A DNA stretch of 64,000 nucleotides from Botryllus schlosseri (GCA_051294905.1 CM119371.1:2172001-2236000); one strand, 5' to 3'. Numbered from the stretch's first letter, positions 1 through 64,000 are shown. A program made the numbers and translations. Notes: generated by a model not told the origin, from the sequence alone.

Positions 1-280
1 GGTTTGATCGCTAGCTGATGAAATATCCGGTATTGGTCAGGCTCTAGTTCAACACACAATGACAAGGGGCAGACTTGTACACCCTACTCATTTACCAAAC
101 CAGCAACTAGAACTACTGATTTTTCAAAACTAGCTACTAGAATTACACATTTCTAAAAATTCGCTACTAGAAAAAGAAATATAATTACTCAATTTTTTAA
201 AAACTAGCAATACAAGCTAAACTGGAACCACACTCTTTTCATAATTAGTAACTAGAACTACTTAATTTTCCAAACTGGTA

Positions 281-792
281 ATTGGAATTACGGTACTCAT
301 TTTTTAAAAATAGAACGGGAACTACTTAATTTTTGAAACTAGTAACTGGATTTACGGTACTCATTTTTTAAAAATAGAACGGGAACTATTTAATTTTTGA
401 AGCTAGTAACTGGAATTACGGTACTCATTTTTTAAAAATAGAACGGGAACTACTTAATTTTTGAAACTAGTAACTGGAATTACGGTACTCATTTTTTAAA
501 AATAGAACGGGAACTACTTAATTTTTGAAACTAGTAACTGGATTTACGGTACTCATTTTTTAAAAATAGAACGGGAACTACTTAATTTTTGAAACTAGTA
601 ACTGGAATTACGGTACTCATTTTTTAAAAATAGAACGGGAACTACTTAATTTTTGAAACTAGTAACTGGATTTACGGTACTCATTTTTTAAAAATAGAAC
701 GGGAACTACTTAATTTTTGAAACAAGTAACTGGAATTACGGTACTCATTTTTTAAAAATAGAACGGGAACTACTTAATTTTCAAAACTATTA
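281..792. repeat. Tandem array of ~8 copies of a 64-bp unit (actggaattacggtactcattttttaaaaatagaacgggaactacttaatttttgaaactagta)
   Basis: Units start at 281, 345, 409, 473, 537, 601, 665 and 729. Degenerate related motifs flank the array (~100-960). Confidence 0.95.
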
Positions 793-1728
793 ACTAGAAT
801 TACTCATTTGTTTTCCAATTTGCCACTACAAATAGAAATATAATAACGGTACTCAATTTATAAAAATTAGCAATTTGAGCTAAAACTGTAACCACGCTAT
901 TTTCAGAATCCATAACTAGCACTGGAACTACTTACTTTTTAAAACAAGTAACTAAAATTACTCATTTTTAATAAATCTAAATCAATACACGACGTTACTT
1001 CTACTTGTTTATCCAAGGGATGTGGCCTGCAGCTATCACAATACTATGTCCAAGTGAAGCACTTTGTCTACGAGAGAAGTCAAAGAAATATCAATGCATT
1101 CAACCAGTCTTAGAGTCAAAAAATATCTCACCAGAATGTTGTTCAAGGATATTGTTTTAAGAATGGTGTCTATTCGTGTTGCTATCGTTTATTATCAGTT
1201 AATAGAGCAGATCATTTTAAAAATATCAAAAATTATTACTGGCGAAGTAATACCAAAAAGCCTGTCGCATTCTCTGAATGTTCGCATGTTAATGAATATG
1301 TTGCGTATTGACGGGAGATTGCGAGCTCAGTCGGATTCTCTAGTGATCTTATGGTAGTGTGAGGCAGGGTTGAGATCAAGTAACAATAGGGTGGAGTGAA
1401 AAAAAGAAAAATTTGAATTTCAAAAAGTGCCTTTGATATTTGGTCCGAAATCTTGAATGAATTACTTCTATCATGATTTCAGGTTTCTGCACCCTCTAGT
1501 GGCCGGGCAATTTTACCAAACGAGACGAAAACGAAAATAGCTAATTTTGCCATATCTGGATAACCGCTTATGTTAGGAAGCTAATATTGGGCTTAAAAGC
1601 TGCAGAAGCAACATGTTTTTATCTCACTTCCATAGAACTTTGCCTTGAAAATGTACAGAAAAAAAGTTATGAGTAAATTATTGATTTTTAGCCCGCCATT
1701 CAAATGTTGGTTGGTTTTACCTAGTTTG

Positions 1729-3417
1729 CAATGCCAATTTGCATGTTACAATTTGTTATATTGCTGTTTTAACAACAAAATCTTGTTTGGTAGACCAATG
1801 AGTTGATTTTTATACCAACCTAGCATAATTTTGATCAGTAGAGAGAATGATTGAACTTTGATCATATTACATCATCACAAACCTTCATGTCATGAACTTG
1901 GTGGGACAGGTATTTTCCGTTCAACTCTACAACAAACGATAGGCCTGGATTGTTCAAACTGTGAATCAGTTACAGTAAATCAGCTATATAAGTTATATAT
2001 ACCTCATACCTGTATGTTTTGTAGAAAATGAAGATTTTCCGTAACACTCGAGACATTGTAAACTGTTTTATATATTATACATATTGTGCAAGCTTCTGTA
2101 GCATACTCATCTTTAGATTATTCTGGAACTTTGATAGTCAACCTCAAGTCTGACAGTAGGAGTGATGATAATTCATTTTAAAAGTGTTCTGGGGTATCTT
2201 GGAGTTGATCATATAATTATATGTTATATCTGCGTTAAAACTGACTCCTCCTTGGGCACTGTTGCAGTGTCGTAGGCCATTGGCTGAACGAACAGAACAG
2301 CAGGTTGCTCTAATATACTCTGCTAGGTGTGTGAATTGAACTTACATTGTCTAGTACAAGCACAGATTAAGAATTTCATTATATTCTACTTATAGCAGAT
2401 TGTGTTTTATCATATGTACAAGTACTACAAGTAATTGACATAATGTTAACAAGAAAAACATCCAAATCTGCTGTTGCTTGCAAGAAGTTGCACTGGGGAG
2501 AAACTTTTCAGAGTGTTGATGGTTTTCCTTCTGGAATACTCCCAACTGAAGGACAAGTGAATGAGGGTATGCTCAACTTTGATCAGTTTAGTTGTGATCA
2601 AAGAACTGTCTTTAGTTGGAAATATTCCAGAAGGAAAACCATCAACGCTTTGAAAAGTTTCTCCACAGTGCAATTTCTTGCAAGCAACAGCATACTTGGA
2701 TCCTTTTCCTGATAACAATATGTCAATTACTTGTAGTACTTGTACATATGATAAACCACAATCTGCTATAAGTAGAACATGATGAAATTCTGAATCTGTA
2801 CTTATACTAGACAATGTAAATTAAATTCACACACATAGCAAGGTATATTACAGAGACCTTTTCATACAGGCAGCGGCCCATGATACTACACATGAACGAG
2901 TCAGTTTTAACACCAATAAACCAGAGTATTATGTGATAAACTCCAAGATACACCAGAAACCAGAACACTTTCAAAATGAGATATCATCACTCCTACTCGG
3001 AGATTTGAGGTTGACTATCAAAGTTCCAGAATAATCCAAAGATGAGTATGCTACAGAAGCTTGCACAATATGTATAATATATAAAACAGTTTACAATGTC
3101 TCGAGTGTTACGGAATATCATCATTTTCAACAAAACATACATCAATATATAAATTATATAGCTGATTTACTGCAACTGATTCACTTTTTGAACAATCTTG
3201 GCCTAACGTTTGTTGTAGAGTTGAACAGGAAGATACCCTTTTCACCAAGTGCATATCATAAAGGTTTGTGATGATGCAATATGATGAAAGTTCAATCATT
3301 CTCTCTACTGATCAAAATCATGCTAGGTTAGTATAAAAGTCAACTCATTGGTCCACCAAATAAGATTTTGTTGTTAAAACAGCAATGTAACAAATTGTAA
3401 CATGCCAATTGACATTG
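1729..3417. repeat. Long imperfect palindrome (~830-bp arms, ~50-bp loop near 2556-2606)
   Basis: caatgccaatttgcatgttacaatttg at 1729 pairs with caaattgtaacatgccaattgacattg ending at 3417. Mirror ORFs 2443-2712(+) and 2446-2814(-) encode the same peptide, AVACKKLHxGETFQSVDGFPSGIxPT. Confidence 0.9.
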
Positions 3418-6400
3418 ACATGCAATGGCCCAGACATTGCCAGGACAAAGCGGCCCAGGACGTCCCCACAAGATCAATGTTCAGAATGAGATAGTCTTCC
3501 AGATTAGATTAAAATTAGATTACTGGCAGTTCGCTCACTAATGAAAGGTGTTGACAGAGAAAACACACTTCAAGTGTTTGGAAAGCAAAGTCACTCTTTA
3601 AAAGCCAGTGATCACCTCTCTTTACGATTTTTGTGGACAGGCTTCTCTCTCATGCCACTTTGCTAACACACAATCAAAATGACAAATCCTATCACCAGAG
3701 CTTCATTTTATATGTCACACCACATTTGCTTGATGTTGTGGAAGTAAGATATTTTTGAATCGGGTAAAGTTCAGAGAATGCTTGACGTAAAATTTCCATT
3801 TAAACTGCATGATACATATCTTATTCTCTTGTAAGGTCTTCTGAGATAACTGAACTCCAACAGACCAGTCAGGTATCGTTCTGGTGGCCTGATTTGGGCA
3901 CACAAGCCGACATTTGCTTTTCGTCTTTTTCTTGAGTGACCGAAGCTTCCGGCAAATATTATCTTGAAACGATGTCGGTTGGGATTTTATTGAGTATAGG
4001 AATCATTTGAGAAGTCATTTCGTTTTTTAGCTTTTGTTCTGTGAGAAATTCCGCTTTACGCTTTTCTTTGATTTCAGGAGCTATCCTAGAAGGTAGGAAT
4101 CGGTTATTATGACCGAGAAATACAGCCCTCGTATCTGAGATCTTAATACATTTTCAGAAATAGTACCAAGGCTATCAGAGATGTCAATTGTTTGGAGCAG
4201 CGGTTCTCACAGTTTTTAGAGCGCGACCAAATTTTGCGCTACTTTACATTTTGCAACGCAAGATTCGCACACAGTAAAAATGCATATTTGACGCAAGTAA
4301 GCCCATGCAACTATTTTACGAGCAAGTATGAATCAGACAAGGTGCAGACAAAAAGACGGTCGATATCAAAGTAGGCTACCTATACTTTTCCGGAGTACTC
4401 AAGTAGATTTGATTATATCTGCTAACCATATTTAGGCAGAACCAATTACTTTTTCGACTTTGGATTTCGCAAACTAGAAGTTGGTTTTGGGATAGGTTCC
4501 GAGAGCTTTTACCTATAAATTTACATAATGGTGAAGTAGCGTTTGTATCACTGTCATTAAATTTGTGTCCAAAAAATAACACCAATTATTGAAAATATTT
4601 CTTGGCTCATTTTCAATTCAGTATTTTGCATTATCAGTGCTGCCAATTAGCAACAATCGACAACACACGGCATGTGATTTAATTAGTTAGTAGCAGATCT
4701 TCAAATGTCGTGGTTCGAGTTCTAGTTGCACATCTCAAAAATCCAGTGGTTTGAACAAGTTTGCTGATTTACATTATTTTAAGAAGTGTGTAAGCGAATA
4801 GGCCTACAGTTGATTACTCATTGGCTAAACGATGATTAAGTGTTGTCAAGCAGGAATGACGGCAGAAGAGCAGATAACGATCAAAGGTAATGTCAAATAT
4901 AATATCGTAAATATCAACATCAATAGGAATTTTACCTGTTTACCTGAAAATTCAACACTTGGCCTGTGACTGGTCCAAAAATATCGAGATTGATATCGAT
5001 TGAAACTTCTCAAAGCTTTCAAAGCGTGTTCGATTGCTTGTGTGTGAAGTTGGTGAATGCGAATCAGAGCTATCTTCTAACTTCTAACATGTACGCTGGA
5101 ATTCTTCCGATCTCGTATCACAAGAGATTCCGTGATGACTACACCTCGCGGATCTTTTCATTGGAACAGAACTACCTGAAAACAAGATTGGATCAGTTTA
5201 TCGAAGCACTAAATAGGTAAACGTGTTAGTCAATAGCAAGGAAAAGCTATACAGTCGAGTATGCTATTTCGGACGGTTTTGTTTTGCTTCCTTTCGGCAA
5301 AAATAAGCGGAGACACTGCTCTGTCCAAATTAACCGGAAAATCAATTGCCCTCTTATGGCAACCTGGTGAACCCTTACACTAATCCGAAAGCCTTTCGTG
5401 AACCCCATATTTTTCTCAAGTCAGAAAAAACCTATCACAATACACATCTAATACATTACTATAGTGCGCGGAATGACTTATGCATCAGCATCGGTGTTAA
5501 GTAAAACGAAACCGGCAAAACATGATCATCACACAAAATACACGACTGTAAATCAGTGTGACTTCTGTTGTATGAGTCGGATGTGTGTTTACTTCCCGTG
5601 AAACTCGAGACTGGCTCAGAGCAAACTTGGACAACTAGATAGTTGTAGGTATCCAATTACACCAATTAGAGGAAATTACGGAAATCTAATTATAATATAC
5701 TTTGTGAAATGTTTCTTTGCTCTAATTTTAATTCTAATCTGACTCGTGGAATACTTCTAACCTCTAGTTTAAATTCTGATCAAATTTCTGGTTTTCCCAA
5801 AAATGCTACAGTGGAACTGTATCGTGCAAATCGAGTCAAGGTTGGTGTACAGAAATTTGTCGTTCTCATGCTTATGAGACTGAGGTCTGATTTAATATGA
5901 ACTGGACTTCATTCCATGCCCAAGTTTTCGCGAATTAAGTGATTCTAATTCCAATCTAATTTTAGAAAATTGTGTAGATTTAGCTCTGATTCTAACCTTA
6001 ATTTGAAAAAAGTCTAGTAATAATTATAATTCTAAATCTAGTATAGTTTGTAAAAAATCTGTGGCTTTTAGCCATCATTCCATTTCCAATCTGATTTTGA
6101 AAAGTTTTTCAAATCTGGCTCATAGAGCCCATGGAGTTATCGTGTGAAACCCCGGTTAAGAATCATTGCTTCAAATAGCCTAATTGGGAAGTATGTTAAT
6201 AGTCGTGATTCTGACATACCTACAACTTTTTGACACATCTAGGAAGATTGTGAGCACAAAGTCGAGTTGTACGTTGCCGTTTTTCAGTTAGGCCCCGCTT
6301 TCCATTTTCAATCTTCCCAAGTTTTTCCCATTGGATTGCGTTGAGACCTCCAGCGGCTTGCGTTCCTACACAAAAAATCACAGGTGGCCATGAAGTCAGC

Positions 6401-7109
6401 ATCGCACTTTTCTACTAGTGGTAACCATAGATGGTTATACTTTCTAAGTAGCTTCACGCAGGGTTGCTGACTCGACTTGAGTAATTTCTTGAAATGACTC
6501 GACTCGAGTCAATTTTTGTATTGACTCGGCTTGAACTCGACTTGAGTCATTGTGTATGACTCTAACCAAGACACATGACTCAAGACTGGGACGGCCAAGA
6601 CAGACATTTCATTGTAACTTCAAATATAGTGAAGTCACCGCATCATTGGTATGTCTTCCATCAGTCCTGATACTTGGAAAATACGGCCAAGAGCTGTAAG
6701 GAGTTAGGAAAAGTACGATATTCTAAATTACTCCAGTAGAGTTGAAAAAAGTGGGTGGAATCAGATTGAACTCAAAACTGAACAGTGAACACAATTACTG
6801 TGTTTCCATGCAGCGCCAACGGACGACCAAAAAGCCATGACGCAGGCATTGTACATGTCGGTCGTGTTTCCATGACCAGGCCTAATCCAACCCTGTCTTG
6901 GATGAACAAGACTGACATGTACGTTCTTATCTCACTTATTCACTATGAATTTTCACCACATCACAAGATTGGGATGAAATGACTCGATAGGAAGGAGCCG
7001 AAACAACTAGAATCGACCATTCAATCAAACAACCCACTTCGACCTGGAACATGGAGGTAGGCTGAAATTAAACATAGAAAAATGGTCCCGGGAATGAATT
7101 TTTGGGGTT

Positions 7110-10100
7110 CAGACGCCTTGCATTTCAAGCTAGAAAGCCTGTCTTTTTGAAATACCGATTCTATCTCCAATATTACTTAGCTCATTTGCAATTCGGTCTA
7201 TGTATTACAGTATTATCAGTTGTTAGTTCGTTGTGTTTTAGTTAGTACGGCATCAGATTTTCAAAGGTGGTTAGTTTTAGATCAGAAGTTCTAAAACTGG
7301 GGGCGTGAACCCATCTGAAGGGAGGCGCGAAGCTGTGATCAAATAGAAAAAAATCGCGCTTTGCGCAGTTTATCTGCAATGCCATATTGGAGGATTCTCA
7401 CATCAACAGTCATAACTAGGGCGATTTTTGTTACATGACAAAAAATGTCAAAATTGTTTGCAAAGTTATATACAACTTTTTCGCCATCTGCATTTCGTTT
7501 TTATTGTAGATTTTGCAGTGTCAGTGCACTTATCGTCTGACATTCACCGCTTGCGGCCTACTTTATAGGCCTACTGTTGTAGACGGCCCATTGTCTGCTC
7601 ATTGTGAATCGTAAACATTCAAATGAAACAAATAGGTTGGCATGGTGATATGCTCAACGTACCGCAATAAACTAGCTGAAGCAACACTGCATGGGCAATG
7701 CATGGTACTTATATCAAGAAGCGTTTTGCTCTAAACATTTTAATTATTTCTACCATAATACGTAATGTTACTACTGCAATGCTTCATAGGGCCAGATTTC
7801 GTTAAAATAAATTTTTTCATGTAAAAATTTTTCAGTTATATCGGCAAAATAAAATTTTCTAGGATAAACTACTTCGTAAGAACAAACAGTTCCAATCAGA
7901 GGTGAAGATAAGTAGTACAATTCTAACGTTATGTGGGAAAACAACTAATTTGTATACGTTACATCAAATTTGGTCAGTTTTTTAGGTGGAAAATGTCAAA
8001 ATTTTGATTTTTTAGGTCAAAATCTTTCTATTTTTATGTAAAAAACCTGATCAATACCAGCCATGCCATCAAACTGTCCGTTGGGATTGACTGCGTTCTG
8101 ATTGCGTTTGTGATATGACGATAAGGGGGCGCGAAGTTTTTCAATATCAAAAAGGGGGACGTATCAAAGATCTAATTTAAATAGCAAGTTTCGCGAAGCG
8201 AGTACAGATTTTGGAAATCCGGTAGTTTATTAAAGTCTGGTTACAGTACGGTAAGTATGAACGAGTCTACTCACGTTTTCCTTACATTTCAGCGAGTTGA
8301 TACAATTTGCTACTTTGTCAGAGGTGAAGTCATGAATCGAACGAGAGCATATCCCTTGGACATGCCGATGGCGGAATTGATGGCAATCTGAATAGAAGAT
8401 GTCAAAAATGTGACAGCAACGTATTGAGTTATATAAATATATGCAGGAAAATATTGTGCATGCATCTGAGATCTGATGACCATACGTACAACGCACTTGA
8501 TATCAAAAAGGAAGCATCAAGTTTCTCATTTAATTCCAACTTTTTGATATTTGCCGTCGACTTACACACACTTGCCACAAACAAATTCGGAGTTCAAGCA
8601 GGTGTCTTTGTGTCTGAAGCTAGCTCAAAATTGCCTTCACTTTATCATATTTGTCAGTTAGTGAGACAGATACCGACGGTTCTATACCGAGGCAAAGGTA
8701 TTGTTAGCGGCAAGTTTCAAGCTGAGATATGCCCGCGTATTTATGAAAGCACAGCCTGTTGAAGTGGTCTGGCGGACAGTTCTGAGATGAACCGAGTCAC
8801 TTTGCAAAAATGACTTGAATCGGTGTTTCAGAAATGCGGATTGACTCCTGACTCGAAGAAAAATCAAGTCAAGTCATCAAAAAATCGGTGTCTCTATATA
8901 TAGTTGTATACTTTACAAATTGTTTGAATTGTTCTCGATACGCTGGTGCGACTTGTGAGAGCGACGAATCTCATTCATTCAATGATCTTGCATTTTACTG
9001 AACTAGAGTAGGTCAGCACCATAATACTGACGAGTTTGTGCTGAATATTAGCCCGCACAGACCTGGTTGAACAAAAACTTTTCTGCAAAGATACAAATTG
9101 CTCTTGCCATCCTTCTCATTCTATTACTTCTTCTGTTGATTTATCATCCTTTCACGTCTGCTCACAGCTTGATTAACTCGAATCTCATTCCCGTCCAGGT
9201 TGTTGCCCTGCAATGGTGGTCACAAAGTCGTAAATATGTTTACAGAAAGACTTGTACAATAGGTGTTAGAAAATAAAACTTTTTTTTTCAAATTTTCATG
9301 GCCTTAATTGTCAGATCGTCAGGTTATCTTGAAAAAACGTTGCACACCAAATTTGACTCAATTCCAACCAGTAGATGTCGAGGTTAGTCAAATTGAAATT
9401 TTTGTTATTTTTTAAATAGTAGTATTTACGGTGACCAATTTCGTCTCTCCGACATGACCAAAAATCGTTTTCCAGGTATGTTTGAAGAGGCAGGGATGTC
9501 TTTTCCACTTGTTTTGATCTTGACAAGGGCCTATGGTGGAGTTTGGTGAAGACATCGCCAGTGAACGAAAAAAAAATATATGACATGGATTAGCTGGAAA
9601 TTTATCCACTTCATTGAAATAGACACGTTTGAACGATGGTGAGATAATTTTCAAATAGAGTAGGCCTACTTCATGCGCTGAAATGAGGTAACCTGACGTT
9701 TTGACAACCAAGTCCATGATTTTTTTTTCTGAACACCCCTATCTTGCAGACATTGCATTGCTAGCTCAGAATCATGACTACTGACAGCCTGAGGATGGCT
9801 TTTGAGCGTCAGATCTCCTTCTATTTCAAGCTCAAAACCCCGCCCTTTTGAAAAGCCGATTCTATCTCCAATACTTCATAGTTCATTTGTATTTCAGTAG
9901 ATTGTATTATTATAAGTTATTAGTTCGTTGTGTCTTAGTTAGTACGACATCGGATTTTCGATGGTCGTTAGTTCTAGATCTGATTGAAGTTGCAAGTTTT
10001 GCAAAGCAGGTACAGATTTTGGAAATCCTGTAGTTTGTACGAGTCTGGTTACGGCGCCGGAATAGTGGTGTAAAGGTAAACATGGACGTATCTACCCACA

Positions 10101-10690
10101 TTTTCCTTATCATTCAGCGAGTCGATACAATTTGTACCTTATTCGGAAGGGAGGTGTTGAATTGGACGAGAGCACATCTCTTGCACATGCCAATGGCGGA
10201 ATTGGTGTAGATCTGAATACAAGATCTCAAATTTTCAGCAACATATTGAAATATACGAAAACGTGCTGGAAAACAATGAACATGCATTTGATGACCATAC
10301 GTACAATACATTCAATCTCAAAAAGGAAGCATTAAGTTTCTCAATAAATTCGACTTTTTTATATTTGCTTTAAACTTCCACGCACTTGCCGTGAATACAC
10401 ATTGAGTTCATTTTGATTTTTGGATGACGGATATTGATCAGTGATCGGCAACTTGTGGGTCGTGACCCCAAGCGGGGTCACCTAAACTATTTGTCGGGTC
10501 GCAATGACTCAATGGCGTTCAAGCCAGGTGGATTCGTGTCTCGAGCTATCTTAAAATTTCCTACACATTATCATATTTATGATACTGAGATGCCAACGTT
10601 TGTATATTGAGGCATAGTTATCCATAGAGGCAATTTTCAAGCAGTGATATGTGAGCGTGTTTGTGAAAGCACGGGCTGTTGTAATGGTTT
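7110..10690. repeat. Old diverged local duplication (~7110-8770 vs ~9790-10690); copy 1 is interrupted by a MITE-like insertion at ~7283-8180
   Basis: Shared blocks such as ccgattctatctccaata...ttagttagtacg and gaccatacgtacaa...aaaaaggaagcat occur in both copies in the same order. Confidence 0.75.
9260..9741. mobile_element. Short non-autonomous DNA transposon of the same family as the long TIRs at 41075-43985
   Basis: Ends aggtgttagaaaa ... ttttctgaacacccct. The body (acgttgcacaccaaatttgactcaattccaaccagtag) matches 41135-41175 and, inverted, 43873-43910. Confidence 0.6.
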
Positions 10691-12192
10691 TGAGCAGGAG
10701 AGAGAGACATTGAATATTTTGCATCATTCACTCGTGGCTCATGAACTAGAGTTGTTCAAGACACAGATGAATAGCTTCGCGCAGCAAAGAGGCAACTGGG
10801 GTGGAACTAGCGTTATTGAAAATAATTACAGTAGTTTTATGAAAAATAGCTACGGCGAAAATTAGTTAGAGGATAATCTTGCATTGCTTATATGAAGGAA
10901 ATTGGCATGGCACCAAGGAAAAACAACCCTGCATCATTGATACCAACTCTATTTTTGAAAATTGCAGATTTTGTCATTTTATTTCACGTTTCTAGCGGAG
11001 ATGTATCTGTAATTGCGAAAATTACCTCTACTAATTATAAGTGACACCACTACTAAATCTACTTTTTTAAATTACTCAATCGATAATTTTCTCACGTTTC
11101 CATTTCTACTTCCATTCCACAATACCTACTATGACTTTACGATGTAAGTAAGGAGACGGCGGCTTGGCACTGGATTTCCCTGCGAGAGGGATATTCTTGT
11201 TAACTCGTTGCAAATTGCCTCGGACAAAGAGGCATTTTCAGGAGAACAATAAATTAGATTAGAATTAAAATTGAAGCATACGAAAATTTCACATATTGGA
11301 TTCTATTTAGAACTGTTACCACTGTTTTTACAAGAAATATCAAGAGCATAATATATTATATAAATTTCTAATTGTAGAAACAGGCTCTTCACATGCTTAC
11401 CACTCACCGGGATTGAAAGTATATTTGTTATGAAAAGCTATTGGGATACACTGTCTGGACGCCCCACAACTGCATGAATTAATTCCGTCGATAAAATTGG
11501 TAGTTGCACGATGCACATACTAATATGACTATCAAGGATTTATCCTTTATCTGCTCATGGGAACAGATTTACCATTATTGCTGATGGAGAGGGTACCTTC
11601 AAAAATTTTGATTGCCGTTCTAGTAAAAAAATTACAATTCCAAATTGGTATTTATTTTTTACACCTTGCAAAACGTGACACCGAACCATCAGCAATACAG
11701 CTTAAAAAATAATAATCTAAATTATGCAAGCCAGCTCGAAATTGTCGCTTTCATGTCATCAACGGAGATGGCCTGAACTTCAAATGTAATCGAATGTGTT
11801 ACCAGGAAAACACGTCACAATTCTGTAAATTTTGCGACTACCGGTACTTCTTTTATCAAGTGACAAGCCTTCAATATCTTGCATTTTGCAATTAAGGTAG
11901 AAAACTATTAAATATCTGTCGGATATGGCAGAAAAGTCGTCACGAAACTGTAATTGAGAACCACCACACAGCCTGTAGATTTGTGCAAACTCCTATAATC
12001 TAGATAGTTAAGGTATACCAACTGGGCCTACTAGCAACTGGATTTTTGAGTACCGTAGCTCTAGTCCTAGTTTCGGGGTTTAAAAAGTGAGTTTATAACT
12101 TGGTAATTCAAAAATACAGCTGCCTGTCACCGACTGCAGTGAGACATATGTCACAAAATAATTTCTACTTTGGCATACTAAATCTTTCCATA

Positions 12193-13484
12193 CCGTAAAC
12201 CGGGGTAACATTGGACAATTTTCAACAATTCCGCTTTGTATCTTGGAAATGCTAGGCTGTAGGGGTGGCAAGTTTTGTGTTTTTTTGGATTCATGGAGCA
12301 AAGATTAGAATTAAGTAATCCAAAATCTTCATGGTCATAAATAAGCATCTTATTTTTGTAAATTATCCGTGTCCAAAGTTACCCGTGCATGTGGGGTAAC
12401 TTTGGACAATGTAGTTTTTTGTATGCCTTTACCCTCTATTGTTTATGAAACCTCTTGAGGTTTATTTGGTAAGAGTTGATGAGAGCAGTGACTAAAACTG
12501 AAACAAAATAGTATATGTCTGGCCTATTGCTTGATTTTTACCTAATCCCCCCCCCCAAAAAATAGGTAGTTTATGAAGGCTAATGCCCCCTTATTCATCC
12601 CTTTACTCAATTTTCCCTCATGCCTTCACCAATTGGGACTTATAATAACGTATGGTGACGATATGGTATCCCACTGGCAGTGTCAGCAATCGACAGCAAA
12701 CATTAAGTACCGTATGTTAGCGTGATTTATTGCCGATTTCGAATATATTACTGTTCTGGAAAAGATATATATATTTCTTCTTTCCTATGTCCTCTTATGG
12801 ATATATTTGTCGTATTTTACGATATCCCATATTCAGGAGGCGCATCTTTAGCAGTATGTGATAAGTTTTTCAAGTAGCTTACACCCGATTACAATCTCTC
12901 AGCTCATTGCCTACCCATTTTTTCACATTTTGGCAAACTCTTAATTTATTAACCTTCTCATTCCATTTTAAGAAGCCATCAGGCCGGTCATGAGGAATAT
13001 AGTTGACGATACCCTTTGACACAGATGAAGCAGCCACTTTCCAGAGCTCTAAATATCACATTTTTCACTGTCCAAAGTTGCCCCGTTCTGATAAAATTTG
13101 ACGGGGTAACTTTGGACATCACATTTTCTCGTATTGATCCAAGGGTGAGCCCACTGAGATTTTGGCCATGGATTAAGACTACTTAGAGGTATCTGCTGCC
13201 AAGTTTTGAATCTATGAAGCACATGCTATCTATGTTTGGCTGTAAGAAGTTTATTGCCCATCAATTTTGGCGAAATTGCCCCCCTCCATCAATTTATCGA
13301 TGTTGGGTCAAGTTTATCTGGTAGTGAAATGAATCCCCTTTTATAAAGACTACTTGTAGTACTGTTGCCTCATGAAAAAGAATTGGACATCCAGCGGCAA
13401 CCCTTTTTCATCAATAACTATTCAAATCTTTTACTGCTTAGTGTCCAAAGTTACCCTTAAGTCCAAAGTTACCCCGGTTTACGG
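12193..13484. mobile_element. Non-autonomous Tc1/mariner-pogo-type MITE with TA TSD
   Basis: TA|ccgtaaaccggggtaacattggac ... gtccaaagttaccccggtttacgg|TA. The TIR core gtccaaagttaccc is repeated internally (12371, 13070, 13442, 13461). Confidence 0.85.
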
Positions 13485-13893
13485 TACTCATAGAAAGGCT
13501 TGGCCAAACCGTTTTCCATAACATCCAACGACACATTCGAATAAACAACAGCCGGCAGCCGCCCTTCGATAACAGCGAGAAATGTCTTCATGTCGCGTTT
13601 ATATCTGGACTTGACAATTGAAAGCAACCAAGCATTAAGACCAGGCACACACAGTATGCGCCGGAAATATAGTTTTACTGGCCTCTTATGAATGTATCTA
13701 TTTTTCCAATGTCGCCAACTATAGGCGTACTACTAGAGTAGAAATAATCGGCAACTTTATCAATATTGATGTATGAGACACGGCGCTATGATTTTCGTTT
13801 GGGTCTTCATATTATAAAGTTGAATTGCATAAAATCTCAAGGGAGTTCAATGCCATCTGTAAGAAAGGGTATAATAATTGTAAGGGATATATA

Positions 13894-15570
13894 CAAGGTT
13901 GCCATACCGTCCTTATTTCTAAGAATTGTCGTTATTTTCAAAGGCCAGGTCTTAGAAAACTCAACTGTCCTCATTTCTAAGAAATGTCCTTATTTTCGAC
14001 TTACGTCCTTATTTTGTCTTATTTTCAACAATTAAACAACTTCGATCGTCTTCCTCTGCTAATTATGTTGCATAATATTCTAAAATAATGATTTTGCTTC
14101 AAGATTTTATGACATCACGAATGAAGAGAACTCCCGGCATGCACGCTACACACCACAGGATTTGACTTCTAAGTTGTGCGATCATAGTGTCCTAAACGGC
14201 GTGGACATAGCGAGATTGGACGGCTCACTCCCTGGGTTTACATCATACTTTATATTTTGCAAAAAGCTATTTTACGGCCCTCTATCTTTAATAAAATGGG
14301 TAAAAATGGAAAGCTGGTACTGTACTGATTACGAAAATATCAATTTTACTCTTTTCGTGGCCCTACAACCACAGAAATGATCCTCAAATTTTCCATTGTG
14401 ACAGAACAATTCTGTCCGGCAAAACGAGATTGCAGCTCAAGAGAAACAGCCTGACAGCATCGTTTCGTCAAAGAGATAAACTCCATCGCAAGGCTAAATT
14501 TGAGGCTGAATTTTTTGGGGTGGGATGTCCAAGGGCCATAAGCAGAATGAAATTCATATTTTCGTAATCAGCACAGCTTTCCATTGATAATCACTTTGAT
14601 AAATTGATCGCTCAGCAAGCCTGTCAAAATGGACGTAAGTTTGAAATGACAGTCAAATCCCAGCTACCAGTAAAGGTAAACCTAGACCTCAGCCGTCGTG
14701 AGATTCATGAAGTACTTTCTAATAACAAGTAGTAACTGGAGCAGATTGTTTCTGACAAAAAAGTCTTCCAAGCAAAGTAACAATATGATATCATATATTG
14801 GGAGAAGCAACCGCTAAAACCACAGCATCAGGTTCTCCGTATCATAGCCAGAGCTCCAAAGGGACCGGGATATGTATCAAGCAAATCACTGCTCAAAATA
14901 TTCGTTGTTGTAGATTTAAAAGAACCAAGTTTATGTATCAGGGCCATTGCCCCGAAAACTTCAATAAATTCTTCACCTCGGTATCAAATATGCACGACAC
15001 ACGCGCGTCCACGTCGTCCAAGTACCATATGGTAGACAAAAAAGATCATCACTCTATTAATTATGCCGGACACAACTTGTAGAACAATATCTTGCCGGCT
15101 ATCCGGCAGTTATCGAGCATGTCCTGTCCACATTCAAGTCGAAATACAATGAATTTATATTGAATAAATCCAAATCAGTCCTCTAGTTTACCGAATCGCG
15201 AGCTGATATATCGATCTCGCCATCCGTCACTTGCCACTTTTTTGACTCCCGTCCTTTTATATTATCTTCTTTTACTTTTCATTCAGTGTGTTCATTCAGT
15301 GTACATGCCTCCTATGTACATCGCCTAGGCCAGGTGGGGGTCTGATTTCGAAGTTTATACTCCAAGTCGTTTTGAAACCTTCCTATCTTCCATTGTATCG
15401 CAGCCTCGTGGTGAATTAAAATGACGAAATTATCATAGCGATAAGATGGATTGCATATTATATGCCGAAGCTCGTATAAATACAAACAAAGTGTGCACAA
15501 AAACGCTTTTTAATGCTAATCTAATTTTTCGATTGTCCTTATTTTTGGGTCCATGTCGATGGTAACCCTG
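13894..15570. mobile_element. Non-autonomous hAT element with perfect 8-bp TSD gatatata (second copy at 16543-18219)
   Basis: caaggttgccat ... atggtaaccctg termini, with gatatata at 13886-13893 and 15571-15578 and gtccttattt subterminal repeats. Confidence 0.8.
14720..15170 (+). pseudogene. 3' remnant of a CR1/L2-group LINE ORF2 (also at +2649)
   Basis: KFMY...PENFNKFFTSVSNMHDTRAS resembles the FMY...P..F...F.....H...TR C-terminal motif of CR1/L2-group reverse transcriptases. It is followed by aataaa. Confidence 0.5.
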
Positions 15571-18500
15571 GATATATAGGCTACAGTGTACACCCACTTC
15601 ACCAAGATTGAGATACATACCAACATTAATGTCACTCAAGTAGAAAAATGAAATATTTCCAGGCAGAGTCAAGGTGGTAGCAAACATTGTTGCTACTCAA
15701 GAACAGTACCTACGCACTGCAATGAAATATTAGCTGAGAGTCCAGAGATAGTTCATAACATTGATGCTAATCAGAATATTTGGCGAATTTTTTAATTGGT
15801 GGCAAAAATTTCAATGTAGACAAAAATGAGGGTGAGAATCCTACAATGTTGTCACACTTGACTGATTTCTGGAGACAATGACCCACAATGGCCGAGCATC
15901 AAAAATAATTAGGCCTAATCTCTCACATGACAAAATAGACCAATCTATATAGCCTACCATAACAAATTAGTAGTGAAATGAATCCCCTTTTATAAAGACT
16001 ACTTGTAGTACTGTTGCCTCATGAAAAAGAATTGGACATCCAGCGGCAACCCTTTTTCATCAATAACTATTCAAATCTTTTACTGCTTAGTGTCCAAAGT
16101 TACCCTTAAGTCCAAAGTTACCCCGGTTTACGGTACTCATAGAAAGGCTTGGCCAAACCGTTTTCCATAACATCCAACGACACATTCGAATAAACAACAG
16201 CCGGCAGCCGCCCTTCGATAACAGCGAGAAATGTCTTCATGTCGCGTTTATATCTGGACTTGACAATTGAAAGCAACCAAGCATTAAGACCAGGCACACA
16301 CAGTATGCGCCGGAAATATAGTTTTACTGGCCTCTTATGAATGTATCTATTTTTCCAATGTCGCCAACTATAGGCGTACTACTAGAGTAGAAATAATCGG
16401 CAACTTTATCAATATTGATGTATGAGACACGGCGCTATGATTTTCGTTTGGGTCTTCATATTATAAAGTTGAATTGCATAAAATCTCAAGGGAGTTCAAT
16501 GCCATCTGTAAGAAAGGGTATAATAATTGTAAGGGATATATACAAGGTTGCCATACCGTCCTTATTTCTAAGAATTGTCGTTATTTTCAAAGGCCAGGTC
16601 TTAGAAAACTCAACTGTCCTCATTTCTAAGAAATGTCCTTATTTTCGACTTACGTCCTTATTTTGTCTTATTTTCAACAATTAAACAACTTCGATCGTCT
16701 TCCTCTGCTAATTATGTTGCATAATATTCTAAAATAATGATTTTGCTTCAAGATTTTATGACATCACGAATGAAGAGAACTCCCGGCATGCACGCTACAC
16801 ACCACAGGATTTGACTTCTAAGTTGTGCGATCATAGTGTCCTAAACGGCGTGGACATAGCGAGATTGGACGGCTCACTCCCTGGGTTTACATCATACTTT
16901 ATATTTTGCAAAAAGCTATTTTACGGCCCTCTATCTTTAATAAAATGGGTAAAAATGGAAAGCTGGTACTGTACTGATTACGAAAATATCAATTTTACTC
17001 TTTTCGTGGCCCTACAACCACAGAAATGATCCTCAAATTTTCCATTGTGACAGAACAATTCTGTCCGGCAAAACGAGATTGCAGCTCAAGAGAAACAGCC
17101 TGACAGCATCGTTTCGTCAAAGAGATAAACTCCATCGCAAGGCTAAATTTGAGGCTGAATTTTTTGGGGTGGGATGTCCAAGGGCCATAAGCAGAATGAA
17201 ATTCATATTTTCGTAATCAGCACAGCTTTCCATTGATAATCACTTTGATAAATTGATCGCTCAGCAAGCCTGTCAAAATGGACGTAAGTTTGAAATGACA
17301 GTCAAATCCCAGCTACCAGTAAAGGTAAACCTAGACCTCAGCCGTCGTGAGATTCATGAAGTACTTTCTAATAACAAGTAGTAACTGGAGCAGATTGTTT
17401 CTGACAAAAAAGTCTTCCAAGCAAAGTAACAATATGATATCATATATTGGGAGAAGCAACCGCTAAAACCACAGCATCAGGTTCTCCGTATCATAGCCAG
17501 AGCTCCAAAGGGACCGGGATATGTATCAAGCAAATCACTGCTCAAAATATTCGTTGTTGTAGATTTAAAAGAACCAAGTTTATGTATCAGGGCCATTGCC
17601 CCGAAAACTTCAATAAATTCTTCACCTCGGTATCAAATATGCACGACACACGCGCGTCCACGTCGTCCAAGTACCATATGGTAGACAAAAAAGATCATCA
17701 CTCTATTAATTATGCCGGACACAACTTGTAGAACAATATCTTGCCGGCTATCCGGCAGTTATCGAGCATGTCCTGTCCACATTCAAGTCGAAATACAATG
17801 AATTTATATTGAATAAATCCAAATCAGTCCTCTAGTTTACCGAATCGCGAGCTGATATATCGATCTCGCCATCCGTCACTTGCCACTTTTTTGACTCCCG
17901 TCCTTTTATATTATCTTCTTTTACTTTTCATTCAGTGTGTTCATTCAGTGTACATGCCTCCTATGTACATCGCCTAGGCCAGGTGGGGGTCTGATTTCGA
18001 AGTTTATACTCCAAGTCGTTTTGAAACCTTCCTATCTTCCATTGTATCGCAGCCTCGTGGTGAATTAAAATGACGAAATTATCATAGCGATAAGATGGAT
18101 TGCATATTATATGCCGAAGCTCGTATAAATACAAACAAAGTGTGCACAAAAACGCTTTTTAATGCTAATCTAATTTTTCGATTGTCCTTATTTTTGGGTC
18201 CATGTCGATGGTAACCCTGGATATATAGGCTACAGTGTACACCCACTTCACCAAGATTGAGATACATACCAACATTAATGTCACTCAAGTAGAAAAATGA
18301 AATATTTCCAGGCAGAGTCAAGGTGGTAGCAAACATTGTTGCTACTCAAGAACAGTACCTACGCACTGCAATGAAATATTAGCTGAGAGTCCAGAGATAG
18401 TTCATAACATTGATGCTAATCAGAATATTTGGCGAATTTTTTAATTGGTGGCAAAAATTTCAATGTAGACAAAAATGAGGGTGAGAATCCTACAATGTTG

Positions 18501-18629
18501 TCACACTTGACTGATTTCTGGAGACAATGACCCACAATGGCCGAGCATCAAAAATAATTAGGCCTAATCTCTCACATGACAAAATAGACCAATCTATATA
18601 GCCTACCATAACAAATTGGATGCATTTTA

Positions 18630-21055
18630 AGGACAAAGTAGCTCAATTACTGACGCAATTTCAAATCTGCCTTGAAAAAGATCTTCAATTTCACAGTTGT
18701 ATGATCATTAAAAGCTTGCTTTTCTTCACGCTATAACTTGGAGACTATACTTATGGTGTGTAACACATTCAAAATAAATTGATATTCACTAAGATATATT
18801 TCACTAGGTTATGAGCCAAACTTCTGCAAAATCTGAAACTTGATGGAGTCCAAATCTATATTCATGGCACTAACAAACCGTTATTCTGGCTTAATCACGT
18901 CTCAAGGTTAAACTTGATCAGACTCGCAGCATCGTTTTACATTCAGGTACATATTATCTACAGGACTGTGCCACAATGATTTGTTTAACGGTTCTCGAAT
19001 CTGAATCAAGTACCGTAACTGTAATGATTCGAGTCAAGTAGTGAAAGACGATTTTTTAGACTAATGAAACTTAACGCCCACTTTCATCAAAAAGTTATAT
19101 TTGCATCAATTTTCTGAAACCTCGATTGGTCGTATCGCAACATACGAAACAATATGTACAAAGCTATGCATTTTAGCGGAAATTACATTTCTGTGTAGCT
19201 GTGGTCGACTTGCAACATTGTTACAGAGCCAAACAAAATATTTTCGATAAATACCAAATCATCATTATATACTTCTATTGTCATCATGAGTGATTATCAA
19301 ATACGTGAAGCCTAATACTTAATTCAGAGTAGAATCACTCAGGTACCGGTATTCGATTTTGCCCGGATCTAAGCCTAGTATAATGACGAGCAAACCTTTT
19401 TCCTGCATGATATCATCTCCAGAATCATCGCCCATCGGTGATTCCATTTCAAGTCAACAACATGCAGTGACCCACTAGGTCTCAGATTTTCATGTAATTT
19501 TAGGAAAGAATCTAGTACGGTATCTAGCACTGAGTGTCGAAAACATGTTTTTCAATATTGATACACTGAAACCATTTTGTGCTCACTCAACAATGAAGTT
19601 TAATTAGTTTCACATTCTCTATTGCAGTACGCTCATAAAACAGAATACAAGAAATTCTTGATACTGAAGGGAAAATTTTCAACAATCAAATGGGGTCAAT
19701 GTCAGTCTTAGTAGCCTACCCCATTAAAAATCAATCATGTGTGACATAAACTTGAAACATTTTTAGCACAATTCTCTATACACAAAATTGGGTATTAACT
19801 TGTGATATGAAATCTGGTTGGGTAGTGAAATATGACTGACATGTTTTGCTCATTAATAATTAATTGGTAGGCTAATAGACCTAGTCCAAATAACCTTCCT
19901 ACATAGATAAGATAGCCTACTTTTGAATCCAAGCTGTAATTCAATTTTAGATCGAACAAAAATTAGATTGGGCATCAATAAAGTTTCAGATTTTCCAGAT
20001 ATTTGAATCAAGACATTATGAGTCGATATGACTAGACAGCAATTTATTTCAACAGAATCACCGGTAGGCCAACATAAGCGGTTGTCAGGTTATCACATAT
20101 AAAAATAAGCTTTTTTCTGCTCATTTAACCATGAAATGAAAATTTTTTTCAAGCTGATTTGAAATTGTCTGTAAATGAGATACTTTTGCATTAAACGGTT
20201 GTTCTTGTTATGTTACATAAGTTCATCGATTTTATCATGCAAGATTCGAGTTTTTTTTTAGGTAAACAGCCCCCAAAGTATCCCTCTCATTTCTGTCTAT
20301 ATCATAGGCCTACTTCGAAACATTTTTTAAGGGTTTCATCTGAATTCTGTTGCAAAATAGAATATATACTTGAGAAATGAGTTAGATGCCAAAATTCGTC
20401 TTACATTATGTAAGAAACTAGAATATGGAAAATAATTTTCAGCAAAATCACCACATTTTTATACTCTGAAATATGCTATTCGCAGCAGTCACAAGTTTGT
20501 TTGTAAATATTACATAAAACTCAACTCCTAAGAATTTCATGTTATGGCAGGTATTACACGTCACTATTTACAAAAATTTTCAAGTAAACAGAAATGATAG
20601 GGAAAGTTATGAAATAATTTTACGCATGAGATATTTTCATTGGCTTTACCTTCAGCTACATACTTGGCAGGGCACAAAAGATAAATATCTTCTCACTGGC
20701 TTGCTGAATGTATCAATTTATACAATATGACAACATTCTCAGGTCTAAGTAGCTCATTTATACTGACGCAAGTTCAGATCTTCCTAAAAAAAAGCTTGTT
20801 TTCAACACGCAACAACTTGAAAACTTCATTCAAAATGGATACCGTTAGCTAAACTATAGCCTTTCACAAGCTGATGAGTCGAATTTCAGCAAAATCTGCA
20901 AGTTGATGGAGATCAAATCTCTCCTTGGTTCATTTGACATGAAATTACATATATACAGCAGTTACCTAATGTCACTAACAATCCAGTAAGCTGGCTTGAT
21001 CATGGCTCAAGGTTGAACTTGATCAGAATCGCAGCATCATTTTATATTCAGTAAT
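18630..21055. repeat. Diverged direct duplication (~18630-18950 vs ~20745-21055)
   Basis: gtagctca..tactgacgcaa, gcaaaatctg..acttgatggag and ctcaaggtt.aacttgatcaga.tcgcagcatc occur in both copies. Confidence 0.7.
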
Positions 21056-21829
21056 TGTATTCTCGAGCGAGGCAGGAACGAGCAATCGATACTCTATGGA
21101 AACTCGAAAATTATGTTTGATAGAAGCTGTAAGCCAATATGGAATAGGTGTCTCGTGGGGACTAAAGACTCTACTGAATACACACAGGTGTGAAGCAAGA
21201 CGCTGAGAACCGTCTTGGCACACCATATCACACTAAATGTATTAGGATTCATTCCATTTTCGAACATATTGATTGAACACCTAAACACTTCTTTCTTGTC
21301 GAGGGCGATTTCCAGAGTACGGGGTTACCGGTATCGACTATCAAGACATGTTACCATTTCTAAAGATTTCACATCAGACAACACCTTTCGTAACACACTC
21401 ATCCAGCAAGAGGCCATCACAATTTGGAGTTGGTAACCTCAATTCCTATCGATATACCAAGACTGTAATATTGTATGTGAGCACAGTAGAAGCGCGAAAC
21501 AGTATACCAATGCAGCACTGGTCTACAATCAACATCAAGTAGCTATAGGTTAGGTTTGCGCATTCGCCCATTCGGCAACATGAAGAACCATCTATTCTTC
21601 CTAAATTCAGGTGTAAAATTTTACCCTGTCGTTATTTTTCACTTTATCCAGTAATATAAGTGAGTTAGCCTGTACTCTGAAACATATTAGCTATATCTTC
21701 AACGTCCGATCAAATTAAAACTGATATTAGAACACTCAATCAGCTGATTTCATTCCATGTTTTGACTCAGAGCCATTCACGCACGTGAGACATTAGCTCC
21801 ACCACGCGGAATAACGTAAGGCGTCAAAT

Positions 21830-22070
21830 TATAGATAACTAAGGTAAACCGTAGATGCGACACTAACGGGCGTCACGTGATTTCGCGCTCTGATGACTGT
21901 CTACGCAGTTCGAGTTGTTTTGCTGGGCGCTTATGGAAGGGGATGTTAATTTCTGCATTTAAATAGGAATATCTATCCATGAGGTTAGTTTAGCGAGTAG
22001 CTACTCCGTGTGGTTACTAACCAAGATTATTGGGTTGATGCTACGCAATCAAAGCTAGCAAAACGAGGAA
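21830..22070 (+). repeat. Left TIR of the P element
   Basis: Reverse complement of ~36150-36386. The first 23 bp are perfect; the rest has scattered mismatches and one ~10-bp indel. Confidence 0.9.
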
Positions 22071-22300
22071 ATGAATGTCGTAATCATTGAATGAATGTGG
22101 CTGTTTTAAGTGGTCAGTGGTCTGTGGTCTTCATTAAGCAATAGATCATCCAAGATGACATGACATGAGATGGCATACAAATGCCTGCATTTGATTTACA
22201 TGATGTTTATGTTTTCATTGGATTTCATATAGCATTTATATGTTTGCATATGTTTTTTACAACAAATTTAATTACTGCGCTGTCAACTATCAATAATATT

Positions 22301-25300
22301 ATGCCAACGCACTGCGCTCTGCCTGGCTGTAACTGGTCTCGTTCCAGAAAAGAAAAGCGTAGTTTGTTTACTATTCATCGACCTGATTTGGCAAGAACTC
22401 CCGGCGAAAGAGCTCACCGGGAACAATTGACAAATTATATTTTATCTTTAAGAGATTACACCCGAGGAGATATTATTAAAGACATGTTGCACAAAGAAAC
22501 GTAAGTAGTTCGTCTAGTTTACAAAAGTATGAGTGTCCGGTAACGTAAATGGGTAGCCAAGCCATTTATGGTTAATCATGATCTCGTCGGCACATTTATA
22601 TAATATGTGAAATTGCAGGGCTGCCATTTGCGACCATCAGAGAGAGAGAGAGTCTTTATTTTCATCGAACCAAAATACATAACAAACGGCAGTGATGGTG
22701 GTACAGAAAATATGCGTGCACAGTATTCGGTATTAGATAGGAATGATCGATAAGACCATGAAGGTCATCTAGTCTGATCACACCAGCATCAAACAGGTAC
22801 ACTTGACTCAGAACAGTCTGGCTGTAAGAAATGTTTAGTTAGGAAAGGAAAATAGAAAAAAAATTAAACAATGGTAGCAAATGATCAATGAAGCAATGTC
22901 TGGGCGAGGTAGGGCAACAGTGCCATCACTTTGCTCAAGATGATATCATCTGGACTGGTAAAAGATCGAAGCTTCGTCTTGGTGCTCTGCCGACTAAAAA
23001 CATCTATAAGGGATCAAACTCCAGCTGCCTTCCCCAGAGAAAAACACCGGAAGTTAGAAAAGCTCTTCCTCCGGCGAAGGTTTACGCCTCTTTGTCAAGT
23101 GTAAAAACCGCTGCTAAACATTTGACCGATAATTACAAAGGTAAAATTTATAGTTGTTCAGCTGTAGTTACTAAGCTCTGATAACTAATATAAGCTTATA
23201 TGCATTCTTAGAGTGCTGGCTCATAACGGAGGAGGATGAAAATTTGATAATACAGAAAAGAAATGGAGTGTTTGATGATAGCATAGTACCCGAATTCAGG
23301 TTTGAATTACTATTAGGCTACATAGCCTAGTCTGAGATATTAGTGACATTACGAGTTGACATGAATTTTTATCTTGAAGAATTGTGATAGGCAGCGATGT
23401 CACAATACAGTCTATTGCATGCTATGGCTGGCAAGTGCAACCAGAAAATGTACAGCTTCCTCAAATATCATTTTGCTCTCTGACATCATTTTTAGGTAAG
23501 TAGACAGGGCGAGGGTTTATTATAGTGATTGGTACAACTGCGAAGTTTTCATTCAGGTGAACTGAACAGGATTGCTGTATGCAAGGGCCTTGCAGGTAAT
23601 ATGTCGGGCTGCGAGAAGCATGCAATTTTAAGTTGGGATGGGAGGAGATTAGTTGCCACGGATGTATTTAGATCACCAGGATGTCATATAATAGGCAAGT
23701 AGCACAATTACTTTCAGATGATTTTTTTTATATATGTAGGCCCTCCCTAGCGTAATTTCAGTACATACACTTGCAGGAAAAAGTTTTGAGGCAGATGGCA
23801 TTTGCATGGCTTGCAGCAATTTTATGCCAATTGACACATTCCACAATGAAGAATTAGAAATTGAGGAGATAGAATGTGACGAGGAGGTGGTATTGCTGCA
23901 TCCAGATCAGCTTTATTTATAAATAATGAAAAATTTCAGGAGTCAGTCAGTCAAGACAAATGGCAGAAAATGTTTTCTTCTACTCAGTCGAGCAACAGAT
24001 CAGCCCATAAAAATGCTCGTCGATACCCCACTAATGTAATTCAGTGGGCCGTGGAGCTTTTTTCCAGATCACCCGCGGCATACAAGTTCGTTCAGGAAAG
24101 TGGTCTCTTGACATTGCCAACAGCAAGGACGATTCAACGTTTTCGGTAACCTTTATTCATTCCGCTAAGTGCAAAATTTTTTACCTGATTATAATTGATT
24201 ATGATAGGAATAAGATCAAGCCTACTCCTGGTCTCAATATGATTGCAGTCAAGGAAATTGAGACCGTGATTGAAAACCATAAGGCTCTTCCGGCATATAT
24301 TACTCTCGATGAAATGAAAAGTTAGCATCAAGTTTTGTATGAAGATATTATGCATAACAAATAATCCTTCCTTGTTCGTTGACAGTACGTGAAAATATAG
24401 TTGTGAAAGATGGCACGCTGATTGGCTTTGTTAACTCTCCCTTCAATAATAAAGCTGAAATTGCAACACACATTTTAGGTGAGAAGTGACTATTCCAAGC
24501 AGTTTCAAATTGTATTCATGGTTTCTTTTTCCAGTTTTCTATGTCCGCTCCATTCGGAAAGAAATTTCGCTACCATTGGCATGGTATCCGACCCGGTCTC
24601 TTCCTCCTGGTGACCTTGCGGTATATTTCTGGGAGCTGCTATATGCATGCGAAACCAGGGGGTTGAATATCAATGCTGTGGTAGCAGATGGATTATCCAT
24701 TAATCGAAGCTTTTTCAAACTGATTTCGGGAGAAAAGAAGATTCCACTGGATAAACCGTTCACAGCACCAAACATTTATGCCCCGGACAGGCTCATATAC
24801 CTGTGCTCTGATCCCCCGCATCTTCTCAAGGTGAGCATATTTTTTATGGGATAGTCTGAAACGTAAAATTTGTGACACTCTTATTTGCAGACTGCCAGGA
24901 ATTCTTTGCTCTCGTCGAGGAGTGGGGGATCAAGATACATGAATATTGATGGCAAGGGCAACGATATATTATGGAGTCATGTTTTAGACCTTTACAAAAC
25001 TGAGTCTACCAGCCTTGTCCTGTACCAATCTGGACTAACTAGGGCACATGTAAAGTTGAATCCACGGTCAAAAGTATGTGACAACTCAGTGTTGCGGATG
25101 AATTTCGTTTCGAGTGACCCATGTGGGCAATTCCCTGCACAGACAACCGATGTTCCCACCACTACCTCTCCAAATCTCCTGAAATTTGGTACACGCACAG
25201 ATGAGCTAATTCCAAACAGGATGAACTTTATTTTATGAAAATTGGACATGGGGGTCAAAAGTTACGTCACTTTGAAAATTGACAATTTTCTGCTCATTTC

Positions 25301-28300
25301 GGGTCTGCACTTTCAGGTTTTATCAATGCAATATTCAAGAAGGTGTAGCTAGATGTTAGATGACAGTTGAGATACGGCACTTGGATTTATCTGAAGCTTG
25401 TCTGATCGTCTATATTTCCAAGTAAAATTTAATGCCCTGTAGGTTAGGGTCAAAGGTTAAATTGAGGGGGAATTTGGTCAATGGTCCAAAATCAGTCAGG
25501 CGTTACACGATTTAGACTGCGGATTGCTCAAAAACATATTATAATATTTTGGAAAATAGGATCTTAAATGAAAGTTTGCTTCAAGGAGACTTTGTTCATA
25601 GCTGTTTGATTTTGGCTATTAGACTGTAAAGTGATGAAATTGCAGTATCAAGAGCACACTTCATTTGCACATGGAAATGCAGAAGTAGTAGGGTGCGTTC
25701 GGACATCGAGTCTTGGGTGTGTGTGGACATCATGTCTGGGATGTGTTCCGACATCATGTCTTGGGTGTGTTCGGACTGTGTTGCCATTGAAACGTAGTGT
25801 CTGGGGTGAGTTCGGACTGTTTTGCCCCTCGGACATCGTGTCTGGGGTGGGTTCGGACAGTTTTGCTACTCGGACATCGTGTCTAGGGCGTGTTCGGACA
25901 TCATGTCAGGGGTGTGTTAGGACTGTGTTGCCACTCGGGCATCGTGTCTGGGCGGGGGGGTTCGGATATCATGCCTGGAGTGTGTTAGGATTGTGTTGTC
26001 AATCGGACATGGTGTCTGGGATATGTTTGTGCTGCGCCAGACATGCCTCAGACCTGATATCTGCGCACTATTTTTATCCAGACGTGCTCCGGAGCTGATG
26101 CCTGCGCACTAAATACCTTCAGGCATTGTCCGAAACGGATATCTGGACACATACATGCGTCAGACGTGATGCCCGCGTCCTAAACGACGCGTTTTTGCTG
26201 ATATCTGCGATAGCTAGGTATATCCACAGTGGTGGTAGCTGAGTATATCCAAATTTACTGTAGTGATAGCTGAGTACATCCACAGCTATCACTACTGTGG
26301 ATATAATCAGCTATCACTGATATCACTACTGTGGATGTGGATATACTCAGCTATCACTGCTGTAGATATACCCAGCAATCGCAGATATCAGCAAAAACCG
26401 CAAATATAGAGGTCATATATTGGTCAAATGTCGTTTAGGACGCCGGTATCACGTCTGACGCATGTATGTGTCCCTTAAGCCCGCAGATATCAGATTCGGA
26501 ATATGCCTGGGGGTATTTGATGCGCAGGTAAGAGCTACGACGCATGTCCACTGTCCAGATTAAAATAGTGGCAGATATCAGGTCTGAGGCATGTTTGGCG
26601 CATCACAAACATATCCCAGACACGATGTCTGAGCAACAACACAGTCCGGACACACCACAGGCATGATGTCCGAACACCTTCCAGACACGATGTCCGAGTG
26701 ACAGCACAATCCGAATTCCCCCCAGATACGATGTCCACGTTGCGAAACAGTCCGAACACACCCAAGACATAATATCTGAACACCCCAAGACACGATGTCC
26801 GAGTTGCAAAACAATCCGAACACCTCAGACCTGATATCTGCGCACTATTTTTATCCGGACATGCTCCGGAGCTGATACCTGTGTGCTAAATACCCACAGG
26901 CATCGTTCGAACCGGATATGTGCGCACTTGATAGCCATAGACATGCGTCGGACGTGATGCCCGCGTCCTAAACGACGTTTGACCTATGACCTCTATATTT
27001 GCGGTTTTTGTTGATATCTGCGATAGCTGAGTATATCCACTGTAGCGATAGCTGAGTATTTCCACATCCGCAGTAGTGATTGTGATATATGTGATAGTTG
27101 AGGTGAGTATAACCAGAGTAGTGATAGCTGTGGATATACTCAGCTATCACTACTGTGGATGTGGATATACTCAGCTATCATTACTGTGAATATACCCAGC
27201 TCTCGCAGATATAAGCAAAAACCGCAAATAAAGAGGTCATATATAGGTCACGAGTCGTTTAGTACGCGGGAATCACGTCTGACGTATGTCTGTGTCCACT
27301 AAGTGAGCAGATATCTGTTTCGGACAATGCCTGAAGGTATTTAGTACGCAGGCATCAGCTCCGGAGCATGTCTGGATAAGAATTGTGCGCAGATATCAGG
27401 TCTGAGGCATATCTGGCGCAGCACAAAAATATCCAGACACGATGTCCAATTGACAACACAATCCTAACACACTCCAGGCATGATGTCCGAGCCCCCCAGA
27501 CACGATGCCCGAGTAGCAACACACACCTGACATGATGTCCGAACACGCCCTAGACACGATGTCCGAATGGCAACAAATTCCGAACAAACCCTCGGCCCGA
27601 TGTCCGAGTTGCAAAACTGTCTGAACCCACCCCAGATACGATGTCCGAGGGGCAAAACAGTCCGAACTCACCCCAGACACTACGTTTCAATGGCAACACA
27701 GTCCGAACACACCCAAGACATGATGTCGGAACATATCATAGACATGATGTCCACACACACACCCCAGACTCGATGTCCGAACGCACCCTATACTACTACC
27801 GCATTTCCATGTGCAAATGAAGTGTGCTCTTGAAACTGCAATTTCATCACTTTACAGTCTAATAGCCAAAATCAAACAGCTATGAACAAAGTCTCCTTGA
27901 AGCAAACTTTCATTTAAGATCCTATTTTCCAAAATATTATAATATGTTTTTGAGCAATCCGCAGTCTAAATCGTGTAACGCCTGACTGATTTTAGACCAT
28001 TGACTAAATTCCCCCTCAATTTAACCTTTGACCCTAACCTACAGGGCATTAAATTTTACTTGGAAATATAGACGATCAGACAAGCTTCAGATAAATCCAA
28101 GTGCCGTATCTCAACTGTCGTCTAACATCTAGCTACACCTTCTTGAATATTGCATTGATAAAACCTGAAAGTGCAGACCCGAAATGAGCAGAAAATTGTC
28201 AATTTTCAAAGTGACGTAACTTTTGACCCCCATGTCCAATTTTCATAAAATAAAGTTCATCCTGTTTGGAATTAGCTCATCTGTGCGTGTACCAAATTTC

Positions 28301-29080
28301 AGGAGATTTGGAGAGGTAGTGGTGGGAACATCGGTTGTCTGTGCAGGGAATTGCCCATGTACCATATTTCGTTTGTAGATGAACGTGGCGCTGGCAATGG
28401 GTGTCCTATCTGAAAGAGTAGCTCATGGTCTGAGGCAAATGGAGCATAATGGAACAGCTGATTTCATTTTGATGATGTACCAGTATGATGAGTACACAAA
28501 TTTATTGTGTTTTGTACTGTCAAAAGTAACTTGGATTTTTGACAGGTGGTTCCACATAGTAACGTGCAGGGTCAACTATCCTATTTACAATATGGGGGAT
28601 AGTAGGATAAGTGCCCTTCGTGAGTTTGCGGACAAACTCGAAAATTGGAAAGTAAACTAAATACACTATACCTGTTTATTGCGATTCCAACGTTAAGGTT
28701 TTTGTTACAGAATGACTCTGAAGCTCGTAAAGAGCCCAAGAGGATGATGGCCCTGCCAACAATGGAGGGTCTTATTTTCACCTCGCGTAGTTTGATAGGG
28801 CTGTGCGAGCAGTTGTTGCGGCAGATGCCTCGTGTGGCTCTTGGCACATTCACCCAAGATGTTTTGGAAGCATTCTTCGGGAATTTGGTTTGGTTGGTAG
28901 CCAACTATGCAATAATATGTTAACAAAATCCTAATTTCTCAGAGGCAACGTGGCAGACGCTGTCAAAATCCCGATATTGGCCAGGCTGCCTATGGCATTA
29001 ATCACCTTTCACAAAGCAAGGTGATTAAACGATCGGCTATCTTCAACAACAACAAAAAAGCGAAGTTCTCGAAACGGTAG
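22301..29080 (+). CDS. P-element (THAP9-like) transposase, 15 exons, ~766 aa; this copy is disrupted by a retro-insertion in exon 2. Exons: 22301-22500, 22619-22639+22929-23140, 23212-23299, 23380-23495, 23557-23694, 23777-23886, 23940-24145, 24208-24320, 24386-24478, 24535-24830, 24891-25073, 28379-28482, 28546-28651, 28711-28887, 28943-29080
   Basis: THAP motifs MPTHCALPGC...ICDHHF...GALPT. HTH region RYPTNVIQWAVELFSRSPAAY..LTLPTARTIQRF. Catalytic TLDEMK, VVADG and FTQDVLEAFFGNLRQRG, plus SDPPHLLKTARN and KMNVALA. All GT(GC)-AG junctions are in phase and the exons total 2301 nt. Confidence 0.88.
22640..22922 (-). mobile_element. 5'-truncated LINE/SINE 3' tail inserted antisense in the THAP exon, 6-bp TSD ccatca
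   Basis: ccatca at 22634-22639 and 22923-22928. The minus strand ends aataaagac(tc)n and contains cagactagatgacctt, similar to the CR1-group 3' stem. Removing the insert restores C-D-H-H-F. Confidence 0.8.
25125..28356. mobile_element. 3.2-kb non-autonomous foldback element (Sola2-like termini) in transposase intron 11, 4-bp TSD atgt
   Basis: atgt|gggcaattccctgcacagacaacc ... ggttgtctgtgcagggaattgccc|atgt. Inverted arms are ~1.1 kb, with the outer ~560 bp near-identical. Internal cggacatcgtgtctgg and gatatactcagctatcac repeats; no coding capacity. Confidence 0.88.
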
Positions 29081-29205
29081 TTGTATCTTGTTTTTTTTTA
29101 TTCGTACCTCATATGAACAATTGAGCAATACAATGCGATTTACAAATATATCTTTCTTGTAAAAGTTTGCGCTTGAGTGTTTAAGATAGGAAGGTGTCGT
29201 CATAA

Positions 29206-29460
29206 TGTAGCGTACCGCTCCATGATTAACCCATAATTACCCTCGCTAATGACTGATTACGTTACTGCTACGTCTTGTTGTGTTGTACTCTTTTATGCAG
29301 TCGCTTTTAGTCACCGTCCGAGCAGTCGATCTTTAGTTACCGTCGGACGAACATCGTCATGTTTTAGTTGTTTTATTAAAAGAGCAATGCTGACTTGTCT
29401 ACTTTGATTTATCGAGCCGCGGACCAAGAAGAACGCGCGCCCACGACAGAGCACGCTATA
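29206..29460 (+). repeat. 5' LTR
   Basis: tgtagcgtacc...gcacgctata; no differences from the 3' LTR seen by eye. Confidence 0.95.
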
Positions 29461-29463
29461 TTT

Positions 29464-29481
29464 TGGTGACCCCGACGTGAT
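29464..29481 (+). promoter_or_regulatory. Primer-binding site complementary to the tRNA-Trp 3' end
   Basis: tggtgaccccgacgtgat, 3 nt downstream of the 5' LTR, is the classical tRNA-Trp PBS sequence. Confidence 0.9.
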
Positions 29482-29546
29482 TCGCCAGCCGACTCAACCC
29501 CAACGTGCACTAGCCGACTCGCATCCCTTGCTCCGCTGTATTTGAA

Positions 29547-30512
29547 ATGTCTTCTCGACGACGACGACGACAACAATCGATGGAAGATATTGCCAGCTCG
29601 GACAATTTCAATGGTACCCCGAGGATGCCGCCACCGGTGGTCAATTTCTGGTCCCATTCGCCAGAGTCGTGGTTTGTTTCGGTGGAAGCCGGATTTGTCA
29701 GTTATGGGGTTACGGACTCCGCGTCGAAGTATTTCCATGTCCTGAGATGTTTAGACGGCAACCAGCTCGAATCGATTCGATTGAAGTTACCTGGCCCAGA
29801 AGACGACGACTGCTACGAAGTATTGCGTGATCTTCTGATGCGTGAGTACGCTATTCCCTTGCGAGACCGTGTTAAGGAGCTTTATAGCGATCGCTGTAGA
29901 GATTTAAAACCCTCTGAACTTCTGAAAAAATTGCGGAATGCAATGGGGGCTCTATCAAACACACCAGGTTCTGACTGTTATTTGAAAGAAACGTTCCTTC
30001 ATCATTTGCCAGATCATATTGCTGGGATATTGTCGTCACATGTAGACGATACCGTGGAACAGCTTGCCCTGCGAGCTGATAGTATATACACTCGTGCGTC
30101 TCCACCTGTGATGTCCAATCATTACAGTTATCCTCGGACTAATCAATTAGATGAATTACAACGAACTGTTCAATCGATAGCTCGTGAGGTCAGAGAATTG
30201 AAAGCGATACCTCCGGCACGACAACTAACTGTATCTGACGGACAACGATCACGTGATTTCAATCGTAGTTCCGTTCCTCCCCATGAACCCTTTAGAGACG
30301 ATCGACCAGCTTTTCGAACTCTGTCAAACCGTTCAGAGACACGTGGTGAGGTAACTCGATTTGCTCATCTGCGTGGTACGAATCAGTTGTGCTTTTATCA
30401 TGATAAATTCGGTGATCGAGCTCGAAATTGCCGTCCACCCTGTTCCTACTCCTCAAATCGCCCTTTTTTAGACGGAGGCCTCGTGAGGGATCGCAACAAT
30501 TTTCAACAGTAA
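29547..30512 (+). CDS. gag: Gag (321 aa)
   Basis: FWSHSPESWFVSVEAGF..KYFHV capsid-like N-terminus and the C-terminal CHCC motif CFYHDKFGDRARNCRPPC. Confidence 0.92.
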   Translation: MSSRRRRRQQSMEDIASSDNFNGTPRMPPPVVNFWSHSPESWFVSVEAGFVSYGVTDSASKYFHVLRCLDGNQLESIRLKLPGPEDDDCYEVLRDLLMREYAIPLRDRVKELYSDRCRDLKPSELLKKLRNAMGALSNTPGSDCYLKETFLHHLPDHIAGILSSHVDDTVEQLALRADSIYTRASPPVMSNHYSYPRTNQLDELQRTVQSIAREVRELKAIPPARQLTVSDGQRSRDFNRSSVPPHEPFRDDRPAFRTLSNRSETRGEVTRFAHLRGTNQLCFYHDKFGDRARNCRPPCSYSSNRPFLDGGLVRDRNNFQQ

Positions 30513-33500
30513 ATGCCAACTCTGAATGTCAAAACCCTTTATTGCATGTACGAGATTCGATTTCAGGGCAGATTTTTCTCGTCGATACTGGAGCATCCGT
30601 TTCTGTTCTACCGACTTCAAGTAACGTTTTCAAGAATAAACCAGGACCAAATCTGTACGCTACAAATGGATCGAAAATTGCGACGTTTGGAACGAGATAT
30701 TTACGGATCGAGTTCTCCGATAGACCCAAGTATGGATTTCGATTCTACATTGCCGATACACACATTGCCATATTGGGGGCTGATTTTATTAAGCGATTTT
30801 CTCTCGTCGTTGATTTGAGGAGCAATTGTCTGATTGATACTGTTTCAGGAGGTTTCATTCCTGGCTGGAAGTGTAAACCAGTAGTTCGCGGTTTGAACTT
30901 TATAGCGCCTGATCACAATACGCCATATGCAGACCTTTTGTCGAGCTTCAACGACATTACCATTCCACGGAATGCAGCAGTACGAGCTAATCACGGTACT
31001 GTTCATCGTATTATTACTAACGGATGTCCCATTCGTTCTCGCTGTCGCCCATTGCCGCCACATTTGAAACAGAAGGTGAAGAATCGATTGCAAGAGATGT
31101 TGAAGTCCGGTGTAATCATTCGCTCAAAATCGCCTTTCGCCTCTCCCATCACTGTCGTACCAAAGGGGTTAGATGATATTAGAATCTGTGTCGACTATAG
31201 GAAATTGAACAATCAAACGGTCAAGGATCGATGGCCTGTCCCATTTCTACGTGATTTTACCAATGAACTGTCGAACTGTAATGTTTTTAGCAAAGTTGAC
31301 TTAGCGAAGGCGTACCATCAAATTCCTCTTCATACGGACGATCAAGAGAAGGCTGCTTTTATTTGTCCCGAAGGACTTTTCCAACCAACGACGATGATGT
31401 TCGGCTTGACCAACGCTTGTAGTACTTTTAGCCGTTTTATATCCGAAGTAACCGAAGGACTGGAGAATATTTTCGTGTTTTTAGACGACATTTTAATTAC
31501 GACTCGGACTGAAGAAGAGCACATGGCAACATTGTCGAAATTGTTTTCAAGGTTTCGTAAGTTCGGACTGGTCATAAATGTTGATAAGTGCAGTTTCGGT
31601 AAGGAAGAAATCGAATTTTTAGGTCACCTTGTTAATGCAAGGGGAATTAGTCCCTTGCCGTCTAAGGTTGAAGTAATCTCTAACTATCCTCGTCCCGAAA
31701 ATGTAAAACAACTACGTTCATTCCTTGGACTAGTCTGCTATTACCACCGTTTTGTCAAAAAGTGTGCCGAGATTTTGAAGCCACTGTATGACGTGGCCAA
31801 TGCAGCATCGAATAAGCGTGATCTTGTAAAATGGACAGATAGTGCTAACACAGCTTTCGAACGCATCAAGACCGAACTGTCCGATAATGTCATATTGTTC
31901 CACCCGATTCATGATGCCGAACTGTCACTCGTGGTAGACGCTAGTCAAATCGGAATTGGAGCTGTTTTGCAACAGAAACGTGATGATTCGTGGTTACCCT
32001 TAGCATTCTTCTCGAAAACCTTGAACCCGACACAGCGCAAGTACTCCGCATTTGATCGCGAGCTTTTAGCGGCTTATTCAGCAATAAAGCATTTTCATGT
32101 CCAGCTAAAGGGTAGGAAATTTCAACTGATTACCGATAATGACGGGCTTGTAAAATCGTTAAGGAATCCAACTGACAGACTTCTGGATCGTCAAGCAAGG
32201 CAATTGGAATTCATCACGGAATATACCGACGACGTCAGACACATCAAAGGGAATGTGAACACAGCTGCGGATACTCTCTCCAGACTCGAGGTGAACGCGA
32301 TTTTTCCGAACACTGTTCCCATCACAGCGGAAGCATTACTAGAAGCCCAGAAAGACGATGATGAGCTCAAAGAACTCCTCGCTAACGCCGATGACCACTC
32401 CTTGCATCTCGCGGAAGTACATTTCGAAGAGTTGAACGATCCTATCATCTTCGACAAATCGTTACCTGGTAGAGAACGTCCCTACGTTCCTGCAGCGCTT
32501 CGAGATACTGTAATGCACAGTGTGCATGATATTTCGCACCCCGGCATACGCGCGACCACTAAATTGATAGCTGAACGCTATGTGTGGCCTGGTATGAAAC
32601 GTCATGTGAACGATTTCGTCCGTCATTGTCAGCAGTGTCAACGATCGAAGATTCATAGGCATACTCGAACTGCAATCAACAATCTTCCCGTCCCTTCCGA
32701 ACGCTTTCACACGGTTAACGTGGACATATTGTCACTCCCGAATAGTTGTGGTTACTCGTATATTCTGATGTGTGTTGATCGCTATACTCGCTGGCCCGTA
32801 TGTGTTCCCATGATGGACATTCGCGCTCAAACTGTTATTGATGCGTTTAGTTTTGGCTGGGTGTCAAATTTCGGCTCACCCCGTAAAGTAATAACCGATC
32901 GAGGAAGTCAGTTTACCTCACTTGAATGGACTCAGTATATGCAATTCTTGGGTATTTTCCATATCACAACCTTGGCGTATAAGCCGGAACAAAATTCTCT
33001 TGTCGAACGCTATAACAGAACTTTGAAAGCCTCCCTCCGCGCATTAGAAAGTCCTCATAATTGGTATCATCATTTAGGCCTAATTGTTTTAGGGCTGCGA
33101 TGTTCTGTCAAGGAAGATCTCGGTTATTCACCAGCAGAGCTTGTGTATGGCACTTCCCTTCGATTACCCGGTCAATTAGTCAATCCCTCTTCCAGTGGTA
33201 ATAACGCTAATGATTTCAACTACGTTGGTGAATTGAAACGCTTTTTCTCAGCCGTGGGTGAGATGCCGACTAGGTTTCATTCGAATCAAAAATCTTATGT
33301 CCCAAACGATTTGAATAATTGCACGCACGTTTTCTTGCGGATAGATGGTCATCGTAGATCACTTGATCCGGTTTATTCTGGACCACATCAAGTTTTAAAA
33401 CGCACTCATAAATGTTTCACAATTCAAACGAATAAGGGTCCGTATGACGCCTCAACCGACAGGCTTATACCTGGCAGACTTCCCATCGAGCGTCTCGACG

Positions 33501-33625
33501 AATTGACGCCACTGCAAGTTGATATTTCGCGAACAAATACTGTGTCGGCCAGCGGCCGTAATATTCGTACTCCACATCACTTGAATGACTTTGTGTTGTC
33601 ACCAGTATTTAAAATGGATATTTAG
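30428..33625 (+). CDS. pol: Pol polyprotein (protease, reverse transcriptase, RNase H, integrase), probably expressed as Gag-Pol
   Basis: Protease LVDTGA; RT CVDYRKLN, KVDLAKAYHQI and VFLDDIL; RNase H VDASQIGIGAVL and DRELLA; integrase HDISH..CQQC, ITDRGSQF and VERYNRTLK. Uninterrupted ORF. Confidence 0.95.
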   Translation: MPSTLFLLLKSPFFRRRPREGSQQFSTVNANSECQNPLLHVRDSISGQIFLVDTGASVSVLPTSSNVFKNKPGPNLYATNGSKIATFGTRYLRIEFSDRPKYGFRFYIADTHIAILGADFIKRFSLVVDLRSNCLIDTVSGGFIPGWKCKPVVRGLNFIAPDHNTPYADLLSSFNDITIPRNAAVRANHGTVHRIITNGCPIRSRCRPLPPHLKQKVKNRLQEMLKSGVIIRSKSPFASPITVVPKGLDDIRICVDYRKLNNQTVKDRWPVPFLRDFTNELSNCNVFSKVDLAKAYHQIPLHTDDQEKAAFICPEGLFQPTTMMFGLTNACSTFSRFISEVTEGLENIFVFLDDILITTRTEEEHMATLSKLFSRFRKFGLVINVDKCSFGKEEIEFLGHLVNARGISPLPSKVEVISNYPRPENVKQLRSFLGLVCYYHRFVKKCAEILKPLYDVANAASNKRDLVKWTDSANTAFERIKTELSDNVILFHPIHDAELSLVVDASQIGIGAVLQQKRDDSWLPLAFFSKTLNPTQRKYSAFDRELLAAYSAIKHFHVQLKGRKFQLITDNDGLVKSLRNPTDRLLDRQARQLEFITEYTDDVRHIKGNVNTAADTLSRLEVNAIFPNTVPITAEALLEAQKDDDELKELLANADDHSLHLAEVHFEELNDPIIFDKSLPGRERPYVPAALRDTVMHSVHDISHPGIRATTKLIAERYVWPGMKRHVNDFVRHCQQCQRSKIHRHTRTAINNLPVPSERFHTVNVDILSLPNSCGYSYILMCVDRYTRWPVCVPMMDIRAQTVIDAFSFGWVSNFGSPRKVITDRGSQFTSLEWTQYMQFLGIFHITTLAYKPEQNSLVERYNRTLKASLRALESPHNWYHHLGLIVLGLRCSVKEDLGYSPAELVYGTSLRLPGQLVNPSSSGNNANDFNYVGELKRFFSAVGEMPTRFHSNQKSYVPNDLNNCTHVFLRIDGHRRSLDPVYSGPHQVLKRTHKCFTIQTNKGPYDASTDRLIPGRLPIERLDELTPLQVDISRTNTVSASGRNIRTPHHLNDFVLSPVFKMDI
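30464..30470 (+). promoter_or_regulatory. Putative -1 ribosomal frameshift slippery site T TTT TTA
   Basis: X XXY YYZ heptamer in the gag frame within the gag/pol overlap. pol is in the -1 frame, and a GC-rich self-complementary stretch (ggaggcctcgtgaggg) follows. Confidence 0.7.
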
Positions 33626-33962
33626 TGTGTTACTCATTCACTTTTCCGCCATCACTTGTATTATTTCGCTGCAGGTTTTTTTCTTCATCTCCTGTATGTT
33701 CTATAAATCGTGTCTTATTTAGCCTGTCTCATTGTAAAGTGCATCATTATCGCTAAACGAAAAATCGTGTCGTTAATAGCTTCGCCATTACGCCCATCTC
33801 ACTTTCATTAACGTTGGAGCATTTAGAATTGAACTCGTATTCGAATCGCAATCTGTAATCATTGCCGTGTCATGCTGGTAGGGTCCTTCATTCGTATTTA
33901 TAGCGTTGACTGATGTAGTTTCCATATTATATTCTAAAGCTTTTACCAACCAGGGGGGCCCT

Positions 33963-34217
33963 TGTAGCGTACCGCTCCATGATTAACCCATAATTACCCT
34001 CGCTAATGACTGATTACGTTACTGCTACGTCTTGTTGTGTTGTACTCTTTTATGCAGTCGCTTTTAGTCACCGTCCGAGCAGTCGATCTTTAGTTACCGT
34101 CGGACGAACATCGTCATGTTTTAGTTGTTTTATTAAAAGAGCAATGCTGACTTGTCTACTTTGATTTATCGAGCCGCGGACCAAGAAGAACGCGCGCCCA
34201 CGACAGAGCACGCTATA
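33963..34217 (+). repeat. 3' LTR, preceded by the polypurine tract agggggg
   Basis: Direct repeat of 29206-29460. Confidence 0.95.
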
Positions 34218-34294
34218 ATAACTTGTAGCAGTCTTTTCATCAGCAACCCACTTCGTCTAGCAGTCTTTTCATCAGCAACCCACTTCGTCTAAAG

Positions 34295-34704
34295 CAGTGG
34301 TTCCCAAAGCGGGCGATATCGCCACCCAGGAGGCGATTGCCAGGGTTGTAACCAAGCCAATTTCACTAACAGTTTTGCATCAAGTCGAAAAATTTCAAGT
34401 GACTGTTCTGTTCAGTGTTCACTTTTTATAACTGTTTGGTGACATCGAATGATTCGCATTGATTTTCATCACTTTCAGCAGCTTCTGGTAGCAAGTACCA
34501 ATTACCCAAAAGCGTGATTTGATTACTTAAATTACAATGTAATGTTGGTCTTGGCCGTCTCCGTCTGAGTCATATGACAAGGTTCAGTCAACTCGAGTCA
34601 TTACAACCCCGGCGATGGCGCGTTAAAACGGCTATATTGGAGTCAAGTCGGAGAAATGACCTGACCTGAGTCTGAGAAATGACGAAAAAGGTTGGGAACC
34701 ACTG
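34295..34704. mobile_element. hAT (Buster/Charlie-type) MITE containing a second nested hAT MITE at 34341-34611
   Basis: Outer: gtctaaag|cagtggttcccaa...ttgggaaccactg|gtctagag. Inner: gcgattgc|cagggttgtaa...ttacaaccccg|gcgatggc. Confidence 0.8.
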
Positions 34705-35110
34705 GTCTAGAGCATGTAGCCTGTATAAGAGGCATGAACAGAACACCGAAAGAATAGTAAGCAGACAAATTGAAACTGACAAATCATTGAAGTGGCATGC
34801 GTCAGTAGGCCCGAGAATCTATAGTGCTAGCTACTATTTCTTAATTGGAACTAATTGCATGTCGACTTGGAATGTTGGGACTCATTGAAAGAAGTAGTAC
34901 AATAGGCACAGTCTTATATTGCAAGGAAGTGCTACAACGTAAAACAAAATCTAGTCGGCATCTTTTGAAAGGAACAGTAGGCACAGTATCATGTTGCAAG
35001 GAAAGTGATACAAAGTCAATAAAATCATCTTGTCGTCAACTCAAAATGTAGAGATTGACCAAGTGTTGAACTTTGTAATGGAAATTTGTGAGATGCTACC
35101 TTCTCATCAC

Positions 35111-36106
35111 CTATTGCGATAGCTGACTGCGGAGTGAAACTGCTCCGGTAGTCACTTTATCGTGCAGACGTTCAAACAGTCTCTTTGCGAAGCTGTGTGA
35201 AAAAACTCGGATCATCAATGACGTTACGTAAGTGACGAGCTGTCTTATATCCAACTCAGATGCATCCTCAACACACAGGTCGTAAACCCTATGAATAAAA
35301 GATTCATAGTACTGACCACTGAAAATGGCGATTTTGGCATTTTCGAAATTGATGAAAGATGGGTGACGGTTGCTGGCTTCTTTACAGAATGTCAGATAAA
35401 CATGTTCCACATAAAACATATACTCTTCTGTAGGATACATTAAACACCCAGCCTTCCTCTCCATAAATGAAATAAAGGAGCCACGCGGTTGGTCGTTGCA
35501 CAGCAGCTTCACAATGTCGAAACGAAAGCGCTCACGTCCAGGAGGTCCTCGTGCCTTGTTCAAAGTGTACCCAGCAATGTACTCAAGAGTTTCACTCTCA
35601 AATTGCTGAATTGAACCACCTTTAGTTTCATCTTCTTTGACCGAACCCTTCATTATCATTAATTTCATTGCGTCTAGAAGAAACTTTGACGCCTCAATCC
35701 TAGATGTATTTTCATTGAAGTAGTCCTGTGCGTGAACTGCTTCAGTTGGATAATGCCGTATCACAGTTGCTGATTCTGGTTTCGATACAAATTCGCGCCA
35801 AAATCCATCAATCTTCTGCTTTCCAAATTCAGAAAGTGTCAGTGCACTACTGACTTGCTGAATGAAGTCAGCAGGCAGACTAGAATCGGAAAGGATGGCT
35901 CTCGTGCGTTTCCCAATTTTGCTAGCTGGTGCTTCATTTCCTTCACCGTCCTCCATGTCATTGTACAACAGATCTTGGATCACATCGTCAGTCAGAAGTG
36001 ATTCCCAATCAAATTCGCCTACATCAGCCATGTCCAAAAATTTACAACGATACCCACAATTATTCGAATCCCTGTAGAGAGTATATTGTATAACAACAAT
36101 TCTCAT
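35111..36106 (-). CDS. Second P-element gene: stand-alone protein resembling the P-transposase C-terminal domain (331 aa, or 306 aa from the ATG at 36031)
   Basis: Intact intronless ORF inside the TIRs. Motifs ETLEYIAGYTLNK, SFISFMERKAGCLMYPTEEY and LMIRVFSHSFAKRL parallel EYIAGYVIKK, GGLIKPS and FKIRIYFRIK as recalled for the C-terminus of Drosophila P transposase. Acidic N-terminus. Confidence 0.82.
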   Translation of the reverse strand: MRIVVIQYTLYRDSNNCGYRCKFLDMADVGEFDWESLLTDDVIQDLLYNDMEDGEGNEAPASKIGKRTRAILSDSSLPADFIQQVSSALTLSEFGKQKIDGFWREFVSKPESATVIRHYPTEAVHAQDYFNENTSRIEASKFLLDAMKLMIMKGSVKEDETKGGSIQQFESETLEYIAGYTLNKARGPPGRERFRFDIVKLLCNDQPRGSFISFMERKAGCLMYPTEEYMFYVEHVYLTFCKEASNRHPSFINFENAKIAIFSGQYYESFIHRVYDLCVEDASELDIRQLVTYVTSLMIRVFSHSFAKRLFERLHDKVTTGAVSLRSQLSQ

Positions 36107-36149
36107 GTAGTCATGTACCGTATAGCCATATTTAATGCTTTAAAATTGT

Positions 36150-36386
36150 ATTCACTTGCCCATCTCTCTAGCACTGATTATGTAGCATCAACCGAATAAC
36201 CTTGGTTAGTAACCACACGGAGTAGCTACTCTCTTAACTAACCTCACGGATAGATATTCCTATTCAAATGCAGAAATTAACATCCTCTTCCACAAGCTCC
36301 CAGCAAAACAAATCGAGCAGCGTAGACAGTCACCAGAGCGTGACGCCCGGCAGTGTCGCATCCACGGTTTACCTTAGTTATCTATA
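36150..36386 (-). repeat. Right TIR of the P element
   Basis: Reverse complement of 21830-22070. Confidence 0.9.
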
Positions 36387-39300
36387 GTCAAATAGGTAAC
36401 ATCATGCCGTTCGATATTACATTTCCTTCATAATCTATTTGGTTTTGTCATCTCTCTGAATTTTTTTCATCCTGTACGTATCGATATTATCGAATCAGTC
36501 GATAAAGTCATATTCAAATAGGGTACGTATTATAAACATTTAAAAGAACCATACTGCCAGAAAGGTTGGGAACCGAGGAGACCGCTTGCCTAGTAACCGC
36601 TGTATATATCGTTTTGCACTTGCCCTATGTCAGGGCCGGGCAACTTCTACGATCGGTGAGCCGGATATGGGAAAATTAAGGACTTTGCGGCCAGATTACA
36701 AAATACATATTTTTCCTTAATCGCGATTTTATCTACCTCTGTAAGAAATCAATTGTATTTAATGCAAACTTCAAGTTTAAAGCATACCGGTAGATATCAA
36801 AAACAGAATTTAATGAATTTATATACAACAGCTGTTAAAGTCAATCAGACATCTATGGTCGCTCAATACTGTCAACTAGTTTTTTGAGCGCTGATTGCAT
36901 GTCATATGCAAAAACCCTTAGTGATGACTGCACGCGAACATCAGTTATATTGCAACGCAGCCCTCCTCGTTAATGTTCGTGGCAGTGTTGGGATTAAGTC
37001 ACTGCTTTCAAATCACAAGTCATCTCGAATCAATGCACATTTTGACTCGAGTCAAGTCAATTCACTTGATTTTCATAGGTGACAAGGGTCAAGTCAATTC
37101 ACTCGATTTTTGAAGGTGACCTGAGTCACGTCGAGTCAAGTCAAGTCACAAGTGAAGTAACTAGTCAAGTCAAGTTGAAATTTCAAAGTACTAGACATGA
37201 TTCAAAGTCATTACTAAGGCGATTTTTTTTGACAAGTCAAAAAAGTCCATTTTTTTACATGAATAGATTGTTTTATTTAGCTGATTGTTTTATTTACACT
37301 ATATCATGAAACTTAGTTACTCCCGCCATTCCCCGGCTTCAAAAATCTAGTGTTTTTCGGCTGTAACTCGTTTTGTGTTCACAATAGAAAAAACTTTCTT
37401 CTTGAGACTGACAGAAACATGATGTTTTGGCAGCATTCATGACCCTACGACCAGTGGTTGTCGAGATGGGCAATTTCACCCCCTCTCGCGCATAAATTGG
37501 GGGGATGCCGGCTGGAAAATGGAGGCAATTCCCTAAAACAAATATTTATTGAAGTTTCTAGTCATTTTTCGGACTTAAGAACCCCCTTTTTTCGATTTAA
37601 ACAAAAAGTCATTTTCACTCCACCCTACCACGCATGCCTATTGACATTCCAACATTTAACGACAAAAATGAAGATACATATCCTCACATCTTCATCAAGT
37701 CTACCTACCTGTCATTCGAATAAAGTTCTGACACATGAAACGATTGTCTGGCATTTATCCTGATTGCTACGCAACCTTTTGTCACACTGTACGCATTCGC
37801 GTAAAATACATTGTCTCTCCATATCCTGATAACCCCCAAAAATGCAAGGCTCAAATAGCTGATTAATATTTATTTCAAATCAATTCTATGCATTTCATAA
37901 CATGAAAACGTAGCCCAATACAACATAAAATCACGGAAATTCCAGCCACTACTCTCTAAGTCCAAGATGAAGATACTCATTAGGAGTCATTAACAATACT
38001 TTAATTGAAAATTAGTCACAATGGACAGTAAGAGTAATTTATGGAATGTCAAGCAGCAAATCATAATATCTCAGTAAAAAGAGAATATTGAATCACATTC
38101 ATACGATTATCTGAAATTTCGATTGTTATGGGTTGACAATTCGCCTCTTTTTCAGTTAACTATGGTGTATTAAGTCATTTAGAATCAATTAATAACATAC
38201 GAATATTTAACGAGCTCATCAAGAGGGATGAGCGAATTATATTATGCTCGAAGTATCCAGAAACACCATGGTAGCAGAAAAGTACTGCGACCGTCATTCT
38301 ACAGAATAATATCAAGGTCATGAAATATCTTCGTAATGGAAGTTTTCAACTCGATAAGTTTACCTTTCAACACTCTCCTGAAGTCAACTGTACTAAAGAT
38401 ATAGAGAAAGGTCACAAGATCATGATAGAACATGGATAATCCTACAGAATTGACATTGCAATTGATTTCATACACTACACTACATTTATTTTCAACAAAA
38501 TTTTATATTTTATATTTTTTGGGGTTTTCTGAAGTATCTAATTTCTATCATAATACATCACACAAAACATAACAACACTACACACTGCACATCTAAGATT
38601 ATACCAATTTTTTCTTATCATTTTTCTATATTTATGTATTTTTTGTAACTTCTGTTATAATCAATTATTTTAAGGTGTAACACGATGAAATACATTTCTC
38701 TATTTTATCCCGCTATTCGATTCTACCTTGCGAATCAATCCTTATAATTGCAGAAAATCAACAGGATGACGGCTTGAACTCTACTGTAGTAAAACCATCT
38801 GCACATTGAAATGAACTTAAACCTTCATTTTCGGAAATATTTAGGATCGACGTGACGCTTACGGTATTACCATTATATTCGTCGAGTTGTGAAATTTTTT
38901 TGCAACTGTTTGGGTTACCTAATTGTGAAATGCAATATGCACAATATAAATACCATCGTGAAATTTCATCAATTAAACATGAAATAGCCAGTTTAAATTC
39001 TTAAATGAAATGCGATAATTCTACTCCCCATATTTTAATTTTGTTGATGGGAATCGTTGGCTCTTGTAAATGATCAACGATGTTGCTTCTGTTACTCTCC
39101 GTACAGCTGACTGGAAAACAAGTACCTCTGAATAAATCAATATCCTAGTAAATCAATCATGTTTCTCAACTATTCGGACTATGAGCCGGAGATGGACTGT
39201 TCACGTGGGTACGTCATAACACTGCACAAAATAGAATTCGACTTTTTGTAGACTACCTGGGCTTATAGTTGGATAGATTCAAGGGATTTAATCTACAGGT

Positions 39301-39519
39301 GGATTGTGTATTTATATTTTCGCAATACGATTCTCAGATATCTTGGGCACACAATTCAATATATAGCAACATATTTATTCAGTACTCCCATTTCATGCAG
39401 GCAGCACATCGTATATCCAAGGGAGCAGTATTGGCTGGGTCAGTGTACTTGCTAGAGTACATTTTTGACAGTTTACATTTCAATTAGGGAAATTGCGGTG
39501 CAGTTAACAATGTCAAGTA

Positions 39520-40520
39520 TCAATGACACTTAAAAAGTATTTCTACAGCTTGTTTGATAGAAATTATATTTTTAACGCCACTAGGATCATCTCTATGAGT
39601 GGAAAATTCATCAAAGCTAGGGACTTACGTTTCTTCTTCAAGGTAGCCTAAAATAGGTGACGATAAGTGCACTACTACTATACTCAGATAGTCAGACAAT
39701 TCTAGTTGTCTAATTAGACTAGTTTGAGTGAAATGCCGGTAATATTATTTGAATCTATTTTGTGAAATGATTCTCTCCTATAATTCTAATCAAATTTGTC
39801 AAATTTTTACATGTTCTCATTTTAGTTCAAACCCTATCTCTCGTGTTCGTGTGAATGCTACTGAGAGAACTGTATAGTGCGAAACGAGCCAAACTTGTTT
39901 CACAGACATTTTCTATTATCATGCTCATAAGAATAAACCATGATTTGATAGTAATGGAACTGGATTCAATGACATAGTTTTTGCGGATTCAGTAATATTA
40001 ATTCCAATCTAATTTGGAAAAATGTATCATTATACCTGCAGTTTTAAAGTATTTTAACAGCTTGTTTCACGAAAAGTATATTTTTAATGCCACTAGGATC
40101 ATCTGTATGAGTGGAAAATTCATCAAAAATAGGTATGTGCGTTTTATCTTAAAGGTTGCCTAAAATAGGTGACGATAAGCGTACTCCTATCAAACTTGAA
40201 TAATTAAATAATTCTAGTTGTCTAATTAGACTAAATAAAGCTAAATGCCTGTAATCTAATTCGAATATCATTTGTGAAATGATTCTTTGCCATGATTTTG
40301 TGAAATTTTTAGATATTCTCATTTCAAGGCAAAGCCTATCTCTGGTTTTCCTGTAAATGCTACTTAGAGAATTGTATAGTGCCAAACAGGCCAAGCTTGC
40401 TATTATCATGCTCGTGAGATTGAACCATGATTTGATAGTAACGAAACTGGATTCAATGACCTGATTTTTCCGGATTCAATTCCAATTACAGTCTAATTCG
40501 GAAAATGGATAGCTCTAACT
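39520..40520. repeat. Diverged tandem duplication, period ~510 bp
   Basis: acagcttgttt...gccactaggatcatct.tatgagtggaaaattcatcaaa at ~39545 and ~40057; ctggattcaatgac at ~39960 and ~40448. Confidence 0.8.
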
Positions 40521-41074
40521 ATAGTTTTAATGTATTTTCAGAAAATTAATGCGATAATTATATTTCTACTATAATTTGGAAATAACTGTGTAGCGGCAAT
40601 TTTTATCAATGTAACTTTCTTCAAATTGGAGTTGTTGATGAGAGACGAAATGTCATCCAGTGAAACACGATACCGTAATATGTATCGGATATATTCGATC
40701 TGCAGTGAGAAATTATGACTATTAATATTGTGTATTACAATGATGCTTACCACTATTGTTGACCATTTCACCAGGGGCCATCATGTATTACAATATACTT
40801 TGGATCACCAGTTTGGACGGTTTAGTCTGGCCCGCTAGGCGATTCTGAAAAAATGGCCGTATTATCTGGCACATGTCTAATACATGTTGAAATTTCTAGT
40901 AGGAAACATTTCCATTCTCTCAAGACAGAAAATGTCGAGCATTTTCGGTTCATGTCAAATTATAACCATCCGACCGTGCTGTTGAGGTTACACTGTAGTC
41001 ACCGTCAGCAACAAGTCACTTCCATTGACACTAGTGTTACCATAAGTTCTATTTTCTGACTTTTTTGAAAGTGT

Positions 41075-43985
41075 TCTAGAAAAAATTCACTAGCTTACCG
41101 ATAGTTGTCAAATCATCAGGTTACCTAAAAAAAAACGTTGCACGCCACATTTGACTCAATTCCAACCAGTAGAAGCCATAGGTACCTCAAATTGAAATTT
41201 CGGTTATTTTTGAAATCATAGTATTCACGGTGACCAATTGACTAAAAATCCTGTTCCAGGCGGGGATGTCTTTTTCACTTGTTTTGATCTTGATGCGGAC
41301 CTACGGTGGGGTTTGGATGAAGACATCGCCAGTAAACGAAAAAAATATTTGACACGGACGACCTGGAAATTGGTTCACTTCATTGAAATAGACATGTCAA
41401 AACGATGGTGGGATAATTTTCAAATTGAGTAAGGCCTACTTTACACACTGAAATGAACGACCACGAAAAGAAAATGAACTGACAAGCAGGTAAAACCCAA
41501 GTAAATATACTTCTCAAGTGATCTATATTCTTGGTCGGTCCAATGTAAATTTCTTCACGATACAATTTCATATTATATGATATTTTATTATTTGCCCAGC
41601 ACCACCCCTACAGTACTATCACAGGTAAAGTATAAGACTTATGGGCATCGTGACAGATCTTCTTCCTATCAAAAGTTATCGTCCTATATTCATGTCATCC
41701 TCCTCCTCCATATTCGGTTACTATAATCTAATTCAGTGCTTTTCGACCTTTTTGCGCTCCGTTCGCACTTTTTCTGTAAAATAAATTTCATTCGCGCAAA
41801 CTAATCGAAAATTGTTATACAAAAAGTAGATGAAGATAGGCCTACTTAACAACATTTTGTTCAGATGTGCAACAAATTTGTACTATGTAGCTTGAAGGGG
41901 CACTGCGATCTAAAAATGATGTGGTCTCAAATTGAAGGTAAAAACAAACAAAAATTTTTGGCCGCAGCCACTTCCTTCTTATTGAAATTTGTACAAGACC
42001 AGCTGCCGCGGCTGCTTAACCCGTTACATGGCACGAAGTCTTCATCGTCTCACTTGCTCGACGTGATAAGGCAGTCACGCAGAGAACGAAACTTGGTTGA
42101 AGGGGTTGGTCTCGAAATGAATGCGTCTCATAGGCTTGAGCTCGCACGTTGCACAGCCCTACACTAGTTCATCCCAACGGCCTTCGACCATGTTTTCCAG
42201 AAAAAAACAGTCGGACAAATCTTATCATGAATTCTCGTGATGAAGCCATATTTAATGCGTGTCTCGCTTATTGGCCACAGTACTCAACACAGTGATCTTG
42301 GATATGTAAAAACGATTACAGGATATTTTGCAAGAAATTCAATAAATATTACATAACAGATAGCTCTGGCACCGTGTCGACCCAAAATAATACTCTTTGC
42401 GGTCCATACTTCAATAACCCTTGAAGGGGTAACAATTTGCGTTACAGTAACTTGCAAATGTGAGTCTGTAATGATGGTATTTACTACTATCCTCGCGCAA
42501 ATCGAACAGTTATTACGAAAATATGATGATTGTTTAGCGAAAGAAACCAGAATTTGACGTCTTTTTCCAGCCTGTCGCAGGCTCCGACGGGCTGATATAC
42601 TGTATGCCACTATAGAGATTGTAGAGATCTCTATACCGCCACTACACCAGCTTCCAGCCGTGTTTTTGGTTACGTAATAATTAGACTGCGGTAATATTAA
42701 TTCACTACGGCTTGTGAGAGCTACGATTAGTGGCGCGTCCTATCAAGTTTTGACAATTGCGTCGTAACTTTAAAAGTTACACTGATCTTAAACTTCCTAT
42801 TAGGTTTACTTGAATTCTTCCACGTCAGAAAAGTTAACAATTAATCACGATTTTCATTCGCACTTTATCCGGAATTTCATTCACACCACCTTCGTCATTC
42901 GCATTTGATCCGGATTTTCATTCGCACTTTATCCGGAATTTCATTCGCACCATTCGCACTACCCTCGTCATTCGCACTTGATCCGGATTTTCATTCGCAC
43001 TATTCGCACCACCTTCGTCATTCGCAGTGCAAATTTTCTCATTCGCACAAGTGCGAACCGTCACACAGGTTGAAAAGCGCTGATCTAATTGTATCCATAT
43101 ATCGTGATAAAACACCAATGCCTTTTGTAACTCCATGACAAAGGGGTCCTGATAATATTGAAAGACCAGAAAATGACTAATGTGCTTTGCAAGCTCACTT
43201 GGTTACCATTTGGTTTCCCGAATCTCGCATATGTGAAATATCAGAAATGTTTTTCAAATCATAAATACTATTCAGTGGCATAGCCCATTCTGATTTGCAA
43301 GCAGCACCATTTTCAACGCCCTGGATGAGTCAATGTCAAACAGCAGAGAAATATTCGAACACTGAGCTGCTGAGGAATGCAACTGATGTCTCTGGGGATG
43401 AGGTTTGGGTAATGGCGACTTTGCAATCGGTAAAAACTTTGAATCAAGGCAGAGAGTATGCCCTGCATAACTGGGATAGATTTCATCAAATTTAAATTTG
43501 CCTGACAAAAAATACTTCTAGATAGGATTATCACTTGAGAAATACATTTACCTGTATTTTACCTTCTTGTCAGTTCATTTTCTTTTCGTGGTCGTTAATT
43601 TAAGTGTGTTAAGTACTATATTTGAAAATTATCGCACCATCGTTTTAACTTGTCTATTTCAATGAAGTGGACCAATTTTCAGGTAATCCGATGTCGTCAT
43701 TCAAACCCCACCCTGGACCCTGTCAAGATCAAAACTAGTGGGAAAGACATTCCTGCCACTTCAGGCGTAACTGAAAAACGATTTTTGGTCATGTCGGTAT
43801 GACGAAATCGGTCACCGCAAATACTATTACTTCAAAAATGACCGAGATTTAAATTTGAGTGACCTCGGCTTCTACTGGTTGGAATTGAGTCAAATTTGGC
43901 GTGCAACATTTTTTTAGATAACCTGACAATTTGACTACCGAGCCGATAAAATTTGAAAAAAAAAAGTTTTTTTCAACACCCCTAA
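41075..43985. mobile_element. Non-autonomous DNA transposon with ~400-bp inverted arms (41075-41487 and 43566-43985) around a 2-kb mosaic interior
   Basis: acgaccacgaaaagaaaatgaactgacaag pairs with cttgtcagttcattttcttttcgtggtcgt, and the outer arms pair through the ttgactcaattccaaccagtagaagcc block. Confidence 0.7.
42850..43070. repeat. Cluster of (tc)attcgcac motifs, probably the subterminal repeats of a DNA transposon end
   Basis: About 10 attcgca copies interleaved with atccgga, ending gtgcgaaccgtcacacagg. Confidence 0.7.
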
Positions 43986-44543
43986 GGAGCACGCTCAAAT
44001 GACCTCTTTTTGAGAATTTGTCCTCTTTTTTGAAAATTATGGTAAAATGTATGTGAAAATTCAACTGGAAATAAGTACTGAAGTAACGTTCCGCAGGTCT
44101 TTCGAGAGTTGAGCTAGAAAGGTGACCTTTTTTATTTAACGAACTACAAACATGGATTAAATTAACCATTTTTTCCGGATTTTACTCCGGTATTGTAAGT
44201 ATGAATTTTTTTAAAGGTGTCCTTTTCAGATTCCCAAAATGTGGTAACCCTAATTGACACTAAATTCCGAGATTACCATTTAAAAAAAAGCAATCATTGC
44301 AATATGCCAATGTATATCGTCGATAAAGCCTCTGTTTAGCAATTTATTTTTTGTGTAAAACGAGGGCATTGATTTTGAAGCAATCTTTGGAATCATTTTA
44401 CTGGTCCAGCCCGCGAGTGCTCTGAAGGTTATAATTTGAACCGCAACACCAGTTGAATTTGACACCCCTGCTTTAGATGAGCAAATTACCAGGAATCACG
44501 AACTCCGCAACTGCGGTGGATATCTCGGCCATGGAATATAAGT

Positions 44544-47500
44544 TTATTCATGTGGAGGGGACTCGTACTGTGCGGCAGAATTCTATGATAAACGTGCGAT
44601 GGTGGGAGAAGAACGTTCAATATATCCAATGAAACTAATACTGGATGATAAGTACTACCTTCTTTTGCTGACAAGCTTCTAACATCTTCCAGAATTCATC
44701 TGCTTCTCCAACGTAAAACATGGCATGGATATTGACAAAAACGGAAATTGCTGTCCTGCACTCCAAAATTCGGCTGTAATCCTGGTCAGGTATCAGGCCA
44801 TTCACGGCAATATCCAGGAGATCCAACTAAAATGTGAAAACAGTTATTCCCAGACTTTAATATAGCCGCCGAAGAGATGATTGCGTTCGAAGTCATATAA
44901 AATGATAGGTGAATATAAACGCATTGAAAAATACTCTGGGAATAGAATCAGGATCGTACTTGATACTTTTTCCCGCAAGTCTCAATCAACGACCAATCGA
45001 TGTTTTCTTCTTTTTCTGTACAATCGAGCAGGATCTTGCTGATCTGAACACAATATTGATTTCATTAGGTAATATGACGAAATTGTCTTGATGTTTTCTC
45101 ATTTGAATAATTATTCATATTGGTAAAGTTCAATACTGATTCGTTAGAATTCTTCGGTTTTCCATAATGCATTTGCTACATCGGTTTCAGCCTCATTCCA
45201 GAGTTTGATATCTTTTCAAAAATATACTTCTATCCATTGTACAAACGTATCATATAGAAGGTGGTGGTCAAACCAGTCACCGTCGTTACTCAAGTAGAAG
45301 TGAAAGTAGCGATATAGAATTAAGTAAAATATAATTATTGTAGGCCTAGTTTCGAGTAAAAATGATAACTGCCTAATAGAAGTAGTCTGAAATATTAGCT
45401 ACTTGAGTATGTAGGAGAAGTAGATAAATCTACCTGAAGTACTACGACAAGTAGAAGTACTTCGTTATTGATCACCTCTAGATAAATGCTGTAAGGAACG
45501 CTGGATAGCGTATGTAGCGATGTCGCTTATGTTTACGCAAAGGTTGAATTTTACTCGAGCAGTAAAACATATACAGCATACCCTATTTTTAATATTATCT
45601 ACCTGCTTTCGAAACCTAGATTTTGAGCAGGCATTGTTGCTTTTCACCTCAAACTACGCCAATGCTTGAGCGCACATTGCGAGATGACCAGTAGCAATCT
45701 GCTTCTACTTCTTAAAAGTATGTGGTTGATGTAACGATTTCACTTATGAAATTGATTCAAAATTATACCAGAAACATGTACTGCACTCTAAAAATGATGT
45801 GGTCTCAAAATGAAGGGCAAAACGAAAACAAAAATTTGGCTCCAGCCATTTTCTTCAGAACGCCGCCGTAGTGAAGCTGCAATTTAATGAAATTTCCGCA
45901 GGACCTTCACGCTTCAGCAGTCATGCAGAGATCGAACTTTATATAGTTGTCAGCCAATGTTATGAAGGAAATATGTCGTACACGTCAAGGTGGTTTAGAT
46001 ACCGCGTTCAACGGAAGATGCTCAGTGAGAAGATTTATGTCAAAATTGGGCCTAGTGTATTCTATTTCTTCAAGACAGAAATAGATGATGCTCAACAATT
46101 TTCTTATAAATAAACAACATTTTATGCATAAGAATAGGACATGATTTTAGACTACTTTCATGCAAAATCGCTTACTTTTCACGGATTGGATTTTGAGAAA
46201 TAGAAAGTGGTTTTGTGTTACGTTTGTATCACTGTGATGTGTGAAATCGTCTCAAAAAATCGCAATAGACATCATGGTAACTGTTGAATCTAATTTCCAA
46301 GATTATACAAATTTGCAATAATAATCGTTTTTATTTACTCGCAGAGACTCATCTTGTAATTTACAAAGTAACCGCTAGCGATAAATCACCAAACACTTAC
46401 GAACGATCGACCAAAACTACTTTTCGAAACTCAAGTACTTACAAAGGTACTTTTCAAACTTGTCACTTTCTACCTCCACTTGAAGTAGTTTTAACACATC
46501 ATGGAACATCTATTTCTACATATAATTACATGTAAAAATAAATCGTTTCTTCTACTTTTTCAGAATTATCAAGGCCGACTACTTTCACCACATCTACATA
46601 CAACCGAGACTCGACGCGCAATACTAGAGATGCAAGTACAGTAGAAATTGAGAATGGAAGTTTTTGGTGAACAGTGATGAGCGGATTTGAAATTTCAAAA
46701 TACAAATCCTCTTTAAATCCAGAATTTAATTAGTCTTAACCCCATGTCCAAATCCGATAACGGCTGAAATTTGTCCAAAAGTATCATGGAAATTGAACAA
46801 TATTAGAAAATATTTTACAATAATATTATAGGAAATCTATCTAATACCTTGTTTAATTTAAACTCGGATAATTTCTGCAAATCATCCTGCTTGGCCAACA
46901 GTTGTATTTGTACTTTAAAGTTGATAAATTCAGCATCAAAAAGTATTCCAAGAAATGCAACGTATGCTACCGCATGAATTCGGTTGAACGATAGATTGGA
47001 ATCCTGCAAAATAAAAATGTCAGTTACGTCACAATCTGCACCAATAAGACAGACTCAGAGGCACGATCATGCATGGGCAGATTATTGTTACTACTGAAGG
47101 CTAGTGCGGGTGAAGCGATGGCTATGATGCTTATCAGTTGGAAAATGCGATGTGATAGAAACACAATCCTTATGTTTTTGAAAGATGTAACCTAACATTT
47201 CGAATGGACTTGATAATCAAAGTACAGTGCCGACAATTTTTTTTTATAAATTCATCTTGTAAAAACTTTACTTATAAAATCAGCACAAGTTTTTAGGTTA
47301 CTATTCTCAACAAAAGCATCTCATCTTCATGACGCTCATCATTACGTCATAAGCTCCATCCTGGCAATACTTCACCGCAAGGTCATCGTTATACGTGCCT
47401 AGTGTAGCTGACAGCTTCGTACAGTAAAGTCAGTGAAATGAGCGAAACTTCATTCCAATCATTAGTATGGACTTGTAATCAAAGTTCAATCATCTTGATA

Positions 47501-50269
47501 GCCAACCTTCATGTCACCTTCAATCCAGTCACCATTTATCTTGATGACATCTTTTTCGTTCTTCAATTCAACAGGATATATTTCTTCTATAGACAGCTTG
47601 ATAACCTGAATATTATCCAGATGTGAAACTTGAGATTGTGCATTGTATCGATCATCCAACAAATATCGTGACGTCATATCTTACATACAGTAACGACCGC
47701 AGCATCACAGATCATCATGTGCTATACTTCTTTGACACGGGTCACATATTTCACTGACGTTTTTGCCCGTGGTGGCATTTTGCTAATTTAGTGGATCGAT
47801 ATCTCCAAAAATACTTGTTTATATGAGGTAAGAAGTATCATGGCAGAATCCGTAGAAAAAGTATAAGTATTGAGACGAAAATATTTTGGGCTATATTGTT
47901 GACCTTTAATCAAATCGTAAGCACCCGGAACCGTATTCCTGCATTGACACGAATTCATGAGCTAATTTCGTCTTTTTAATCGTAGTGCGATAATTGACAG
48001 TTTCCTGTTGTGAGCATGTAAATCAGAATTACTCCATGGATATCATAGTGAGTCCTTTATTACAAGGGAAATAAAACACTGCAGTCAAAAACGCTGTTAT
48101 AATTAGTGCTGTGCACAGTGATTCGAGTGCTCAAATCTGAACCGAATATCAATTTTAATGATTCAGTCTGAGTAGTAAAAGTCGATTTTCTCAAGTACCA
48201 AAATTGTGCGTTCGTCGACGCTGAAATTACTTCATTGACAAAAATTGTAGTTTTGACAGTATTTTTCACTTTTGAAGCCTTGAAATCGCTATTGATCGCA
48301 TAGCAGCATATCAAACATATTGCACAAAGCTACGAACGCTACTGGAATAACATATTTTTAAATTCATGATCATCGCCCAAAATTGCCACAAACTGCAATG
48401 AAATTTGTATGTTCGAAAAAACACAGAAGTATCTTTATTTTGATGCATGACAACAGGCATTATATTATTTTAGGTGACATAAAAGGTACATATTTGAACT
48501 TTGACATATTATATTCTGTTATGACGTCATAACATAACCAGTGATACTCGAATAGTCGACTCGACTCTAAGCTTTATATGTGATTTAGAATTGAATCACT
48601 CAGATACTCCATTTTCCCAGCCCTAGTTAATCAGTGAACAATTTTGCTGTGCAATGTCGAAATCATTGTGTTGGCCTGAAAATCAGATGCGCACTTTGTT
48701 GATTAGGAGTAGTAATATCCTGTTGCGCACTAATTCATGCACAATTGCACATGCACACATGCACTTGCACACTTTTGAATTTTTACGATGCTGACAATGT
48801 TACTTTTTATTCACCCAGTGCGATTTGTAGGGGCACGCGCCGTTTGCTCGCGTAAATATGACATAATTTTATAAAATATTGATGAACAATTCGATCATCG
48901 CCAGACTGGCTGGTATGGATCACACCAATATCAAATTTCATTACATTGCATTCATTTCATTCATTGTCAATGTAGTAGAAAGCGATTTCTATTGATAAGG
49001 TCGTGACATTAACTCAGCGCTCATATTGCGGCCACCACGCTACATAATCTCCCATCTCACTAAATTCAATTACATAGCTCGATATTGATGACACGGTGCG
49101 GATATTAAAACACCATATCAGTGGGTAAATACTGTGCGGATTCGGGATGAAAGAAGTGTAGGACTCTTACAAAAATTATTCAGAATTCACTGGCTGTGTG
49201 ATAAAATTGTTAGGTTGGTTGAAGCAACGCTGTAAACCAAATTTGGCTTCAAGTCCAACCAGTAGAAGCAAGATTCTTGCTGTAAAAAAGTTTTGAATTT
49301 ATGATTAAAAAAAATTCAAAGTTTTTCTTTCAACCCCATAAAATTGTTAGGCAATCAGGAGTGATGATGCATACCAAATTTGGCTCAATTCCAACAGCTA
49401 GGAGCGAAGTTATTGCCGTAGTAAAATTTCCAATTCCATGATTTTATAGGAAATAATTATAGCTTTCAATACAACATCCATTTTAGTACAATATTTAAAC
49501 TCAAATACTGTTCGGCACACTAAAGGGATTTAAATGGATTAAGAAGCAAAACCAAATCCGTTTAACTCCCTTCAGTGTGCCGTTAACTCTGGAAAGAGGC
49601 AACAAAAAAGTCTCTGAGTTTAAAAATATTCTACTATAATGAATTTTGTATTGAAAGTTATATTCAAGTTCTGTACCACGAATCAGCTACCGGTATTTGA
49701 ATAAATAATTAGAGAGTTACCTACCGTAAAATTATTTCATTAGAGTCCAAATTTTTCTACCGCAATAACTTCGCTTCTAGTGGCTGGAAATGAGCCACAT
49801 TTGGTTTGCATCGCCTCTACTGACAGCCCACTAATTTTACGTTGTTGACTGAAAAATTTAAAAATTTAAATTTTTAACGATAAATCCAGAATTTTCTACT
49901 GCAAGAAAATCGCTTCTACTGGTTGCAATTGGCCCGAAGTTGGCGTGCAGCGTTGCTTTCGCCAACCTGACAATTTTATAACATAGCCGAAGAAATCTAA
50001 AGGTTTTTTTAACAGCCATAATGCAAAGAATGTATGTATAATGCTTTCTATCACGACCATGGCGCCACCAATTACGTGCGATTGTCACGTCACAAGTCTT
50101 CGCATATCCACATGAAATTATAGTGGCTTGTTTGTACACAACTAAATCATAGAATCGATCTCACTTCCCAATCCAATTTTCCAGATAGCGATTTAATCCC
50201 ACGATGTCCGAGAAGTGAACGCAGTGCTACTGCTGAGAACTTATTGTCACGCAAATCCACTTCCTTCAC
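44544..50269 (-). CDS. Candidate downstream exons of the NLR gene (LRR region): 50269-50165, 47605-47507, 47003-46848, 44826-44659, and possible last exon 44582-44544
   Basis: Phase 0-0 exons with AG/GT borders. VKEVDLRDNKFSAVALRSL and LDLLDIAVNGL are LRR-like. Linkage to the NACHT exon is inferred, and other exons were probably missed. Confidence 0.5.
49190..49990. mobile_element. Degenerate palindromic MITE centred near 49545
   Basis: ggcacactaaagggatttaaatggatt pairs with aaatccgtttaactcccttcagtgtgcc. Each arm has two copies of an aaattgttagg...ccaaatttggct...ccaac..tag motif. Confidence 0.6.
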
Positions 50270-51540
50270 CTGGAATGATGAATGAAATATGAATACAATG
50301 TCTGCCAATATCATGTCAAACTAACAAAGCTTTGCACAGACTTATCCAGGGCATATTTTGGAAGCTGAGTATGTTCAACATCATTGCGATCCCCATAATA
50401 AAGGCAAACGACTCTAGGTTTAGCGTCACGGTATTTTACTAATCCATTCAAACGGCTTCAATCAATTCTAGGAATACACCGTACTCTATAATTGAGATTA
50501 CGATTTGATTTCAGTGAATGATGGCTAATTTTATTCACTTTCGATTTCATTTTTGTGAGCGACGCGGCTACAGTAGGATCAACTGTAATTTGTAATTGAG
50601 CTTCATGTAATTAATTATAATTTTTCATGTTATTTTAATTGTCATTGAAGGATTTCTATTCTGTGTACTCTTAATTTGATAAAAATTTTACTAATTACAA
50701 TTCAATTGCATTGTTATTGAAACCTGACAATCACAACATAAAATAATTAGGCCATTAACATGGGTGTTCTATGCTTACCTCGTTAACTAATTCAGCCATA
50801 CTAAACTGTTTTGCATCCGCCAACTTCAGGTCCAACAGAAAACTTGGTGAATTATAATATAGGCTATTGAACAAAATCTTACTCTTTCATAAATGGACGA
50901 AAACCAAATAAACTAATAGCTGTAACCTGTGCTGAACCATTTTCTACACCACGGTCAGCGTTGTTTTAAAATCTCTTTCCAGGCTTGCTGCAGCAATTGT
51001 AAAAAGAACTTCAAGTTTTCGACCAAGACTTCATCACGCTAGATCACACATTTGTAGAGATGTTATCCCAGTCTTACCCACTATCTTAGCTTAATTTACT
51101 GGGGCCAGAAACTATCCGCATCCTAATGATCATCAAATTCAGTCGAACAGTTTTGAGCAAGTGAAAATGTAACTGTGAATCAAAATTTTATAATTGGTAG
51201 TTATCAGGAACTTCTTTACTTTTGCATTTATGTTAATTTTACACACCTTATCGGTATCATCCTTATTGCCTTACTAATTTCATTTAATTCACCTTACTCA
51301 GCTCTCAGTATTCGTTTGAGTACATTTCATTGACTATCTTGTATCCTATTCGCTATTAGTCGTTGCCAGTCGCTCGAACTTTTGATTGTTAGTAGTCGCT
51401 TATAAAAAATTTCTTTTTTTGTATTTTTCAGACCTACAGTTGTCAGAGAGCACCTCTCTACCGAATCAGTCAGACTTTTACAAGTAATTGAAATTATAAT
51501 TGCACTTACTTACATGTTTAACAGTAATTATAATTGTAGT

Positions 51541-52051
51541 CAGGGTTCTAAAGACTCGAGTCACGATTTCCTGATGACTCGACTTGATTCGAGTCAATCT
51601 GTGTATTGACTCAACTTGAACTCGAGTCATTACGCATGACTCGAACCGAGTCATATGACTCCAGACTCAGATGGCCAAGATCAACATTTCATTGTAATTT
51701 CAAAGAATAGTAAAGTGACCACACAATTGTGATTTCGTCTATTGGTACTGGTACTTGAAAATGCGACCAGAAACTGCTACAAGTTAGGAAATTTAATACA
51801 TTATGAATGCGAACCATTCGATATCAACAAATTGGGTTATAATAAGTGGGTTACCAAGACTTTAACTGGAAGTTGAGCCGTCAACACAATGACTTGAACT
51901 TGAGTCATAATGCCATGACTCGGACTCCACCCTCTGATCGCTGACTTGGACACGGTGGTGAGTTGAAAATGAATCGACTTGACTCGAGAAAAAACTATGA
52001 AAATGAGATTAACTTGTTACTCGGAGCCTTTGTGACTAGGTTACAACCCTG
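51541..52051. mobile_element. hAT MITE rich in gactcgag/gagtca motifs, perfect TSD attgtagt; related copies at ~6458-6790, 34341-34611 and ~36983-37250
   Basis: attgtagt|cagggtt...ttacaaccctg|attgtagt. Confidence 0.85.
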
Positions 52052-55000
52052 ATTGTAGTTGTAATTTGATATTTTCAGCATAGAGTAATTTTAATCATAA
52101 TGTAATTAAAACATGCAATAAAGTAATTGTAATTGAATTGCATTAATGTAATTGATCCAACTCCAGTGGTGGCCCTATATTTAAATTGATACACAGTGTA
52201 GGCCTACTAAAGAAAAGATTTCAGTAGCATAAATCTGCTATTATTGTTTGTTTATTTTGAAAAGATTTTGAGCGTACTTCAAGCCTTCCAAATTGTGGAC
52301 TTCGAGCCATATCTTAGGATTTCTATCCAGACGCAACTTTAACAGTGAAGTTCCGAACATGTCCGGGAAAATCCGGACGTATGGCAATCCGAATGTATAC
52401 CTCAATCCACAATCGCGGCAATACACGTTCTACTGTTCGGGAACATGTCCCATATTCGAAATAACTTGAAAATTTCAGATAATCATCCGTGCGCACTTTT
52501 TTCAACAAAAGTAATGTTATTGTGATGCAACGATGCGTTCAGAAAATATCCACACAGCACTGTGATGATCTAAATCAGTGGTGGCGAAGAAAACGAAGGT
52601 TGAGTAATATTCATAGGCCAAATTATACCCACTCTAGTGGCAAAATGTGCGCAGAGTTTACATGTTTATGTAAAATGTATCGCTATGTAGTTCTTCATAG
52701 AAGCGAAAACGCAATGCAAAACTGTTATATTCAGGGCACACGGAGAATAAAAAGTGACAAAAATATAGTTCTGATATCTGTTTTCGAAGCGCTTTGTCAG
52801 TTTTGGGTCAAACGGTCCCTGAACCCACAGAAACCTGTAATGGGTTTGTATATTGTTGAACCAAATTCCAACGTCACCGTTTATAGTTAAATCTATCTTA
52901 TTCCTCACAACGTATAGTCACTACAGTTTTCACGACTCCGACTCCCATCGCGAGAAAATTGGCCAAACCCCGACTCCGACTTCACAGCCCTGGTTAAAAC
53001 CCTGCCATAATCCCGACTCAAATTATCCCATAATCCATGTTATATCGACTTTATTTTGATTACAGACATAGCATACAACGAACGTAGGCTAACCACGATG
53101 AAATGATGAACGCTAAACAGCCTTCAAATCAAACGCAATTTACATACTACCCATAATTTTAGTACGCATTGAAATATTTAATTACAAATTCCAAGCAACT
53201 TTTCGCCGTCCGTATATTTCGCCCGCGAACCGTCACATGCCAAGGTCTGCTCTAAGATAATCTATAAGCTTTGGGGGAAGCCCTAATTTTCAGTCAGTCA
53301 CAACTACCAAACCAACCACAGTACACAATCAGCACACATTCATTACATTACTTACATTGTGCGTCCGGTTAGTGGTGTTTTAGCTGGTTGCGAATTTTAA
53401 AGGTCATTAGTTCTCGTTGGGGTTGCATTTAAAACAAACGGTGTTTTAAGAAACATTGTCTAAAACATGTTTTATACAGTGTTGTAAACAGAAGTCGATA
53501 GAAATAAAATTGTAGAAAGTTATGCCATAGGTGCGTAAATAGGCTACTTTCCAAAAAACATTGTATGATCCGAAGAACAATTACGACCCAATATAGCCGA
53601 CATATATCGATATTGGATGGTTGGAACTCTAGAAATAGGCGGTTCAACAGCAATAGTACATATATTTCATATTTTCAATTGTGGATGCCAATCCATTATA
53701 ACGTCACAATTGAATATTTGTGAAGTCGCGACTTGAAAAAAAAAACATGCTTTAAACGAGGGCTTTGTTTCCTATATCATGTTTGTTTTAAATTGATTTT
53801 TGTTTAAAATGCAACCCTAGTTTTTGTTATAGTTCTTGTTGTCGGTTTTGAAAGTGAATTTTTCTAAACTTCAAAAATGATTAAATTGGTATTTTCTGTC
53901 GATGCTCATGAATGACAAGATTTTGAACATTTTTACTCTTAAAATCACACTATATGAACATTTATTGTTCGACAATAAAGCGCGAAGTGAGAGGTAAGGC
54001 ACAGGACGGGCCAAGCCTCCTTTATATTAGCGCAATAATTCATCGTAAATAGCTTTGAATCTATAACCGATGTTAATCGAATTAAATTGTCACACTGATC
54101 CCGAAAATCTAGATATTGATTAAACTTCTCAATTCTGAAAGTATTCGACGGTAACGTAACGTTGCGCTATACGCCTACAATTTAGCGGCGGTATAGTAGA
54201 AAGGTACTTTTAGCAATCAAGAACGTCGATATCGCTATGGTACTGTTTGTAAGTTGAATTTGTAAACGTGCATGTCACATGCTTGCACGGCAGTTCATTT
54301 GTCCTAGCAGATCCAGACGAAAGTAAAGTGGGTCATTTTGATTCACAAATGATTTACGACATTACAGAAATTTCTGACTGACTGATACTAAATTTCATAA
54401 AATTTGTTTGACAAACGCATTTCCACGCAGAACGTGCATCACAGGTGAGGATAGTTCTACTAGCAGCCACCCACAGTTCAAGTATGTATTTCCAAGCTTA
54501 CAAAAATCCGGGATAATAATCTCTGTAACTGATATAGTTTCATCAACTTTACTTCTCAATTCTCAAATTCGTCGCCTGCACTACAAGCCTATATTTTGAC
54601 GGCAGTGCAGGCACACAATCTAACAATCACAATTTGGATGGCTAGTTCCTAATTCGGATTCATCAACGTGAACATCACTTCCAAATGAGTTCATTTCACT
54701 CTTGTGATTAGGACAACAATGATGATTTGAAAATTACATCATCACACATTCACACAGGCCGGGTCATGACTGCTCTCCTCTCCAATGAATCAACCTAAAA
54801 CCTAATCCAGCCTTCAAAGCAATATGTGACGAAAAGCGTATTAGCGGGGGATATTGATTGCCTGTATGTATAACAGCAAGTTTGATTTCAATATCCATTT
54901 AGATTATATTGATTGTTTGCTATAGACTAGAATTATATTGCATAGAATTCTAAAATGTGAAGAAATGTCTCGCGGCACCCTTGCGAGACGTGAATGGCAC

Positions 55001-55055
55001 ACTAATTTGACGCGGCACACCGGTTGAAAACCACTGCCTAGGCGTTCCTTTACAC

Positions 55056-56983
55056 CAGTGGTTCCCAACCTTTTTCCACCCACGTACCATTTTGAGGTTT
55101 TATGCGGTGCTCGCGTACCACATATAAGTTACTCGCGTTTCCACCATTTATGACGTCATACTCACGTATTTGGCCTATGCGAGGTGTATTACCAAATTCT
55201 ATTAAACTAGGCCAGGGATGTCAAGCATACAGCCCGTGGGCCGGATCCGGCCCGCCAGACGATTTTATCCGGCCCACATAGCAATTATGAGTACATTGAA
55301 AAAAGATTATATTATCCATCACACCCACATTAATAAACCAAATTACAACGTCCGCGTTGACTGTTAAATATCTTGTATTCATCACAACGCATATACGCAC
55401 GGCTTACGCCAGATTATGACTAACGCAGGGGTGGCCAACCTTTTTGCCATTCACGGCCGCATTCCGACCACTCGTGTAGCCTACGGCCGTATTCCAGGGC
55501 ATAGTCGTAATGAACGAGCTGGACGCCAAATACCCAGGTTAAAGTGTCTATGTACATTTCTGGTGAACTCCGGACTAATCTATTTAATGATAGGCTTACT
55601 ATGCGCACCCAAATCGCGACTGGTCACTGGTAATGTTAAGGATGGAAGTGCTCATAGTCGCGCAAAGCGCGAAAAAAATTCAGATTCACCACTGAATTTC
55701 GTCATTGATATTAGTAGTTTTACATATTACCATAAAACATTTATCCTTTCTCATCCCGTATGATCAGATTCACTGGTATAGAGTTGATATAGGGGTGTTT
55801 TCGAAAATTTAAAGCAAGTTATAAATTATGATGCATCCTCGGGTGGGCCAATTGGTATAAGTCACTTTGTAGCATGCTGTTATTTCTTGACCTCCCATCA
55901 GGATTGTTGGTATAGTGAGGAGCACACGATTCCGAGCTGATATTTCCATGTGAGGCGCATCATTTTCACTGATGTTTGCGTCTGTATTGGGGGGCTCTGA
56001 TTGCAAATGGCGCTGCTATATTAAAATCGAAAAACGTAGTTGCATTGAATCGCGCGCAGCGCGAATAAAATTTCAAGATTAATTAAAATCTTTCAAGAAA
56101 TCGGGATTCAATTCGTAAATTCGAATTGCATGTCGACGGCCGCCAACACATACTAATTGAATTCCGTGTCTACGGCCGCACAAATTCTCTCTTACGGTCG
56201 CAGGTTGGCCACCCCTGGACTAAAGCAAAGGGAACACTGAAATATGACTACTTGTATCGCCGGTAATGCCATTGTTTTATTGGTTCTTAACTGTATTCAA
56301 CCGGACAAACATCGTATTTTCGACAATTTCATTGCTCGCAAATAATGGTGTTGCGACTCGCTAGAATGAAACCCCGACGGTCCGTGTATTATCTATATAT
56401 GCTTGATAAAAGTATTCCAGCGAGAAGCAATGGCACGAGGCAACATTTTGAATTCCGTTGACTGGTCCGGCAAGCGAGCGATTTCATGACTTCGATCCGA
56501 CCCGCGATGCAATTAGAGTTTGACACCTCTGAACTAGGCATTATCAGCCAGGGTTAATGGGATGTATGGAATTGTTATTTTCACCACCAGTCACAAGAAG
56601 AACAACATAATGAAATAAAAACACACAACAAAAGTCAATTTATTCAATGCGATGGCTGCATTTGTTTATTTTCCACTAGCTTGTCGATGCGTGACATACG
56701 TTTGCTTACAGCGCATCGAAAGTCATGTATGGGCGCAACAAGTCGGTTTCGTTTCTTCGACTTGATAGTCATCAGGGATGAAAATCCTTGCTCGCATTCC
56801 CACGTATAAGGGGAAATTAGCAGCTGGGGAATAGCGTGAGACGACGGCTTCAAAAAACTCAAAATCAACCTCACCTGAACTAATTACTCCCTTCGGTCGA
56901 AAAAAGCAGAATCTACTCGCGTACCACCTGGAAGACCTTCGCGTACCACCAGTGGTACGCGTACCACAGGTTGGGAACCACTG
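55056..56983 (-). mobile_element. Deleted Buster/Charlie-type hAT element with two further hAT MITEs nested inside (55213-56531 and 55426-56217)
   Basis: TSDs ctttacac/ctttacac, aactaggc/aactaggc and gactaacg/gactaaag. TIRs cagtggttcccaacc, cagggatgtcaa and caggggtggccaacc. Confidence 0.88.
56644..56835 (-). pseudogene. Buster-type hAT transposase C-terminal (dimerisation) remnant
   Basis: CEQGFSSLMTIKSKKRNRL...R...S...IDKLVENKQMQPSH. Confidence 0.85.
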
Positions 56984-58500
56984 CTTTACACTTTCAATCG
57001 ACACAAACAGACCGTCTAAATTCGCTGTTACAATTGTTATGCCAAGTGGGCCAAGGACTTGGATCGCACATTCACTGCTGTGTGCGTCGTTACTAGTTTC
57101 TTCACATTTCGAAAACACCCCGGTTATCCGGTTGTGAGATGTTCTCCTAATAGTGAACTACCGGTAATCGGCGGAATTTGGTACCATCTTTGGCCGTGAC
57201 AATTGCGATTCCGATGTGTTTGGTATTTACTAGGCACAACACTGATTCCTGATCACATAGCGATTTTTTTTACAAGTGCGAGTTAATGAATGAACACTAT
57301 TTTCAAAACATACTATATTCTGATGACAAATTCATATGGTCGCAAATTAAATGTGGAACTGGACAGATTTTCTCGCAACTATTTGTCGGTGAATTTTTGG
57401 CGCTCATTGTCCATTATTGCTCACCCTCTCACTCACATCTGACACATCCGACACCATTACATAATCAAACTGATCGGTTGTATCAAATTTGATCGCGCGA
57501 GAAAACATAATCAGCATGGATCAACCAAACCCCCGACTTTCGACGAATCGGTACATTGGTGATTGTAATGTAATCCTTGGCGATATTACTGAATTTGGTT
57601 TGGTATAAGTGACGAATAATTCGATACCATGCAGCCGAAAAAGGCGCCTTTCTATATATTGTTTGTGGAAGAGACCAAATAGGAAGAAAAAATTATTGTG
57701 GTAAGCCGGGCCAAAAGTTTAAACTTATTCTGTGGCGTATTAATTCTGGTTCTAAATTTCGGGCAGTAAAGGATATCTTTACTCGAGATGCTAAGCAATA
57801 TTTCCCTCTAAGCTGCGCACTTGCGCAATAACGCAGTGCTGACACATTCTCTGAGCACAGAAAATCTAAGCTGCGCACAAAAAATCCGAAGTGATGATCA
57901 TTTTTTCAGTCGTTACGCACTGCTGTCCAAGGACCGCGCAGTGAGTTGGTGAGTGCACGCAGACTTGTTAAAACTTAGAGGGAACACTGCTGCTAAGTGA
58001 ATATGTAAATAGCATAATAATATTTTCATATCAATTACTGGGTACATGACTGTTTAGTGTTTATTCACAACAAAACTCACTGATCATGTAAGAATGCTAA
58101 GGTTGAAACTGAACAATACAATAATCAGACAGCAATGCCGAAGCTGGAAGTTGGAATCAGCATTCACTCAAGTTTATTAATCAAAGTTTATGTAGACTAA
58201 GGGCGAAGGTTACGGAAGCTAGTTCATCTAGGTTAGTTATGATCGTCTAATAAAAAACTTTTAATATTGGCTAATAAACTTTGATATTGTGTCGACCGAT
58301 AAATGAACATTTGCATAATATCTACTCCGAAGAGTTAATCAAGCCAATGTGACGTCTACCAGCGTCACATATTGCGCACAATTAGCCAGTTTTCGCCGCC
58401 CGGCAATTAAATTAGGTCAGTCGTCATACAGGCGTTCGTTGATTAAATCTGAATTAGTCTTTTTGGGATAACGGCTGATGTCTATGGCAAGCCGCTATTT

Positions 58501-58762
58501 GGAGAGAGAGAGATATGATATTCTTTTTCGCCTACAACATCGAGATGCTTTGACGACGGAGTTGCGATACGGCCCCATGAGGTCATCTAGTCTGCGCCCC
58601 CGTTTTTTTTCTCCTCCATGCTATCCGTGATTGCTGAGCGCCTAGCAGGATAGCTGCGGATACCAATTTTCGAGTCTTTGGTATGACCCGGCCGGGGATC
58701 GAACCCACGACCTACCGCTCGAGAAGCCGGACGCATAACCATGACACTATCTCGCTCGGTAG
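58501..58762 (-). mobile_element. tRNA-derived SINE with a Meta-like central domain and (tc)n tail
   Basis: Minus strand shows A box tagtgtcatgg and B box ggttcgatccc, then ccgggtcataccaaagact...cctgctaggcgctcagca, then cagactagatgacctcatgg and a (tc)n end. Confidence 0.75.
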
Positions 58763-59073
58763 CTAATCTTCGAAGTAATACCTTAAGCTATCGCTGTCGG
58801 GTTCATGATATCTATGGAAATGCTCCTGATATACTCATATATTATGTATGTTCATAGTTCACTGAGCAGGATGCTACTATATCGTTCCCATCGATATGAT
58901 TTTGAAAATTGCTATGGTTCCAGCAATAGGCCTAACCGATGCGAAATTATAACCCCGAATGGATTGCTACGAAAAGATGTGAATATTGCACCATATCAAA
59001 ATGAGATAAATTCCAGATTAACACATAATATAGTTTTCCTACGAAATGAATCATTTGAAAAAGTATGACTCAC

Positions 59074-62000
59074 TCGTATTCGATTTTCCAGACACCTTGC
59101 AATGATGCTGAAAATCTTGTCGTCGATACGACAGTACTCTAAATTCAAAGAACGAAGGCTTTGATTCCTTGCTGCAAGCGATCCAACGATGTGAGCTTCA
59201 TCGCGATTCAATGAGATGTTAGATGCGTTGATGTCGGAAAGACCTTTCAGAAGATTATCGTCGCCCGATTCGTAGATTGCTGTATAGAGTTCCATGCGAA
59301 CGTATCTGTCTTTGATTTCAGTCTTATCATGAAGTTGGGAACGGATCGATTGAAATAAAACTTGTTGCTTCTGTGTTTGTTTCGAGACTGTCAAGCAATA
59401 CACAATGTCGTTGTACCGGTATTCGTAATGTATCTTTCCCTATGGTTTACGTAACAATCGAATAATTCACGCGACTGTGATGAGGCAGGGTTCAGATGGA
59501 GTCATTGAGCTCTGATGTCTAGTTCACAATAACAAGAGCATTTCATGCGCATCAATATCACATGTTCGACTAAGATCGGGTCCAGAATTCATACCTAAGT
59601 GTTGGGGGTTTATTTAGGCTCACCCTCCGGAAGCTGTGTCTTTCAAAAAGCTTAGAAGTGGGCCGTGCTACAAGTCGGCGGATGCGAAATCAAAAATGCA
59701 AAAAATCGGCCTGGTGTAAATGACACATTTAGTCGACAGACACCGTAAATACCCGAAACAAACAAACAAACAATGTCACATAATGACCATCGATGGGCCC
59801 TGGTAGCGCTCACGTTCAATATAATTTGCAAACTTATGCAGAATTCAGATATATAAGTTTTATTTAGCCGACTGAATGTAGACTTATTTACCAGCCGTGT
59901 ATAAATTTAAGATCTTTCGACTATTTTACCCCTTCGAATGTGAGAATACCATCAACGTCATGATAAACCATAAGCGACACATAATAATCAATCGGTGCTG
60001 CGGCAGAATAGCTGCGGAAAACCATGATTACTCACCGCTGTGAAGATCGTTATTAGATTTCATGTAAACGATGCCTGTAACGAATCTTCGAACCACGGAC
60101 CATCGTTTCTCGTGTAGATGTTGGCCATCAAAGCGAGAGAACATTTCGAGCTCCATTTCCGAGATATAACTAGCTGCCAGAAATTCCTGCATGCTTTGAT
60201 GACAGAAGAAAAATGTGAAGTCGCCTTCCATCAAGTGACGGCTGAGGATGTTGTTGCCAGGCACTTTCGTCATCAAATCCTGCACTTCGTCAGCGGAAAG
60301 TTTAAAACGACCCAAATCTGCTTTGTAGAATACGACTCGCCCCTCTTTCATGCCTTCAAACGCCATTGCTTTCAATTTCTGGATAATCGAGAGGATTTGC
60401 TTTCTGTTTCGGATGTTTTCCACACTCCGTAAGACTAACAGGATCTTGCTGTACAGTTCTGTCACGGTAGACGGAGGAGGTCTATCTGGATCAATTCCCA
60501 TCACCACTGCTATCAAAATCAGGAAAACCGGGACCGATACTAGTTGTAATAATCGCGGTGACATGATTTCGATCTTCTCCCAGAGATGCTTCCCGTTGTC
60601 ACAGAGGAGACACGTGAACAGTTTATAAGCATCTTGTGGAGTGAGACCATTGAGTGTGATTATTTCTTCAGGGCGTGCTTGCGCCGGTAATTCGGATACT
60701 TTGAATTCACGTGACGAGACGATGATCCTGACGTGACGAAGGATCTTGCGGGATAAGATATTGTACATGATGGTCGCAGAGTTCGCTTCCTGATACGGTT
60801 TTATATTTCGGACGCTACACTCCTCAAAATCCCACTTCATTTGATCAAGCCCGTCAAAAATGATAACTGCATCACTTTGATTCTCGACCAGCCATTCGAA
60901 AGCTTCATCTTCTTCAGATCTATTTTTGAAGAGGCCGTCGAATAGAAACTTTGAGGGTTTGATGCCGTTCTCTTCTCCCATGTTCTTCAATTCAATGTAA
61001 TGTATAATTTTTCGTTTGTGTTCATCATTTTCATTCACAGAGTAAATTCTAAGGGCTCTTTGAGCAATTCTACGCATGAGAGTAGTTTTTCCAGATCCTG
61101 CAGAAGCGACGATAGCAGTGTAACCAACTTTACCGTCTGGAGGTAATTTCTCAGAGTTCGACATCGATCTCATTATCTCTTCCATTGTTATCAGTTCCCC
61201 ATCTTTGTCGGGTCGATGGTAAAACCCGAATTCCTCTATCAACTGACTTTGAAAATCTTTTCTTCTAGATCCACGAACAGTTTCGTCAGTTGAAGATTTT
61301 TTCTCGGGAAAACAGCCTTTGTAGTAGTCAACAACATTGACTTTCTTCATCTGCGGGAAAACCTCGAAGTCAGGTTCGTGAAGAAATTCATTCTTGAAGT
61401 CTTCACGAATTCCACATGCCGTTTCCTCACGAGTATTGTCGTTTATAACCTCTATCAATTTCTTGTAATTAACGCCTGCAGAAAATTTGATTAAATTAGA
61501 AAAAATATCAAAACTGGCACGTCATCTCGCTAATAAGAAATTACTACAAATGGTATTTTCTTACACTACGACACTGTCCTCAAACTTAATTGTTGTGGTT
61601 ACATCAGTATAACGGCCGCTTTAAACGAGCCAGAGATTGAGTGTTGTTCAATGTAACCTAAAACAGTTACGATATTCCTCCGAAATCTAATCCTGGCTAC
61701 GCTTATGAACTTGATTGCTATCTTCTCGCCCACCATTATCACCAATGAATCATCACAAATATCTACCTAACCCTGTAGTAGACCAGTCTCCCTTAACGCT
61801 ATAAGATTCCTGCTGCATGTTTTTCCAAGAAAACTGAGCCGCTGTCCGCAATGTAGTTGTTGTTGTTGTTGCCGATATGGTTGGTCGAGTTATTAAATTG
61901 TGACGTTGCAACCTTGACAGCGGCTTAACTGAAGGTCACGGAATGGTAGTAGGACGTTCATTGATTGCGTATCAATTGGTTTGTAGATCAACATTTCGTG

Positions 62001-63954
62001 GCCCTGGAGCATTTGCCATGTCTTCAGAAACCGAAATTAAAATGTGAAAATGAATGCCGCGACGCGGGCAGAGATCCGGCGCGACTACTAATTAAACACG
62101 GTGTAGTGCGTGAGCCTGATATCATAGAAATGTTGAAACAAGCAAATTGGAGGGACCTTGATACAATTGGCGATGCAGGACCGTAACTGCACTTCGTCAG
62201 CCCCCCCCCCCCACCTCCCCCGAAACATCGTTGGTATTAGGCCCTCCTTATAGTGATATCCCCGAATTTTGGGGACGCAGTCCATCCGGCTGTACATTTG
62301 AGGCGCTATTTATCAGCAAGTTCTGTGGACTGTTTGGTAAGTCGCAGCTTCAGTCGTCTAGACTCATGAAAGGCGAAAAAAATTTATAATTCATTATTGA
62401 ATCGGTCAATATGATTGGGAATTGCATACATATATTGTTATCAATTTTTTATTTCCTCCCTGCTCAAGTAATCAGATTTACTGGTAGAGCTGAGTAAGGT
62501 GACTAGAAAAATGTAGGGGTCGTTAATAATGCTAAAACAACTTCGGACAGACCCGTTACTATAATAACTTCATTGCATGATGTTATTCCGTGACCTCCTG
62601 TCTGCTGTCATAAGATGCTGGCAAATAATTGTTCCCTGCGGGATGTCATTTGTCATGTAGGATTCAAATTGCTTGGACAGGAACATTCGGCGCTATTCAT
62701 TTGGCGGCTATATGGACAATCAGACGAAGTTTTTTCAAAGTTTTTGGTCAGCATAGAGGCAGTCATTTTCGGCCAAGGATTTCTCGCTGGCGATCGTTCT
62801 GGCGCACTTCTCGGAGTCGCATGTGACATGGCCTAAAAACACATATGTCTTGATGTATTAATTTGTTGTTTTCCTGAAAATCTCTCTTTTCCGCGGCATT
62901 TCGCAGCGAGTTACCAATAATATCCGCCTCACACAGGGAAATCCGGCGCCAAGCAGTCAATGCATTATTCCCATACACCGTATAGTCATAGTAGTTATTG
63001 TGACGAATAATAGCCATGCAGGCACAGTAGCGAGTAGTCTGCAAACAACATTCTAGTTTCGATCACAAGCGGAACAGCAGCAAAGGAAAAGAGATAGTTA
63101 ACACTATGGCTTGTTCATATTCATGCCCTTGCTTACATCAAAAAAAAGAGGATGATTGCTTTAGATCAAACAAATGAAAATATATTAGAGGATGAAGTGG
63201 AAAGAGATCGAAGCAGAGCGTGAGAGCATGGACTGTGATGTTTGGAAATACTGGAAAAGAGAAAACCGTTTTCCTCATATTAAGGCATCTGCTCAAGAAC
63301 TCGCAGGCATTCTAATTCTAATCTAATTTGGAAAAACTGTGTTGCTCTAATTCTAATCCTAATCTAATTTTGAAAAAACTGTGTAGCTATAACATATGTG
63401 TTGTATCAGCATACTGATACTACAGAAGCCAGAACACTAATGAAATCTTCATGACTTCTAGGCCTGGCCAAACTTCTCCACATATTTTGAACTTCATTGA
63501 AAAGGTTCCTTCAGCAGACCATTCTCCCAAATTTACAAACCGTATTGAATGAAAGAGCATTATACTCACTTTGAAACCCAGAAGATGTTTTTCCTTCAGC
63601 GCTGTTAATGTTGTAGACGAGCTTGTTTACATTGATTTGATCTCTGGCCACGACGTTAACAGGGCTCTTTATGAATTTCAGATTGACATTTTCTCCCTCT
63701 GCCAAAGTTGCGGATCCTAAGAAATACATTATTATTGTACTGCCTGCCAGGTTCCATATAATTTATTCCCTTATAACAAAATAATATGGATTCTATTTAA
63801 ATAACTTCACAACTGTTTCAGATGGATAATATTATCATGTATTATAAAAAGTGTGAGCTCAAATACTAGGCTACTTACCGCTTATTCCGGGGGCCATTGA
63901 TATAGGCTTGACATAAGCAACACCATAATCGTTATCTTTACCCCCTTCTGCCAT
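59074..63954 (-). CDS. NACHT-LRR (NLR) immune receptor, 5' exons: 63954-63879, 63716-63570, 61475-60036 (NACHT), 59387-59074 (first LRR)
   Basis: Start accATGGcagaaggg (MAEGG). Walker A ASAGSGKTT, Walker B VIIFDGLDQ, sensor-1 IIVSSR, winged-helix FCHQSMQEFLAA and LRR SLRSLNLEYCRIDD. The splice phases (1,1,1,0) are compatible. Confidence 0.82.
63180..63315 (+). pseudogene. hAT dimerisation-domain remnant in NLR intron 2
   Basis: DCDVWKYWKRENRFPHIKASAQELAGI fits the D...Wk....FP.l...A...l.I pattern. Confidence 0.55.
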
Positions 63955-64000
63955 GGTAGGCTACTGATAACGTGGTACTAATTAGCTACTTATATGACAA

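Follow-up and report, generated by a model that had tools for sequence, protein, structure and literature searches.

Among transposons, the P element is a textbook example and an important tool of genetics, and its descriptions give it a single gene. A locus of Botryllus schlosseri raises the question of whether a P-type transposase can be divided between two genes that share one pair of terminal inverted repeats. The locus lies in a stretch of 64,000 nucleotides, here called the window, in which a plus-strand gene (ORF1) and a minus-strand gene (ORF2) converge within the ends of a single element.

Boundaries and nested insertions

The element is flanked by terminal inverted repeats of ~240 bp, each consisting of an outer block of 48 nt (21830-21877 and 36339-36386, 94%) and an inner block of 194 nt (21883-22076 and 36150-36343, 87%). 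An empty site was observed in a contig of run X1, in which left-flank-like letters are fused straight to position 36387 with a single GTCAAAT, and the match to a contig from another copy stops exactly at 36386. The element has the terminal inverted repeats and the target duplication in the 7-8-bp range expected of the P superfamily. The preliminary description had proposed one pair of inverted repeats and one target duplication around two convergent genes, an arrangement borne out by the repeats, by GTCAAAT on both sides and by both reading frames (Table 1).

The window copy is interrupted by nested insertions. The foldback-like element had been assigned to an exon; it lies instead within an intron of ORF1 (25074-28378), with the donor GTATGT at 25074 and an acceptor that ends at 28378. 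The LTR retrotransposon occupies the spacer between the 3' ends of ORF1 and ORF2, and without it this spacer measures ~1 kb in the window, compared with ~80-200 bp elsewhere. The same spacer contains a high-copy repeat, with a summed word depth of 178-3963 as opposed to ~10-60 over ORF2. Subtracting the foldback and the LTR element yields an ancestral size of ~6.3 kb in place of the ~5.6 kb given earlier, and a size below 6.3 kb if the high-copy repeat is subtracted as well.

Table 1 Features of the P-superfamily element and its surroundings in the window.
Feature	Position	Strand	Basis or remark
Target site duplication, left copy, GTCAAAT (7 bp)	21823-21829		Direct reading
P-superfamily DNA transposon	21830-36386		Ends and target duplication defined
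Left terminal inverted repeat, first letters TATAGATAAC	21830-22076		
ORF1, multi-exon P-type transposase	22301-29080	+	Pfam, tblastn, motifs, GT-AG introns
ORF1 exon, donor only verified	22301-22500	+	GT-AG inspection
ORF1 exon	...-24146	+	GT-AG inspection; exon borders drawn outside 22500-23955
ORF1 exon	24208-24320	+	GT-AG verified
ORF1 exon	24386-24478	+	GT-AG verified
ORF1 exon, second catalytic Asp region (AVVADG) and PHLLK	24535-24830	+	GT-AG; PF21787
ORF1 exon	24891-25073	+	GT-AG verified
Foldback-like element, 567-nt arms 99% complementary, internal 41-nt repeats	25124-28357		Inside ORF1 intron
ORF1 exon, start after foldback intron	28379-...	+	GT-AG verified
ORF1 exon	...-28651	+	GT-AG verified
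ORF1 exon, catalytic QDVLEAFFG	28711-28887	+	GT-AG; P0029 alignment
ORF1 last exon, RQRGRRCQNPDIGQAAYGINHLSQSKVIKR... then stop	28943-29080	+	GT-AG; P0029 alignment
Ty3/Gypsy LTR retrotransposon, 255-nt LTRs 100% identical, duplication ATAA	29206-34217	+	
High-copy repeat in ORF1-ORF2 spacer	34518-34742		Word depth
ORF2, intronless, 306 aa, stop 35111-35113	35111-36031	-	Reading frame, profiles, predicted structure
Right terminal inverted repeat	36150-36386		
Target site duplication, right copy, GTCAAAT (7 bp)	36387-36393		Direct reading

The two convergent genes

ORF1 begins with a THAP-like N-terminus, continues through a Cys-rich region and a helix-turn-helix (HTH) domain, and then has an RNase H fold that an insertion domain interrupts. 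Pfam searches of the ORF pieces matched PF12017 (P-type HTH) to 23880-24149 (E 7.4e-7, 29.9 bits, cut-off 23), and Pfam likewise placed PF21787 (TNP RNase H N-terminal) on 24483-24854 (E 2.1e-5, 25.3 bits, cut-off 24.6). Residues 155-611 of the Ciona transposase-like protein P0029, which itself has PF21787 and PF21789 matches, align by tblastn to 23955-29032 in 7 pieces with canonical GT-AG introns, with 55% identity in the exon at 24535-24830. The motifs DEMK, AVVADG and QDVLEAFFG are intact, as in a TNP-type RNase H/DDE transposase. Of the THAP-HTH-DDE order first ascribed to ORF1, the HTH and DDE parts are upheld by Pfam and motifs, and the THAP part is visible as motifs only: exon 1 has C-x4-C and the exon after it has CHHF...ALPT, with a non-canonical C-x2-H spacing and no match to PF05485 (THAP) on either exon scanned alone. 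The segments 24534-25076 and 28379-28648 correspond to P0029 residues 285-516, which span PF21788 (380-489). The separate window exons gave no direct Pfam match to the insertion domain, which by homology is a putative P-type GTP-binding insertion domain.

No C-terminal domain follows. As described before, ORF1 stops about 50 aa after QDVLEAFFG; its TAG (29078-29080) lies 47 codons past LEAFFG, where fused P transposases start the linker to their C-terminal domain. ORF1 nonetheless belongs to the P superfamily, because membership rests on the catalytic core.

The lack of a tail domain extends to the relatives of ORF1, of which 20 were considered (P0029, P0030 and P0041-P0058, from Ciona, Phallusia, Haliotis, a protist and others). 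PF12596 and PF22824 were found in none of them, at E<=0.05 for P0029 and P0030 and at E<=0.01 for the other 18, and an ORF2 profile, searched against 21 sequences, scored at most 1.8 bits on the 18 that were listed. All seven relatives with an RNaseH_C match terminate 40-49 residues past that match, and a common GN...PLxKR-type tail occurs in nine. P0058, the most distant relative, is the sole one to continue into a stretch with FIGGYIQRK, for which hmmsearch returned an insignificant match only; hhalign of the ORF2 family against this single sequence gave nothing significant. The closest relatives are the Ciona proteins P0029, P0041 and P0042. The window ORF1 does not carry the GN...PLxK ending and no exon encoding it was found downstream; the last exon of this copy may therefore be altered.

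We also considered whether ORF1 gains a C-terminal domain by alternative splicing or from an exon further downstream that escaped recognition, which would make ORF2 a redundant duplicate. The GT dinucleotides at 29021 and 29077 are possible donors, and the raw RNA run X21, the one run concerned, placed 0 reads on the stretch, both of which leave such an exon some room. Against it, the site at 29021 (gtgatt) is spanned by the alignments of P0029 and of three more tunicate proteins, and no plus-strand frame in 29081-36150 looks like the family tail or like the C-terminal domain. Related loci have no space for a tail exon, because ORF2 begins on the opposite strand ~80-200 bp after the transposase stop. 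The search of 29081-36150 having found no such exon, we rejected this candidate as very improbable.

ORF2 had been placed at 35111-36106 as an intact frame. The frame is indeed open, over 35111-36139, but its likely start is the ATG at 36031, where the relatives begin. The motifs reported for it, LEYIAGYTLNK, RKAGCLMYPT and IRVFSHSFAKRL, are all present in the minus-strand frame. In the protein, the acidic N-terminus is followed by a helical N-terminal domain (residues ~54-132) and then by the P-transposase C-terminal domain (139-292). The proposed similarity to this domain was recovered with an AlphaFold model of ORF2 (pLDDT 83), which VIA-align superimposed on 6p5a_B with Z 10.3 and rmsd 2.5 over 115 of 118 residues (next chain 6.4); these are comparisons of predicted models with helical folds, for which a Z near 10 is convincing only alongside sequence evidence. 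Foldseek likewise ranked 6p5a_B first (probability 0.99, E 0.11; next match, probability 0.08). A profile of the ORF2 family matched 6p5a_B among PDB sequences at E 4.6e-5, the next match being at 0.054, and PF12596 was detected in 17 of 28 family members at E<=1 and in 16 of 27 at E<=0.05, three of them above the curated cut-off (gathering score). By itself the window ORF2 matched 0 Pfam families and 0 PDB sequences; its assignment comes from the profiles of its family and from the predicted structure. Residues 139-292 are predicted to fold like the C-terminal domain of Drosophila P transposase.

A search of 1.84 billion representatives of all lengths returned 26 ORF2 relatives at E<=1e-3, with lengths of 115-331 aa and none fused (0/26). 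Their N-termini are shared, and the first 138 residues of ORF2 have relatives exclusively among stand-alone proteins. One relative is a separate annotated gene in Ciona intestinalis RefSeq, and the closest are P0008 and P0025, also from Ciona. These relatives indicate that ORF2 is an independent gene. A contig of 1275 nt from run X9 differs from the window at 2 positions in the 918-nt coding sequence of ORF2, as against 14-15 in the 350 nt that precede it, a pattern that points to constraint on ORF2. Among the variants of ORF2, two are synonymous, one affects the disordered N-terminus and one removes 3 nt in frame. Look-alikes of ORF2 in the ESM Atlas were unrelated bacterial clusters below recognition level. 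Scans of metagenomes with the ORF2 alignment A2 and of viral contigs with alignment A4 each returned 0 relatives.

Recurrence of the layout in related loci

Transposase alignments were obtained at 11 independent related loci with differing flanks and hosts. The preliminary reading of a genuine split, as opposed to a private inversion, holds in these loci: 10 of the 11 carry an ORF2 homologue on the opposite strand just past the 3' end of the transposase. Seven are complete elements, each with a single inverted repeat pair, CATAGAT-type ends (the termini begin CATAGATAAT), 7-bp duplications and a minus-strand ORF2 homologue that is open or nearly open. The gap between transposase and ORF2 is ~80-200 bp in six of these seven; in L009 the two frames overlap by ~150 bp. 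Three further loci retain ORF2 fragments in unchanged relative orientation, and in L007 no ORF2 was seen. The window element and the seven whole elements all hold two conserved genes within one inverted repeat pair, as two-component cut-and-paste transposons do. The two-gene split is, as far as these sequences indicate, a feature of the family. The elements still look mobile, to judge from perfect end repeats of 36-50 nt, target duplications of 7 bp, one empty site and one mini derivative.

The two sets of ORF2 proteins align with each other (hhalign, probability 97.2, E 3.7e-11, 162 columns), and a protein model from L008 matches 6p5a_B over 118 of 118 residues with Z 11.3 (next 4.5). The second set (A5) had no match among PDB sequences at E<=1, and PF12596 was detected in one of its seven members (E 0.003). 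A metagenome scan with P0062 retrieved one decayed, solitary ORF2-like locus on two allelic contigs (L001, L002); it adjoins no transposase save a 22-residue fragment on the same strand, and its layout is not informative.

The several nested insertions in the window copy could suggest a private rearrangement or decaying remnant, in which ORF2 would be the functionless, inverted 3' piece of a once-fused transposase. A local inversion does occur in one relative copy: in L004 (15.3-18.0 kb), itself decayed, the distal half of ORF2 is inverted. However, the recurrence of the layout across hosts, flanks and whole elements contradicts this explanation, as do the stand-alone relatives of the ORF2 N-terminus and the state of ORF2, which has kept an open frame and has diverged less than the sequence around it. 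We give it next to no credence.

Proposed mechanism and comparison with known systems

We consider it likely that the window contains a copy of a P family in which the transposase is divided between two genes, with ORF2 supplying the C-terminal domain in trans. We infer that ORF2 takes the place of the missing subunit by acting in trans. ORF1 and ORF2 would each be read inward from their own end of the element, and their products would assemble on the element ends. There, ORF2 would provide the contacts of the C-terminal domain with transposon and target DNA, as in the solved P transpososome, while its extra N-terminal part would serve as a docking piece replacing the covalent linker. In P transposase the C-terminal domain is attached via a flexible, disordered linker, and in the solved complex it touches both transposon and target DNA (PMC7776569, in excerpt). 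Because of these contacts, some source of the domain is expected.

An unlikely, though more substantial, alternative to a missing subunit is that ORF2 is a regulator: a free C-terminal domain that competes for DNA or for the catalytic protein and damps or times transposition, with ORF1 alone being sufficient. The gene layout by itself fits subunit and regulator alike, and the acidic N-terminus and helical domain of ORF2, absent from fused transposases, would suit a regulator. The known P-element repressors, KP and the 66-kDa repressor, retain the N-terminal DNA-binding part and not the C-terminal part, which argues against it. The existence of truncated-protein repressors in P elements speaks for a regulator, whereas the contacts of the domain with both DNAs speak for a required source of it (both PMC7776569, in excerpt). 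Moreover, the domain is lost across the transposase clade (0/20), while the elements still look mobile.

Whether the division into subunits extends further is, in our estimate, an even bet: a widespread P clade, with members in tunicates, in a mollusc, in a protist and in the eukaryotes behind L003-L013, may use an obligate two-subunit transposase and still be mobile today, the C-terminal DNA-contacting domain having been split off at the flexible linker into a convergent gene with a new N-terminal docking module. If true, this would be a natural demonstration of the P transposase C-terminal domain working in trans. Structurally, a separate C-terminal domain protein would support a loosely tethered module that acts across subunits, and experimentally, supplying or withholding ORF2 would make the role of the domain directly testable. 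For annotation, stand-alone proteins whose sole match is a weak one to PF12596, and the ~600-900 aa P transposases that pass as 'truncated' in marine invertebrates, would be two halves of one system, not fragments. In the literature searched, which included excerpts of PMC7776569, PMC3698922, PMC10824691 and PMC4168063, we found no description of a two-gene P element, and a two-protein P system would in this sense not have been described yet.

Drosophila P (6p5a/6pe2) and vertebrate THAP9 resemble the window element in having an HTH, DDE-type motifs, terminal inverted repeats and an RNase H fold that contains an insertion domain. Their C-terminal fold, with YIAGY and a following GL-containing motif, is located in ORF2 of the window. 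The THAP domain belongs to the same comparison and has no Pfam match on the separate window exons. ORF2 has ~140 N-terminal residues in addition to the Drosophila P C-terminal domain. P-homologous elements have reportedly been described in Ciona by Kimbacher et al. in 2009 (Mol Genet Genomics), and Ciona proteins are the nearest relatives of ORF1 and ORF2 alike. Drosophila P is one gene encoding one six-domain chain (PMC7776569, in excerpt), whereas the window has its C-terminal domain gene on the opposite strand; the target duplication is 7 bp in the window and 8 bp in Drosophila P (PMC3698922, in excerpt). Galileo and 1360, of the P superfamily in Drosophila, resemble the window element in their 7-bp duplication, long terminal inverted repeats and P-type transposase, but Galileo has a single transposase matching THAP9 residues 251-884, with no second gene mentioned in the excerpt (PMC4168063).

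With a divided transposase, P would join the superfamilies that employ an accessory protein, PIF/Harbinger and others. PIF/Harbinger elements encode a transposase and a Myb-like protein in two genes within one inverted repeat pair. The likeness is one of working, a catalytic gene with a non-catalytic partner gene; the transposase is of an unrelated superfamily, and the partner gene encodes a DNA-binding protein of the Myb/SANT-like type and not a domain detached from the transposase. The RAG1/RAG2-like pair of the Transib-derived ProtoRAG also consists of two convergent genes inside terminal inverted repeats, both thought to be needed. It differs from the window element in belonging to another superfamily and in that RAG2 is not a split-off transposase domain.

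Element boundaries and nested insertions

The element spans window positions 21830-36386, with the heptamer GTCAAAT immediately outside each end. Its inverted repeat begins TATAGATAAC and comprises an outer and an inner stretch (see the table below). The preliminary description had placed two genes within one pair of terminal inverted repeats and one target site duplication, and these repeats and the heptamers on both sides bear this out. Logan contigs of other sequencing runs were compared with 34218-36450. In one from run X1, a near-copy of the left flank (21 of 23 letters) is joined straight to 36387 and looks like an empty-site allele with one GTCAAAT; X1 contains the occupied form as well. 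Another Logan contig follows the right repeat to exactly 36386 and then diverges, and reads as a copy of the element at another place. On the strength of these two contigs, we accept the boundaries and the 7-bp duplication as real; the insertion appears to be polymorphic.

Repeats and nested insertions of the window element
Feature	Position	Size and identity	Remarks
Outer inverted repeat	21830-21877 / 36339-36386	48 nt, 94% complementary	
Inner inverted repeat	21883-22076 / 36150-36343	194 nt, 87%	
Foldback-like element	25124-28357	567-nt arms, 99% complementary	Internal arrays of ~41-nt repeats
Ty3/Gypsy LTR retrotransposon	29206-34217	Identical 255-nt LTRs	ATAA 4-bp duplication; RT-RNaseH-integrase order
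High-copy repeats	34293-34367 and 34518-34742		Summed depth up to 3963 vs ~10-40 nearby (three runs)

Three nested insertions enlarge the element, namely a foldback-like element, a Ty3/Gypsy LTR retrotransposon and at least one high-copy repeat, and none of the coding exons that could be delimited is broken by them. The foldback is located inside an intron of ORF1, the plus-strand P-type transposase gene (donor GTATGT at 25074, acceptor ending at 28378). This host intron measures 71 nt, and the foldback's own target duplication is possibly TG. The retrotransposon is young, with open frames for a gag-like protein of 332 aa (DUF7041) and a pol protein of 1069 aa (RT-RNaseH-integrase). Together with the high-copy repeat or repeats, which are probably MITE- or SINE-like, it occupies the spacer between ORF1 and the minus-strand gene ORF2. 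Elsewhere in the window, on the minus strand of 58996-61521, an open frame of 497 aa matches NACHT (E 2.8e-19) and the NOD2 winged helix, and another frame close by weakly matches LRR; judged by these matches, this is an NLR-like host gene.

The transposase gene and its relatives

Pieces of ORF1 match PF12017 (P-type HTH, E 7.4e-7) and PF21787 (TNP RNase H N-terminal domain, E 2.1e-5) in Pfam. The top database relative of exon 24543-24830 is P0029, a Ciona intestinalis protein of 635 aa (55% identity), and 23955-29032 aligns with P0029 residues 155-611 in seven pieces. The introns are canonical GT-AG introns of ~55-65 nt, and the joined exons are exactly continuous with P0029, as at the junctions QRFR/NKIKP, DEMK/IRENIV and THIL/VFYVRS. 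The motifs DEMK, AVVADG, PHLLK-TARN and QDVLEAFFG are intact. The gene had been described as a THAP-HTH-DDE transposase; its HTH and DDE parts hold, while the THAP finger is suggested by N-terminal motifs and found no Pfam match on the separate exons.

As also described, the gene ends shortly after QDVLEAFFG, its last exon (28943-29080) being RQRGRRCQNPDIGQAAYGINHLSQSKVIKRSAIFNNNKKAKFSKR with the stop TAG at 29078-29080. A GN...PLxKR-type tail stands at the extreme end of nine transposase relatives; the ORF1 tail, SAIFNNNKKAKFSKR, is without this common GN...PLxK(R/K) ending, and a substitute tail exon was looked for downstream of 29080 and not found. Hidden splicing that would add a C-terminal domain to ORF1 is poorly supported. 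A search with P0029 yielded 19 proteins, from Ciona, Phallusia mammillata, Haliotis rubra, a EukProt protist, and ENA and Logan sources. None of 20 transposases (P0029, its relative P0030 and 18 others) matches PF12596 (Tnp_P_element_C) or PF22824, and all seven relatives with an RNaseH_C match end 40-49 residues beyond it. Among the 18 transposases listed of 21 searched, the ORF2 profile reaches at most 1.8 bits. The most distant relative, P0058, alone extends into a FIGGYIQRK stretch, as a fused P transposase would.

ORF2 and the P transposase C-terminal domain

The frame of ORF2 is open from 35111 to 36139 on the minus strand. The intact frame proposed earlier (35111-36106) is thus open throughout, but its start is not retained: relatives point to the ATG at 36031 as the likely start, giving 306 aa. 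Two relatives of 304 and 301 aa are 53% and 50% identical over their full length. An exhaustive HMMER search of 1.84 billion representatives, not restricted by length, returned 26 relatives at E ≤1e-3, all of 115-331 aa, and no fused relative at detectable similarity. Of the Ciona relatives, P0008 is annotated as a separate gene in C. intestinalis RefSeq and P0025 is a C. savignyi protein. Over the 918-nt ORF2 coding sequence, a 1275-nt contig from run X9 departs from the window at 2 positions, against 14-15 in the 350 nt upstream, a sign of constraint. Two of the coding variants seen across runs are synonymous; the others are E30G, in the disordered N-terminus, and an in-frame 3-nt deletion in a loop that is one residue shorter in relatives. 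Mapping of one RNA run, X21, put no reads on this stretch.

As a single query, ORF2 matched neither a Pfam family nor a PDB sequence. At the family level, PF12596 is matched by 17 of 28 members at E ≤1 and by 16 of 27 at E ≤0.05, three of them above the curated cut-off. The family profile finds the PDB chain 6p5a_B, which is the Drosophila P transposase C-terminal domain, with E 4.6e-5 (next, 0.054), in an alignment that spans the EYIAGY motif. Foldseek likewise places this chain first for the AlphaFold model of ORF2 (pLDDT 83.3), with probability 0.99 but E 0.11, and VIA-align superposes 115 of 118 residues (Z 10.3, rmsd 2.5; next chain 6.4), equating ORF2 139-292 with transposase residues 617-734. 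Profile and both structural comparisons uphold the proposed likeness to the P C-terminal domain. No counterpart was found for ORF2 residues 1-138, which the model depicts as an acidic, partly disordered start followed by a confident helical domain.

Recurrence of the layout and comparison with P elements

Scanning genome_contigs with the transposase alignment gave 11 further loci (L003-L013). Their contigs, of 29 kb-2.6 Mb, are filed as prokaryotic MAGs, with record titles naming Nitrospirales, Nitrosopumilaceae, Nitrosopumilus, Dehalococcoidia, Stappiaceae and an unclassified 'bacterium'. Since the transposase exons are separated by GT-AG introns of ~45-100 nt, the transposon DNA is eukaryotic, and these contigs, at a minimum, seem to be eukaryotic sequence that was placed in prokaryotic bins. 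Seven loci (L003, L004, L006, L008, L009, L012 and L013) carry an opposite-strand frame of 324-390 codons from stop to stop, cut by a frameshift into 278 + 99 codons in L003. Six of these loci have ~80-200 bp between the transposase stop and this frame; L009 instead shows an overlap of ~150 bp between the two. All seven frames match the ORF2 profile (E 1e-8 to 6e-5 among 3029 frames), and each gene pair is enclosed by one inverted-repeat pair and a perfect 7-bp duplication. The repeats begin CATAGATA... or CATGGATA... in six loci; those of L009 measure 613 nt and begin TAGGGGTAAC. With a profile of the seven proteins, pieces of ORF2 were found in L005, L010 and L011, oriented relative to the transposase as in the other loci, and no ORF2 was detected in L007. 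Such pieces, likewise oriented, also occur in second copies of greater age in L010 and L012, and in a decayed second copy in L004 the distal half of ORF2 is inverted.

Aligned by hhalign, the two ORF2 sets reach probability 97.2 (E 3.7e-11, 162 columns), which by sequence makes them homologous over the C-terminal domain. Furthermore, the L008 ORF2 model (pLDDT 83.2) aligns with 6p5a_B over 118 of 118 residues (Z 11.3; next chain 4.5). A private rearrangement of the window copy, such as an inversion of a once fused gene, is poorly supported: because the transposase family lacks the domain, no ORF2 relative is fused and the layout recurs in independent loci, the split is not private to this copy. 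As an observation, the two-gene P element is confirmed.

Signs of activity are seen as well: the end repeats of L008, L012 and L013 are 100% identical over 36-50 nt, and the L008 and L013 elements look intact. Within the spacer between the two L008 genes lies a 48-bp palindromic, end-to-end mini derivative (L008:12524-12571). It consists of 24 nt from each terminus of the L008 element and is flanked by a 7-bp duplication (CTGTAAC) of its own. L006:8083-14968 contains a two-gene element (8576-14068, TSD TTTTAAC) inside a second related end pair, CATAGATAATACACG... (34 nt, 100% complementary, TSD ATTGTAC); here the two-gene element has inserted into one of its relatives. Two metagenome contigs, L001 and L002, 99.7% identical, hold a decayed solitary ORF2-like sequence; L002 includes an additional 367-bp segment that opens with coding sequence for 22 residues of a transposase, on the same strand.

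The review PMC7776569 describes the Drosophila P transposase C-terminal domain as all-helical, tethered via a flexible, disordered linker, and touching transposon and target DNA alike. ORF1, like its relatives, terminates where this linker would lie, and the domain itself is encoded by ORF2; the most straightforward interpretation is a two-subunit transposase, in which ORF2 would supply the C-terminal domain to ORF1 in trans. The ORF2-specific N-terminal part would then be a candidate docking module. The main rival is that ORF2 acts as a regulator and is not a required subunit. The split P element is supported as an interpretation in all its tested parts, and the trans mechanism is an inference.

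By catalytic core, ends and duplication, the window element belongs to the P superfamily. No description of a two-gene P layout was found in the passages of literature searched; the layout may be new among P elements, with real uncertainty on prior cataloguing. Unlike Drosophila P, THAP9 and Galileo as described, the window element encodes its C-terminal domain in a second gene convergent with the first. Its mode of action would by analogy resemble that of two-protein systems such as PIF/Harbinger.
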